Below, in pieces: positions 1 through 64,000 of a stretch of DNA of 64,000 nt. The notes beneath the pieces were generated by a model. The model ran no database searches and was not told where the DNA came from. It was given only the letters and a program-made list of their open reading frames with translations. A program made the translations under genes and the position numbers. Numbering within the stretch: the stretch's first letter is position 1; every line of letters starts with the position of its first letter. The stretch covers positions 2,844,699 through 2,908,698 of the forward strand of contig CM082581.2 in NCBI GenBank assembly GCA_040954595.2, in the 5' to 3' direction. This stretch comes from Balanoglossus misakiensis. Lineage: Eukaryota > Animalia > Hemichordata.

Positions 1-945
1 TGTAGATAAGGTTGCGGGTAGTGCATTTGATGTTCCCAATGACTTTGTGGGGTTTGCCGGTGTGTGTACTTGTGATGGTGTCTGTTTCTGAAATAAAGGG
101 ACATTGGTTGCATTTGCCACAACGTTTGGTGTCGCCAGTAGTGCGATCGGTGGGTGTGGTTTTCAGGTTTGCTCTTACAAGGATCTTCCTCATGTTGGGG
201 GATTGTTTGTACGCTGTTATTGGTAATTCCTTAATAGCCTTGTTTATTTCTGTGTCATTCGAAATTATGCCCCAGTGTTTGGTGAGAATGTCGGAAATTT
301 TGGGGAGGGCAGGATTGAAGGTGACAACCAAGGGAATTCTTTGGTTGTGTCGTCTGGGGCTCGAGTGGTTGGCGTTTATGACTTGTTTTTTGTCTAGGTT
401 CTTCGCTTTGTTGATGTCGTGGTCGATCTTATGTGGATTATAGCCCCTTGCCCTGAAATGCTCTCTCAGATCACTAGTGGCTTTGTCATATGACTGGTCG
501 CTTGAACAAATGCGGCGGTAACGTAGAGTCTGACTCCAAGTGATAGAACCGAAAACGTGTTTTGGGTGGCAGGAGTTGTGCCACAGATAAGTGTGTTGGT
601 CTGTGGGTTTGCTATATATGGTGGTGTGGATTTTGTTATCTTGTATGCTCATAGTAGTATCTAGAAAAGGTACATTAACAGAGTTAAATTCCATGGTAAA
701 TTTGATGGTGGGATGAATTTGATTGCAGAATTTGTGGACGGAGTAAAGATTTTCAACACCATGGGTCCATATGAAACGGATGTCATCAATGAAGCGTCGC
801 CAGTGTATACATGTACATGTAGGTTTGTGTTCAGCATTTTGCAGTATCATGTTTTCAATTTTGCCCATGGCGAGGTTTGCATAAGAGGGGGCTACCTTTG
901 ACCCCATGGCCGTACCGTGTGTCTGTAAGAAATAACTGTTAAGTT
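1..945 (-). mobile_element. Penelope-like retroelement fragment (RT C-terminal part running into GIY-YIG endonuclease), 5'-truncated, runs off window edge
   Basis: Minus-strand frame reads YFLQTHGTAMGSKVAPSYANL...WRRFIDDIRFIW...HPTIKFT...PFLDT...IYSKPTD...SCHPKH...LRYRRICS...RCGKCNQC...IKCTTRNLIY, typical Penelope RT, Cys-linker and GIY-YIG start motifs. Confidence 0.9.
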
Positions 946-2322
946 TTAATGTATCCATTGCTTTAGTATCGGGCAATTACCAACAAAGTTATCTGTCTGC
1001 AAGTGAATATGAGCCGTGCATTATTTACTGGAGAGGGCACTCTGCGCCCTCTCGCAAGATTCGAGTGGAAAATCTCGTTGCTCTGGTAACCAACATTTCT
1101 GTCTGTTTGGCAGAAAGAAAGAAGAAGGCATAGTGCCCAGAAGAGAGGCCGGGTAACCTTGACTACCAGGAAAGTGGTGTCTTCGTCAATTGAGGGGCGG
1201 ACATTTATGAACATCTTTTTCATTCAGAGAATGATGAACCCGAATTCGTTATGATCACTTTCTTATTTGCTGGTTTATTAACAATACAGAAGAAAATACA
1301 CTAACTTCACTGAGTTTTAAAGGAGATTTTATGTGCATATAATGCTGTTATGAATAAATACTGACAGAAAATACAAAAATAATACTTGGCGTAATATAAT
1401 TAAAAACAACGTTTTTCACAAAAATAAGTCTACAGGTAGTCTTCTGGGGAGATACATGTACGCGTTTATACCATTCACGGCAGATATGGAAACTTGACAG
1501 CTTTTAGTTTACCATGTACGAACAAACAAACAGACAAACGGGACTATTTCACACGAAACGGGCAGCAGCTTTACATTTGCACAGACGATTTCTCCTAAAA
1601 GTGTTGGCGAACAGTCGCAACAAGGGGAGGTAGTTAAAACAAGCGCAGCTGCTGATTTAAATACATCCACAATCGTATACCCATATATGGATAGAAAATA
1701 TATACTAATTATTTATCACTGACAAGGACATCGAGTACACACTGTTGTGTTGGTCTTCCAGTGATGATGAACAATCATTAAAAATACACAAAATACTTTC
1801 ACATAATCTCGGCGACTGGGAATATGCCATCAGCAAAGTGTGTCGGACACAAAAGAACGCACATCTAAAGCAAAGTTGCTGGGTAGAAAATTGACGAAAG
1901 TCTATGCACGCACAAATGAAATGAAATGATATGATGCAGAGCGACCTCTGGAGATTAACCGATGACAGTTTACAGACCAGTCTCTTCTCTCCGTAGAAGA
2001 AGCCATGGCAGATCAACAGGTGGCGATATTTGCCCATCTTCCTATAAACCACCCCATTGCAGTGCATATACTTTACAGCAACACTCAATAGTTGAAGGAT
2101 TGTGGTTAACGTGACACACTTTGGCGCCATGGTCGGGATGGTTAGCAAGAGCAAACGATGGCACTGGCGCGGCCGTTCACTAAATCTGCATTATCATCCA
2201 GCGGAACGCTGGCAGAGCGAAGTCGATACTAACCGAATCGGTTAAGCCTGTCGTTGACTAGCTAAAGCACTACGCGGCATGGCAGTGACTTTCAACTGAA
2301 GGGTTATCAGTTGATATAAACT

Positions 2323-5132
2323 TTAATATTTGCCCCTCGCATACTTTGTGGCCAGTTTCATTTCGGGCGCGTCCGCCTTAGTGCCCGTCGTTTGGTTATC
2401 CAGACTCCGATGAACACCCCTGATGTAGCCATTCCGACGGGCTTGGCCAGTCGGGCTTGTCACTGTGTTTGTAGCACTTGCCGTTTCACCGCGGTGGCAA
2501 TCAATGTTTACATCTGGGGGTTTATCTCCTTCACCATCATCACACCACTGCGTGTACTCGTTTTCTGCGCTTACGTTGCTGTTTGAAGGTGTAGCCGCAG
2601 CATCTTCGGTCCCTGTGTCCCGCTCAGGCTGCATGTCAGCGGAACTGTGCTTCCCAATTTTGTAAGTAGCCCTGCGACTAGCAGCAGTGGTGTCCTTACA
2701 TACACCCGACGAGTTCTCTCTAGAACCTGTCATTTCTGTATCACCAAAAGGTGTAGCATTCAGGTCATACGATTGGTCACCGGTTACCATGACATCGTGA
2801 CTGCGGATTGACGCTTCTGGTTGTGCATGGTGTATATCATGATGGAAGTTGTCTTCTCCAGATAACTCTTCTGGATTTTGTTTCTTCTGGCTTTCTTCAA
2901 GGGGGTACGCTTCGCTGGAAACCTGTTCATCACTTTCCTCCTTCACGGGAGAGTGGGTAATGTCTTCTCGGCTACCTGGAAGAGAAATTACACCAACAAA
3001 ATTCATTAAATATGCAAAAACCCGCAGATGCCTCAGAGATGGATTCAGCATTATCTAGCAAGGTTGCGATCATAGGCCTAAAGATGGACGAACAGACTAA
3101 ATAAAGACGGACGAACAGACATAAAAACGGACGAACAGACACACAGACATCGCCATGACACCATAGCCCTCGTCACGGTGACGTTGTGTGACAACTGACA
3201 ACAGCCATTTGCAGTTGGTTGTCAGTAGCATCCAGGTGAGGGCAACGCCCGCATGGACTTCTCACCTCTTAGTGACATTTTCACTCTCTCCAGCTGTGCA
3301 TGATACATGGCCATGACTGCATCCCTTCTACCGATACATTCCAAGGCTTTGATCAGATCAGACACGCTGTAGTTTGGTCTGTCATGTTGCAAGTCCGTTA
3401 TGATCTCCTCTGTAGGGCTTGGAGCATCCTTGAATCGTTCCTGCAGGTCAATCAAGAATGTCATGATTAAGGCCTACATGACTCATGGAGCTCCATGCAT
3501 GACTCAAATACGCACCTCTAGCACATGCAAAAACACATCAGGCCTAACAGGCAACGAACCAAAATCGAAGGAGGATAATTTGCTGACCCCACACTTACCC
3601 ACTGGTAACCGAGCTTATCTGCTAATGCTTGATAGAGCATAGAGCATAGAGCTCGTATCTGTAAAGTGGTCAGATCTGACACCAACTCGGGAAGCTGTAA
3701 CAAAAATCTAGAATATAGGCCTATACCGTTTTTTATGTTTGTTTGTTTGTTTGTTTGTTTTTATAATGTCACACCAGACAAGGTAGATTGCTTTTGTTTG
3801 AGCGAAAGAAAGCGTTGCACGCCATGTATGTTTGGTTGTCAACTTACATGCATTTGCACTCTAATCCAATCACATAGCACGTTAGCATATACACATGCAA
3901 TCTCCAAAACAATGGACACTAATTTGTAGGTGGCGTAAATGACTGAATCTAAGCGTTATTGCAGTAATTCTCACCTCCTTTGCCAAAACTTCAGCATTAT
4001 GTTCTTCCTGGGACAAATAAATACAACAACAAAAACAACAGTATTGATATGTGAGAATTGACATTGGCGCTCACTACTAGCCCGATAACACAGAATCACT
4101 GAAAAGTCCATTCTGAATACGAGAACAAGAATACCTATATATCAATATCAATATTAAAATTGCGTCTTATTCTTAAATTACACCCGTGCGAATCAGAAAT
4201 GACAGGATGGGCTAACCTTGTGTACGACAGTTTCGGGGAATATTTCATCACTGTCAACGACTTCCGACTTTCCTGTTACGACGTCACTCACTACGCAAAG
4301 CCGAAAATTGACGTTTGCCCGCTTAGTTCCGTTTTCCCGCTTGCCACGTTGTCGTAGCTCCTCGAAGTAGGCCAGACTGAAAATTTTTTCGAGTTCCTCA
4401 TCTGTCACGAGAGAGTTGATGGTGTCGTAACCCCAGTGGGATTCTGGCAGCAAAGACCCGTCATCACCTGTGTCAACATACTTGGAGAACTTCAAAGCCA
4501 GTTCTCCCGGGCACGATTTGCTTACCTGTGAATAGTGATGCCAAAAGAAACTGTTTGTGGGATTGCAGAGGCATTAATTGGGACACGATAGTTGCTGATT
4601 CGATACAGTCGTCTGTTTTCAATACATGTAATACGACACATTGTGCAACACAATGACACAAACCTAAACATTTTACAAACTAAGGCAGCATAATGGAAAT
4701 CTTCGTGACAGAACTAACAATACTGATCAGATATTTTTCTAGGCTACCTACCTGAAGGAAAAATTCACCAACACCAATCCTTTCTTTCGGCCCGAACAGA
4801 TGAATAATGACTTTATTACCTTGGACAAGAGGGATGCCCTGAAACGAAACATTGATGAGGGAAAGTATGTATTTTATTTTAGAATGATAAGATGAAAGAG
4901 GGGGCGGAGAGAGAGAGATGGTATGAGAGAGAGAACGGAGAGACAAACTTGAAATACCCACTTTTGCTTTTAACTTTCGTAAGAGTTGTATCGTCGGCGC
5001 CACATACTTTATCTTCATATCAGAAACTCTTCCTTCATAATTTGTGTCACATAAACGTTTCAGTTTGCGAATATCAAGGTGTGGATAATCGGCTCCAAGC
5101 GCGATTTCCAGCTCTTCGGCGACCGCTTCCAT
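2323..5132 (-). CDS. Multi-exon protein (~500 aa): N-terminal helical segment, Rel/NF-kB dimerisation (IPT)-like region, death domain, acidic disordered tail
   Basis: Phase-compatible GT-AG exons 5132-4962, 4838-4752, 4525-4217, 4007-3975, 3694-3599, 3440 (or 3473)-3266, 2975-2323. Death-domain pattern ALADKLGY...SPTEEII...YSVSDLIKALECIGRRDAV; IPT-like GEFFLQVSKSCPGELALKF and RANVNFRLCVVSD. Confidence 0.7.
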
Positions 5133-5375
5133 GATCTGCAGATAAACACAAATAAGGCGAAAACTGCACTTAATTGTCAGCCAACCTTGAAAGTCTCACA
5201 AAGTACATGATTTATTACTATTTAAACAATGAATTTCTGTTTACCACTTCAGAAATGATGTCAGCAGAGAAAATAGTCTGAAATTCGGATCACGTGATGA
5301 ATATACCGAGAAAACGAGACGGGGCTTTGGTGTCCGGTGTCTGGTCAAGAATGTGGAATTAATTACGCCGATCTC

Positions 5376-5386
5376 GGTACTTTCCC
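5376..5386. promoter_or_regulatory. Weak kB-like motif GGTACTTTCCC upstream of the death-domain gene
   Basis: One mismatch to GGGACTTTCC, about 250 bp upstream of the ATG at 5132. Confidence 0.25.
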
Positions 5387-6195
5387 TTTAGGCTACCCAC
5401 GCTTAATAATCAAAGGTTTAATTTATGCGGCAGAAGACGCCGACGTTGGTGACCTGAGAAGATTAACTTTCAAGATGCAGTTTACAAAACCATGAATTTT
5501 CATGAAAATGTCATTTCTAGACACAATTATTAAAAAATAGATTTCCGATTTGTCATTTTGAATTAAATTCGGAGCGAACCGCAGACGAAAGGTAGAGTGC
5601 ACGTGAGTTCTGGTTGGTTGGTGGACTTCCATAGAATGGAAGGCGATTTAGCCTCGCGCTTTTGTCACCGTTGTCGCCCATTGTCCATGCTCAAACATGT
5701 TTAAGCTTAATAGCCCCATATTGTTTGGCTTGCATACATTTTGATGTGGGTATTCTGAATCAGCGTCTCGCTATGTGCGATTGCATTTAAAGTCCACGTG
5801 TACTATCATAACGCATGTCAACTAGACTAGAATGCCTGACGTCTATCTCGTTGACACGTTAGAAGGATCATGTACAATACATGATCACTTAACGTAAAAC
5901 ACTCGACCTAGCATGCCTAGTAAACAATTGAACATACACACGTCAAGCAATATGTCGTAATGTACTGATAAGAGCTGCAAATGTCATAAACATAGACACT
6001 TCAACTGACACACCGATTACAATGAGAGGTCTAAACACGATTACATACCTGTACGACAATCCTCTTGTACAGTACAACGAATTTTTGTCAGTATATTTAT
6101 CGGTTTAACCTACACGTACGTTTCTCCTTGCCGAAACAACCGTTTTACTGTTGCGCATGTGCATGATGGCCGAGAGAGTGGAACTAAAAATAGCT

Positions 6196-6213
6196 GGGGA
6201 ATTCCGGACCAAT
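6196..6213 (+). promoter_or_regulatory. Canonical kB site GGGGAATTCC followed by a CCAAT box in the divergent promoter
   Basis: Exact GGGRNWYYCC match at 6196-6205, CCAAT at 6209-6213. Confidence 0.5.
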
Positions 6214-6778
6214 GAAGTAAATAACGTGACGCCATGTCCGAGGGATGTCGGGGTCAAAGTTTGCGTGTTAGTTTGAAGAGACTACGTGATTAAACACACC
6301 AACATTTCCTCGATTTTGGAGAGGCGGTCAGCCTTTTCGCTGAAGTTTGTTGTTTGTGAGGGTCTTTAGGTCAAGGGCTACACGCTACTGGAACTCCATT
6401 TGGCTCTATTCATTTTGGATTTGTGGTGAGACGTGTTCTGTGTAGTGGCGGTCTGGTTCTTTGTCAAAATAAAAGGTAGGGGAGACGGGGAGAGCTCAGA
6501 GTAATATTGTAGAGGTTTTGTACTAGAATGTCGAGGGTCTCCCCAGCTATGACTATGCCAAATTCTTACATGTACTCCCAATCATGTGTGTGGCCAAATA
6601 GCTATATGACTACACCTGAAAAAGTCACTGGTATTTCAATCAATCAATCAATCTGTCGGTCTGTCCGTTTGTATGTCTTGAAGCGAGACAACGATCATAT
6701 GGCAACGAAGAATTCTGAGATGAATCTATCTTTGTTAAGTTACAGGTGTTAACTGCCCAGAATAGAATTATATACAAA

Positions 6779-9700
6779 ATGGACGAGGAGCAGTCGGCCA
6801 AGCTGTATAGAGCTGTCACAAATCTACGTCATCTGATCGAAAAAGGGACATTGGTTTTGGTCATTGGTGAAGAAACATCCATACTTCCCAAACCAGCCTC
6901 ACTTGACGATTGGTGGAACGTAATCCCGGAACTAGACGACGAGGTTTGGTTAAATAATTCAATTATTTCTACATTTACTGTAAATACAATAATCACATGT
7001 TGAATTGTCGCCAAGTAAACTCACCCGAATGATGCGAAATATAACCCTTTTGACAATTTATACCATTCTAGCTTGCTTAAATTCAAAGCCAACTTTCAGT
7101 TTCGGTAAAATTTGCATTTTGAAAGCGCTATGCGCATGTGTCAAAAGCTGTGTACGTGTACGGAGGTACATCGCCAAAGGTCAATGCACCTGTTGCAAAA
7201 ACTGCAGATATGTCCTGCAAAGAAATATGAAGAAATTGGCCATTTACAGACAAACTGGCTAGACTGCCCTTATCACCTATCACCTATATATGCTTGTACG
7301 GAGATTCTCGATGGCAGGAATAAGAGGGACACAGTCACGAGGAACTTTTCAAAATGGGGTCAAAAGCTGACAACGTAGACTCTGTGCATAGACATGTATG
7401 CCGTCAGTTCAACCGACCAATTATTTTGAATACATACCACAAAGTTACGTCATGGGTAGCTCGACAATGAGTCATCCGAACAAAGCATGCACATAAAGAA
7501 GGTGAGAGAGTGCCGCTGAAAACGACCTTGTTAAAACGAAAGGGAATGGGGCTACGTTATTTTGAAGAAGAACTTGTACTAAGAAAATGAGAATTTACAA
7601 ATTACAAATTATTTACAAATTACATGCATGATAAATGTTCTTAACATCCAGGTTAATCTCTGCATTAAAATTCCAGAAGGTTCCTGATATTCTCACACGG
7701 AAAGAAAATGAGTACATGTCTCAACAGCCTCAAGGCCAGTCACGCTTTCATAACGTTCTCAGAACACTTGGAAGATTCCCTCTAATCATTACAACGAATC
7801 TTGACGAGTTGCTGGAACGACTTCTGTGGAACTCAGGGGCACACGGTGAGAGGCTGTACCTCAAACAGGTGAGAATGCCGTCATTTATAGGTCAGTAGGC
7901 AAAAGGTTACAAAAATACTTCCAAGCAGTAAATCGGTCCAGCTGTGATACGTTTAATACATGGCGATATCAAAACCAATAAAATATTATACTAGGAAATC
8001 CACTCGAACAAAGTGAAAGATGCAATGTGCTTGATTAATGATTGATGAAATCTAAATTTGTGATTTTAGTTCTACTGGAATATCAATTGTTGGGTTGGGC
8101 TATGTTCAAGATTTATAATAAACATTTTATGTTAACCTATCTGTTTATTTTAGATTTCGCTTTTGGAGAAACACTGGCCGAATTATCATCGTGACGTCAT
8201 CATCAAATGTTTTGGCGATTCCAGTTTCCAGACCAGAGTCAGCGTAAATATTCTCTTTTCATTGAATTCATGTCCAGGCGTTCTGCTTTACAATTTCCGT
8301 TGTACATTATAGCAAGGAACGAACATGGATGACAACTATTCAAGATTAGATGCTGTCGTAGTAAAGACTACGATTCGAGCAATTTGTATTATCCTTACTC
8401 GCAATATAGAGTGTACTGAAAGCATAATGAGGCGGGAAAGAGTTGAACTGGGACTGCTGCCTGGGGTTGAACAACCGCGCATGTGAACTTCGTATGAACC
8501 TCTCAGCTATGTTTACATTTGTCACGAGGAAGGCCTTAAGGGAACACGTCATAGCAGGCTTTGTGAAAACACCTGTGGTGAGTAACACAAATTAACAAGA
8601 ATGCAAGGCCCTTGAAGCTGTCCATTATAATTTCATATTCATAAACATTACGTCATATCCTTATTCATTACACCTCAGAATTCAAACCGGAAGTATTTCG
8701 AAGAATTATGCCAACAACACGAAGATGAAAATGTAAATTTCCTGCGGCGAATATTTGACGAAAATAGTGTGCTGTTCCTTGGCTGTGATGCTGGTCACGA
8801 AATTTACAAAAAGTTTCTGAATAAATTTGCTACTCAAAGCAAGGTAAAAATAATTATTCAGTTTTATTATGTGAATCATTCCAAGCAAAGTCTTCAATGA
8901 AAATCATATTCAAATTATTTTGTTCATCTCGTTCACGAGAGAAAGTCTTATTTGACGCAGTTGGTCTAAAATCTAGTTACTCGCCTCCTGATCGTTTCAT
9001 TTGCACAGGGCAGTCACTATCTGTTCAAAAGCGCTGAAGATGGAAGTAGAAGTTTCATCCAAAATGGTAGCCTGTCAATTTTGGAAGCTGATTTGGAATT
9101 ATGGGAATTCATGCAACATCTCAGCAGCGGCAAAGGCATCCGGGCGATTCAAGATATACATCCGGGCAAGGTGCAGTGACGTCATGTGGCTGTTTGTTAT
9201 AACTGATAGTACACAGTACTCGGTATAATTGTCTGATAGTTGGCCTTACAGAGAAAATCAACATGAATTCTGTTTTTAGGGGCACAAGCCTATCGGGCCC
9301 AAATTTCGGATGACCTTTGACCTACTTCCCTATATATTGGCATCCAGAGCAGGTACAGACTTGGCGTTTGGAGGATTGGCACTAAAATTGAAAAGCCAAA
9401 ATTGGGGCACAAGTCTACATGTATTTTGAAGAGAAGACTTTTAAATTCTTTTCATGGATATGAGTCATCATATGACCGGAACTTGTCACAATTTTTTTTG
9501 GCAATTTACACATGACCTTTGACCCAGTTTTCAAACAACTAATTATATATGCATATGCCATTTACCTCCTCTTGTAAAAGTACCACAGTCATGTATTTTG
9601 TGTACATGGGTACCACTGGTGCCAGGACATGACACAAATATTTTGGTAATTTTGGCAATGACCTTTGACCTATTTCTGATACATCATTTTTCTGCATATC

Positions 9701-12700
9701 TAATTCCAGGCTACAGCTCTGGTTGTGGTTGGACATGGCCCACTATGGGGTCAAAATTTTATGGCCCAATTTTGGGTTACCTTGGGTGACCTTTGACCAA
9801 CTTTCCCATATCTCAGCATCCGGAGCAGTTAGACCACTGGCGTTTGGGGGTTTGAGCACATAATACAGTCTTACACAAGACCTCATTAATTATGTGCATA
9901 TCTAATTCCAAGCTAACCAACAGGGCTAGAGGTTTGGTTTTTGTTTGACATGGACAAGTACGGTGTCAAAATGTTTTGCCCAAATTTGGGGTGACCTCAG
10001 GTGACCTATGACCTACTTTCCCATATCTTGGTATCCACAGCAGATACAGCCTTAGCATTCGCTGGTTACCATGGGAACCGCTTGTGCCCCGCCAACGCTT
10101 GCAGCTTTAATTTAATATTTATTATCATATCCACATACTTCTTGTTAAGGTGTGTTTTTCAGCGTATTTTTCCTCTTCAAAACGAAAGAGCGTGTTGAAT
10201 TGTAACTGGTTCCATTGAACACAGAATTATCAAGATTATCACGAAGATTTATCAACAAACTCACACATAAAACTGCAAAGTTTAGTAAATTAATTACCTT
10301 GTTTATCGCAAATCACCCAGTACTGAAAAAATGTTCTTCTCCGTTTCAAGGTCTACGAAGTCTCGTTTCTTCCCACGCAGCGCGAGAGTTACCTACGTCA
10401 GCAGTTAATGTTGGAACAGAACGCCACCGAAATAGACTTCCACACTACCAGTATAACGAATGCATTGACGACCAATGAACTTATGGAACAAGTATCAAGA
10501 CCGTCACTCGTCAACATTTACAGAAAAGACCCGTTTGGTGTGTTGATTTCAGTCTGTTTATGGGCGACTGAAATGCTTCTGAGGGATTAGAATCATAACA
10601 GCAGAATGATGGTTTACAGGAAAACAGGCTGGGCTGGCATTAAAATTACTGTGTTAAACACAAATATACACTGACAGCAACTGTATTTTTACATTTTACC
10701 CACTGGTACAGAATGAAAGTTCCAGCATTTGGTAATTTGTCCAATTATTGAAACGGCCAGCGTAAAGCACCCTAACCGAGAGAAGAGCTATATATTGTGT
10801 CTGTGAATGAATGAATGAATGAATGAATGAATGAATGAATGAATGAATGAATGAATGAATGAATGAATGAATGAATGAATGAATGAATGAATGAATGAAT
10901 GAATGGCTCTTTAATGAAGTTTGTAAACATTTCTATTTAGGGAGCTACTCGGATGAAGAAGTGGACAGGGCACTCAAAGCGATGTACGATCGAAGAAATA
11001 ACCTAATTCAGGTGCGTGAGATCATCAATTTTAATTTCCACTAATACCCTCGTCAACAATACATGACCATATATGATCAAAATTCAGAATTTTGTGGAGT
11101 GACTGTGAGTGGACATGAAATATTCGACGTTGCTCGAATCGCTCGCTATATTTTGTACATTTCTATCACTTTGATATGTTCTAGGCTATACAGTCTGGCG
11201 TTAGAGTAATCGCCATCTTTCTGTACGAAAGCGTGCTCGCTGAGATCGACCCCAACAAACAGAAGGACGAAGAGAAGCGCAGAATGGCGTTGAGAAAGTA
11301 CGCTAAGGCCATCTTACTCTGCAATACACTTTTGAAAACGAAGAGTTCCCTAGAGTTGCTGATGGTAGAGGGAGGAGACCGCGAGTCTGAAGAAAGCCGA
11401 AGATTGAAGAAGGAAACGTTTGCCATAATAAAATTAAAAGGTACCTCTATTAATCTTACGTGCTTGAATGACCTCGCAATCTTCTCAGTTGACAAACTCA
11501 GAAGGGGTTTGTTTCGGGTCGTGTGCAGTTGTCTCGATGGAATGTCTTTGATTGGTCAATTCCTCTTCAATGCCCTCTTCAAACATGTGTACAACAAACC
11601 ATGCGAAACGCATGAGGATATGCCTTCCCTGAATCGTAGAATATGTCACCGTAAGATTTGTATTTATTGTACAGCATCTGAAAGATAACAAGTTATTCTG
11701 GCAGGCATTGACAGGAAAGTTTGTTCCTTGATTTTCAGGAGGTGTTGACGAAGCCATTTGCTATGCGGAAACCGCCACTGCTGGTCAAAAGAACGTGACA
11801 ACTCACCTGGTGGTTGTGAACGGCGAGGAGGTGGCAAGGAGGAGAAAGATCTTTGACGCCAGCCGTGAAGGCGCCTGGGATTGCGATAGGACTGTGCTCA
11901 AACTAACAGCTGCTGTCTTACAGCACAACAAGGGAACGAATGCGATTGAAGTACGTGTGTTTACAAATGAACGAAATTGAATATAGTTTCTAATTTTCTA
12001 AATGATTCTCTTGGACTGGTGAGTTGTCGCTCTTAATCATTCTCTATCTGTCTGTCTATCTGTCCAGGCAGAGGACTTGAAGCGTTTGAACAGCCTCCAT
12101 GATGTTCACCTCATTGTGGATCAAGACAACGTCATTCCAAGCAAACTTGAACCGCTGGGTAAAGGACAGTTCGGAGAGGTGTACAAGGTGGTCGACAAGA
12201 AGGGAAACACCTACGCCCTCAAAGTCTTGAAAGAAATGGACGAGGCAGACTTCACTCAGCTTGTTGACTTCAGAAGGGAAGTAGAGACTTTAAGGTACGT
12301 CGAAGAATCGGCGAGGCTAGTGTTAGGAATGACTTCAGGAGGGAAATTCTAATACTGACGTTTTCTTATATTTTTTAACCCAGAAAAGCGTCACATCCCA
12401 ATATTATCAAATTGGATGATGTGGAACGACAGGGTAACAGACTCTGTCTCAAACTTGAATTCGTCGATGGATGCGATCTCCGCAAAGTCATTCTACCCAA
12501 GGACGGACGACCTCAACCGCAGAGTAAAGAATTTGCCTTCAGATGTGCGACTCAAATTGGCGATGCGCTCTCGCATTTACATAAATTGGGGATTGTTCAT
12601 CGTGACGTGAAAGCCGAAAATGTTCTGGTAAGTTGTCTTGCATCATGTCTCTTCCATCTTGTGCTGGATCGTTCGTTACACCGATTTTAATCTTTATTCT

Positions 12701-15700
12701 TTAAAACTGAATAATTTTCTTGTGTCCTTTTAAGATAACACGAGATCAGCAAACGTTCAAACTTGGTGACTTTGGTCTGGCACGTACCACCAGAGGAACA
12801 CTGAGTAAGAAGACTCTAGTTGGATCGATGCGTTACATGGCCCCAGAAGTCAAGCAATCAGGGAATTACTCGGTGACAGCCGACGTATTTAGCTATGGTA
12901 CGAGAAGTCTATTTTGTTTGACTGTAAAGACCGTAGAATATTATTATCATGGGAAAGTGTATCCAGTATTGTCTGTATTGCTTTGCATACTTGGCAGAGA
13001 ACTTTGCTGACGCCTTGAAATCCGTAGAAGTATACATGTATATGTAGCAACGAGCTTGAAGTTTCGTATCCAACTATCTTACATTACATGTAACGCAATA
13101 ATCTGCCCCTGGTAAATGTTCTCTTATGTGTGTACACAGAACATTGTCCCTGAAGACGATGTATAGTTGGTGGCGAGGTATTAACGTTGAGATTCTGTGA
13201 CACTTGGTGTATTTCCTCCTTTTAGGTCTTATGCTGCTTGAGGTTATAAGTGGAGATTACGTGTTTTCAAATATATTGGATGATGAAATTGTCTACGACC
13301 AGAAAGAAACCTTGGCTCCACCCATTCCGGTAAATCTCCACTAAATTCCTGCCTAGCCTGGTAATTTTTTCTGACTAATTGCAAAGTGGTGATGTGCATT
13401 TATACACTCTCCCTTCCAATAGTGTAAGTTTTAAGTCCTTGGTATGTACGAGTGTTTTGGGTGACGCTTCCTTGTCTACTCTGTTTCATTCAGGACATTT
13501 GTGAATCAGTACATGGTTCGCAGATGAAACTGGTGTTGACAATGTGTCTGAAGATAACTCGAAATCGCCCCAAGATGGAACAGATCTTGGAGATTCTGAC
13601 GACAACTGAAACTTCCCAGCTAAAGGCACAGTCTAGTTACGGTCATGAAATCGAAATGCTGTGTCTGGGAACTGGAAAAGGCACAACGGGTAAGGGCTTA
13701 CCACACTTTATCGAACGGGTGTTTGTCAGCAATAGTTATTCTATACCCCGCGACTTAGTCCTTTGTATACATGTAACCAAGCCCAGTTTGGGAAAAGATG
13801 TTTCTTACCTCAACTACTGACTTCTTTTTTTCTCAACTTTATCTTGTACTATAAGCTGCCCTTTTTGGAGAGCCAAGTTCGTCATTGGCTATTCTCGTTC
13901 GCGGCAAACCCTTATTGCTTGTAGATGTTGGCCTTGGTGTTTTGAAGTCTTACAGAGAGCACATAGGTAAGCACTTCTATTTTACGTACGGAATATTGTT
14001 GGAACGTATTTCACTGCTTTTTCTGCAGTCGCACTACATTTCCCTAGAATGATACTTTATTTTTTCACCTAATTAGGCGATGAATTGCCACCAAAGTTAT
14101 TCATCACTCATAACCATCTCGACCATTCTGGAGAACTAGCCCTTGGACTCTTCTTGACAACGGAAAAGATGAAACAGATGCAAGTGGCAGGAAAGATTTC
14201 GATCTTTGCTGGACCCGAAGTTGTGCCTCGTCTTAGAGATCATCGTCTGGATGAAATCTATAGCGCAATACCAAGAGTAAGTGTATAGTTTATCATAGTG
14301 GGACTCAAATTCTTGTGCAGGTGTAACTGTGGTGCATACTTGTTTATGTGTGGAGGTTTGCATATGGGAATTTAGGTAGGCCTAGTCTGGCATGTAGGTA
14401 CAAAGACGCATAGAGCTATAGGAAGTTCGACTCGCCATGTTGACAGACACTGGTATTACACATAGGCACGTTGGATTGCATATGGTATCTATACTCAGTC
14501 ATGCTCATGAATTATAGTATCGTTGGCGATGAGTGTTTTGGATTTAAGTGTTAAACGGTTGATAACTGTTTAACATGGTGATTTTGATTATAGGATAAAT
14601 TAGATGCCTTTCTGAAATGGGTAGAATGTGTGGAAGACACCGCTGTGTTTCTTGATCAAAACAAGTTGTTTTCTCTGAAAGCCTACAAGAGTCAACACCA
14701 AGAGACTTGCTATGGTAAGAAATGATAACAAACAAAATCTGGGAATCTTCGAGTGGTGTTGAAAGTTTTTCGTAAACACGATAACTTCTCAAGATCTTGA
14801 CATGGATAAATTTGTAACACGTTGGTCAGACTAGTTCCGTGTTACCATGTGTTGTAGATGACGAGTCGTGATTACTTTGTATTTCGACTGACAGGATTTG
14901 TTCTGTACTGCGAGGAGAAACCAATTCTTGGCTACACAGCCGACTCTGCGTACAACAAGGAATTGTACGACCGAATCTTTGTAGCCCCAACAGTGGTTGT
15001 AGATGCACGTGTTCAAGGGAACACAGAACATGCCTCGGTGAGTTACAGAGCCAAGCATTAAACAGGTTCCTCTTGACTTTGCACAAAAATATATGATGAC
15101 GTCATACTTACAGGCAGAAGGAACTAAGACACAGGATATAGTGCGATATTATTTACCTATGCCCGGAATGGCTGCACAGTATGATTCATGAGAAATCGGA
15201 CAATTTATTTGCAGACTAATAAAATATTCATTGCTTATTTGTAACAGTTTGATGAACTTCTGAAATACCTGGAATGTAGAGAGGTATGTTTTCCTCTTCT
15301 CTTTGTATGATTGATGTGTATGTTTGACAAATAATGTGCGTGCATGGGCGTGCTTTCAATTCTGTGGAAAATAGTTCAATGGTGACGCTGTATGTGCCCT
15401 GCCCAGTAACGTTGGTTAGATGAGACGAGTGCTGCTCGTCTTCATATCTTCAAAGGAAATGTTCTACATGTGTATGTCGTTTGAATGGACTAATTCTCAG
15501 AAATTATATCTTATCATTGTACCAGGTGAAGACTAGCCCACATGTTCTGGTAATCGGCTATGGTACGGCTGACGATTGGCCCAATGCCAAGGACATGCCC
15601 CGAATAGACCAAATGCATCGTGGTACCACTTATACTCTGTGGCCACTTGAAGACGCCCGAGAAACCTCTCCCGTGAAGAGACAACCAAAATATAAGAAAG

Positions 15701-15717
15701 TGGAAGAAGCAGTTTGA
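6779..15717 (+). CDS. SIR2_2-like / DUF5753-like / Ser-Thr kinase / metallo-beta-lactamase-fold fusion protein (~1,090 aa)
   Basis: Phase-compatible exons 6779-6943, (7460-7501?), 7677-7868, 8154-8243, 8679-8843, 9009-9170, 10351-10537, 10941-11011, 11185-11440, 11739-11950, 12068-12294, 12384-12627, 12735-12897, 13226-13329, 13494-13689, 13856-13966, 14077-14276, 14594-14714, 14895-15037, 15248-15283, 15526-15717. Motifs IITTNLDELLE and VLFLGC (SIR2_2); GKGQFG/YALK/HRDVKAEN/DFG/YMAPE/DVFSYG (kinase); LGTG/VDVG/THNHLDH/YTADS (MBL). Confidence 0.85.
9270..10070. repeat. Degenerate intronic repeat rich in TGACCTTTGACC units
   Basis: Recurrent tgacctttgacc...ttcccatat...gcatcc blocks near 9311, 9511, 9660, 9788 and 10002. 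Confidence 0.55.
10805..10904. repeat. (GAAT)n microsatellite
   Basis: Pure tetranucleotide run in an intron. Confidence 0.97.
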
Positions 15718-16394
15718 AGTTGGCGTCAATTATTCCCAGCTAAAATCCCCAAAACACTAACATAAATTTGTATCAAGCGAGTACACAGACTACCTGGTTA
15801 ATGAAAACGTCTGGTCCCTCACTGTAATGGTCAGTCGTCGCGTAACAATTCACGTGTACTCGGGAACTTCTAATCTGCAGATTCATTGAGAAGCAGAAAC
15901 TGTTGTAATGTTGAAATATGGGTGTTCTATTTTTGTTGAATGAAGTGAACGTTTATGTGTGATGAATCAGATAATATCAGTCAAACATTTTGTCCAGTAG
16001 GTGGATGATATTAATAAGGATGGAAACTATTATGTTATTTTCAATATGTACCACACAACATTAAAATAAATGTATACATTACATCTCGCATTGTTTTTTA
16101 TAGCATCCCCAAGATTTTCAATTTTTGGAATTATTGAAGATGATATCTTTTTCATCTTGAATACTTCTAAACTCTTCTTGTGAACGTTGAAATGACGCCC
16201 TAACAATCTAATTTCTAACATCAATTAATAGCGGACTGTTGCATGTCATATGTAAGTAACGACAGGCGAGTCAACGCCCGATCGGAGTGCTACGTTATCT
16301 CCCCGCTATCTCCCAAATCTGAAGCACTCGGAGAGGTGTGCTAATATAGAGATGTCCTCATCGACGGTCAAAGTTCAAGGATCTATGATAGCAT

Positions 16395-16404
16395 GGGAAT
16401 TTCC
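16395..16404 (+). promoter_or_regulatory. Canonical kB site GGGAATTTCC inside the palindrome CATGGGAA-T-TTCCCATG, upstream of the SMPDL3 gene
   Basis: Exact consensus match about 220 bp upstream of ATG 16616. Confidence 0.5.
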
Positions 16405-16615
16405 CATGACGAGATGCCTATACACTACCAGTCAAACGCAGGTCTTTCAGTTTACACTTTGTAGTGCATAGGCGACAGTCACTAGAACCACTGCTGGACA
16501 GCGGTTCTGTATGATAACGGGTCACATATCACTACGTTGTGAGTGATTGTTTTATTGGGGCTTCCCTCTTCTTCAGGTCTTTGGAGTTCTCAAGTACATG
16601 TATAGAAGAGACGCG

Positions 16616-19509
16616 ATGACCTCTACGATCAGATTCATCTACTTCCTGGTTTGGTCGGCAGCCCTAAACTGCTGTGCAGCTGACGTTGGTGAGTAATTCT
16701 TCATCTGTAGAAAATCACAGCCTGACCACTCGTCGGTGTCAGGTGTGTGGAGTGACCGGCGTTTGCTGGCATGGCAAAAACCTTCCACTCGGACTCATGG
16801 GTGGCGTGTAAACTGTCTTAGAAATATATAAAACGGATATGAAAGGGACTCTCTTTCATGACTTCCCCTTTCTTCTAAGACATGGCACTTGCCCCGACGC
16901 GACTGTGCTTCGAAATGGGAAGCTTGCGGGCGCCTTCGATGCAGCTGGTATCAGAGTTGCCATGTTTTAGCTGATGCAATGATATGCAGCCAATTTTCAA
17001 CAGGTGCACCCGTCAGTACCTGTGTTGCCTCATGCATGCTTGAAGGGAAGAATACGCACCCCAATAACATACATTTTCTTCATGTCACTGCTGTCAATTC
17101 AAGAAAATTGACAGTGCATTTCCATGTCAAGGCGTACAGTATTTAAATTTTATAGGGAATCGGTGAGTTTCCTTCAAAGATCACTCACGTCTTTCAACAT
17201 CTTCTTTCAACAGGATATATTTGGCACGTGACTGATTTTCACTACGAAGTGAATTACACTGCGGGGGACTACCCCGAATCAAGTTGTCGAGATCTTGGAG
17301 GGGAGACTCCTAATTACTGGGGCGATTATAGGTGTGACTCCCCCTGGACTCTCATCAATTCCTCAGTCTATGCCATGCAACAAATTGAACCCAATCCAGA
17401 CTTCATCATATGGACTGGGTAAGGCAGGAAGCATTTAAACTAAATCCTAATATCTATTCTTTTTTCTTTGTTTGAGTGTAAAGAATTAGGTCTTTATTGA
17501 TGCATTGATGCATCACAAACATGTATTATGTTCAAAGCCAATACCAGTTCTTGTATGAACCTTTCAGAGATGATACTCCTCATGTACCAGACGATAATTT
17601 GGACACGGACAAAGTATTAAATTACATTTGGAACTTGACAGCCATCTTGATCGAGGCATTTCCAGGCAGGAGTGTATTTCCGGTACTCGGTAACCATGAC
17701 TACCACCCCAAACACCAGATGCCGCCAGAACCCAACCCTGTCTACGATCAAGTCGCTGATTGGTGGAATGCGCACTGGCTGAGTCAATACCCTGGTGCAG
17801 AAGATACATTCAGAGAAGGTTTGACCTTTTTTGCTGGCAATGATAATCAATTGAGATTAAGAGTGAGTGAATGAGCGAATGAATGAATGAATGAATGAAT
17901 GAATGAATGAATGAATGAATGAATGAATGAATGAATGAATGAATGAATGAATGAATGGAGGAATATATGACTGACTGACCGACTGACTGACTGACTGAAT
18001 GAATGAATGAATGAATGAATGAATGAATGAATGAATGAATGAATGAATGAATGAATGAATGAATGAATGAATGAATGAATGCAGGGATAAATGAGTGAAT
18101 GAATAGCTTCGTGGATGGGTTGATGGATGGATTGACGGATGTATAGTACAAGATAAATTACAAAATTACAATATTTGAAATGCATGTTTATATCTATTTA
18201 GCTGCGTATTATACAGCGGAGTATCAACCTGGACACAGAATTGTTGGGCTTAACACTGTGTATTATTATACAAACGACAAAGTTACTGCTGATATGGAAG
18301 ACCCTGGCAACCAGTTTCAGTGGCTGGAAGACATCCTGGGGAACGCCACCCTGACCAACGAAAAGGTATGTTATTAAACCACGCCATGATCAATGCAGAC
18401 GTGTGACACACTTTGGATGAGAAACAGTACCACCCTTGTTCTCTCTTATTCTTTGTAGGTATATCTCATTGGACACGTACCGCCTGGTGTTTTTGAACGA
18501 CACGCTGGAAAGTCATGGTACTATCCAAAGTTCAACGAACGGTACATCCAGATCATAAGGAAATACTATAGTGTTATTAGTGGGCAGTTCTTTGCTCACC
18601 AGCATGATGACAGCTTTAGAATGTTCTACGATGAGCAAGGTGAGCTTTGTCTTACATTTAGGCAGTTTGCACACACCTGCTGATACATACGTAAACTTCA
18701 AGATTGCTTAAGCCTTATGTACTACTAGTTACTTGGTTTTTTGCCAGAAAAACAAAGCCAACGTTTTGCTGACAAGAAAAGTAGTCCCGAACGTTTCACA
18801 AAATGTCGCCAGTACAGTGTATGTTTACTACTATTGCCTCACTAGACGCCCTTCCTGATTGGTGTACACGATACCCCCACGATGTGTACGCAAACGTTTG
18901 GCAAATCCACCACGACCTCTCTTTGGTAACACATGCCGTAAAGAGGCCCGTGTTTACGACGGTGACGAGGCTATTATGATGGTCATTATTGTCTTATATA
19001 ATACGACAGGCAATGCTGTGAGTTCGTTGCTGCTGGCCCCTGCTGTTACTCCCTGGAACACCACATTATCAGGAGTTGGGCCAAACAACCCTGGCATCCG
19101 CCTTTTAGAATTTGACCGAGACACCTGGGAAATATTAGACATCAAACAGTACTACCTTGACCTTTCGACAACTGACAGCTCCTCTCTACCAGAATGGGTT
19201 TTGGAATACTCAGCCAAAAACGCCTATGGTATTGGTGACGTCACTACCAGTTCTTTGCAGACTCTAGTAGAATCGTTCAACGGAAGCGACAGCGATAATT
19301 TCGACAAGTATTACCTGTACAACAGCGTCAGCTACGACAGCAGTGAGTGCACAGCGCAGTGCAAGACCGAACAGGTCTGTGCAATCACCAAAGTGGATTT
19401 CGATGAGTACAGTGCCTGTCTTGGTGGAGACACCACGGCCGGCGTCGATTGCCTTATCTCATCGTTATTCTTGAAAGTCGTACTCATCATTGTGCAATTC
19501 TTCTTCTGA
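16616..19509 (+). CDS. SMPDL3: Acid sphingomyelinase-like phosphodiesterase (SMPDL3 family) with signal peptide and hydrophobic C-terminus
   Basis: Exons 16616-16688, 17214-17418, 17568-17818, 18202-18365, 18459-18639, 19010-19509. Calcineurin-like motifs TDFHY, WTGDDTPH, LGNHD, GHVPPG, FFAHQHDD, plus WGDYRCDSPW and APAVTPW...NNPGIR. Confidence 0.93.
17868..18103. repeat. (GAAT)n/(GACT)n compound microsatellite
   Basis: Tetranucleotide arrays in SMPDL3 intron 3. Confidence 0.95.
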
Positions 19510-22500
19510 AATTTGTATTCCAAAGAACAGTGATGATATGCACAGCCGATGAATCTTTTGAACTGGGTCACCGGAAAAAAAGGATCAGGCCCGTTTGAAC
19601 CTGGAGAATTTTTATCGTCTGATACATTCCGCATTTTATTCCTGAAAAGTTTTAATGAAGTTTCTTCGTCATCAGAAATACGACGAAAAAGATATTAATA
19701 GTTCCTTCTCACTTCCCTTGATATTTTTCAGTCATTTTGTCTATTGGTAACCTAGGTCCGTAATAAGAAAATGTACGTCAACTTGATAGTCATAGTTGAA
19801 TCTCATGTCTAAGGATTCTGTGAAATAAATATCGGCATCTTTCCATGCATGTGCCACGACTACTGTGTTTTACCCTAGAAACCTTGAGTTGCACTAAATG
19901 CGTATGTCAATATCACCTGTGCATTTGGAATATAATAAAAATATGGGAAGGGAAGAGTTGTAATAAATTGCAGTATGCGTTCACGTGTGATAGTAACAAT
20001 ACTGTGCGACGATTGATTCAAAATCGAATTCATGACAATTGCAATTGATTTTGTCATTGAAAATAGTGTTTTATTCACTGTTAGGAAATGCGTTGACGAT
20101 GCAATAACATGTTAATATAAATATTCCCAATCAATTGGCAAAATGTTTAAATGTCTATACAAATAAAAATATAAGCTAAACGTTTTTCCTGCGACTACAA
20201 TAATACCGTCTCTTTATATACAAAGTGGAATAATCATCAATATGCGACAACAGCAAATTAATTTGAAATACGCTGAAATACTCTGAATAATTAATTGCTA
20301 CTGAATATTACCAATTGCTTGTTATTAAATGATGCTTTCAACGGAAACATTATTATATTTACTTATTATGCAATTGATTCGTCATCCATGCATTAAGTGA
20401 ATTATAAAGCTGATCTTTGCGTGACCAGGGACCTTTTCTGACCGAATGGCACAGATGCAGACTTGTTGTAGAACAATATATGTTCTATGACTTTGCAAAC
20501 ATGGTAACTGATCAAATACTGTGGGGGTTCCTGTGTTGTAATACTGTATTTTTTTAATACTGTATCAGTTAATACTGTATTAGTTAATACTGTAACACGC
20601 AATATATGCCACTTATGTAGAGAGTAACAGCAGCAAATTTAAAGCATCATAATAGTAATACTGTAGCAAAGATGTATGCAATATTTAAAAAAATTATCAA
20701 AATACGTTTTAGCCTGATTATTACTCGTGATAAATGTGGTCAAAATGACCAACATTTGTATGTTTTGAACTTTGAGTATATACATTAGCATCGATGCTCA
20801 CAAATTCACAATAAATGCATTTTACTAGTACTTTAAGTTACCAGTACTTTCATGGCTTCAATAAACATTGATAATCCAGTTAATGTCATCATTGGGGGCA
20901 AAACTAAGGCAAATTCATTATTTAAGACATCATACTAACGGGCAAGTGTGAACTGAAACTATCAATCACAATCTTGACAAATCTACTGAGTGATTTTTTG
21001 TCATTTAACAAATATTCTTCGTTTAAATATGGATCAAATTTGAATTTATATCAATAATTTGATGTGGAGTAGGTCTACATGAATATATTCATACTTGTAC
21101 ATGACATTGTATCGAGTGATATTTTCATCACTTTCGGCTGATGCTGAACTTTCACTGTCCTTAAGTTCCTTCCTTAAATCACTCCCAGAACTAGATGATT
21201 CGCCTTTCACCCTTGTCGTCTCCCCAGACTCGAGGTCGTAGTCGTGTACGTAAACGTGAGCTGGTTCTGTTCCCTCATCTATGAATGCCTCTGGTCGTAG
21301 TGGGAGCTTTCCTTCTCTTCTGTTGAAATCGGGCAAAGTTTTTTTTAAATTATTGCTGCTTGTATCCAACACTGAATAACACAATATAGAAAACATACAT
21401 TCTTCAATCCAACGTCTAAATTTCACAAAACCCAGCTTCAAACAGCACTTACCTTTTGATACGTTAAAAAAAATATTGACCACCAGTTTCCTTAAAATGA
21501 CCACCAACTTCAAAACCTGGTGGTCAAAATGACCACCAAGATAAAAAGTTAATTTCGAGCCCTGAATCGTTATGTATGTTGGGGACACCAGCAGTTTGTT
21601 TCAAATAAAGTGGTTTATTTTTTTCAAGTTTCTTATGATTTATTACAAATATCTTATAATGTAGACTAGTTTTATAATGCATTATATAGTAGCTGAGAGC
21701 CGATCTGTCAGTGATTTCATCTCATGCAACTGCTCTTTAAGAAATATCTACAACAAAAGTCTAGATGTTTCATGATAATGTTGCTGTGTCCTTATATAAA
21801 GTACCTTAGAGCTGCTGTTCAATAAAAAGAAACTAAAGCCTGTGTACATGTAGTACTACCATTATTTATACCAGCATGAAGGTAATATCATGGTTTTTGT
21901 CAATTTAATTAACGAGAGAAATAATTTGACACATCAGAAGTGCTGTTTACACCGACCAAATCTCTTTACCCCAATCGGAATGCAACATTTAGTACCTAGA
22001 GAGAAAGATTTTTTTTTTGAAATGTACAAATAGATATACATGTACAAGACATACGCATTGTAAATCGTATCAGGTTCACGTGACAAAAACTACAGGAAAT
22101 GATCACCCACCCACCCCACCCCCGACTATCAGACTGGAAAAATATTAACACCCTCAGACATTGTGATGTCCAGCAGAAACACTTGGCTTTTCCGGAGCCA
22201 ACGTGGCAACTTTCTTCAAATGAACCATTTTTTGAATCTGCTGACCACATTTCTGTAATTCAGTTGCGCACAACTGAACTAGGAAACTCTTCAACCTGCT
22301 GAAGATGGCTAGTTTAGGAAGAATTACGTCACGGCATAAACAACATGATAAATAATACTCACTGAAAGTGAAACAGACAAGTCGACCAACAACATTCCAT
22401 GCACACTGTGTTCTATCTTCAGAGCGGACTCCAGCAAGAAAATTGGATTCAAACGCGTACACAAATCATGATGCAATATTCTCCAGGTTCTGTGACGACG

Positions 22501-22869
22501 AAATTTATCTTGAATGAATACCTCTGCCATGGCACATTATCATGACGTCATCGTGTAGAATGCCATCCTGTTTCATTCCAACACGTTGGGAAATATATTT
22601 ACTCACTGTCTGCGATAGAACCACTCTAGAAACTTCTACTATCTATGATCAATATTGAACCCGGACCTCTCGCGAATACTTGGAACCAGTATTTCATGAA
22701 TAATATTTCCATTCCGAGGGATGGGCGCTGCATGATATGACGTATGGCAAGGAAACATCGCCCCCAACGCCACGTAAAAATATCAGTTATATTTTGTTTA
22801 TTCACAGTTTAATTTCGAGTACGGGTTTTGGGAAAACTAGGACCCCCCCCCCCCCCTTTTCATATTGTC

Positions 22870-25800
22870 ATGCCGATCGTGGTCGAACCCAAGAAGCCTA
22901 GAATGTGTACCGGCATGCGTTTCCTTAACTTATGGATAAATATATCCCTTTCAAACTTTATAAACTGACAGAAATACCTTGTTACCTCATTGAAGGCGAT
23001 CCGCATTTCAAAATGGACGATAAGAGTGGGTACGACCACGTCCTCATTGCTAGAAAAGACAGAACTTATCTTGGTTTTCATTAGGTTGGTGTGTGTTTTG
23101 TTTGATACACCCTTCCATTTGGATGGAAGCTATCTGCATATGTCTACCACACGATAGGGTATTGCCTTACGACTTATACTCGAGACGTGGGTGTACATGT
23201 GTACTATGTATTCAATACATAGATTACATGTATACTGGTGGCCCTCTGCACGTATCCCCGGTAAGGCGGGCGAAAAATAATTGGTCGGGTATGGAGCGCG
23301 CGGAATCAGCCGCATATATCTTGGCAGCGCTGTCGGTAATTACCGGTTATTTTTTGGCAATAGAGAAACTTCATTTTAAGGCCAGTAACCTCTCTAGTGA
23401 TGCTAGCATCCATGACATTTGCTATCCCTCATGATAGAAAGGATAAACTCCTGGAGCTAACAGAAAGCATTCTCACTAAGAGAGCCGTCCCATTATCTCA
23501 AATCCAAAAGGTAATGGGGAAATGTATTTCTTTCACGCTCGCCATCCCATGTGCGAGACTATACATACGACAAATGGCAGGGGCAGTAGCAAAAGCCCCA
23601 AAAACGGCAACATATTTGGTGCCAATTAGAGGCGGCGTACGCGTGGAATTAAATGAATGGAAAATAGTCGTCAATGCCCAGCCATTTACATGGCTGACTA
23701 TGTCGCATGCAAAGTTGCAGCTTGTTACTGACGCTAGTTCGCATTCATGGGGTGCAATTCTGAATCCCGACCGTGATGAGGTAATGATGCCATTAAAGAT
23801 CGATGACATGTGGGACAAAGAATGGAGACAAGAACACATAAGGGACCGTTCAGTTTGTACGGCTGGGGGGCGTCAAGTTTGTGTCATGGGTTTTCAAAAT
23901 CAGGCCGACCCCCCCCCCCCTTCACCCAGGACCAAAAGATGATGACCCCCCCCCCCTTTGACAGGCCAAAAAATATGATGACCCCCCCCCCCACCACGCC
24001 GAAAACATTCGCCGTCCTGATCCTATGTACACTGTATGCAATAAAGGGAATGAGGCTTCCCACACCTCAATTCTAAATTTCTTAAAGTAATTGAAGTTTA
24101 TAGTAGTATATCTTTGCAATAAAAATGAATTATGAATAAATTAAAATGACAAGTCAATGCAATAGTTGGTAGGATTGGTAAAACAAGACAACTGGCGGGG
24201 TGGGTGTGGGAGGGGGTGTCCCCTGCAACATGAAAATTTTTTGTAAAATACGGTGCTCAAAATAGCATTTTAATGAACTCAAAAGCAAATTAACTCAATA
24301 TTGGGGAGGACCAATTTTACTTTTGCCACTCCACTCAAAGTATGCATCGGTGTTAGAAAATGTTGTAAAATAAAGGGCGCAAAACTGCAATTTTGTGGAC
24401 TCAAAAGCAAAAGTTTTGTGGCAAAAGTAGGTGACCCCCCCCCCCGTAAACTTTTTTTTTAAACGATGACCCCCCCCCCTTTTGGACTTCAAAATTTAAG
24501 TGACCCCCCCCCCCTGGATTTTGCAGCCCCCCCCCCCTCCCCCGCCGCTACGTTTACGCCACCGTTGAGTTGGCTGTTTGGTCCAAGGTTCGCCATTCAC
24601 TAAGGCTTGTCAATTTTGGGGACCTCAGTCCGACATAATTTCCGTTACAATATGCAATGCTAGGCTAGATGTATTCTATTCGGATTCTATGGTGCTGGTA
24701 AAAACTTAGAAGGGAGGTTATCCCGGCTCAAAATCTACGAAACTGAACCAAGTTTTGAAGGCCATTTTCCACTTCTGCGTAAAGCAGAATATCCAGTTGA
24801 GGTTAACACACATCCCTTCACTCAGCAACAGAGCGGATGACGCCTCCCGAGAAATCGCGATGGGCGTAAAAAAACTTAGCCGATTCCGTGTGGAGGAAAA
24901 TAGAACAGAAAATGTAGACGCCATGGCCAAGCAATCAAATGCAAAATTAACGCGTTTCATTGCCCATCAACCGTAACCTGGATGCGACGGTCATGAAGGT
25001 TTAGATTTTTTCTGCATACATCTTCAAGAATAATGACAACCTGTATAAATACCCCGTTTCCAATCAATCAGCCGTAGTCGCGCATGTAATAAAGCAAAGG
25101 TTGCAAGCTACTCTTGTTTTAGAGTTTGCTGGATCCACCCCCGTGTGCTGGCTCGTGGTAAAAGAATGCGCATCAGAATACTGTCGAGTGGCGACTAAGA
25201 GGGATAAGAATGCTATATTAGTCTCGGTAAAGGGGGGCTTTACACCGTACATCCTGCGTGGTGTTCTCGTCGCGGCGCACTTCGGACACTAGAGACATAT
25301 ATGTATAATGAGCGCGCATTCTTGAAATGTAAGTCAAATATAATAGTAAAATTGATTAATAAAAACAACAACAACAGCAACAACTAAATAATGTAATAAC
25401 TATTGGTGTTTTATATATGTTTAATTTAGGGCTGTTGGTTATGTGGCGCCCCGATAAAACCCAGTAATGCCGACGACCAAGCCAGCAATTGCCATATATG
25501 CTCGGCGAAATCGCTGAAGACAACAATAGGAGCTAACCCCAAAACGCTTCAAGTAGACGTCCACCAGATTGACTCTCGTATGAAGGAGATTTGGGGAGAA
25601 AAATCACCATATGAGATCCAAAAGGAAAATATGATGCGAAATTTGGAGGAATTCCAGCAACTTTTGTCTGACAGAAAAGGACTAACAGAAGCCTCCCCAA
25701 AAGATATTGTTAGATTTCTGATATTCAAGAACAAGGGAGCACGTACTCAAGTGCATAATGAATTGTGCCCGTATCTTGGTGACACGGCTGACTGTAATAG

Positions 25801-26020
25801 GCGCTGCGGCTGCCCCAAACGGCTTAGGTGTAGTACAATTATTAAAGAATGTCGTTGCAAAATTAAGTTCGTTTTATAACGCCATGCACAATATTGGCGT
25901 ATCCAGTTAAAATCCCGTGGCTTCTATTATGGTTGATAGATATGTTAAGAAATCAGCCGAAGAACAAGCAAGAGCACTCATCACCTCAAAACAGGCGGTT
26001 GGAGATCGGAAAAGACAGCT
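22870..26020 (+). mobile_element. Decayed DIRS-type (tyrosine-recombinase) retrotransposon: RT, RNase H and ALOG-type YR N-terminal domain fragments
   Basis: PIVVEPKKPRMC, KMDDKSGYDHV (RT); LVTDASSHSWGAIL and THIPSLSNRADDASRE (DIRS RNase H); DIVRFLIFKNKGARTQVHNELCPYLG...CGCPKRL (ALOG zinc motif); frameshifts and stops present. Confidence 0.8.
23840..24560 (+). mobile_element. G/C-tract-rich non-autonomous DNA element (Harbinger/PIF-like MITE) interrupting the DIRS RNase H
   Basis: Begins TA-AGGGACCGTTCAG, splits the RNase H frame; its 23900-24290 part recurs inverted at about 53170-53500. Confidence 0.6.
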
Positions 26021-27115
26021 CACCATTACATGCAATTAGAAAAAAATACAAAGGCTAAAGCACCAAGTTCAAAACTTATAACCGTTACCGGAGAAGATGA
26101 AAAATTAACACAAGAATATAAAAGTTTGTAAACCATAGCAACCACATGCGTAACTGCATTCCCCATGTAAAATAGACAGTTGTACATGACGTACGAAGAT
26201 ACAACGGCAGCCATGTAAAATACCGTAGAGGTCGAGGAGTTAACCAATATCAAGAGGACAGTTCACTAAAATACTACTGTAATGTACGTTCTTTTAGAAG
26301 TGATCATATATCTATACATATCAGAAAACATTTGCAAACACAGGCATTCTTCAAAAGAAATAAAAATGAGCAGAAAAAAAGCAAGAACGATTGTTGTAGT
26401 TTCTTCGGAGTAAAGCGGGCACTTCTGGGGCGAGTGGAAGTATGGAGGTTTGGGATGTTTGGCACGACATAATATTCAAGGAAGGCGTTATAACTAGCAT
26501 ATATAAGTGGAGGCAAAAAGATATCTCGCACTCCAATACTTATAACAATAGGGTGTATTAATGAGCTGCTGACACTACACTCGTGAAAGGGGTCAGGTAT
26601 GGGCCCATAATGTGTTGTGCATCGCTGTGATTGGAAGTTTGTATCGATTTTGCTGGTTGGTCAATATAAACATTTACCCGACTTGAGCGGCATTGACATT
26701 GGCATTTATCCCCAAAATCATTTACTATTTTGTCCATTGCCAACAGACGCCGTTCACAGTTTTGAGAATTTTTACCACCTGCAATATGTATTCCGCCATA
26801 TTTGGGAGCAATCTCTGTTGCGAGGAAGTTGCATGAAACCTCCCGTCTGAACCTGATGCCACTAAGAAAGAGTTTTAGACACAAGCTTCTATTTGTCTGG
26901 AAAAGAGTTTACAGTGGCAATTCATAACAGAGCTCAGTGAGCATAACTGCAGTTATAGAACTTTAACCAAGCTAATGTTTTCATATCAATGAAAAATACC
27001 AGGATGTAAAGATCATGAGGTGGTCATGAAAATGACACAATTGTTCAAGACTTGAACTAGCAATGTAAAAAGACAATGAGCCATAGAGTATATTTGTGAG
27101 AATTTTTTTATTTAT

Positions 27116-30100
27116 TTAAAACAAACCAAGCTTAGTTTTTCCAGTTTTAATTTGAGGAAACAAATATTTTGTAAAAAGCTGAACAAATATTTTTCTGACA
27201 TCACTATTGTCGACAAGCCTCTTGCTTTTCACATCTCTCCAGTTCCAATCCAAGATCACATATTTTAGATATCTTAAATTCAGAGCATTGTTTTCAAGAA
27301 GGGATATTATCCTGAATGGTGTTCCGATGCCGAAATGCACTTTGTGCTTGTTCAGATATTCCACTTGGTCTTCAATCTTCAAAACAAAACAAAACAAAAC
27401 AAACCAATATAATCAATGGAATGTACATTATGAAAAAAGGGAAAATTCTTGTCCCCTCTGTTGATAAACTGTCCCTGAATAAAATCCAAAGCAATCAAAT
27501 CATTTCAATTAAAACCATTACTCCTGTTGTTATGCAACTTAGCCATAGGGCTTTCACAAATTCTGAGGTACAACACTGCACTACACAAACAATTTTTATA
27601 ATCAGCTGATATTGGGACAACACATTGTTAGCCCATCAGAAACTCTTTAACTCTGCTGTATGTTATCCTGAGCTGTCATATCTTGTGTAGTGTATAGAAT
27701 AAAAAAAATACAGTACCACCTGTCTAAACTAAACACAAACAATTTTTATAATCAGCTGATATTGGGACAACACATTGTTAGCCCATCAGAAACTCTTTAA
27801 CTCTGCTGTATGTTATCCTGAGCTGTCATATCTTGTGTAGTGTATAGAATAAAAAAAATACAGTACCACCTGTCTAAACTAAACACCGAACTGACTGAAG
27901 AAAGGTTTGCAGAGTTTTCCAATTTATACAGGTTCTTTTATACACGTTTCTTGATTAGATAGGGTTTGGTTTAGAAAGGTCTTGCTGTATTATCCAACTA
28001 TTATACACTTTACCTTCATGTGTTTTGCAAATAGTTTCACACTGTTACATTTCCCTTTGAAGTCAACTGCCTGTCTGTTTACATCCACAGCTCTTTTTGC
28101 TGAGCTGGTGATCACTAGAACTATAGGTGAATTAGTCTTCTTGTGTTTCTCCGATGATATCAGTTCTGACCAGTTTGGAATGACATCATTCAAGTAAAGA
28201 GATACAGACTGTAATGTTTTATTAGTTGGTAAAACATGATTGTCTGTAATGTAAAGAAAAGGGAAAAGTTGTACTGTAAATACACTAAATTTCTATTGCT
28301 GATTCACCATACATCATTACATGACAATGCATATTACAGTGTATACATTTTAAAGAGCCAAATATTTCATCGAGGACAGTTGGTAAACCCCAATAAACAT
28401 TTTTTTTTCATTACCATAAGCTGAGTTACGCATATTTGAACTTTACTTTGATGTGGTGTTTAAAGGAACTCAACTTATTTTTTTTTTGCATTTTGTCATT
28501 CAAAAGAATTAGACTAGAGTGATTGTCACTTCCTCTCATTTGAAACTAGTGCCTCCATTGACATGATAAGAAAACTTTAATTTTCGTTGTCTCAGGGAGT
28601 TAAGGGTTAAAGGGACAAAGTCTCTCTCTCTCGCTGCCCTTTTCCATTAATTATGTTTGATACAAGACACTGCTTATGTTATTCTACATTAGGATATATA
28701 GTGAATCAACATTTGACCACACACAACTTCTATCCTGTTTGTAGGATATGAGAGTAAAGATCTTGCCAAAATGAATAAATGGTTAACACCGATTATTCAC
28801 TTAGGCGAGTTTTTCACTCTCGTGTCTACAAGTGGGATGGAAGGTGTGTGTGGTCGAACTTTGATTCACTATATATCCACATGCATAATAACATAAACCA
28901 TGTCTTGTATCAAATATAATTAATGGGAAAAGGGCAGCGCGAGAGAGACTTTGTCCCTTTAATCCATGCTTTTTCTGTGGTACATGGGGATACATAGTTT
29001 AATGCACAGACAGGCTCAAATATTATGCATTTGTCAAGCCCCTTCAGCCTCCCAAAAAGGGTTTATACATTTTTCTCAATTTTTGTACAGATACAAGACA
29101 CAAATTTGAAGTCATTATGCCATGGGCTTTTCCCTTTACATACCTTCAAGCATCATTTCTTCTTTTTCGACAACTGATAGCTTCTCTGGCATTTCTTTCA
29201 GTAGAAATTCATTCAAATTTTCAAGTCCTGCTCCTGTTTGACTTGTCTCTTTTTGTAATTGTTCTGTGATTTTCTAAAAGGAAAAAAATATAATTGTAAG
29301 CAGTTTCAATAACACTATTGTGAAAAGTTCCAGTTACCCAGACTTGGGGCTACTTTATCATTATTGTGGGTATCAACTGTCGTTTCTTGATCTACCTGTA
29401 CTGTGTAAAACATAAGGATCAACTGATCACAAAACATCTCTGGCTTCACACATGAATTCTGAATGCAAAGCTAAGTTAGGAATACTTTGATACTTACCCT
29501 TCTCTTGTGTTTCTTTTTTGTTGTTTTTGTCACATTGCCATCTTTGTAGTTTTCATCTTTGATTTTTCTTTTGTTTGTCTTTGTTTCAGTCTGAATATTT
29601 TCACTGCAGTCTTCACCTACATATAAGGAGAATTCTAAGTAAGTTTCCATGCCAGCAAAACAACCTCTTTTTAACAAATAATTTCCAGTCAATGATCCTA
29701 TGCGATGTACATGTACATACATTGCATGCCTACATGTAAATACAAGGTATGGCCACTTTGTATTGTCGTTGTTGAAATAGTGGTCACAAAACTTTGGCTT
29801 CAAAACTCTCTCAAAGAAAATGTCTTTTCACAGTCTGTGGTTTGTTCATGCTCCTTCTGGTAACGTTGCAAAATTTCCAGTTGTTCAAATTTACACTATA
29901 ATTGAACATGAAAAGAGCAAGTGATTTGAATAAGTTTTTAAGTTAGTTATTACCATACAGAGCCCCATGAAATGCAAATATCTGACATATACTGAACTAA
30001 AAATTATCATCCGATTTTCTCAATGTTATATGAATATTGCCCACTAAATGTTTTATGTAGGTTCATAGCATGAGATTTAAAAAGTACTGGTAAGCTGGAA

Positions 30101-31938
30101 ATCACTCTCCTAAAATTATCTGCGGGAGTGGTGGGCGAGTGATTTAACAGCTCTCCGTATGATCTTGACTGGGTTTCCTTTTGGTTTTGCATTAAGGACG
30201 CAATATATATATTTATTTTATTAAATGTTTTTGTTGAAAAATACTGCCTCAAGTTGAATAAAGAAACATTTTGAACTGCCACTGTCCTGTAAGACGGCAA
30301 ATGTATGGTTACCAGTAGACTGCAATGTGATGCTTTGAATTCAGCTCTTATCTATCACCCTTTAGGGACTCGTCAGTTTCTTAAAGGGGAAATCCGGCTG
30401 ATTTCTACATATTTGGTAGCTTTGAGGTCACTCTTACAGAAAAAAAACATATTCGCAATGTATTAGTCGCGCGATTTTTTACAAAATCGAGGGAAAGTTG
30501 GCAGAATTTCCAATATGGCGTTAACTGTAATTTGAATCATGGGAAAAAAGCGCCAGGACCAACTTCCGCCCACCTTGGTGTGGGTGATACCATTTTCCGA
30601 TTGGTGTCACTGCGTCACAGGCTAAGCGTATTTGTATATTTTTCATGGGTTATAGCTCATGAAAACTGTCAATAGATGACACATTTTCGACTTTGCTGAT
30701 GATTGTTTATCAACTGATGCAAAGAACAAACAATAGCTATGAAAATACGCCTAGTCTGTCGCCCAGTGACACCAAATCGGAGAATGTTATCACCCACACC
30801 ATGGTGGGCGGAAGTCAGTCCTGGCGCTTTTTTTCCCATGATTCAAATTACAGTAAACGCCATATTGGAAATTCTGCCAACTTTCCCTCGATTTTGTAAA
30901 AAAAAGCGCGACTTATACATGGCGAACATTTTTTTTTCTGATAAAGTGTCCTCAAAGCTACCAAATTATGTAGAAATCAGCTACGCCGGATTTCCCCTTT
31001 AAGCCAAGTGTGGGGAGGAGGGGGGGGGGGCGGTGAATTGTAGGGGATCACCCTGTTTTGGAATTGAATGATGGGGGAGAGGGTCACCTTGTTTTGGAAA
31101 TGCTGAATGAGGGACACAAAAATGCATTTTCAAGCTCTTTATATCACAAAATTTTCTAATGAGAGAGGGGGACACCCCCTCCCACACCTTCACTCTACGA
31201 CACCTTTCATGTATTACATGTAGCTGGTTTGTCTTACTGTACCAGGCAGCACATGGTACTTGCCTTCCCCCTACTCATGGTAACTTTGACTCATTTTTTT
31301 ATTTGAGGGGCAAAAGGTGAAATTTGTCCTCCCAACATTGTTAATTTGCTTTTCTGTTCATTAAAATGCTGCTTTGAGCTCTGTATTTTATAAAAATAAT
31401 TTCTAATGTGTGAGGGGGACACCCCCTCCCACTCCTTCATTTCTCTTGATTTACATATACTATGTCTGCTAACTATCACAATGACTTGTATTATCTTATT
31501 GATATTCAAATTTATGCATACATGCAAATTGTCACTGTTATTCATTTGCGAAGTTTTTGAAAGTTGGCATGGGGGGGGGGGGGTCACCCACTTTTCAATA
31601 TGCAATAAAGGGGGGGGGTCACCCACTTTTTTTGATATCGACAAAATAGAATCCACCGCCCCACCCCCAGGCTGAAGAAACCGACAAGTCCCTTATGAAC
31701 AACTAAAACACTGTTACGCCAAGTTGCGGGTAGGTGCCCTGAAAAGTTAATTTCGAGTCCTGAGCCCTACGATTCCCCTTGACGTTTTTGTCCTCCGTCC
31801 AAAACAAAAATCGTCAAGGGGAGTCGTAGGGTTACAAAACTGCAACAAACCTCTTTCAAGCTCCTCATCACTGAGTTCTTCGTTTTCATCGCCAGTGTCG
31901 GCTTTCAACCACCATTCGTCGGCAAGTCCATCAGCCAT
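27116..31938 (-). CDS. CMSS1: CMS1 ribosomal small subunit homolog
   Basis: Exons 31938-31851 (MADGLADEWW), 29616-29498, 29273-29144, 28243-28014 (SSAKRAV...KLFAKHMK), 27376-27116 (GIGTPFRI...VILDWNWRDVK...KLGLF stop). Confidence 0.92.
27583..27886. repeat. Tandem duplication of a 150-bp unit
   Basis: acacaaacaatttttataatcagctg...ctaaactaa begins at 27583 and again at 27733; copies appear identical by eye. Confidence 0.9.
28611..28958. mobile_element. Palindromic TTAA-flanked MITE (Kolobok-like), family A
   Basis: TTAA|AGGGACAAAGTCTCTCTC...GAGAGAGACTTTGTCCCT|TTAA; related copies at 55206, 58834, 61801. Confidence 0.85.
30363..31695. mobile_element. Harbinger/PIF-like MITE hosting a nested foldback element
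   Basis: Imperfect TIRs TAGGGACTCGTCAGTTTCTT / AAGAAACCGACAAGTCCCTTA; poly-G tracts. Confidence 0.6.
30385..30998. mobile_element. Foldback TTAA-flanked MITE (Kolobok-like)
   Basis: TTAA|AGGGGAAATCCGGC...GCCGGATTTCCCCT|TTAA, with long inverted arms of roughly 270 bp. Confidence 0.85.
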
Positions 31939-32704
31939 GCTTGGTTTCTCCGACCGGAAGTTGAACAGAAACCGACATTCGTTTATTTCTAAAATGTCGG
32001 TTCGGCTAAAAAGAAAATAGTACGCGGATTCCAAACTTCGAACAAACAAGAAGGAATTAGCAGAAATAAGGCAAATTTATCATTACATAAACATAATAAT
32101 AACGTGTTAAAGGTACGAAATGCGACAGAAATTCTGAAAAATAGAGCTACAAATTAAGTATTGCTTTTAGTTTCCGCGTTGATCCGAAACACATGAAACA
32201 GATGAGGCCAACTTGCACGGGAGCTGTTACAGTTGCAGCACAATATAAATGTTACCTGTTTTTTAAAATAGTTTTGATGAGAGTTTCTGATCAGGTATTG
32301 TCACGGGCAGATATTTGTTTTATCAGTTATTTCCAGCGATGCTGTGTGGGTCAGCCATGGAGGTGTATTTGAATCCGAAACGAATCTGATGTGTAAACTT
32401 TCTGAAATCGCATCGCACTTCCGATGCGCAGAATGCATGCAGGTTTGCAGGTAGCGTTGTTGATGTTAGTGAACTATTTCCTTCACAGACTGTCTTTTTG
32501 TGGTTAGGAATAACCCAAAGCTCGTCTTTTGGCTGGTTTCGACCCATAATATTCCAAGGAACCCATCTAAATCGTGTCCGGGATCAGGAGCGTTATAATT
32601 TATATTTTTTCAATGGAGCCACCACAGCTGAGATGAGCTATTACTATTAGCGTCTGCAGATCGCCTGTGTTTATTATGCGACAGTGACCTTGGTAGGATC
32701 CGTC
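31939..32704. promoter_or_regulatory. Probable bidirectional promoter between CMSS1 and C2CD5
   Basis: Head-to-head ATGs about 770 bp apart; ETS-type CCGGAAGT near 31955. Confidence 0.6.
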
Positions 32705-35700
32705 ATGCCAGGAAAACTAAAAGTACGCGTGATAGCAGGCAGAGACCTGCCTGTAATGGACAGGGCCAGTGAAAGGGCCGATGCGTTTGTTGAGGTAAGG
32801 CAAGAAATTAATACACACTCACAGTCATGTTATTGATTGAGTTGTCATGCCTTGTATGTGTTGTATTTGCATGTAACTGTCGTCGGTTTCCTGAAACTTG
32901 TTGTAGTGCCAGAGTGCAATGCGTGATATCATGCAAGTTGTACGTAACTTTGTATGAATTTCCAGCGGATTTGAAGCAAAATGATGCATGTCATTGTCAT
33001 CCTTGTGCGGTAAATGATCCCTGCATTTTTCGAGTGCCAGAGTCGTCTAGTACTAAAATAGGAGTGCAATGCTCGGCCAGATAGTAGAGCGGCATAACAG
33101 ATTGATTGTGCATTTTGTGATAAAAGCACCAAACTTGGCTGAGATGTGTGTTAATGTGTACTAAACAAATTCAGATAGCGAGCCACTAAATATATGTTGA
33201 AGAGTTTCCCTGGCAACAATTTTTTGTTCATTTTTCTTTCAAAATGGCCGCCAATACAGATAATCTCACTCATAAAATAACAACTGTCAAACACCAAAAT
33301 AAATTCAGATTACAATATTTGAAACAAGAAACTGTGGAAAGAGTAATTTGCACAGTATTTAACATCACTGAACTAGTTATGGGGGTAAATACAGGTTCAA
33401 GATTCTTCAGTCGCTAAAGAAATTCAAGTTTGGTAATTATAGCTTAACAAATTTAGTTAAAACAATGTTGTTATTATTATTATTTATTTATTATCGAGAG
33501 CCAGCTCATATAAAAAGGACAAGTATATACAAAATTACAGCCAACACACAGACATTAAATAAAAATAAAAAACACACATTGAGAGACATTAAGATACAGC
33601 TAGTAAGGTTAAAAAGTCTAAAAATTCAAATGCAGTCAAGAAAGAATCTCTTCCAAAACGTACTATGATACATTATAAAAGGGTTGATTCCCACGACAAT
33701 AAGAGAGTTCTTGCTCTTCCACAACCTAAGATAAAATTTTGAGTGCAGAGTACGCTGTTTACAATCAAATGTTAAAATATTGCTATGAACAAAGGTATTA
33801 GAAATACTAATCCTTCTGTTGATCCCTAACAATATCCTATAGCTGTTGTTATATGCAACTCGGACATCATTTAAGCAATAACTATTAAAAACACTCCAAA
33901 GGTGGGAGCAATACATAGAAGAACAAAAAACTTGAAATAAACGAATTTTGACTTTATAAGTACAGTTCCAAAAATTACGTATTAACGAGTTGGCTCTGGC
34001 ATAAAAAAGCCTCATTTGTCGTTTTATATCGTCGCTATCGTCTCCATTGGTATTAAAAATAACCCCCAGGTAAGAGTGCTTGTTAACAAACAACAGCTTC
34101 TCCCCATACAAATACACATGTGGGATCTTCAAATTATTAAACTTTTTAGGGAGAATACACAGACATTTAGATTTAATTGCATTAAAAACAATATCATGAT
34201 CATTTGCATAATGGGTGCACACATTTAAGAGATTATTAATTCCTTTCGCACTGGGGCAGATCAATACTATATCATCTGCATATAACAGATGGTTCATACA
34301 TTTACCACCAAGATGACACCCAATATTTTTTTTGACAAGTAAGTCACTAAGCTTGTCGACATAAACTGAAAACAGACGCGGGGAAAGTATGCTCCCCTGT
34401 CTTACACCATTGCGAGTATTAAAACTCTCAGAAAGAACTGTACCCCATCGAACAACAAACTCTTGTATAACCATAAATATATAATACATGTATTATAAAA
34501 GTGGCCTGGCATAACCAAAATTTTCATAACATTCCTGCATTTTGTGATAAAAGTGTTAGTTTAACAAGTGATTCATCCCTCATCAATGAAACTCTGCCAC
34601 CAGGCTATAGCATCATCAGTGTTCCGCGTAAAGGTCGTGGGGGAGGCATCGCTACGATTTTTAAATCTTCACTGTTAGTGTCACAATGTCCACCTTCTAC
34701 CTCAATCAAGTCGTTTGAATTAATGGAGGTACGTATAAAAACTCCATCGTCGCATATCACACTAGCCACGGTTTACCGTCCTCCTCCGAATAAAACAAAT
34801 GGTTTCACTGTTGATGACTTCGTTAATGACTTCACTGACTTCTTGTCTTCTCATCTCACCAACAACGCCCCTCTTGTCATCACTGGCGACTTCAATTTTC
34901 ATATTGACAATCTGAACTGCCCAAATGCCCGGAAATATCATGACATTCTGGAGTCGTTTTCTATGAGTCAATTGATAACTTCTCCTACACATCGTGCTGG
35001 CCATACTATTGACCATATCATTACTCGTGCTGATGACAGTACCATCGCTGATGTCCGAGTTGAACCGATCCATGCGATCTCTGATCATTTCCCAGTGTTA
35101 TTCTCAATACGCAATTACTCTTACGTTAGAAACACGCGTAAATCTGTTACATCAAGGGATATGAAATCCTTTTCCGTTAATGGTTTCGCTGCTGAATTAT
35201 CTGCATCCATCCGCCTTCAACCCGATGCTGACGTATCTACTAATTGGGATTTGCTTAAAAACACTGTTAGCGATATATTTGATCGCCATGCACCAACCCG
35301 TGTGAGACTAGTGCCAAATAGGCGACCAGTGCCATGGATTAATCAGTCAATCATCGATGCCCGGTTGAAAAGAATGAAGGCAGAAAAAATGTGGAGAAAA
35401 TCTAGGTTGGAAGTACATCGCCAGATTTACAGGGCCTGTCGGACCGACGTCGTTCGCCTTGTGGATGCTGCTAAAAAGAACCATTATGTCGGCCTTGTTG
35501 ACGAGTGCTCAGGTAACCAAAAACAATTATTCAAGGTCGTAAAGGGACTGCTTGGTCACAATAACACATCCACTGTACTACCAAAACATGATGATTCTCT
35601 GGAATTAGCAAATCGTTTTGCAAAATTCTTCATTAATCGCGTAAAATCACTAACTATAAATATGGGCAATTCCATTCGACATCATTCACAACCACAAACT

Positions 35701-38336
35701 GAATTGAAATCCGATTGTCGCCTTAATGCCTTTGAGCCTACAACAGCTGATGAAATTGACAAGGTTATTCGTGCATCGCCTTCATCTACTTGTCGCCTTG
35801 ATCCGATTCCTACCAAGATCTTCAAACATTCTGACATTTTACAAGTTTTGTTACCACATATCACAGAAATCTTCAATAACTCTCTGCAGTATGGTGCTGT
35901 ACCTCCTCATTTCAAGGAAGCCATCGTTAAACCTCTACTTAAAAAGCCATCTCTTGATCATGAAGTTCTCAAAAATTTCCGTCCTGTATCCAACCTGCCG
36001 TTTTTGTCGAAGATCCTGGAACGTATTGTTGCCAAGAGACTGACTTCTCACATTGTCAACCATTCATTGGACGAGCCTTTGCAATCTGCTTACAAGCCAG
36101 GACACAGTACTGAGACTGCTCTCCTCAAAGTAACAAATGACATTTTGCTTGCTCTTGATGAAAAAAGAGATGTTTTCTTGGTATTACTCGATCTTTCCGC
36201 AGCATTTGACACTGTGAACCATACCATTTTACTCAATCGCTTAAGAGACCGCTTCGGTCTCTCAGATACTGTTCTCATGTGGTTTAAGTCATACCTTTCC
36301 AATCGTAGTCAGTGTGTACTTGTAAATTCCACCCAATCACCTTTTTATCCGCTCGACACTGGGGTACCACAGGGATCAGTTCTTGGTCCCATACTTTTCA
36401 ATATGTACACGTCTCCATTAGGTGAATTAGTTCAAAGTCATGGTTGTCTTTATAGTTTTTATGCAGATGACTCTTCACTTTATATGTCTTTTAGTAAAGA
36501 CAACGCAGCAAGAACTGTTTCAAATCTTGAACTTTGTATTTCTGATGTTAGGTTTTGGATGTCTGAAAACTTCTTGTGCTTAAACGATGATAAGACTGAA
36601 TTTGTTATTTTCTCTGGTATTTTGGGTGATCTGTCTGCTAGAGGGATTTCAGAAATTCGTGTTGGCGATTCTCTGATTCCCGTCCATTGTCAGGCTAAGA
36701 GCCTTGGAGTGATCCTTGACTCTTGTCTGACAATGAAGCCACATATTGGACAGATCTGCCGCTCTGCCACTTTTCATTTACGTCGCATTGCGCTTATCCG
36801 CAAATATTTATCTCATTCAGCTACAGAGCAATTAGTTCATGCATTCATTACGTCTCGAATTGATTCATGTAATTCACTTTTATTTGGGCTCCCGAAGTAT
36901 TCAATCAACCGTATCCAACGCGTTCAGAATATTGCTGCTAGAATTGTAACTCGTTCTAAAATCACCTGTCACATCACTCCAATTTTGTATCAGTTGCACT
37001 GGCTACCTGTTACAGAGCGTATTGTTTTTAAGATGTTAGTTCTCATTTTTAAATCCATTCATAAACTTGGTCCAATCTATCTTTCTAGCATGACTAATCT
37101 ATATGTTCCATGTCGCAATTTAAGGTCAGCTGATCAGTTCAAACTCTGCCCTGTTCGATCACGCACCAAGAGTTATGGTGATCGTGCTTTTACTGTTGCT
37201 GCTCCAATTCTTTGGAATAATCTTCCACTCACCATTCGCCAGGCACCAGACTTATCTGTTTTTAAATCAAATGTTAAAACTTTACTTTTTAAATCTGTTT
37301 TTTAGCCATTTGTTGTATTGTACTTTTGCTTTAAGCGTCATTGATCACATTTTTTTGTGGATACTGACGCTATACAAATAAATTATTTTTATTATTATGT
37401 CGCCGGGAGTTCTTCCACTTTTACCCGGGCAGTACTTTTCTATTGTTGAGATCATTGCCATGCATAGCGCCCTCACGAGCCTGCAGGGGGAGAACGTCCT
37501 ACATCATGGCGTCCCTCACCATGCAGGCAAGTGTATTTGTAGCGTCCAGATTTCTATCGAATATTTTCTATGTAAAGGTTGGCATCCATGCCCCATGTTA
37601 TACCACGGACAAAAGTAACATTTTGAGAACACTCGTTGAAAGTTTCAGTGTTTGATGTTGGATATTTTTCATGTTTTATTCCACTCTGTACTTACCATTT
37701 GTAGGCTTGTGTGCAGTGCCTATTGTCGTGCATGTTATTCCCATGTGTCAGTTCCTGACCATTTCGTACTTACCTGCCAATATATCGTTGTTCAGTGGTT
37801 TCCATACAATTTAAACAAACAGATATGACTACCTTTGGTATATCAAGCTATTTTATTTAGTGTTTTCAGAGTTTTGTAAGCTTCACACAGGCCATGTAGT
37901 GCGTCACATGACTAGACACCCTAGCTTACTGTGGATTGTTGAAACCCCATTTATTGAACCCATAACTCAGTGTACGTTCTTTTCCCTTCTACATCATGGC
38001 GTCCCTCACCATGCAGGCGATGCGGAAGAAAATAAAACAAGCAATGTGAAGCCATAACTGGTGTCGGCTGAGTTTATTATGTGTGAGCGGTACTGTGACA
38101 CTGATCAACAGAAAATAACACAACGCAATGACAATAAGACAGAACTATTGAAGTACAGAACTATTGAAGTACAGAAAATCAGTGCCACATCTGGTGCCGA
38201 GACCAGGATTGATCCACAGTTACGACCGTATCCAGTTTATGTGTGTATGCTGATTCAGCCAGCGGAAGTCCAGTGTATGCAGAGTTGCTGTATTGTGTGC
38301 GAGTTGTTGACTGCTCCACAAGGAACTTGCCTGTCG

Positions 38337-38368
<32 letters not shown>

Positions 38369-41300
38369 GAAACACACACACATTTTGCAGACAAACATTT
38401 GAACAGTGAACTGTGAAAGAAAAGAACAGTGTTTACTGAACTCTGCTTAGAGCAGTACATTGAGTGCCAGTGGTTTGTAGCAGTATTCCGTACAAATATA
38501 CCAACCCATGAGTAGCAGTTTATTACCAAATATGCAGAACACAACTGTTGACGATTTGATGACCTTTGACCTTGTTGAAGGGGATGACATCCAAAATCCA
38601 CGGGAAGCAGTTCCACCCACTCCGCAACAACCCCCCATCACCATGACAACCCCACACAGACCGGTGAACCAGGGTAACTATGATCCCAATACCCCGCACA
38701 GCCAACCAGTTATGCAGCAACCAAGCATGTTCCTTGCCTCCAGTAATTTGTTTCAACCAAACTTTCAGTCCACCCCATATTTCTGTCCACAACCAGCAGT
38801 ACCACCTGTACAGCCATCATTCCAACCGGCTTTGAACCCACCACCCGTTTCTCAGTATAGAATGAACTCATCACATCAAGTGCGTGGTGTACCGATTTTC
38901 AGCGGGAATCCAGATGGGAAAGTGCTTGTGGAGGACTGGATCAGAGACATCCAATACTTATTCGAAGCCGGTACAATGCCAGAATACCTGCAGTTTGCCA
39001 CCATCATACGACACTTAAGTGGCGAAGCAAGGAAATTGGTCCTCAACCTCCCACCATCACAACAAACCCTGAGTCGTGCTTTCGATGAATTGCGCGCCGA
39101 ATATGGAGAGGGATGTCTGTCTATGGACCCGATGGGCAGCTTCTATGAAAGACGACAACGTTCAGATGAGTCAGCAAGCTCCTATGCAATAGCCCTAGAA
39201 GATATGTTGCGACAGGTAGAGGAGAGAATGAACCGTGGTCGACCCTACATGGACAGAGACTATAAACTTACCCAGCAGTTTATGAAGGGTTTGCACGATC
39301 AAAGTGTTTTCAATCGACTGGCTCCTATGAAACCGAGACAAATGACCTTTGCTGAACTTAGGGCTGAGCTTCGTCATCTAGCCAGAGAAGGTAGGCAAAC
39401 AGCAAACAAATCGAAGAAAGGCCAGACTCAACCGCATTTTGCGAGAGATAACCATGATCAGACGGGCAATCAGTCGGTGTCATTCATACCAGATCAGACA
39501 CCAGGAGTCGACCAGTCCATGGCACAAGTCACCCAGTTACTACAACAAATTGCACTGAACCAGGAACAGCAGGCTGCACGACTTGCCAAACTGGAAGCGA
39601 AGGCCACCAACGCACCGAAACAACCATCTGATCAGAGCAGCAGTACACCGATGTGTACGGCTGGTAAACCAGATCCAGCAGCAGCTAACAGAAAGCCAGC
39701 TCCACGGTTTGATGAGAATACTGTGTGTCATCGTTGTGGTGGTAAAGGACATATAGCTAAGGGATGTTGTTCCAAACCCATCCAGAAGTCCAGGGGATCA
39801 CCCAGTGGTGCTGGACATCATACAGCTACACCTTTAAACTAGTTCAACCTGTGGAAGAGGGACATTCCGCAGGTGTTGACACAGTTAGTCCCCCTCGTCA
39901 ACAGAAAGCAGATTCATTACAAGTTCGATCTGGAGTGGAGGTGGTAGACCAATTGGTTGGACCATTGAACGAGACATTGGTGGAAGTGAATGGCATTAAG
40001 TGTAGTACCCTGGTAGACACAGGTTCCCAAGTAACCACAGTGACCGAAGACTTCCTGCAGTCTCATCCTCAGCTATCCAGTAGAACATTGGAATCTGCAG
40101 ACATTACTATTGAAGGGGCGGGAGGCCAGAGTGTTCCTCATTACGGTGTGACACGGTTAGACTTGACATTTCTTGGGCGGACATATAAGCAAGTACCGGT
40201 ATTTGTTGTCCCACATACAGCGTATCGCAAGAAAGTGCCATTGTTGATTGGAACGAATGTGATACGTACTAGCCGCAACGATTTGAGAGCCATACATGGA
40301 CACTGCTACCATAGCCAAGTTAAACGGACATCAGAAGTATGGTATAGTGCCTATAGGCAAGTGGGGAAAACAGAGCTTGGTGGGAAGTCTGGATTGATAG
40401 GTCAAGCAAAATACAGGGGCCGTCGGCCCATGACTATACCACCAGGAGAAGAGGCCCACATTCCCTGTCGTGTGCCAAGGGGTCCCGCCAGGATGATGTA
40501 CACTGCACTCATAGAAGGCCCGCAAACTCGATGTGTTCCAGATGGGTTGGCTATTGGCAGAGTACTAGCCGATATTGACGGAGGACAGACAAGCGTAAGA
40601 GTTTGTAATTACTCGTCTAAGCCCCTGGTCATCTGGCCAAAGACCTGCGTTGCAGAGTTGCATGCTGTAGAGAGCGAGGATGACCTTCCAGCCCTCAGGG
40701 AACCCAGGAAATCAGACAAACATAAGCAAAACAGTACTAGAAAGGGCAGGTCCAGGAACCGCAGAACAATGCAGTCCGGGCGTGATCATGCACCTCCACG
40801 ACTGAGTCCACCCCAATGTCAGAGTACTACGCAGTCTGCATGGGATGGTATCCCTCCTGTCGATTCGAGTGGTGTAGCAGCAGATAACCTTGAACAGCTT
40901 CAAGCTTTAAAGGATCTCCTGCGGAAGAATGCCGATGTGTTCTCAAAACATTCTATGGACTACGGTAGAACGACTACCATCCAGCACGAAATACCGCTTG
41001 TGGACAACCAGCCATTTCGGTTACCACCCCGTAGAATACCCCCAACGCAGTACCAAGAGATCAAAGAGCATATTGCAGACATGGAGTCAGCGGGAGTGAT
41101 TAGACCCAGCAAGAGCCCTTATGCGTCTCCCATCGTTATTGTGCGCAAAAAGGATGGCTCTCCCAGGATCTGTATCGATTACCGTGAACTCAATAAACGT
41201 TCCATCAAAGATGCATTTCCCATGCCCCGTATTGATGATGCGCTGGAGGCCCTTGGGCAGGCAAAGTACTTCTCTACGCTGGACCTTACCTCTGGATATT

Positions 41301-44300
41301 GGCAGATGGAGATTGCTGAAAAGGATAAGTACAAGACAGCATTCACAACCCCCATGGGACTCTTTGAGGCGAACCGAATGCCTTTCGGTCTTACAAATGC
41401 ACCAGCGTCGTTCTCCAGACTTATGACAGCTTGCTTGGGCGACCAGAACTTTTCCACAGTCATCATCTACCTGGATGATATCATCATATTTTCCCGTACC
41501 TTTGATGAACACCTTACCAGGCTCCAAATGGTGTTTGACCGACTACGTCAACACGGGTTGAAACTGAAACCCCAGAAGTGCAGCCTTCTGCAAAGGGAAG
41601 TAAGTTACCTGGGGCATCGAGTGTCGGCAGACGGTATCAGCACGGACCCAGAGAAATTGAAAGCTGTGAAAGAATGGCCCAGACCTAGAAACCGTAAGGA
41701 CCTACTAAAGTACCTTGGCTTCACTGGGTACTACCGTCGGTTTATCAAGGGTTACAGCACCATAGCGGCGCCTCTGTACCGTTTGACTTCGGGAGACCCC
41801 AGAAAGAAAGTGAAAGGAGGAAAGGCACCCAAGCCTGCCCCACCATTTGTCTGGTCCAGCGAGTGTGAGGACGCTTTTTGTTGTTTGAAGGATAAACTTT
41901 TGTCTGCTCCCATCCTTGGATACCCCGACTTCTCGAAGCCATTTGTCCTTCATACAGATGCATCCGGAGAAGGTCTAGGTGCTGTACTAGTCCAGAATCA
42001 GGAGGGCAGAGACAGAGTTATATCATATTGCAGCAGAGGATTGTCACCTTCAGAAACCAGATACCCTGCACATAAGTTAGAGTTTTTGTGCCTCAAATGG
42101 GCTATCACCGACAAACTGAGGGACTACCTTTACGGCAATTACTTTACTGTACTAACAGACAACAACCCCCTAATCTACGTCATGTCCACCGCAAAATTGG
42201 ATGCTACAGGCCAGCGGTGGGTTTCTCAGCTGTCCATGTTTAACTTTGATATCAAGTACAGGCCGGGCAAGAACAACGCCAATGCGGATGGTCTCTCTAG
42301 GATGCCACGTGAAGAGGTTGCTCAACACTTCAAAGCCGTATGTAGTATGGTGAACAGCAAGGCCCTTGTGGATGGTGAGTCGAGACCAGAAGCGGCGGCC
42401 TCAGATGCCTTGCCCGGTATGACACCGTCAATGTTGAGACTGTGTCAAGAGGAAGACTCGTCAATTCAGAGAGCAGTTTTCCTGCGTAGCTCATCGAGAA
42501 AACCCAGCCAGAGGCAACTAAGGAGTGAATCCAAAGAGACAAGGCTGTTGCTCTACCAGTGGGACCGACTACAGGTCAAGGATGGCATACTGTACAGACA
42601 AGTTCGTCCACCTCAAGGAGCTGAAGTTTTCCAGATGGTTCTTCCATGTAAGTACCGAAGGGATGTCTTCCAGAAGCTACATAGTGAGATGGGACACCTT
42701 GGCCTGGACAAAACATTAGACCTCATACGTGCACGATTTTACTGGCCACAGATGTTTGTCCAGGTGAAGACGTGGTGTGAGCAGTGCACGCGCTGTTGCC
42801 TGAGGAAAACGGCGTCCAACATCCGGGCACCCCTTGTCAACATTAGAACTTCCGAGCCAATGGAACTAGTATGCATTGACTTCTTGACACTTGAGCCATC
42901 CAAAGGAGGCATAGAGAACATACTTGTGGTAACGGATCATTTCTCTCGTTACGCCCAGGCCTTCCCCACTCCAAACCAGAAGGCTTCAACTGTAGCTAGA
43001 ATTCTTTGGAAGAATCTGATATGTCATTACGGCTTTCCACGTCGCCTTCATGCAGACCAGGGACGTAATTTCGAAAGCTCATTGATACGCGAGTTGTGTA
43101 GCATTACCAATACCGTGAAGAGTCATACCACACCATATCACCCCCAGGGAAATGGGATGACAGAGAGATTTAACCAAACGCTTCTCAATATGCTTGGAAC
43201 CCTGGATCCGTCCCAGAAAACCGACTGGAAAGAGCACGTTGAAACCTTGACCCATGCTTACAACTGTGCCAGGCATGAGTCCACGGGATACTCACCTTTC
43301 TTTCTCATGTTTGGGAGATGTCCACGCCTGCCAGTAGACCTTGTATTCAACACCTCATCGGACAAGGAAGAGCCAGTCGAGTATTCAGACTATGTTGACG
43401 CACTCAGAGAGCGGTTGAAGATCGCCTACAGAGAAGCAAGTGCCAATGCAGATGAAGCAAGACAAAGGCAGAAGAAGCAGTATGATAGTAAGGCAAAGGC
43501 AGAGAGCCTGTCCCCCGGCGATAGAGTCCTGGTACAGCTGAAAGAGACAGGCAAACACAAAATAGGGGACCGGTGGGAAACAACACCCTATATCGTAGTG
43601 AAGAAACAACCAGACATTCCCGTCTATGTGGTTAAGTCTGAGATAGAGGACAGAGAGAAAACAGTGCATCGCAACATGCTCAAGTTATGCTCATTCCTAC
43701 CAGTGGAGTCTGGAGGTCAGCCAACCAGGCCAGTGGTGGGTGGTGCCAGCGGTCCAGTCACTTGTGCCACTGCTGGGGGGACCGACTGTGATTCAGAGGC
43801 CGAAGGAGACATGGTAGAATTGGTAGCCGAGCCAGAACTCACAGGGCTGACCCCTACGGAAGAACCCGCAGTTGCAGTCCAGCCTAAAGGGATCAGCAGC
43901 CCAGAACCATTGACAGCCCAGATGCCGACCACCGGTTATACACCAGATAACCATATATCAGTGACACCATCCACTTGTACTCCTGGTGCACCGGATGCTT
44001 CCACACAAGGGCAACACCAGTCATCCAAGGATAATCCCGCCACTATACATACACCGCCAACCGATCACAGCAACACCCTGGAACAGCCAGAGACAACACC
44101 TCGCCGATATCCACAAAGACAGCGGAGACCACCCGACAGATTAGGATCTTATATTTTATCCATAGTTGCCAGAGCTACAGGACATACTCACCCAGAACAA
44201 TGTGTGGGACCTATGATCGAGGTTTAAATCAGTTTCATGTAGATCACAACAAAAACAAATTCTTTGAAATGTTCGCGTTATTGTTAAATTTTTGATGAAA

Positions 44301-47300
44301 AAAAAAAACGTTGAGGACACCGTTTCCCAAACAGGGGGAGAGTGTCGCCGGGAGTTCTTCCACTTTTACCCGGGCAGTACTTTTCTATTGTTGAGATCAT
44401 TGCCATGCATAGCGCCCTCACGAGCCTGCAGGGGGAGAACGTCCTACATCATGGCGTCCCTCACCATGCAGGCAAGTGTATTTGTAGCGTCCAGATTTCT
44501 ATCGAATATTTTCTATGTAAAGGTTGGCATCCATGCCCCATGTTATACCACGGACAAAAGTAACATTTTGAGAACACTCGTTGAAAGTTTCAGTGTTTGA
44601 TGTTGGATATTTTTCATGTTTTATTCCACTCTGTACTTACCATTTGTAGGCTTGTGTGCAGTGCCTATTGTCGTGCATGTTATTCCCATGTGTCAGTTCC
44701 TGACCATTTCGTACTTACCTGCCAATATATCGTTGTTCAGTGGTTTCCATACAATTTAAACAAACAGATATGACTACCTTTGGTATATCAAGCTATTTTA
44801 TTTAGTGTTTTCAGAGTTTTGTAAGCTTCACACAGGCCATGTAGTGCGTCACATGACTAGACACCCTAGCTTACTGTGGATTGTTGAAACCCCATTTATT
44901 GAACCCATAACTCAGTGTACGTTCTTTTCCCTTCTACATCATGGCGTCCCTCACCATGCAGGCGATGCGGAAGAAAATAAAACAAGCAATGTGAAGCCAT
45001 AACTGGTGTCGGCTGAGTTTATTATGTGTGAGCGGTACTGTGACACTGATCAACAGAAAATAACACAACGCAATGACAATAAGACAGAACTATTGAAGTA
45101 CAGAACTATTGAAGTACAGAAAATCAGTGCCACAATTATTATTATTATTATTAAGTAAAGCTCAGTTACATGGTTACGTTTTTTATTCGTTATCTTTTCT
45201 ATATTTATTTGTTTCCGTGTAAAAATATCTTTGACGAACAAAATTCCAGATTTAGACAACTTAAGTATAAAACAGCGTCTTGTTTCTAAACCTTATAAAT
45301 TGATCTGACCAGATTAGGGTACTTGTTGAATCAGTGCAGAATCTGGCTTTTCTATTTTATCTAAATTCTTCGACAAATAAAGAATCACTTCCCTATGAAA
45401 TGGCGGCAGAAAGCCAGTATCAGGACAGTCGATTGGTTTGTTAAAGTTACTTTAGAAACTAACTATGTCTAGGTTGCATTTACATCATAGATATAATTAC
45501 GAATCAAAATCAAAATCAGTTTCGAACCATTGTCCTTCGGAAAGCGTTTTGACTGACAAAGTCGCTTGAAGTGCTTTGTATTGCACAAGATATCGATAAT
45601 TTTAATCCCATCTTGATGATAGTCAGCAATTATAATTTGAACCCCCCAAATTCTAAGAATAAAATGATATAGTGAAAATAAGCTTTGATACACCAAAAGT
45701 CTCCAGGATCACAACTTTTCTGGAAAGAGTAAGATTTCGCTTACTCCATGCTACATGTACCAAATAAAACAAAGCTTTCCGTAATGATCTTTACACATTG
45801 AGATATTAGAATGAAGTGACTTATTGGGAGCATCGTGCCACCTAATCCCAGAAAATTACCAATCTAAAGCCCAACTGTGTGTGTATTCAGTTGGGTTTCT
45901 TCAATAAACACACATTTTTGACAATATTAATAGCATGATGAACACTATTCTCAACAAATAAAATAATGGTGTGTTGTCCACAACTGGTGTAATTTTATGC
46001 ATTTGGAATCGTAGCCATCATTTATCTTTTGGTCATCTCTAATAACAGTCGCCAAAAATGCTATGACAAACAAAAAAATGAAGTGCTGTTAGGGGACACC
46101 CTTGTTAGATCCCTTTGGATGGATAGAGAAGACATAGCCATTATTTGAAACGTCTATGAGAAAATTGATGACAAAACATTTATCATTTCATTCTGCAGCT
46201 GAAGTTTGGGAATACAACTTACAAGACTGATGTCTACAGGAAGTCGCTGAATCCACAGTGGAATTCTGAATGGTACAAATTTGAGGTAAAGAGATTGCAT
46301 ATGATGTACAATGTACAATTTGTCTTTATACATGTATGTAGTAACAAATCAAAGCCTTGCAACATTTAAACTGAAAGATTTGACTTGCTATAATTTAAAC
46401 CAATCATTGTTCCTTAGAAAATGCAAATTCTGAAAATGATTTGTTTGATTTCTATGTAATTAAAAGACATTTGGCATCAGATTCAGAGAATGATAGAAAC
46501 ATATCTTTATCACAAGGCAGACTATAAATATTAGTAAATACTGGAGAATTTTAAATAATGTTATGGCTCGGCATCCAGATTAGCAACTGTGCCCTGACGT
46601 AACCTTTTACCAGATCACCATACCAGTAACTTTATAGGAATCTCAAGCACTTTACATGGGTGCAGTAGCGCTTTCATTCCGAGGAAGTACATGTAGGTTA
46701 CACGTACAGAAACCTGGCCCGCATATTATACATGTAATGAAACATAGACCATGTCCGTACGCCAATGAGAGCCATGTTTACAATAGCCCGTGCCTGACCC
46801 TTTCCCTTCAGCGTAGCGCAGCCAGTGGTGGGAATAGGGCAGGGGACCAGATTAAGGGTTCCTAAAAATGTAAATAACTTAAGGTAGTTGGAAAGGCTAT
46901 TTTTGAAGCAAATTCTCTCAATGTTTGTGAATTTATTTTCACAAGTTAGAATAAAGATAATGACTTGAAATTTGCAGCATGTGTTCTTAACAAACTAAAA
47001 AGTGAGGGAAAAATATGACTGTAAAAATATCTGCTAAAATTATGAAATTTGATACGCCTAAATATAAATATTCATAATTTTACAAAATATTGATTGAATC
47101 TTGACATGTTTTCACAAATTATTGAATAATTTGTATTCATTTTAATATGAAGCAACCCCTCCAGCAATGTATGGGACACTTTCAGCAAAAACTTATTTTT
47201 TTCAAAGTTATCACTCAGGAAAACACAGATTTTGTTGATATTTTGTATACAACTTTAACGTGCTGCCAAAACACAACGGGAAAACTTATGAAAAAACTGT

Positions 47301-50300
47301 CCCGTAAAATTGTTCTTTGGGATGTCCCGAGCCTTTCCTGAAAGTTTCATGATAAAAAAATTATCTGGCATACCTATTCAATCACAAATAAAAACCATTA
47401 CATTATGGCGAAGGGCAGAAAAGTAGCGAAATACGCAAAGTTTAGCGGCAGTTCACGGCGAAGGATCGCATTTATCTGGGTCAAACGCTTTTCCGCTGGC
47501 TTTTCGGGTTCCCTAGAAATGCAAAAATGTCCATAATTTGGCAGCCTTTAATAAACAAGCAAGGTTATCTATTGTTGAAAATTGCAAGAATCAGTGTTTT
47601 CAAGTTACATTTAAATGCCCTTGGCTAGGGGAACCCGTCCTTGTGCGCATAGCCTAGGAGAAGTCTTCCCCTAGAGGGCGCTCAAATAAGGCTCCCTAGC
47701 TTCCTTGCCAGATGAATGAAATTAGGTATCATAAAACCAGCCATATCTTGTTACACGTTTATTGCCCCGAATTTTTTATGAGTTTAATTTTTCTCTAATA
47801 CATTTCTAGATATAAATTCAGTGTTTTTAAATGAAATTTTAACTGACGCCCTAGCCTTTCCAACTACCTTAAACCATGACCTCAAGTAAGAATTTTACAG
47901 GAGACTATCTGTGCTGAGTAGATAACGATACAAATTTGAAACTCAATAACAACACCTGTTTTGTGTTGTCTAAAGGTTGATGATGAAGAGCTACAAGATG
48001 AACCGTTACAAATTCGTATCATGGATTATGATACCTACAGTGCCCATGATGCAATAGGAAAAGTAAGTATGATTTGATTGAAAGCCAAAGAAATGTATCT
48101 GGTTTCCAGTCAGTCCTAACTTACATATTCTTATACAGTAAAACCTGTCAGTGTCTAAACTGAACAGTGTCTAATCTTGAAACCTGTCTATACTGAACAT
48201 ATTTTCCTGCCCCTTTGACATACTGATAGTACCACATGTTGAAAAGGATTACTATAAACTGGACACCTTTACAAACAGAACAATTTCTTCAGTCCCTTTG
48301 GTGATAAGTTTAGACAGGTTTGATAAGTGGGAAGCAAGACATCTTGCAGGTACTAGAAGATTGGTATAATATACATTGTATATTAGTCAACTCAAATCCA
48401 CATGTACATGTCTGCAGTGTGTAAGTTAGAGAGCATTCTTCCTGAAAACCATTTCACCCCCAGTTCCCCCTTCAGAGGTCCAGCCTTATCATAGAAAACA
48501 ATATGTTTGGAATTAACCATGGCGGTGAAAGGGCAACGGGTGAATCTTTATAATGAACACTGATTTTTTTTAGCACTGTTCTAAATTTACAATATCCATC
48601 ATTTTCCAGCTCTACATAGATTTAAATCCCCTTCTGTGGAAAGATGGTGTTGTTGGGATATCCGGGTGGTTTCCCATTTATGATACAATGCATGGTATCC
48701 GTGGTGAAATCAACGTAGCAATAAGAGTGGAACTTTTCACAGATGCTAATAAGTTCAGAGAGTCGTCATGTGGTGTCAAGTTTTTCTGCAGTAAGTACTG
48801 AAATCAATTAGGTGTTGTGTGACCATGTCAAGTTTTTCTGTAGTTCATAAAATGAAGGATGTCCAGTGTCAAAAATAGTTATTTGTATTGAAAACAGTAG
48901 TTTTCTTTATTTTCACCAAAAAACTACAAAATCATAAAGTTCCATGTCGAAATTACTGTCATTTTGTCAGGTTGACATTGTACATGTAGGTTAAATATGG
49001 TAAATTCAATTTTCATTATGTTTATATTTCATCTAGAATTCAGAATTACCCAGGGTGGAGAACACTGTCTAGAAAATAAAACACAATTTTTTACATGGTT
49101 ATTTGGTGAAACTAAAGTGAATGTTGCTACAAAGCAACTGCTAATTTTATCATTTCTTTCTTTATTACTGTAGAATAAAAATACTATATCTGTTATTGTT
49201 AATATGGTCTGGAATATAACATTATTGTATTTCTCAATCCATTTGCTGTAATTGTACTTGAAATAATCATTTTGGGATAACTGTTGGGAACTGCAGTAAC
49301 ATTTCTACTTATTACATGTGCATTGATATGTACATGTACATGTACCAGACAGAACCCAGGTAAAGAGACTGGGTAACCGTGGTGACAATTACTGGGCACC
49401 ACCCTTAAAAAGACACTTGCTAATAGGACCAAAGTTGCAATAGCTAGAAAGTTTGGCTTTTTAAGGCTCCTTTATGTACACCCTGAAGTGAATAATTTGT
49501 AAAAGGGCAGCATTTACAACAACCAACGGTTGAGAAATACAAAGTATATATGAAGCATTGCTGTTGCTTTTAACAAAGTTGCATTTGTGTTCATTTAAAT
49601 CCATGTAGGTAGCTGTGTGCCGTTCAACTACACAGCCGCTGCAGTCTATGGATTTGTTGAAGAGTTGGTGGTTAATGATGACCCAGAATATCAGGTAATA
49701 GAAATGTTGGAAATACCCATTGCCAAACTAATCAAAGCAAGTGATGGGTCGTGTACATGTATCTTGTGTATGCAGCCTGCAGACAGTGGTTAATTAAGAT
49801 ACTGTAAAATGGGTTATTTTCGGGAGCAATAAATGTTTGCAAAATACACGAGAGCCAAACAAACAAGACAATAAAAAGTTGTGTAAAATGTTTTAGGAGA
49901 TAATCATGCAGTTACTGAAATATGAGAACACGGAAATTAATCCTCGCGTAACAAATGCTTAATCTGATGTCGCGAAGATTTCCTTTCGCTAAAATAACCC
50001 ATTTTACAGTAGTATTTCTTTGATGTATATGGATATGTTGGAATGCTAAACAGGGTGTGGTGTTTCAGGATTGACATTTTCAAATACAGTGGACCCTCGC
50101 TAAATCGACTTTGGAAAACGACCTCCAGTCCCGTGATTGCTTCTGGTGGTGTTGACGGTGGCTGGACCTGCATGTTTTCGCTGTCAGCCATTGGGTCGTC
50201 TTCATCATCCGTATCGTGATAGACTGCCTGGTTTTCAGAATTTCTGAGGGTAGAAACAATACCCTCATCGGACAACAGTTCAAATGATGGCTCCAGTCCA

Positions 50301-53300
50301 TCAACATATCTTTGCTGTATCCGATGTCTAATCCATGTTCGGCCGCAGTGTTGAAAAACGTGTTGACTGAATCTTATAATTCAGTGGGTGTGGTGACAAC
50401 ATCGCCGGGTACATCAAACTCTGCTCCAAGTCCCTTCATCCAACAGGCTTTGATCGATGATGCCTTCACTTTGTCTCCGTGACTTCCCAGCAATGTAGCA
50501 CATGTCTTTGATGGTGTATTGCTTCAGGCTTGATACCAGCGACGAGTAATCGGGGTTGATCAACAAACACATCATCAATTCCCAGCGATAATTTGCTTTG
50601 AATGTTCTAATGATGCCTTGAACCATGGGCTGCAGAAGACTGGTCGTGTTTGCTGGCAGAAACTTCGTTTTAATCTTCCCATCTCGCGTTTTCAAATGAT
50701 TTTCTCGGGGGGAATCTCAGGGATGAGCAGGGCATTGATCTAAAAGTAACAGCTCTTTCGTTTCAAGTCCATGAGACATCAAGTGACACCAAACGCTGGG
50801 GACGAAATGGTTGAAAAACCAATCCTTGTACAGAAACTGCGTCATCCACGCATTTCCCGAAGCCATGTACACTACATGTTGACATGGTGAGAACAATGCG
50901 GTTTTAAACATGACGATCAGAGTGGTTTCTGTTTATGGTTGCCTGATTTGTTCACCGTGAACATCGCAGTGATGTGTTGTTTGTCTGTTTATGCCTGACA
51001 TTCTGAGGATCGTTGTATAAAGCTTGGGACTTCGTTACCTTACCTAAAACTTACATTCTCCCTATACCTTAACATGGATAACATCACTTTTTATCACATC
51101 AGCGATTCGATATGTTCTATAGCAGTAATTGGTGATCTCAAAACAGGTTGCACTTTAAGGGTCGGTGCACTTCAAGTGTATCAGTAGTGATCCAAACCTT
51201 ACCTAAAAATCCAACATGTTTCCCTATACATTACTATGTATAAACATCAAATTTTCATGACCCAGTTATAAAATCAAGAAAAGAGGAGTTTGTGTTCTGT
51301 TTTTTTCAGGGTTAATACAGAAAAATTATCTCTATTCTGGGGTTTCTTCATATAAAATATATTTAAAGAGGATGTTCTGCCTTTCCCCTTCTTTCTTGGT
51401 TTTCAACTTCCTCGGGTTTTCATTGCGTGTTTATTTCTTTTCAGAGCTGATATTTTGTGTGATTCAACTGCTGTACCAAAGGCGCTTGCGTACATACAAT
51501 ATATATAGCAAGCATTGATCGGATACAGTAATTAGACACACAATGTTTTATTCTCTTAGTGTCTTTCTTTCTTTTAAACTGTAAAATAACAATGATCATG
51601 TTTGTGCATGCCTGTGTAATGTTAGTATGTATAAGTGTGTTCAACTTGTGCAAACTTGTTTAACTTGTTTGTGAATGTATATATGTTATGTCTGCAATTT
51701 CTTTTTACTCTGTCTTCTTCAACTTCTATTTTCTGTAAAAACACCTCACACGGTCCACGATCTGTTTGATGGTGAAACCATGCAGTTTTTTCTTGGCCTG
51801 AGCATCCTCATCAAGTATTTTGGCGGACATGCACAGCGGTAATCTTCCCTGCAGAAATCTGCTTCTTAAACTTATAAAAAATCAGCGAGACCTGTTCTGG
51901 TGTGAAGGCTCTTCTGCCACTGAAGATGTACATGTAAGAGGTGGCAGTTGATTCCGATTGCATCATCGTCTTCTGTTCCAGCTTCTCCCTCTTCCCCCAC
52001 TTGACTGGTAGTGCTGGGTGGATCTGTAGTAGATTTGGCTATCAGACCCTCTCTCAAGCCTCTGGTCTCCTCCAGCACATTTGAAGTTTCCTGGACTGCA
52101 TTTGAAATTCTGTAGAAGGCCGCTTGGATTGCCTCTCGGTGGGTCATGTGACTGGTGAGGTCTTTGGACATCTCTGGCTTGTGTTGGAGAATCATGGTCA
52201 CCATGCTTTTTCTGCATATGGTCGTTGTCAACCTTTTCTTGGACACTCCACTTCTCCATGAAGTGTTCAGAAACCTGGCGAAAGTAGAGTTTGAGTGTAC
52301 TTTTCCATCGTATAATGAGAAGAGTAGCCTAGTTGGAGAGTCTCCGTCTGGTGTTCTCGGGAAGACGTCTCTTACCTTTAATGAGGTTAATAACCGGTAC
52401 AACTGCTTCGTGAAGCCCAGTCTTGCCGCTCCATGCAAGCTTGATGTTTTGTGTTCTCGTACAAGTACCACATGTCCGTTTTTTGTTTCCACTGCTTGCT
52501 TGAAATCACGCACAGTTGCATTCATTAATGCACCTGACCTTTGTGTGGAGTCACATGACAGGCACACCAGAATATATCCATTTATAATTCTGAACTGGTC
52601 TTCTGTAATTGTCTCTGTTTTTCTCGCAGAAGCCACAATCTTGTACGTGTCCCTCCCCATCTTCGAGTTTTCATATGCTTTAAATTCCTCTGGAGTTATC
52701 AGGTCATGCAGGACTTTGGTCTGCAAAGCAGCGGTTCTCTGCAATCTGATTAAAATCAGGAACGGCGACGTGTTTTTTATTATGCTGTCGCCTGGTGCAC
52801 CTCTCTTCTGTAGCTCTTTGCCCTATTCTATACCAGAGTGTTCATCATAGCAGCAGTGTTTGTCAGGAGAGGTGGCGTATGGCGCTGGCAGTAATGATAA
52901 AACATCCCTAAGGAAAATAAATAGCTTCGTACGGTGCTGGTTTGAAGATTCCCTTCCTTGAACTGCCGTTCAACAAAGCCTAAATCGTTTTCTTTGTTGC
53001 CCATGGCCTCAACTGACCCCAAATCGGCAAGGAGACGCCCACTTGCTCCCTGTTCTGTTCGGCAGACCTGTTCGTTCTCCTCCCACCATCGGCAGTCATC
53101 AGGTGTTCTTGAAAGGAGACTAAGATGTCCTTAACGTTTCCCCCATCATCAGAATCGTCATCGCTAACATTGAGTTAATTTGCTTTTGAGTTCATTAAAT
53201 TGTCCCCCCTCCACTTTTCTTGTTTTACCGATTCTAGCAACTATTGTATTGACTTGTCATTTTAATTTGTTCATAGATTTCTTTATCGCAACGATATACT

Positions 53301-56300
53301 ATTATATATTCAATAATACTTTAAGAAATTTATAATTGAGGTGTGAGGAGCCTCGTTCCCTTTATTGCATACAGTGTACATAGGATCAGGACGGCGAATG
53401 TTTTTGGCGTGGGGGGGGGGGGTCATCATATTTTTGGGTCTGTCAAAGGGGGGGGGGTCCTCATTTTTTGGCCCTGGGTGAAGGGGGGGGGGGGTCGGAG
53501 CCGTGTTTACAATAGCCCGTGCCTGACCCTTTCCCTAATGTGAGAGGGGGACACCCCCGCCCACCCCCCACCCCCCCCCCCCCCCCCCCTTTACTCTTCG
53601 ACACCTTTCATGTATTGGCTGGTTTGTCCAGAAGCTACAGGGTTAAATAAGTCATTTATACATCTCCTATACACAAACACATATATCCATATGGCCAAAT
53701 GTGAAGTCTCATGACTCAGTCCTGAAATGTAGAAAAAGCAGCTCTAGTGTCCTAGATTTTTTCAGAGTACATAAACATCATCTCTATTATCCTGTGGTAT
53801 CTTCATGTCAAAGATATTCAGACAGGAAGTAATAGGTTAACCTATGTGCATGTATTCCTATGGGCTAAGTTTGGAAAAATGCTTTTGTACATTAATGGAA
53901 CATCAAAAAATAGCCTAAAACAGCCTAAAACCAACTTGATATTCCCTAGTGTATAATAAAGAAATTCTTTTGTTTTTATACATGTTAAGTCTATGTGAGT
54001 TTTTTGGTCTATTTTGCACAACTTTTAGAAGTAGTTAGTGATGTCAAATCTTGGAAATGGAAACTGTTGTGCAATGTTTAAGGAAGGTTCAACCAAAGTT
54101 TCAACCCTGAAGTTCGGCGCAGCGGTTTCATTCACGCCAGAATGTTGCAAGTTTGTAGTGTTTGCAACACTGCCGTGTCCGTTGGCGGGCTGAATTTCGA
54201 TCCGGTTATCCGTGGACAACTTCTGCTCTGAAATAACATTGGCCTTGATGCTGTTTACCTCTTCTCTCAATGCGCGGAACTCTGATAAAATTTCGGAAGT
54301 TACGTCCGATGAAACTAACTGATCAAGTCCGTCAGGTGGATTTGATGCAATTTTTCTACCTTGTTCGCCTTGCCTTGTGTTGTCAGCTTCTTAGCTGCTG
54401 CTACGCGACTCAGTATGTTGATGAAAATATCGACGTACATGTATGTGTCTGTCGATGACTGACGATTGTGAACGGTAGCCAGATAAATGAACAGCAAACC
54501 GTGTTTTCGATAATGCCCGAAAATTCAAGGGAGAGACCTGCAAAAAGGTGATAAAACCGTGTAAAATGTCACCGGGTACCTGTGATTTTAATTCTGGTGT
54601 ATACCTATTTCTCTGTAATCCCCAAATGGGACCACAGTGTTCTTAACGCTATTCTTTCATTTACTTTTACATGTAAACTCTTTTTCCTCTCTGCATTCTG
54701 TCACATGATTGTTATTTTGAATTCAAAATGTTGGTATTTTTAAAATGTGAGTGCATTAAAATTCTCTTGTAATGAGCTATCGCCAATTATATTTTCAAAA
54801 CCACTATGGCTAAACGACGGGAATTCAAAACAGATTTTGAAGCAGAATGCAAATAAATGCAGCTGCAGGAGTGTTAATGTTTCAATAAAGTCATTTTATA
54901 AGACGCGCCTTTTTTGAGTGACAGTGTGTGCCGAAAAGGGGGTGCGACTTATAATACCAATGTTCTGTTGTATTCATTTTCTGAAAATCTCCTCCCAAAC
55001 AAGTCTTTCATTTCAAAGAAGGGGTGCGACTTATAAAATGACTTTAACGGAATACAAATTATTTCATTGTACCTTTTTGCATTTCACAGTGGATTGACAA
55101 AATCCGAACACCAAGATCATCAAATGAAGCAAGGCAGAGATTGTTTTCACAGTTATCAGGTAGTTATCAAACATTTGATTCTGACAACCGATGATTTACT
55201 AATAAAGGGACATATTCTCCCTCTCTTGCTGCCCTTTTCCCATTAATTATGAGTGATACAAGGCACCATTTATGTTATTCTACATGTGGTTATATAGTGA
55301 ATCAACATACCACCACGCACAACTTCCATCCCATTTGTAGGATATGAGAGTAAAAATCCCGCGCCAAAATGAATAAATAGAGACCGATTATTCATTTTGG
55401 CATGTTTTTTACTCCCGTGTCTACAAGTGGGATGGAAGTTGTGTGTGGTCGAACGTTGATTCACTATACATCCACATATAGAATAATATAAACGGTGCCT
55501 TGTATCAAACATATATGTAATTACGTGAAAAGGGGCAGCGAGAGAGAGACTTTGTCCCTTTAAAGGGCGACAATTGTCTTATGCGCGTGTGCCAAACCAG
55601 AGACTCTGGTGACAAAAATTGTTTACAGTCAATGCCATACAGCAGTGTGCTGTCATAGTAACAGACAAAATGGTGGCAACCATAGTTTGTATCGAGATCA
55701 GAAAAAGACACCAACTTGAGTGAAAATAAGGGACAAAACTAAGGTTTTTTTTATGGATCAATTTTCCCTGTAGGCCTGCACTTCCCTTACCTTACCAATA
55801 CAACCAGTACATTCAGTTAAAATATTAAAAGGAGAAAATTCCTATACACGGTTCCAGTTGCATACATACTCTTCACAGAGAGAGAAAGAGAGAGAGAGAG
55901 AAAGAGAGAGAGACGGGGGTAGGGGGTGGTATTCATGATCTGTTAAATTGTTAAAAGAGTGAGGATTAAGGGTTTAAAATCTGAAGAACACTTACTCAAT
56001 AATTTTGTTCTATAACTGTCACCTTGCGTTTGATATGGTCAGCAATCCACTGTAGTTGTGAAGTGTAAAATGGTAAAAAATATGTAACCACACATAAAGT
56101 GGTTACCATACTTTCACAGGTTGATAACTGCATATAGAACAGTGCCAGGAACAGTGCCTCACCAGATACACAGGATGATAAGATAGATTATTAATGTAAT
56201 GGGCTATGTCAGTAATGTTATTAAAGTATCAAAACAGCAAACTGGGAGCAAAATGGGACATAACTATTTAGTCTATTTATAAGGTGCGCATAAATATGGA

Positions 56301-59300
56301 AGAAAGCAAAGGCAGTCCATTATTTGAATTCATCAAATGCAAAATTTTCTGAACATTTGCATTGGATGTTACTGCACACGAAATTTCGCACATTTGCATA
56401 AGACAAGGTTGGCATTTAAAAATGTGTCTTCAAGGCATACATTTACTGTCAAGCAACATGTCTAATGCTACTGTTAGCATGGTACATGTATAAGAATTAG
56501 AACAAAAAGTTGGAATTGAAACACTAAACACAGAAAGAAATTGCCAAAAGTTAATTGATGTACATGTATCTTTAACAGATTCTGTAATATTGGAATGTTT
56601 TATTTTTCTGACAGGAGAGTTGCAGAGAAAAATTGGACTGAAAGTTCTTGAGATGGGTGGCAATGCAGTGATAGGGTATGTCAGACAATGAAACTTTGGA
56701 AGTATGATTCTACTAATGTAAGGCGAACTGTAATCAAACTTTGATATTGTACCACAGTAACTTCTAACTTACATTAACTGGAAAACTACAGTTACATGTA
56801 GGTTTCAAGATGTGTGCAACAGAGTCTGATCAGCACCTGTGACAGGTCCTAAGATACAGCACCTGTGACAGGGTCTGAACAATTGTTTCTGAACTGCTTT
56901 CTGAATCAGGTCTGATAAAACATGCATGTATAAAGTGATGTAATTTCTGACTGTACATGTATTTAGTACTGTGAACACAGGACTGAGATGTGAGTGTGTA
57001 AACAAGAGTGCTGAAGGCCTTTGCAGGGCGTGCAAATTTGCATGAGGTTAGGTGTGTAAATTTTAAGAAAAATGTGCCCAGTTTTGGTTGTTAAAGTGTA
57101 GAAAAGCAATACATGTATTTAATTTCATGCTAAAACATTCCGGCCCTGTTTCAGAACTACTATTTGTAAAGTGTATATTCATAGCACTATACACAGTCCT
57201 GTGAGTAGGGGTACAGGCAGAAATGTTAGACCTTTTCACAATAATGTGTCCATGGCATTGAATGTAGCCATGTCATCACAGCAATTGATACAGTCCTGTA
57301 AAGCAGCCACTGTTACAGCCACCTGTAATCTTTGCAGTCACAGACCTGTATCACAAGGTTGTTTCAGGGCTTGTCACAGGGGTAACATTCTTTTGGCTGT
57401 GTATTAATAGCGCCCTCAGCTATTTCAGAATGCATGTAAAAGACTTGTATTACTGTGTAAGTAAATGTAATTTTATTTAGTTCTCATATTTTTAACAACT
57501 ATACATGCATGTTGTAGTTTGTGCATTTTACATAACATGTAACCATAGAAATAAGTGCATGCTGACCTTATGCAAGATCGCACAATGGGTTGCGGAGAGG
57601 TAGTAATCCTTACACCGGCTAAGGTCTGGCCAGCAAAGCCATCTCAAATCTGAGCCGTATCAGAACCACTATACACCGTCCACACGTCAGATGGTATCTG
57701 ATCTGAGATGCTTCAGAACCGTCTTAATGATGTGTGTGTGACACCCATACAGAATTGAAATGTCAAATCTCAACAATAACCTGTGTGGCATTGTTTACCA
57801 CAGTACGTTTCATTAATTAAATGACGTTCTTCTCATCAAACTTCTGCCCTCTGTCAATCAACAGGTATAACCAGTGTTTTGATTTGGAAGGAGAGTCTGG
57901 AATAGTTGTCAGGGGTATTGGTACGGCTGTGTGCCTTGTCAAGAGTAGTTTGATGTTATCATCACCTTCATCTTCAAGTCCATCAAGAGATCCCCTCCGA
58001 GAGTAAGTATCCTACCTCCCTATACACTCTAAAATGGTAGAGTCTGATTGTTACCTGAACTTTACGCTGTTGTATTCACTTTGCAGCATAACTTACAGCT
58101 AGCCTGTATCCAATGGTATGACCTCAGTTGTATGTTGATAAGTATTCTGGGTACAATCAGCAACATTTGCGCCAATTTGTAGCATTCCTGGTTAGAGGTG
58201 ATGCTTGTAATCGGAGCAAAATGTTGCAGATGCGGGTGTCAATTCTTTGTTCGCTTTTTCTTTTAAGGTCGCTACGATTTTAGCCACATTCTCTGGCTCT
58301 AGTTTTGGAAGTAGCACTGATTCAATAACTACTGAAATGCTTGAAATTGTTCTCAAGACCAAAAACTATTTGTAGTAACAGTATTTGTATATTACCGGTA
58401 TACTGTTATGTAAACAATATGGGTTTAGACCACTGGTTATTGAACACATTTCAGTGAGCTGCACCACATAAGCTGTCAAAAGAAATTAAAATTAGCAAAA
58501 CATTTCGAAAAATGAGTGAATTAATATCTACCTCTAAGTCAATGTTCATTTTTTTGCAACGCTAAAGAATCTGGGCGTCCAGCAGACGAAAGTGAGTATC
58601 TGGTTGCTATGGTGTTGCATTTGTTGTGGTTGTCATAATTGTACAATGTACACCACATGTTGTAGGTGTGTTTAGGAAAAGTTATATGCACAATGTTTAT
58701 GTCTATGCAGTCATTGATGGATTAATTAAACAGGCATTTAACAACATTTCAGTTTACCTAATCATCATGTGATGTTGGATATTTTTCATGCAATAGGACA
58801 TTCAACACATGTGATACACTGGCTTCTATTTAAAGGGACAAAGTCTCTCTCTCGCTGCCCTTTTCCATTAATTATTTTTGATACAAGACATCATTGATGT
58901 TAATGTACATGTGGATATATAGTGAATCAACGTTCAAGAAAGGCAAAAATTGGTTAATGATCTGATATGTCTGAGATAATTCTACCCGCTTTAATTAGTT
59001 TACCAGTGACATTAGTGTAGAGATGGTCTACAATTGATGATGATTTATCTGTACTTCTGGTAGGGCAGGTTATTGTTTGTACAAAATTAAAACATGCAAA
59101 ATTTTCCAACAAGTCATTACCCCTAGATTTGGACAAATTGCTCAGATCAATATTCAAATCTAAGCTGGAATTAAAATCACTGACATTTGTGTTTGGCGGT
59201 CTAGACTATACAAATTGCCACAAAGTATAAATTTTTGCCCATTTTAACCTCAACCCACATTGACTCTGCGTTCCTGATTTCAATATCCAACAAATTGTAA

Positions 59301-61772
59301 TTTAATGACTCATGAAGGTACATGATACAGCATTGCAGTAAGTGTTGTGTTGTGTTGTGTTGTGTTGGGTTGTGTTGTGTTGTGTGGCATTGTGCTGTGT
59401 AGTGTAGTGTTGTGGTGTGCTGTGTTGTGTAGTATAATGTACTGTACTGTAATTTCATGTGTTGTGTTGTGCTATGCTGTACATGTACTTTTCTTTATTA
59501 TGGCATTGCTTGTGCTGCACTGTAGCAGTAGTCAGTGATGTACATGACATACAACACTGAATCAGATGAAGTACAACATATTTGTCAGTCTGTGAGTAGT
59601 TAAAGACGATGGCTCACTAGTATGCTTTGGTTACTGAGTAACTTTAGAGATGTTCTGCTCATACACACATGTACTCAAACCCCATGATTTTATTCTCATC
59701 TAGCAGCTAGCTTTTATTTGGATTTTTTCAGGATTTTAGTTTAGACCTGAACAGCACTGTCATGTCTTAGTTAACTTGTAAGTTTGTTTAAAAATTCATG
59801 CATATATATTTGACATTTGAGACCCCAATTATTTTGACTTCAGGTTTCCTGTGACAGAAGACACAGAGACACCATCACCAAGTTCTCCAACCACAATGTC
59901 ACCAACTAAACTACATGTAGCACATTCACCAACCAAGGCTGTGCCATGTACAACCAGACGTGCATCAGAGTCCGATATTACTGGCACTCCAACAAAAGGT
60001 AAAATGAGACAATATACAAACCCGCCCAAAATGATCTATGCACCTCACAAATTTCTCATGATAACTAAATCATAAAATCTGCCGACTGTGACATATTTCC
60101 GAAAATAAATAACCTACAGGAGGTTTAGCCCATTTTAGTCAATACTGATGTGTTGTCGCACTGAATATGACTGCATACGAAGAGTTTTCTGGCTGGTGAC
60201 AATTTGTATGGTTATTTAAATGGTGGCATACTTTTGGCACCATAGATTGATACATCTTAGGACAATGTCTTTGTGTCAAGTTTCAACTGAAATTATTCCA
60301 AAAATGTATGAGCTCTGTACAGACAGACAGAAAAAGTATGATGTTGAAATCTCTAGCCTTCATCACAGAGATTTGTTCAGGGAAAGTACGGTACGATTCA
60401 AACCTTTCTCTTACACTCAGGCTGCCCTGCTCGCGCGATCACAATGACTGTCTTCCCTTGTCAATTTAGACAAGGTATGAGGTTAGGCTGCACAGGGGTT
60501 TGTTCATTTTGCCCTGATATGCTATTTTTATGTGCCAATTTCACAGACACATGCATTGCACATCAAATTTTGCCTCAGAAGTGAGGATGATTTATACCCA
60601 ATGAAATGTGGTTTCAGGCTTGTCAGAACTTCTCCTTTAAAAGTCAGTGTGAGCAGAGTAGTCTGAGTGTTCCGGTTAGAATTGTATCTGTAAGAGAAAG
60701 ACAGAAGAGCTGACAGACAACACACTCATTCAGTTTCTATCAAATTAGTATTTCTCTACTTTCCCTGAATAAATACCTGTGCCTCCATCCATGGGGACCA
60801 AAAGAGGGTAGATTGCTGTAGCAGAGTATCTGTATGTAACTACACAAACTTGTAAATCCTACAGTTCCCTTCACCTGTACACCAATCTACTGGTAAGATC
60901 CAAATAGTTCTTCAAGAGTAATTGTGACAAATTTTAATTGTTCCAATGATTGACAGGTGGGAGTCTTCCAAGCAGTGGAAGTGGAAGTGGTGGTGTCACA
61001 AAATCCAATCTGTCGATCATACCAGTGGTGACACAGAGCAGTATAGATATGTTGGTAAGACAAACAATTCATCAATCAATCAAAATAAACATTTATAAAG
61101 CGCCAGAATCAATGACAATGTTATTTCCAAAGGCGCTGAAAGTTTAACCTCAGTGTTCGTAGGCTTTGACAAATAGAAATGTCTTGAGTTTTTGTTTGAA
61201 AATGTTTAGACTAGAAGCCTGTTGAATGTCAGATGGCAGAGAATTCCAAAGTTGTTGTGCAACAACGGAAAATGCACGTCCACCATATGTTTTGAGTGTG
61301 TAGTTCTGCTTCCTTGAACTGGAGCGCGACTAGGCTTATATGGCTTGATCAGATCCTGAATGTAGACTGGGGCGAGGCAGTTGAGAGCCTTGTTCGTTAG
61401 TAGTAGAACTCATATCAGTTGATTGACAAATACATTCACATTTTGTGCCTTTTCATATCCTTGAATATTCCATCCAAATTTGTGGTGTCTGCATTGCAAT
61501 AAGAGATCAACTGCCTTTGAAGAAGACGGTTGGAATGTGTACTTCCATTTATGTATTGATTTGATTTTGTGTGTCTTTGGGAGGTATGGTTTGAAAATAG
61601 AGCCTGATGGTTATTGAAAACAAAAATTGTTTTCAATTAACATATTTCTCTTTCCTGTATTAGGAGTATCCATTCTTCAGTATCAATCACTTCCCTCCCG
61701 GCTTTCTGGTTCATCTGGGTGGCATGGTAACAGCAAGATCTGTCAAGTTACTGGATAGAATCCACAACCCTG
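32705..61772 (+). CDS. C2CD5: C2 domain-containing protein 5 (5' part; gene continues beyond window)
   Basis: Exons 32705-32794 (MPGKLKVRVIAGRDLPVMDRAS), 46199-46285, 47976-48062, 48610-48790, 49609-49694, 55090-55159 (WIDKIRTPR), 56615-56674, 57865-58002 (FDLEGESGIVVRGIGTA), 58568-58591?, 59844-59998, 60957-61054, 61664-61772 (EYPFF...ARSVKLLD). Confidence 0.93.
33465..34490 (-). mobile_element. 5'-truncated non-LTR retrotransposon (RTE-X-like) RT 3' end with simple-repeat tail
   Basis: ORF 34489-33626: GVRQGSILSPRLF, HLLYADDIVL, YLGV; (TAA)n/(CAA)n tail near 33465-33490. Confidence 0.85.
34569..37397 (+). mobile_element. L2/CR1-group LINE, ORF2 (APE + RT) open but 5'-truncated, (ATT)n tail split by the Gypsy insertion
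   Basis: RGGGIA, VYRPP, GDFN, SDH (APE); NFRPVSNLPFLSK, LDLSAAFD, GVPQGSVLGP, YADD; LHWLPV, GDRAF...LWNNLP; tail resumes at 45135-45153. Confidence 0.92.
37398..38189 (+). repeat. 5' LTR
   Basis: TGTCGCCGGG...GTGCCACA, matches 44343-45134. Confidence 0.97.
38192..38210 (+). other. Primer-binding site, tRNA-His type
   Basis: TGGTGCCGAGACCAGGATT, 2 nt after the LTR; one mismatch to the remembered complement of the invertebrate tRNA-His 3' end (TGGTGCCGTGACCAGGATT). Confidence 0.7.
38508..39842 (+). CDS. gag: Gag (PNMA-like capsid, CCHC zinc knuckle)
   Basis: 444-aa ORF: PIFSG...VEDWI...LSGEARKLV; CHRCGGKGHIAKGC. Confidence 0.92.
   Translation: MSSSLLPNMQNTTVDDLMTFDLVEGDDIQNPREAVPPTPQQPPITMTTPHRPVNQGNYDPNTPHSQPVMQQPSMFLASSNLFQPNFQSTPYFCPQPAVPPVQPSFQPALNPPPVSQYRMNSSHQVRGVPIFSGNPDGKVLVEDWIRDIQYLFEAGTMPEYLQFATIIRHLSGEARKLVLNLPPSQQTLSRAFDELRAEYGEGCLSMDPMGSFYERRQRSDESASSYAIALEDMLRQVEERMNRGRPYMDRDYKLTQQFMKGLHDQSVFNRLAPMKPRQMTFAELRAELRHLAREGRQTANKSKKGQTQPHFARDNHDQTGNQSVSFIPDQTPGVDQSMAQVTQLLQQIALNQEQQAARLAKLEAKATNAPKQPSDQSSSTPMCTAGKPDPAAANRKPAPRFDENTVCHRCGGKGHIAKGCCSKPIQKSRGSPSGAGHHTATPLN
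39764..44227 (+). CDS. pol: Pol (protease-RT-RNase H-integrase), expressed via -1 frameshift
   Basis: LVDTGSQVT, SPYASP, RICIDYRELN, YLDD, TDAS, HHCC zinc motif, IDF/TDHFSR/DQGRNF/GMTER integrase motifs; no internal stops. Confidence 0.95.
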   Translation: MLFQTHPEVQGITQWCWTSYSYTFKLVQPVEEGHSAGVDTVSPPRQQKADSLQVRSGVEVVDQLVGPLNETLVEVNGIKCSTLVDTGSQVTTVTEDFLQSHPQLSSRTLESADITIEGAGGQSVPHYGVTRLDLTFLGRTYKQVPVFVVPHTAYRKKVPLLIGTNVIRTSRNDLRAIHGHCYHSQVKRTSEVWYSAYRQVGKTELGGKSGLIGQAKYRGRRPMTIPPGEEAHIPCRVPRGPARMMYTALIEGPQTRCVPDGLAIGRVLADIDGGQTSVRVCNYSSKPLVIWPKTCVAELHAVESEDDLPALREPRKSDKHKQNSTRKGRSRNRRTMQSGRDHAPPRLSPPQCQSTTQSAWDGIPPVDSSGVAADNLEQLQALKDLLRKNADVFSKHSMDYGRTTTIQHEIPLVDNQPFRLPPRRIPPTQYQEIKEHIADMESAGVIRPSKSPYASPIVIVRKKDGSPRICIDYRELNKRSIKDAFPMPRIDDALEALGQAKYFSTLDLTSGYWQMEIAEKDKYKTAFTTPMGLFEANRMPFGLTNAPASFSRLMTACLGDQNFSTVIIYLDDIIIFSRTFDEHLTRLQMVFDRLRQHGLKLKPQKCSLLQREVSYLGHRVSADGISTDPEKLKAVKEWPRPRNRKDLLKYLGFTGYYRRFIKGYSTIAAPLYRLTSGDPRKKVKGGKAPKPAPPFVWSSECEDAFCCLKDKLLSAPILGYPDFSKPFVLHTDASGEGLGAVLVQNQEGRDRVISYCSRGLSPSETRYPAHKLEFLCLKWAITDKLRDYLYGNYFTVLTDNNPLIYVMSTAKLDATGQRWVSQLSMFNFDIKYRPGKNNANADGLSRMPREEVAQHFKAVCSMVNSKALVDGESRPEAAASDALPGMTPSMLRLCQEEDSSIQRAVFLRSSSRKPSQRQLRSESKETRLLLYQWDRLQVKDGILYRQVRPPQGAEVFQMVLPCKYRRDVFQKLHSEMGHLGLDKTLDLIRARFYWPQMFVQVKTWCEQCTRCCLRKTASNIRAPLVNIRTSEPMELVCIDFLTLEPSKGGIENILVVTDHFSRYAQAFPTPNQKASTVARILWKNLICHYGFPRRLHADQGRNFESSLIRELCSITNTVKSHTTPYHPQGNGMTERFNQTLLNMLGTLDPSQKTDWKEHVETLTHAYNCARHESTGYSPFFLMFGRCPRLPVDLVFNTSSDKEEPVEYSDYVDALRERLKIAYREASANADEARQRQKKQYDSKAKAESLSPGDRVLVQLKETGKHKIGDRWETTPYIVVKKQPDIPVYVVKSEIEDREKTVHRNMLKLCSFLPVESGGQPTRPVVGGASGPVTCATAGGTDCDSEAEGDMVELVAEPELTGLTPTEEPAVAVQPKGISSPEPLTAQMPTTGYTPDNHISVTPSTCTPGAPDASTQGQHQSSKDNPATIHTPPTDHSNTLEQPETTPRRYPQRQRRPPDRLGSYILSIVARATGHTHPEQCVGPMIEV
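44343..45134 (+). repeat. 3' LTR
   Basis: Same length as the 5' LTR and identical ORF translations. Confidence 0.97.
45155..45900 (-). mobile_element. Decayed L1/Tx1-like LINE ORF2 fragment
   Basis: Minus-strand remnants W-x-x-RNLTL...VSKLIF, FLPPFHRE, GILFVKDIF. Confidence 0.6.
46883..47868. mobile_element. Non-autonomous TTAA-flanked DNA transposon (Kolobok-like)
   Basis: TTAA|GGTAGTTGGAAAGGCTA ... TAGCCTTTCCAACTACC|TTAA, 17-bp perfect TIR. Confidence 0.85.
48136..48322. mobile_element. Small Tigger/pogo-like MITE
   Basis: TA-CAGTAAAACCTGTC ... TTTAGACAGGTTTG imperfect inverted ends. Confidence 0.5.
49802..50009. mobile_element. Tc1/mariner-type MITE with TA duplication
   Basis: TA|CTGTAAAATGGGTTATTTT ... 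AAAATAACCCATTTTACAG|TA. Confidence 0.8.
50087..51030 (-). mobile_element. Pogo/Tigger (DDE_1) transposase pseudogene
   Basis: NAWMTQ...WFFNHFVP, LLLLDQCPAHP, FLPANTTSLLQPM-x-QGIIRTFK; TA-CAGTGGACCCTCG terminus at 50087; frameshifted. Confidence 0.88.
51720..53165 (-). mobile_element. Degenerate tyrosine-recombinase ORF (YR-transposon-like)
   Basis: STVRSYLFSLGMF (N-terminal part); QRSGALMN, EHKT, CRKSMVT, HMTH...FYR give an R-K-R-H-Y catalytic pattern; frameshifted. Confidence 0.75.
53170..53500 (-). repeat. Inverted partial copy of the MITE at 23840-24560
   Basis: e.g. gaggagcctcgttccctttattgcatacagtgtacataggatcaggacggcgaatg is the near reverse complement of about 24005-24060. Confidence 0.85.
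55206..55559. mobile_element. Palindromic TTAA MITE, family A copy
   Basis: AGGGACATATTCTC...GAGAGAGACTTTGTCCCT-TTAA. Confidence 0.82.
55877..55912. repeat. (GA)n microsatellite
   Basis: Imperfect dinucleotide run. Confidence 0.9.
58834..58935. mobile_element. Truncated family A MITE
   Basis: TTAA|AGGGACAAAGTCTCTCTCTCGCTGCCC left arm only. Confidence 0.8.
58940..59320 (-). mobile_element. LINE APE endonuclease remnant
   Basis: ESMWVEVK, NIDL, QTITCPTR, IVDHLYTN, ISDISDH. Confidence 0.75.
59342..59470. repeat. (GTGTT)n degenerate microsatellite
   Basis: Pentanucleotide run. Confidence 0.92.
61070..61410 (-). mobile_element. L2-like LINE 3' end fragment
   Basis: LAPVYIQDLI, TYGGRAFSVVAQQLWNSLP...FKQKLKTFLF; (TTGA)n tail. 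Confidence 0.8.
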
Positions 61773-61800
61773 GTAAGTTACAGCAAAGATGTTACCTTAA

Positions 61801-62132
61801 AGGGACAAAGTCTCTTTCTCGCTGCCCTTTTTCCATTAATTATATTTGATACAAGACACCATTTATGTTATGCTACATTCGGATATAGTGAATGAACATT
61901 CAACCACACACACCTTCCATCCCGCTTGTAGACACAAGAGTGAAAAAATCGCCAAAATGAATAATACGAGTTTACCATTTATTCATTTTTACTCTCATAT
62001 CCTACAATTGAGATAACCGAGATGGAAGATGTGTGTCTTTGAATGTTGATTCTCTATATATCCACATGTAGAATACCATGAATGGTGTCTTGTATCAATC
62101 ATAATAAATGGAAAAAGGCCTGCGAGAGAGAG
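61801..62132. mobile_element. Family A MITE copy (right end decayed)
   Basis: TTAA|AGGGACAAAGTCTC... palindromic body. Confidence 0.8.
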
Positions 62133-63542
62133 AATTGTGAACATGTTTAAATAATAAAACAGGTGCCACATCCCTTTTTTCACCACCCAGTTGCAAGAGT
62201 ACAAAGCTATAGTGATACACGATGGGCACAAATGTGCTACAAGTAGCATCTCATTGGGCATTAATAGTCATACCTATTACCTTCAATGCCCCTGATCATT
62301 TTACATTAATTACATTTAGCCTTTAGTCTAAGAGTAACAGCATGTAAATTATCTGTATATGCCCAAAGGTAGAGTGTGCCTGTGACATTAACCCCCTGAA
62401 TCTAACATTACCCATGTGTACATTACCCAGGGATATCTTCCCAAATCTCAACCTTTGACCCAGATTGATAGTTGTGAAATATTCAAGTGGTAAAATGTCT
62501 CTGTGGAAACCTTCCTAACATTTGGCAGAGTTCAACAGCACCTAAGTGTTGAGAGAACATGATAACTGACTTTCTCTTTTTATGCTAATGGGGGAAAGAT
62601 TTTTTTGGTGTGGTGAAAGCTGATGTAAATTCAATTTGATATTGATATTTTAGTTTAATAGTGCTAAACAAGTTAGAAAGCCCTGTATCTATAACTTGGG
62701 AGCAATATTACTGAAAACATTTCTCGTCTCATCAATTGATCAATATATGGTGTAGTGCAGATGTCATACTTGTATGTATCATTAAGTTATAAAATTTGCT
62801 GATAATTTATCTCTGTTTATCTGCTACAAAAGAAAATGTTGCTTAAAGTTCAAGGATTGTCTTATGTGCATGTGCGTAATTTTGTGTGTACAAACATTAT
62901 GTCCAGTCCAAAAGTTCTGCAAATTTTGCATTAAATGCATTCAAACATTGGCTTGCCTTCACTTTTCTAGTAATCATACACACTTGCTCATATTGTACCG
63001 GTTTTCTGCATATTTGTGCATTCCATAATAAACAGTGGTGTTAAAGTTTTTTGACCAATTTCCTCATTTTTTACAGGTAAATTATTTTTAAGTGGTAAGT
63101 CTTTCCTGTCAACTGCTGCAAACATACCATTAACAGCAAAACATTTTTCTAAAGATATAAAAGGCATGACAGTTGTGTTGATGGACTGTCTCATGAAACG
63201 TCTGATATCTTCTATGCATGATGTAGACTTTTAGTTTTCGTTATTCTTCTGGTGTTTATCAGAAATGAGTCAAACAAATTGAATATCGTAACACATCAGT
63301 ATTGTGTATCTTAGCTCCATGCCAGTACATTGTATAGATCATCACTGAAGAATGGTGCTATTTCAGCCTATACAATTTTCAACACAGCACTCAGGCAGTT
63401 TTAATATGAAGGATTTTGTTCCCACTATTGTCCATATCATAAAAATATCAGACAAAGCATAATAAACAGAATGTAAATTCTATTATGACTTGACCTCATA
63501 CTGTAGTTTTTGATTAATTTGCACAATCATTCATGTAAATAA

Positions 63543-63941
63543 CCAATCTGATTAAAATCAGATATAGTGTTGTGCCCTGTCATTACCTGTGCTAGCTGAT
63601 TCTTGGCTGTTCAGAGGGGATGCACACACTACATCTTAACCTATGCCATAGGAGATCTCGTTTAAAGCTTGCGTTTTCTCAATCCAATCACAGTGGTCGA
63701 TAGAGAAGAAAACTGGAAGTGTGGAAAAAATAAACGAAATCAAACATTAGAAGCGTGTGGCGTACGCGTGGCCAGTTCCAAAGCCTTGGGAAAGCCACTC
63801 TGTGATTGGTCAAATGGATCCATTCGTTAAAACGAGATATTCTATGGCATAGGTTCAGGTGTAGTGTGGCGCGTACACTGAGACAGAGAACAGAACTGCC
63901 AAAGACAGCACCTAACTCTACATCTGATTTCAATCAGATTG
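63543..63941. mobile_element. Putative MITE with self-palindromic TIRs
   Basis: CCAATCTGATTAAAATCAGAT ... ATCTGATTTCAATCAGATTGG. Confidence 0.55.
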
Positions 63942-64000
63942 GAAAATAACAAGCCATTGACATGACGATAAACCTCAACCATGTCTGCACAACAGATCAT

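What the first reader, a model, noticed from the sequence alone, without database searches (positions are those of the whole stretch)
6779..15717. Four-domain SIR2-like / DUF5753-like / kinase / MBL-hydrolase fusion: candidate new animal innate-immune sensor-effector
Seen: about 20 small GT-AG exons join in phase into one approximately 1,090-aa reading frame. The kinase-to-MBL junction lies inside one exon (13494-13689: RPKMEQILEIL...EIEMLCLGTG), so that fusion is not a splicing artefact. Known: SIR2_2 domains are NAD+-consuming effectors in bacterial anti-phage systems (Thoeris ThsA, DSR2, short pAgo-SIR2) and occur in animal FAM118/SIRal. Kinase plus C-terminal nuclease is the logic of RNase L and IRE1. 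MBL-fold enzymes include RNases and cyclic-nucleotide phosphodiesterases. Inference: N-terminal ligand-binding modules could gate a kinase that controls a nucleic-acid or nucleotide hydrolase, an RNase L-like switch built from different, bacteria-like parts. I know of no characterised protein with this architecture.
Basis: partly seen in the sequence, partly recalled or inferred. Interest (0 to 1): 0.93.

Follow-up and report, generated by a model that had tools for sequence, protein, structure and literature searches.

The report
Bacterial two-gene module fused in animals
This gene, which is closest to acorn-worm genes, joins a kinase and a gene pair that rare bacteria keep side by side (a SIR2-type protein with a phospholipase-D-fold domain, and a relative of phage signal-destroying enzymes) into one protein, which likely works as a small-molecule-gated signalling switch whose SIR2 part is predicted to have lost its NAD-splitting activity.

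Summary
The gene is real. Twenty GT-AG exons (6779-15717) give 1,078 aa, 82% identical end to end to a Ptychodera flava RefSeq protein. Relatives occur in hemichordates, crinoids, amphioxus, Lingula, myriapods and stony corals.

There are four domains: SIR2-like (closest solved structure FAM118B), a PLD-fold domain without the catalytic motif, an intact kinase, and an MBL hydrolase closest to phage Apyc1.

New here: SIR2 plus PLD-fold is a bacterial protein. In 7 of 8 bacterial loci that carry it, the adjacent gene is the same MBL subfamily; none of 152 other SIR2 loci has that MBL. Two of the 8 also carry a kinase. The bacterial SIR2 keeps its catalytic His (33 of 36); animal copies do not (0 of 14). 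Amphioxus divides the parts into SIR2-MBL and SIR2-PLD-kinase with a degenerate MBL.

So the MBL is the old partner of SIR2-PLD, not a kinase-driven effector, and the RNase L analogy is weak. Best reading: a signal-gated NADase plus signal eraser, rewired in animals to a kinase output. Ligand, substrate and immune role are untested. I found no description in the papers searched.

The parts
6779..15717 (+). 20-exon gene, 1,078-aa product: SIR2-like / PLD-fold / kinase / MBL
   Evidence: 81.9% identity to P0002 over 1,077 columns
6779..9131 (+). SIR2-like (SIRim/FAM118-type) domain, residues 1-245, exons 1-5; Asn96 kept, Phe139 at the catalytic His position, Glu31 in the Gly-x-Gly loop; predicted pseudo-NADase
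   Evidence: PF13289 E 9.5e-14 on P0002; FAM118B E 1.5e-9, KomC, DSR2; coordinates
9165..11950 (+). PLD-superfamily fold domain without the HxKxxxxD motif (weakly DUF5753-like), residues about 257-500, exons 6-9; predicted ligand-binding or scaffold domain
   Evidence: pLDDT 91.8, model of the P0002 domain; Z 11.9, rmsd 3.1, 154 aligned; 0 of 49 rows with the motif
12134..13610 (+). Ser/Thr-type protein kinase domain, residues about 523-785; Gly-rich loop, Lys552, Glu571, Asp650, Asp669 present
   Evidence: (Pkinase E 2.7e-52 on P0002)
13494..13689 (+). exon 14, which holds the kinase C-terminus and the first MBL strand in one reading frame
13641..15654 (+). MBL-fold class II phosphodiesterase-type domain (Apyc1/YhfI/RNase Z group, no tRNA-binding arm), residues about 796-1058; metal ligands His860, His862, Asp864, His865, His950, Asp972, His1001 present
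   Evidence: (7T28 E 1.1e-11 over profile positions 4-250 of 261)

Best explanation
The gene encodes, in one chain, a SIR2 + PLD-fold module and an Apyc1-like MBL that bacteria encode as adjacent genes, plus a kinase; it likely acts as a small-molecule-gated signalling switch in which the predicted-inactive SIR2 and PLD-fold domains would bind a nucleotide-type signal and cluster the protein, the kinase would carry the output, and the MBL would destroy the signal. In the bacterial ancestor the likely logic is that of Thoeris ThsA with a different sensor. A ligand binds the catalytically empty PLD fold and switches on an intact SIR2 NADase, the neighbouring MBL removes the ligand (threshold or off-switch), and variable N-terminal modules (kinase, CHAT, trypsin, TIR, EAD11) supply inputs. 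Animals acquired the module once, probably before corals and bilaterians split, fused it, lost the NADase His and inserted a kinase as the output. SHOWN: gene structure, domain identities, catalytic-residue states, bacterial gene pairing, one animal clade. INFERRED: ligand binding, clustering, kinase gating, phosphodiesterase activity, immune or stress role, direction of transfer.
For: Bacterial counterpart: the middle-domain profile finds 107 representatives; of 48 longer ones scanned, 42 carry SIR2_2. Among 160 fetched SIR2 loci, 8 encode SIR2+PLD-fold and 7 of those have the same MBL subfamily adjacent (E 5e-63 to 3e-50; 32-39% identity to the window MBL). The eighth has only 70 nt of upstream flank. 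The best MBL score in the other 152 loci is E 0.0087. L083 is kinase-SIR2-PLD followed by MBL; L081 is kinase, MBL, SIR2-PLD in a row. P0105 is a separate MBL-SIR2-PLD fusion. Residues: His in 33 of 36 non-animal rows and 0 of 14 animal rows; that His is needed for activity in FAM118 and ThsA (PMC12700824 and 10.1101/2024.09.18.613514, passages). The PLD fold lacks its motif, like the TrmB effector-binding domain and FAM83 DUF1669. The MBL is closest to Apyc1 with all metal ligands. N-terminal fusions in the relatives are EAD11, CHAT, Trypsin_2, TIR_2 and Pkinase. L001 lies within 6 kb of HEC-01A/B and PDC-M45 genes. The 15 animal rows form one clade, SH-aLRT 100.
Against: No ligand, substrate or activity was measured. 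No signal-making enzyme is adjacent in any of the 8 bacterial loci. Defence context is thin: 1 of 4 long-flank loci has PADLOC neighbours, and the others sit among housekeeping or two-component genes (only 24 ORFs were scanned with PADLOC). No full-length match among 8 viral loci and no plasmid match to the MBL. Apyc1 catalytic residues E74 and Y112 are not kept, so the substrate may not be a 3',5'-cyclic nucleotide. FAM83 pseudo-PLDs anchor a kinase rather than sense a ligand (PMC6008594, search listing). The tree is a quick search without an outgroup, and the MBL tree does not resolve animals as one clade (2 changes). Three non-animal rows also lack the His.
Confidence: 0.5

Rival explanations
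1. Toxin-antitoxin or guard logic: the bacterial MBL holds the SIR2-PLD NADase off, by binding it or by continually removing an activator, and phage interference with the MBL releases it; the animal fusion would be a guard whose kinase fires when the MBL is blocked.
For: Tight or overlapping two-gene arrangement in 7 of 8 loci; two separate fusions of MBL to SIR2-PLD (window; P0105); amphioxus keeps an intact MBL on a SIR2-only carrier while the kinase form has a degenerate MBL.
Against: The MBL metal ligands are invariant across bacterial partners and intact animal copies, which points to catalysis rather than plain steric inhibition.
Confidence: 0.2
2. RNase L/IRE1-like switch: the N-terminal domains gate the kinase, and the kinase activates the MBL as an RNA- or nucleotide-destroying effector.
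For: Domain order and the single-exon kinase-MBL junction; RNase Z is among the MBL matches (E 2e-7 for P0022; E 1.5e-6); kinase and MBL are both intact in most full-length members.
Against: The MBL accompanies SIR2-PLD without a kinase in 5 of 7 bacterial pairs and in the 544-aa amphioxus proteins; the kinase form in amphioxus has lost the metal ligands; there is no tRNase Z arm, and the best full-length match is Apyc1.
Confidence: 0.15
3. Non-immune metabolite control: the pair clears an NAD-derived or cyclic-phosphate by-product (for example ADP-ribose cyclic phosphate or RNA 2',3'-cyclic ends), and the animal kinase reports the level of that metabolite.
For: Mostly housekeeping neighbours in L002, L004, L081 and L082; weak matches of the relative P0026 to PhnP and RNase Z models; slow, roughly vertical evolution in animals.
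Against: Very patchy in bacteria: no new match in 400 + 400 class-level genomes; variable conflict-type N-terminal fusions; the SIR2 is of the FAM118/KomC/DSR2 type.
Confidence: 0.15

Closest known systems
FAM118B/SIRal and the eukaryotic SIRim clades (PMC12700824; 10.1101/2024.09.18.613514)
   Same: SIR2_2-type domain, best solved match (9r3e, E 1.5e-9), catalytic Asn kept, animal protein with bacterial defence-type relatives.
   Different: His replaced, Gly-x-Gly loop altered; fused to PLD-fold, kinase and MBL. Section 8 of the preprint names NACHT/NB-ARC-repeat and Macro fusions, not this one; its supplementary tables were not seen.
Thoeris type I ThsA (SIR2-SLOG), KomC, DSR2
   Same: In the bacterial relatives, an intact SIR2 followed by a non-catalytic domain that could bind a ligand; PADLOC ThsA and LmuA models match the SIR2 part in 18 of 19.
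   Different: The second domain is a PLD fold, not SLOG; the partner gene is an MBL, not a TIR signal synthase; no PADLOC model covers the C-terminal domain of the member shown or the five partner MBLs scanned plus L083's.
Apyc1 / YhfI class II phosphodiesterases (PMC9117128)
   Same: Collinear full-length match to Bsp38 Apyc1 (7T28), HxHxDH plus later His/Asp/His, no tRNA-binding arm; precomputed PF23023 tag on the relatives.
   Different: E74 and Y112 not kept; host-encoded and tied to a SIR2 protein rather than a phage counter-defence gene.
Pseudo-PLD domains: TrmB/TrmBL2 effector-binding domain, FAM83 DUF1669, XRE-DUF5753 regulators
   Same: Same fold (Z 11.6 TrmBL2, 10.9 FAM83B, 9.6-10.3 TrmB) with no catalytic motif.
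   Different: 10-21% identity; active PLD-type nucleases tie with them in Z (11.9 SauUSI, 11.5 NucT), so the fold does not choose a function; not reported with SIR2 in the papers searched.
RNase L / IRE1 (recalled)
   Same: Kinase followed by a C-terminal hydrolase, behind N-terminal candidate sensor domains.
   Different: No KEN RNase domain, no ankyrin or luminal sensor; the hydrolase is associated with the SIR2 module independently of the kinase.

Membership tests
SIRim / ThsA-type SIR2 NADase | SIR2_2 Rossmann domain above the Pfam cut-off | tested here: met
   P0002 52.1 bits vs cut-off 24.5; single window exons give E 0.005; profile hits FAM118B, KomC, DSR2
SIRim / ThsA-type SIR2 NADase | catalytic Asn (FAM118B N163, ThsA N112) | tested here: met
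   Asn in 14 of 14 animal rows with a residue, 4 of 18 rows gapped
SIRim / ThsA-type SIR2 NADase | catalytic His (FAM118B H206, ThsA H152) | tested here: not met
   Phe or Leu in 14 of 14 animal rows; His in 33 of 36 non-animal rows
SIRim / ThsA-type SIR2 NADase | NAD+ hydrolysis, filament-dependent activation | not testable with these tools
   needs biochemistry
Thoeris system | SLOG or Macro sensor and a TIR (ThsB) partner gene | tested here: not met
   second domain is a PLD fold; adjacent gene is an MBL in 7 of 8 loci; one relative, P0107, has a fused TIR
Apyc1 | MBL fold, HxHxDH and later His/Asp/His metal ligands, no tRNase Z arm | tested here: met
Apyc1 | E74 and Y112 needed for cCMP hydrolysis (PMC9117128) | tested here: not met
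   in the HMMER alignment to 7T28 the E74 column is not Glu and Y112 falls in a gap (numbering matched by my count, one-residue offset)
Apyc1 | cyclic mononucleotide hydrolysis | not testable with these tools
   needs an enzyme assay
RNase Z / ELAC | NCBIfam cut-off and tRNA-binding arm | tested here: not met
   relatives P0022 and P0026 score 27-37 bits vs cut-offs 252-293; the domain is about 260 aa and collinear with arm-less 7T28
PLD superfamily enzymes | PLD fold | tested here: met
   Z 11.9, rmsd 3.1, 154 aligned; the first 27 rows are PLD-type folds by my reading of their titles; one search agrees
PLD superfamily enzymes | HxKxxxxD catalytic motif | tested here: not met
   0 of 49 rows
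DUF5753 (PF19054) | Pfam match above cut-off | tested here: inconclusive
   0 of 10 animal domains; 3 of 48 relatives at E 4e-5 to 4e-4, whose whole-protein scores of 20.4-23.7 bits straddle the 23.4 cut-off
Active Hanks-type protein kinase | Gly-rich loop, beta-3 Lys, helix-C Glu, catalytic Asp, Mg-binding Asp | tested here: met
   all present in the window model; no clear orthologue, MLK/STE20/RAF/NEK chains tie at E 1e-27 to 1e-24
RNase L / IRE1 | KEN ribonuclease domain after the kinase | tested here: not met
   the C-terminal domain is an MBL fold

The most novel reading that the evidence does not exclude
An undescribed nucleotide second-messenger defence system shared by bacteria and animals: a pseudo-PLD domain is a new receptor fold for an unknown signal that fires a SIR2 NADase in bacteria, an Apyc1-like host enzyme erases it, and early animals captured the whole operon and turned a suicide NADase into a ligand-gated immune kinase that corals, acorn worms, amphioxus, brachiopods and myriapods still use.
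Probability: 0.3. Interest if true: 0.95.

Novelty: new variant of a known kind. Interest (0 to 1): 0.8.

Why it matters
It gives two testable things at once. The first is a small bacterial two-gene system (SIR2-pseudoPLD plus Apyc1-like MBL) that no PADLOC model tested covers beyond the SIR2 part, and that can be assayed in laboratory strains. The second is an animal protein that preserves the same pairing as a fusion across corals and several bilaterian phyla. If the reading holds, it adds a sensor fold and possibly a new signal to nucleotide immunity. It also shows an Apyc1-like enzyme in a host role. And it would be a case where animals kept a whole defence operon but replaced its killing output with phosphorylation, unlike FAM118/SIRal, which stays an NADase.

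Tried and rejected
RNA runs: none was listed, so no reads were laid; this is no evidence either way. No whole genome is held for the window, so paralogues and synteny were not checked. The single-sequence fold of P0002 failed (pLDDT 32.7) and was not used. The Atlas feature search of the middle domain gave no usable hit. The PDB sequence search with the animal-only middle profile gave one chance-level row. Co-folding of the bacterial pair returned no verdict (not folded). Viral fold library: no match at E <= 0.001. Class-wide genome samples around G002 and G004 gave no new match in 400 + 400 genomes: not found in those searched. Descent of the animal kinase from the bacterial kinases of L081/L083 is not supported: 28-30% identity, and a kinase in control locus L008 scores higher, so independent recruitment is at least as likely. 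An exon-2 acceptor at 7652 and a micro-exon near 7460-7501 were considered and dropped because the 7677 acceptor keeps phase and matches P0002. The careful SIR2+PLD tree did not finish; the quick tree is quoted. Three look-ups of earlier findings returned nothing.
Full report
Gene structure. The window holds a + strand gene of 20 exons from 6779 to 15717, all with AG acceptors and GT donors, in phase, with one terminal stop. With the exon-3 donor at 8243 it encodes 1,078 aa. One exon used as a query found 2 proteins among 128 candidates, from Glandiceps talaboti and Ptychodera flava; these are RefSeq models. The model matches P0002 at 81.9% over 1,077 columns with one gap opening, so the host is most likely an enteropneust (inference). 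The kinase-MBL junction lies inside exon 14. No RNA run was listed. P0009, a 1,069-aa relative close to the coral proteins, lies on Logan contigs of at most 3,887 nt, which fits one spliced mRNA (inference).

Animal family. A search with the middle domain gave 19 proteins among 2,249 candidates: hemichordates, Branchiostoma, stony corals, two myriapods and one unnamed protein. The representative search added Antedon, Anneissia, Lingula and Saccoglossus. No vertebrate or insect protein was named in these lists, but many hits are unnamed fragments. Several database models are partial or duplicated. Amphioxus has two forms: SIR2-PLD-kinase with a degenerate MBL (P0005-7), and 493-544-aa SIR2-MBL proteins with intact metal ligands and no kinase (5 of 6 hits). 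P0006 and P0024 report the same longest-contig length, so they may be neighbours (not checked).

Domain 1. It is SIR2_2. A profile of it finds FAM118B first, then KomC and DSR2. The catalytic Asn is kept. The His column holds Phe or Leu in 14 of 14 animal rows with a residue (18 rows, 4 gapped), and the second place of the Gly-x-Gly loop is Glu in 12 of 15. His-to-Ala abolishes activity in FAM118A/B (PMC12700824, passages), and the SIRanc preprint reports the same for ThsA H152 and SIRanc H206 (10.1101/2024.09.18.613514, passages). I therefore predict a pseudo-NADase.

Domain 2. It has no Pfam match in animals. With a 49-row alignment the P0002 domain folds at pLDDT 91.8. Foldseek and VIA both return the PLD superfamily: SauUSI Z 11.9 (rmsd 3.1, 154 aligned), TrmBL2 11.6, NucT 11.5, FAM83B DUF1669 10.9, tied within about 1. 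None of 49 rows has the HxKxxxxD motif; the invariant residues are an Asn and a Met, with several nearly invariant Arg, Gln, Thr and Glu. Two papers that mention DUF5753 give it no function in the passages read (PMC10364602, PMC8939145). That TrmB uses this fold to bind sugars is in a PDB title; that FAM83 pseudo-PLDs anchor CK1 is from a search listing (PMC6008594).

Domains 3 and 4. The kinase keeps its catalytic residues and has no clear orthologue. The MBL profile's best solved match is 7T28 over nearly its whole length (E 1.1e-11); 7T28 is Bsp38 Apyc1 (PMC9117128, passages). The Atlas search with P0022 also returns Apyc1-tagged clusters (feature scores 0.76, lead only; best structural row TM 0.84 by target). 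All metal ligands are present. Apyc1's E74 and Y112 are not, and relatives fall far below the NCBIfam cut-offs for RNase Z and for the cyclic-nucleotide phosphodiesterase model. It works like a class II phosphodiesterase but is not an Apyc1 member.

The bacterial counterpart. The middle-domain profile found 107 representatives. Of 48 longer ones scanned, 42 carry SIR2_2; four of the 48 are named animal proteins, most others are unnamed, and two looked up are named as bacterial. Extra N-terminal domains are EAD11, kinase, CHAT, trypsin and TIR. In alignment A10, 33 of the 36 rows other than the animal P0027 keep the His. Locus scans kept 80 of 161 genome loci and 80 of 198 metagenome loci. Eight of these 160 encode SIR2+PLD-fold, including MAGs labelled Anaerolineae, Flavobacteriales and Acidobacteriota. 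Seven of the eight have an adjacent MBL of the animal subfamily (E 5e-63 to 3e-50), six downstream and one upstream; L082 has only 70 nt of upstream flank. In the other 152 loci the best score is E 0.0087; 98 of the 151 with a located SIR2 frame have more than 900 nt on both sides. L083 has the kinase fused and L081 has a kinase gene abutting the MBL, so all four domains are co-encoded in 2 of 8 loci. The animal kinase is no closer to these than to a control-locus kinase. The scan patterns came from a five-member subgroup, so the context of most relatives is unknown. PADLOC models match only the SIR2 part and none of the six partner MBLs scanned. L001 lies near HEC-01 and PDC-M45 genes; the tested neighbours of L002, L004 and L005 have no PADLOC match. 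The system is rare.

History. In a quick ML tree of 54 SIR2+PLD rows (12 of 66 dropped as near-duplicates, partial or mis-modelled) the 15 animal rows form one clade (SH-aLRT 100), with hemichordates plus a crinoid, corals, myriapods, amphioxus and Lingula each grouped. This fits one acquisition before corals and bilaterians split, followed by losses; the tree has no outgroup, so the donor and direction are inferred. P0105 is an MBL-SIR2-PLD fusion with Asn-rich inserts, probably from a non-animal eukaryote (inference), on a long branch. The 28-row MBL tree does not recover animals as one clade.

Mechanism. The pairing evidence makes the MBL the old partner of SIR2-PLD and the kinase the variable part. 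I commit to this: a ligand-gated NADase with a dedicated signal eraser in bacteria, converted in animals into a ligand-gated kinase with the eraser attached (confidence 0.5). Rivals are a guard or antitoxin role for the MBL (0.2), an RNase L-like effector (0.15) and non-immune metabolite control (0.15). Nothing about ligand, substrate or immunity was measured.

Literature. Nine searches aimed at this architecture or its parts listed no paper whose title or abstract start describes it. Passages on SIR2 in two 2026 reviews (PMC13434031, PMC13276650) and in PMC8195603 do not mention a SIR2-PLD/MBL pair, and section 8 of the SIRanc preprint names other fusions. The library lacks most subscription papers, and the preprint's supplementary tables, which might list these proteins, were not seen. 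RNase L/IRE1 features are recalled.

Verdict. A real, conserved gene and an apparently undescribed variant of SIR2-based signalling, shared as an operon by rare bacteria and as a fusion by scattered animals. Interest 0.8.

Noticed in passing
window 16576-19509 (+): The next gene downstream is acid-sphingomyelinase-like (Metallophos E 0.008; ASMase_C E 4e-33). It resembles SMPDL3, recalled as a nucleotide phosphodiesterase; adjacency may be chance and synteny could not be checked.
   Followed up: partly
window 2323-5195 (-): Three open frames of 126-243 aa upstream on the opposite strand look like exons of a divergently transcribed gene; no Pfam match.
   Followed up: partly
window 10805-10905: A (TGAA)n microsatellite in intron 6; a similar tract lies near 17850-18150.
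   Followed up: no
window 23364-25879, 33626-37305, 38481-44227, 51872-52822: Mobile-element-like frames judged by eye: DIRS-like pieces with an ALOG domain (E 6e-10), two LINE-type reverse transcriptase frames, an LTR-retrotransposon gag and 1,488-aa pol frame, and a recombinase-like frame without a Pfam match.
   Followed up: no
L001:3197-6841: HEC-01A/B and PDC-M45B/C candidate defence genes inserted, like the SIR2-PLD/MBL pair, inside a mur-ftsQAZ cell-division cluster.
   Followed up: partly
P0093, P0095, P0105: Divergent SIR2+PLD-fold proteins whose SIR2 motifs look eroded; possibly further eukaryotic acquisitions with separate loss of NADase activity.
   Followed up: partly
P0026, P0149, P0150: Stand-alone 244-262-aa MBLs of the same subfamily on short unnamed contigs; gene context unknown.
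   Followed up: no
P0004, P0011: Coral database models with a duplicated kinase or PLD-kinase block; real tandem duplication or gene-model error not resolved.
   Followed up: no

Follow-up and report, generated by a model that had tools for sequence, protein, structure and literature searches.

Antiphage SIR2 effectors, among them ThsA (Thoeris), Dsr1/Dsr2, LmuA, and Avs5, combine an effector with a C-terminal sensor, and these sensors are SLOG, Macro, or TPR domains. To our knowledge, no named defense system covers a layout in which SIR2 is joined to a sensor of the phospholipase D (PLD) fold. DUF5753 (PF19054), an uncharacterized domain carried by a large class of Streptomyces regulators of antibiotics and development, presumably owes the description "ligand-binding" to its Pfam label. 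Passages of the literature that name DUF5753 do no more than place it at the C terminus of XRE regulators, giving neither fold nor ligand, and the word "ligand" does not occur in PMC10364602. Among eukaryotes, the sirims (FAM118B/SIRanc, clades A to E) carry SIR2_2, are of probable bacterial origin, and are patchily distributed; the fusions reported for them are to NACHT/NB-ARC with repeats or to Macro (bioRxiv 10.1101/2024.09.18.613514). The main text of that preprint uses neither "kinase" nor "cnidaria," and its Table S4 may list the Lingula or lancelet proteins of the family described below.

In this study we analyzed a 64,000-nucleotide stretch of the Balanoglossus misakiensis genome (the window), in which a gene with SIR2_2 at its N terminus is fused, unlike the reported sirims, to a kinase. 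A sequence-only reading of the window had likened a central domain of this gene to the DUF5753 domain of WhiJ/Scr1-like XRE regulators, an essentially bacterial family, and proposed that an ancient horizontal acquisition now acts as a sensor beside the kinase. That reading overlooked the upstream SIR2 as part of the same module, as well as the predicted PLD/nuclease fold. The WhiJ/Scr1-like XRE-DUF397 regulators comprise an HTH and DUF397, whereas the animal gene has neither and is a fusion of SIR2 and kinase instead: a search of the locus for an N-terminal XRE HTH or an adjacent DUF397 gene found SIR2_2 at the N terminus and a sphingomyelinase-like gene as the downstream neighbor. The SIR2 module that contains this DUF5753-related pseudonuclease domain, common to bacteria-type proteins and invertebrates, is apparently undescribed. 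The combination of SIR2, central domain, kinase, and metallo-beta-lactamase (MBL) was not described in the full-text literature searched, which mostly excluded subscription journals, and passages of PMC7159879 and PMC10952713 contain no description of a fusion of SIR2, central domain, and kinase.

Gene model and genomic setting

The gene (Table 1) has 20 coding exons with AG/GT at all junctions and encodes 1078 amino acids without internal stops. It aligns collinearly with Ptychodera flava P0002 (82% over 1077 columns, 2 gap positions) and at 74% with Glandiceps P0001, bearing out the earlier description of an intron-rich animal gene; all peptides quoted in that description were found in the window, in four AG/GT-bounded exons that splice in frame within the model. 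The domain order was taken from Pfam matches on P0002, where SIR2_2 spans residues 93 to 215, the kinase 529 to 781, and the MBL fold approximately 820 to 1020, with no credible Pfam match between SIR2_2 and the kinase. Identity to P0002 is 94% for the kinase, 88% for the central domain, 77% for the MBL, and 74% for SIR2, such that conservation of the central domain exceeds that of SIR2 and the MBL. The gene is embedded in ordinary animal DNA, as the sphingomyelinase-like gene, the LINE-type open reading frames (ORFs), and the LTR retrotransposon in the window indicate.

Table 1. Features of the window, with positions counted from its first nucleotide
Feature	Position	Strand	Content and basis
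Exon-like ORFs of upstream gene	2323..5195	-	Head-to-head with the kinase gene; without Pfam match
Whole gene	6779..15717	+	Order SIR2_2, central domain (predicted PLD fold), Ser/Thr-type kinase, MBL hydrolase
Degenerate SIR2_2 (antiphage-type sirtuin), exons 1-5	6779..9170	+	Pfam and motif alignment
Central domain exon 1 (187 nt)	10351..10537	+	First helix, strand 1, conserved T-x-x-x-T-N loop
(GAAT)n microsatellite	10805..10905	.	In intron between central exons 1 and 2, noncoding; seen directly
Central domain exon 2 (71 nt)	10941..11011	+	Helix with invariant Arg (10991)
Central domain exon 3	11185..11440	+	Strands 2-4; putative HxK position = E-T (11413-11418), placed by topology, without residue-level superposition
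Central domain exon 4	11739..11950	+	YAE strand, conserved His and Asn, terminal helices
Protein kinase domain, exons 10-14	12068..13610	+	Pfam and motifs
Metallo-beta-lactamase-fold hydrolase, exons 14-20	13644..15648	+	Pfam and motifs
Acid sphingomyelinase-like phosphodiesterase gene	16600..19509	+	Multi-exon, directly downstream; ASMase_C E 4e-33
ORF fragments	23364..25879	+	By eye like DIRS-type or other transposon proteins; without Pfam match at E 0.01 (fragment at 23364)
LINE-type reverse-transcriptase ORFs (n = 2)	33626..37305	+ and -	Opposite strands; + strand ORF of 942 aa with endonuclease domain
LTR retrotransposon	38481..44227	+	gag-like ORF and 1488-aa protease-RT-RNase H-integrase ORF
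ORF fragments	51872..52822	-	By eye like DIRS-type or other transposon proteins; without Pfam match at E 0.01 (fragment at 51875)

The SIR2 domain is recognizable but degenerate. P0002 scored 52 bits on PF13289 (SIR2_2; cut-off, 24.5), and two window exons matched it weakly. In the window, G-E replaces G-A-G (6866), the Asn motif is kept (7791), and Phe occupies the position of the catalytic His (8211); the G-E in the Rossmann motif, the absence of the catalytic His, and the retained Asn recur in 11 of 11 animal SIR2 sequences. This histidine is described, in the passages seen of PMC12700824, as important for the activity of ThsA and SIRT2.

Both C-terminal domains have their characteristic residues. 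The kinase motifs (GxGxFG, VAIK-type Lys, HRDxKxxN, DFG, and APE) are intact, and the best PDB sequence matches of the P0002 kinase were the animal MLK kinases MLK1 and MLK4, which makes it probable that the kinase joined the gene in eukaryotes. The MBL retains HxHxDH (14106) and the downstream His/Asp metal ligands; its best PDB matches were 1zkp and 7t28, and PF23023 is precomputed on P0001, P0002, and P0004 to P0007. Scores on the cyclic-nucleotide phosphodiesterase model NF041851 (32.6 bits, E 5e-8) and on RNase Z (31.9 bits, 7e-8) were about equally weak and both far under the cut-offs, so that cyclic nucleotides and RNA are both candidate substrates. The intact metal ligands are a likeness to the Apyc1-like and RNase Z-like hydrolases of PF23023, from which the animal MBL differs in being fused to a kinase; Apyc1 we take to be the name for both PF23023 and PDB 7T28.

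SIR2-fused relatives and the link to DUF5753

A full HMMER scan of 1.84 billion proteins with an animal-only profile of the central domain gave 90 matches at E ≤ 1e-3, 50 of them animal-like and 40 in a distant group of metagenomic proteins. Thirty of these 40, and all 27 that are at least 480 residues long, carry SIR2_2 upstream of the domain. No HTH is listed for the SIR2-fused proteins, and the variable N-terminal additions include EAD11, CHAT, TIR_2, trypsin, and a PknB-like kinase; fusions to EAD11, CHAT, TIR, and trypsin are typical of prokaryotic conflict systems. The animal and distant-group profiles aligned in hhalign at 99.95% probability; a return score of 118.9 bits is partly circular because the distant group was picked by the animal profile. 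Of 18 distant-group proteins scanned, 15 had a SIR2 that matched the ThsA, LmuA, and Dsr1 profiles, and the His motif KxHG is present in 24 of 27 distant proteins versus none of 11 from animals. The group shares with ThsA, Dsr1/Dsr2, LmuA, and Avs5 both the SIR2 type and the layout of an effector with a C-terminal sensor; it differs in that its candidate sensor is a domain of predicted PLD fold, and the animal proteins differ further in a SIR2 without the catalytic His. These proteins point to an unnamed SIR2-sensor family that is testable for phage defense.

An organism is given for only 1 of the 20 distant proteins looked up, a member from an Acidobacteriota metagenome-assembled genome (MAG), so that for the rest we infer a bacterial source. 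Two distant proteins, P0093 and P0096, contain the domain but gave no SIR2 match; in P0093 (343 residues) it is joined to EAD11, which indicates that the domain can also move by itself among conflict-system architectures. A word-based search starting from P0059 yielded just 2 further proteins. The domain profile found nothing in 401 genomes of one bacterial phylum, that of G001, in a search run without a positive control, and the animal-domain profile had no match in viral contigs; phages likewise gave no match.

Several candidate homologues were set aside. Two plasmid tblastn matches, H1 (E 0.5) and H32 (E 0.04), gave no score on three profiles and were attributed to chance. The single match in a nominally bacterial genome, a locus binned in a GTDB Dysgonomonas MAG (JAVBJR010000587.1, L001:1-3389), was rejected as a bacterial homologue, being intron-bearing eukaryotic DNA: it is a copy of the animal-type gene whose central domain has two extra introns relative to the window, and such contamination could mimic a bacterial match. 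The 21 metagenome loci, mostly 60 to 95% identical per segment to coral P0004 and mostly intron-bearing, were assigned to host DNA.

PF19054 itself, scanned at E ≤ 10 with HMMER filters that discard most matches above about 0.1, was matched by none of 19 window exons, 9 full-length animal proteins, and 7 domain stretches. The best distant homologue reached 21.6 bits, short of the 23.4 bits that Pfam requires. Since no animal copy gives a score with this model, the central domain is not a DUF5753 member. Weak matches, all below the cut-off, came from 4 of the 40 distant proteins, two of them spanning positions 5 to 177 of 178, and P0123 gave a fifth.

The relationship emerges from more sensitive comparisons against 13 DUF5753 sequences from actinobacterial plasmids (2 loci found through PF19054 and 11 of the 12 loci fetched among 30 listed tblastn matches, L032 being omitted for want of annotation). 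On the HMM of this alignment the window domain scored 13.4 bits, which none of 300 shuffles reached (best shuffle, 10.4). In hhalign, 7 animal rows gave 56% probability over 182 collinear columns, and 11 rows gave 21% with a score of 29.7 versus a shuffle maximum of 30.1; because this lies within the block-shuffle range, the animals alone give only a hint of a relation. The distant-group profile reached 91% (score of 47.6 versus a maximum of 21.7 in 40 block shuffles), and the combined animal and distant profile reached 93.6% over 186 columns (52.3 versus 19.2 in 40 block shuffles), with reversed alignments scoring 16 to 17. The block-by-block parallel noted earlier is therefore reproducible, but it stands clearly beyond chance only when the distant homologues are included. 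In DUF5753, the LE-x2-A and GLLQT blocks correspond to central exon 1 and the RQ block to exon 2.

Structure comparison pointed the same way. When residues 510 to 736 of the distant protein P0043 were searched against the Atlas, DUF5753 was the top match and accounted for 6 of 10 rows (TM scores of 0.68 to 0.71 by query, model versus model); the other 4 rows were unnamed or HTH-fused clusters, the 10 rows together spanned TM scores of 0.68 to 0.72 over approximately 194 residues, and the DUF5753 clusters were 99 to 100% bacterial. These profile and structure matches of the distant group indicate that the resemblance to DUF5753 is a real but remote homology linked through the SIR2-fused proteins. 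The central domain and DUF5753 are alike in motifs collinear over approximately 185 columns, in lacking HKD, and, by way of P0043, probably in predicted fold; the central domain differs in falling under the Pfam cut-off, in being approximately 60 residues longer, and in its separation from DUF5753 by a long branch. Given the SIR2-fused bridge and a PLD/nuclease fold without HKD, the closest relative is a SIR2-sensor module and not a Streptomyces XRE regulator.

Predicted fold and candidate role of the central domain

An AlphaFold2 model of the P0002 domain, which is 88% identical to that of the window, was built from 51 alignment rows (pLDDT 91.8, pTM 0.89). Compared by VIA-align with 48,161 chains, its top 24 rows were all of the PLD/nuclease fold (Z 11.8 to 6.6), the earliest clearly unrelated rows appearing at Z of about 4. 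The best row was SauUSI (Z 11.8, rmsd 3.2, 153 aligned), with NucT at Z 11.7, TrmBL2 at Z 11.6, and, at Z 10.1, the sugar-binding domain of TrmB (rmsd 3.1, 129 aligned). Foldseek returned NucT, the SauUSI nuclease domain, TrmBL2, and FAM83 as best PDB matches (E ~1e-4), and viral PLD-fold proteins headed the list from BFVD (E ≥ 1.3e-3). The fold search thus assigned the predicted model to the PLD/nuclease fold, with the structural match to DUF5753 coming through the homologue P0043. The animal-domain profile had no match among PDB sequences, no solved DUF5753 domain was found in the PDB by sequence, and the Atlas feature search gave no usable match with the animal domain and a chance-level best feature score (0.80) with P0043. 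We are highly confident of the predicted PLD/nuclease fold, without the HKD motif, and of the remote homology to DUF5753, which would itself gain a predicted fold of this kind and hence a candidate pocket.

The HxKxxxxD catalytic motif is absent from all 11 animal and all 38 distant rows. Polar residues (R, Q, E, T, T, N, R, H, and N) are kept across both groups: the invariant Arg is found in 11/11 animal and 38/38 distant rows, Q, E, N, and R occur in 38/38 distant rows, and His is present in 25/38 distant and 8/11 animal rows. Where the distant group has an invariant Gln, animals have Thr or Pro. Judging from the topology of the predicted model, the conserved polar residues may line the former nuclease active site.

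We give about an even chance to the reading that a DUF5753-related domain with PLD fold but without HKD entered eukaryotes, together with SIR2, from a bacterial defense-type protein and now serves as the ligand sensor of the kinase. Taken by themselves, a bacterial origin of the module (SIR2 and central domain) is fairly likely, and the sensing of a small ligand is plausible at slightly under even chances. In bacteria, an infection-derived, phosphate-bearing ligand, probably a nucleotide, would bind the former nuclease pocket, and the ligand-bound, dead-nuclease domain would switch the SIR2 NADase on. In animals, the NADase output would have been lost and replaced by phosphorylation, with SIR2 retained as a structural or NAD-binding unit; the same pocket would gate the kinase, and the MBL would degrade the signal and reset the switch. 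The animal protein would then likely be an immune or stress kinase that is gated by a ligand and contains a hydrolase to degrade the signal. This sensor-effector scheme is supported by the architecture, the motif states, and the fold, while the ligand, the activation step, and the immune role are proposed by analogy to Thoeris-type effectors and to TrmB. The C-terminal domains of TrmB and TrmBL2 (archaeal repressor; Z 10.1 to 11.6 to the model) illustrate a noncatalytic use of the fold, with no sequence-level match listed. Such an origin would add an animal lineage to the proteins derived from bacterial defense and offer coral and deuterostome immunology a conserved, unannotated candidate receptor kinase. 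Speculatively, and against the odds in our estimation, an undescribed bacterial one-gene antiphage system (SIR2 NADase gated by a dead-nuclease, DUF5753-like nucleotide sensor) might have been domesticated before animals diversified and turned into an invertebrate immune receptor kinase that responds to a nucleotide by phosphorylation rather than NAD depletion and has an Apyc1-like eraser, the same pocket being the ligand site of the Streptomyces XRE-DUF5753 regulators.

In the main rival reading, ancestry and fold are the same and the role different: the domain might be a scaffold that docks proteins or regulates the kinase, as FAM83 DUF1669 does for CK1, or a binder of a pathogen or partner protein. 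FAM83B DUF1669 lies within 1 of the best VIA-align row (Z 10.8, rmsd 4.0, 148 aligned), and FAM83 domains are described as pseudo-PLD domains that anchor CK1 in the parts seen of PMC6798324. In bacteria, moreover, DUF5753 genes are followed by a small DUF397 partner, which also speaks for this reading. The likeness to DUF1669, however, is at the level of fold only, as Pfam scans of the animal and distant proteins did not match it, and the conserved polar residues are common to SIR2-fused proteins that are mostly kinase free. We consider a scaffold or protein binder unlikely, though it deserves consideration, and prefer a ligand sensor.

Distribution, trees, and origin

The same architecture, central domain included, was found in Acropora, Porites, Branchiostoma, and Lingula, with partial models from Antedon, Anneissia, and Saccoglossus. 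No vertebrate, insect, or nematode was among the named proteins, most of the 50 animal-like matches being exon fragments without a name. Comparing the window to the coral-type locus L016 revealed equal lengths for the first two domain exons (187 and 71 nt), the same phase and residue context at three internal junctions, and matching junctions at both flanks. The intron positions and phases common to coral and hemichordate indicate that the gene, introns included, predates the cnidarian-bilaterian split, and the proposed acquisition is ancient to that extent.

All trees were quick trees. They placed the animals on one side (support of 99 to 100) and the 13 sampled plasmid-borne DUF5753 sequences on their own branch (13/13, support of 100, approximately 3 to 4 changes per column), with no nesting of animals in DUF5753; the backbone of the SIR2-fused group was open. 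An approximately unbiased (AU) test on 33 of 65 rows, with long-branch and redundant rows dropped, could not reject a topology in which the SIR2-fused group makes up one side and the animals lie outside it (p = 0.53), and so neither a nested position of the animals nor the direction of transfer is shown. Uniting animals and DUF5753 on one side was likewise not rejected.

Two distant matches, P0082 and P0086, look eukaryotic and were placed near the animals, with eukaryote monophyly supported at only 28 and a long-branch warning. P0082 (944 residues, on a 685-kb ENA contig) is asparagine-rich and combines, in this order, an MBL that has lost its metal ligands, a degenerate SIR2, and the central domain, without a kinase, which suggests a protist branch with shuffled domains. 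Its MBL is of the same type as that of the animals (27% identity over 243 columns). The exon-like fragments P0038 and P0068 fall between the animal and distant profiles (79 versus 71 bits for P0038) and are possibly from an early-branching eukaryote. These four sequences imply a history that reaches back before animals and may be less simple, and the acquisition of the module probably predates animals as well.

P0082 and the trees, in which nesting of animals in the distant group is not shown, speak for an account without transfer from bacteria to animals, the module being an early-eukaryote one that was widely lost, or some of the "bacterial" proteins being derived from eukaryotes. The distant group, however, has the enzyme in its intact form and is the more diverse, its fusions are to conflict-system domains, the DUF5753 clusters are almost wholly bacterial, and an early acquisition, too, would most simply have come from bacteria. 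We therefore regard this account as improbable and favor entry of the SIR2 module from bacteria.

The WhiJ/Scr1-like source proposed in the sequence-only reading fares worse. If the domain had been captured directly from the C terminus of an actinobacterial XRE-DUF5753 regulator and fused to a kinase, this would account for the collinear motifs and for the Y-x-E of animals, which matches a Glu that is conserved in DUF5753 but is Ser in the distant group, and the AU test does not reject it. That Glu is missing in Branchiostoma and Lingula, however, and PF19054 is unmatched in every animal copy. The animal profile aligns with DUF5753 at 21 to 56% probability versus 99.95% for the SIR2-fused group, the SIR2 fusion is common only to animals and that group, whose proteins list no HTH, and DUF5753 keeps to its separate long branch. 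Direct capture is thus largely refuted, and we give it very little credence. We give slightly less to enzymatic activity through rebuilt chemistry, in which the conserved His, Arg, Thr, and Asn would substitute for HKD, for instance to make or cleave a nucleotide signal: the polar residues are strongly kept, but the His is variable, animals have replaced the Gln that is invariant in the distant group, and no catalytic motif of the PLD fold is retained.

Within corals, the family is expanded in Acropora (P0003, P0005, P0006, P0008, and P0009), where one model has a duplicated kinase and two have a PF27628 C terminus in place of the MBL.
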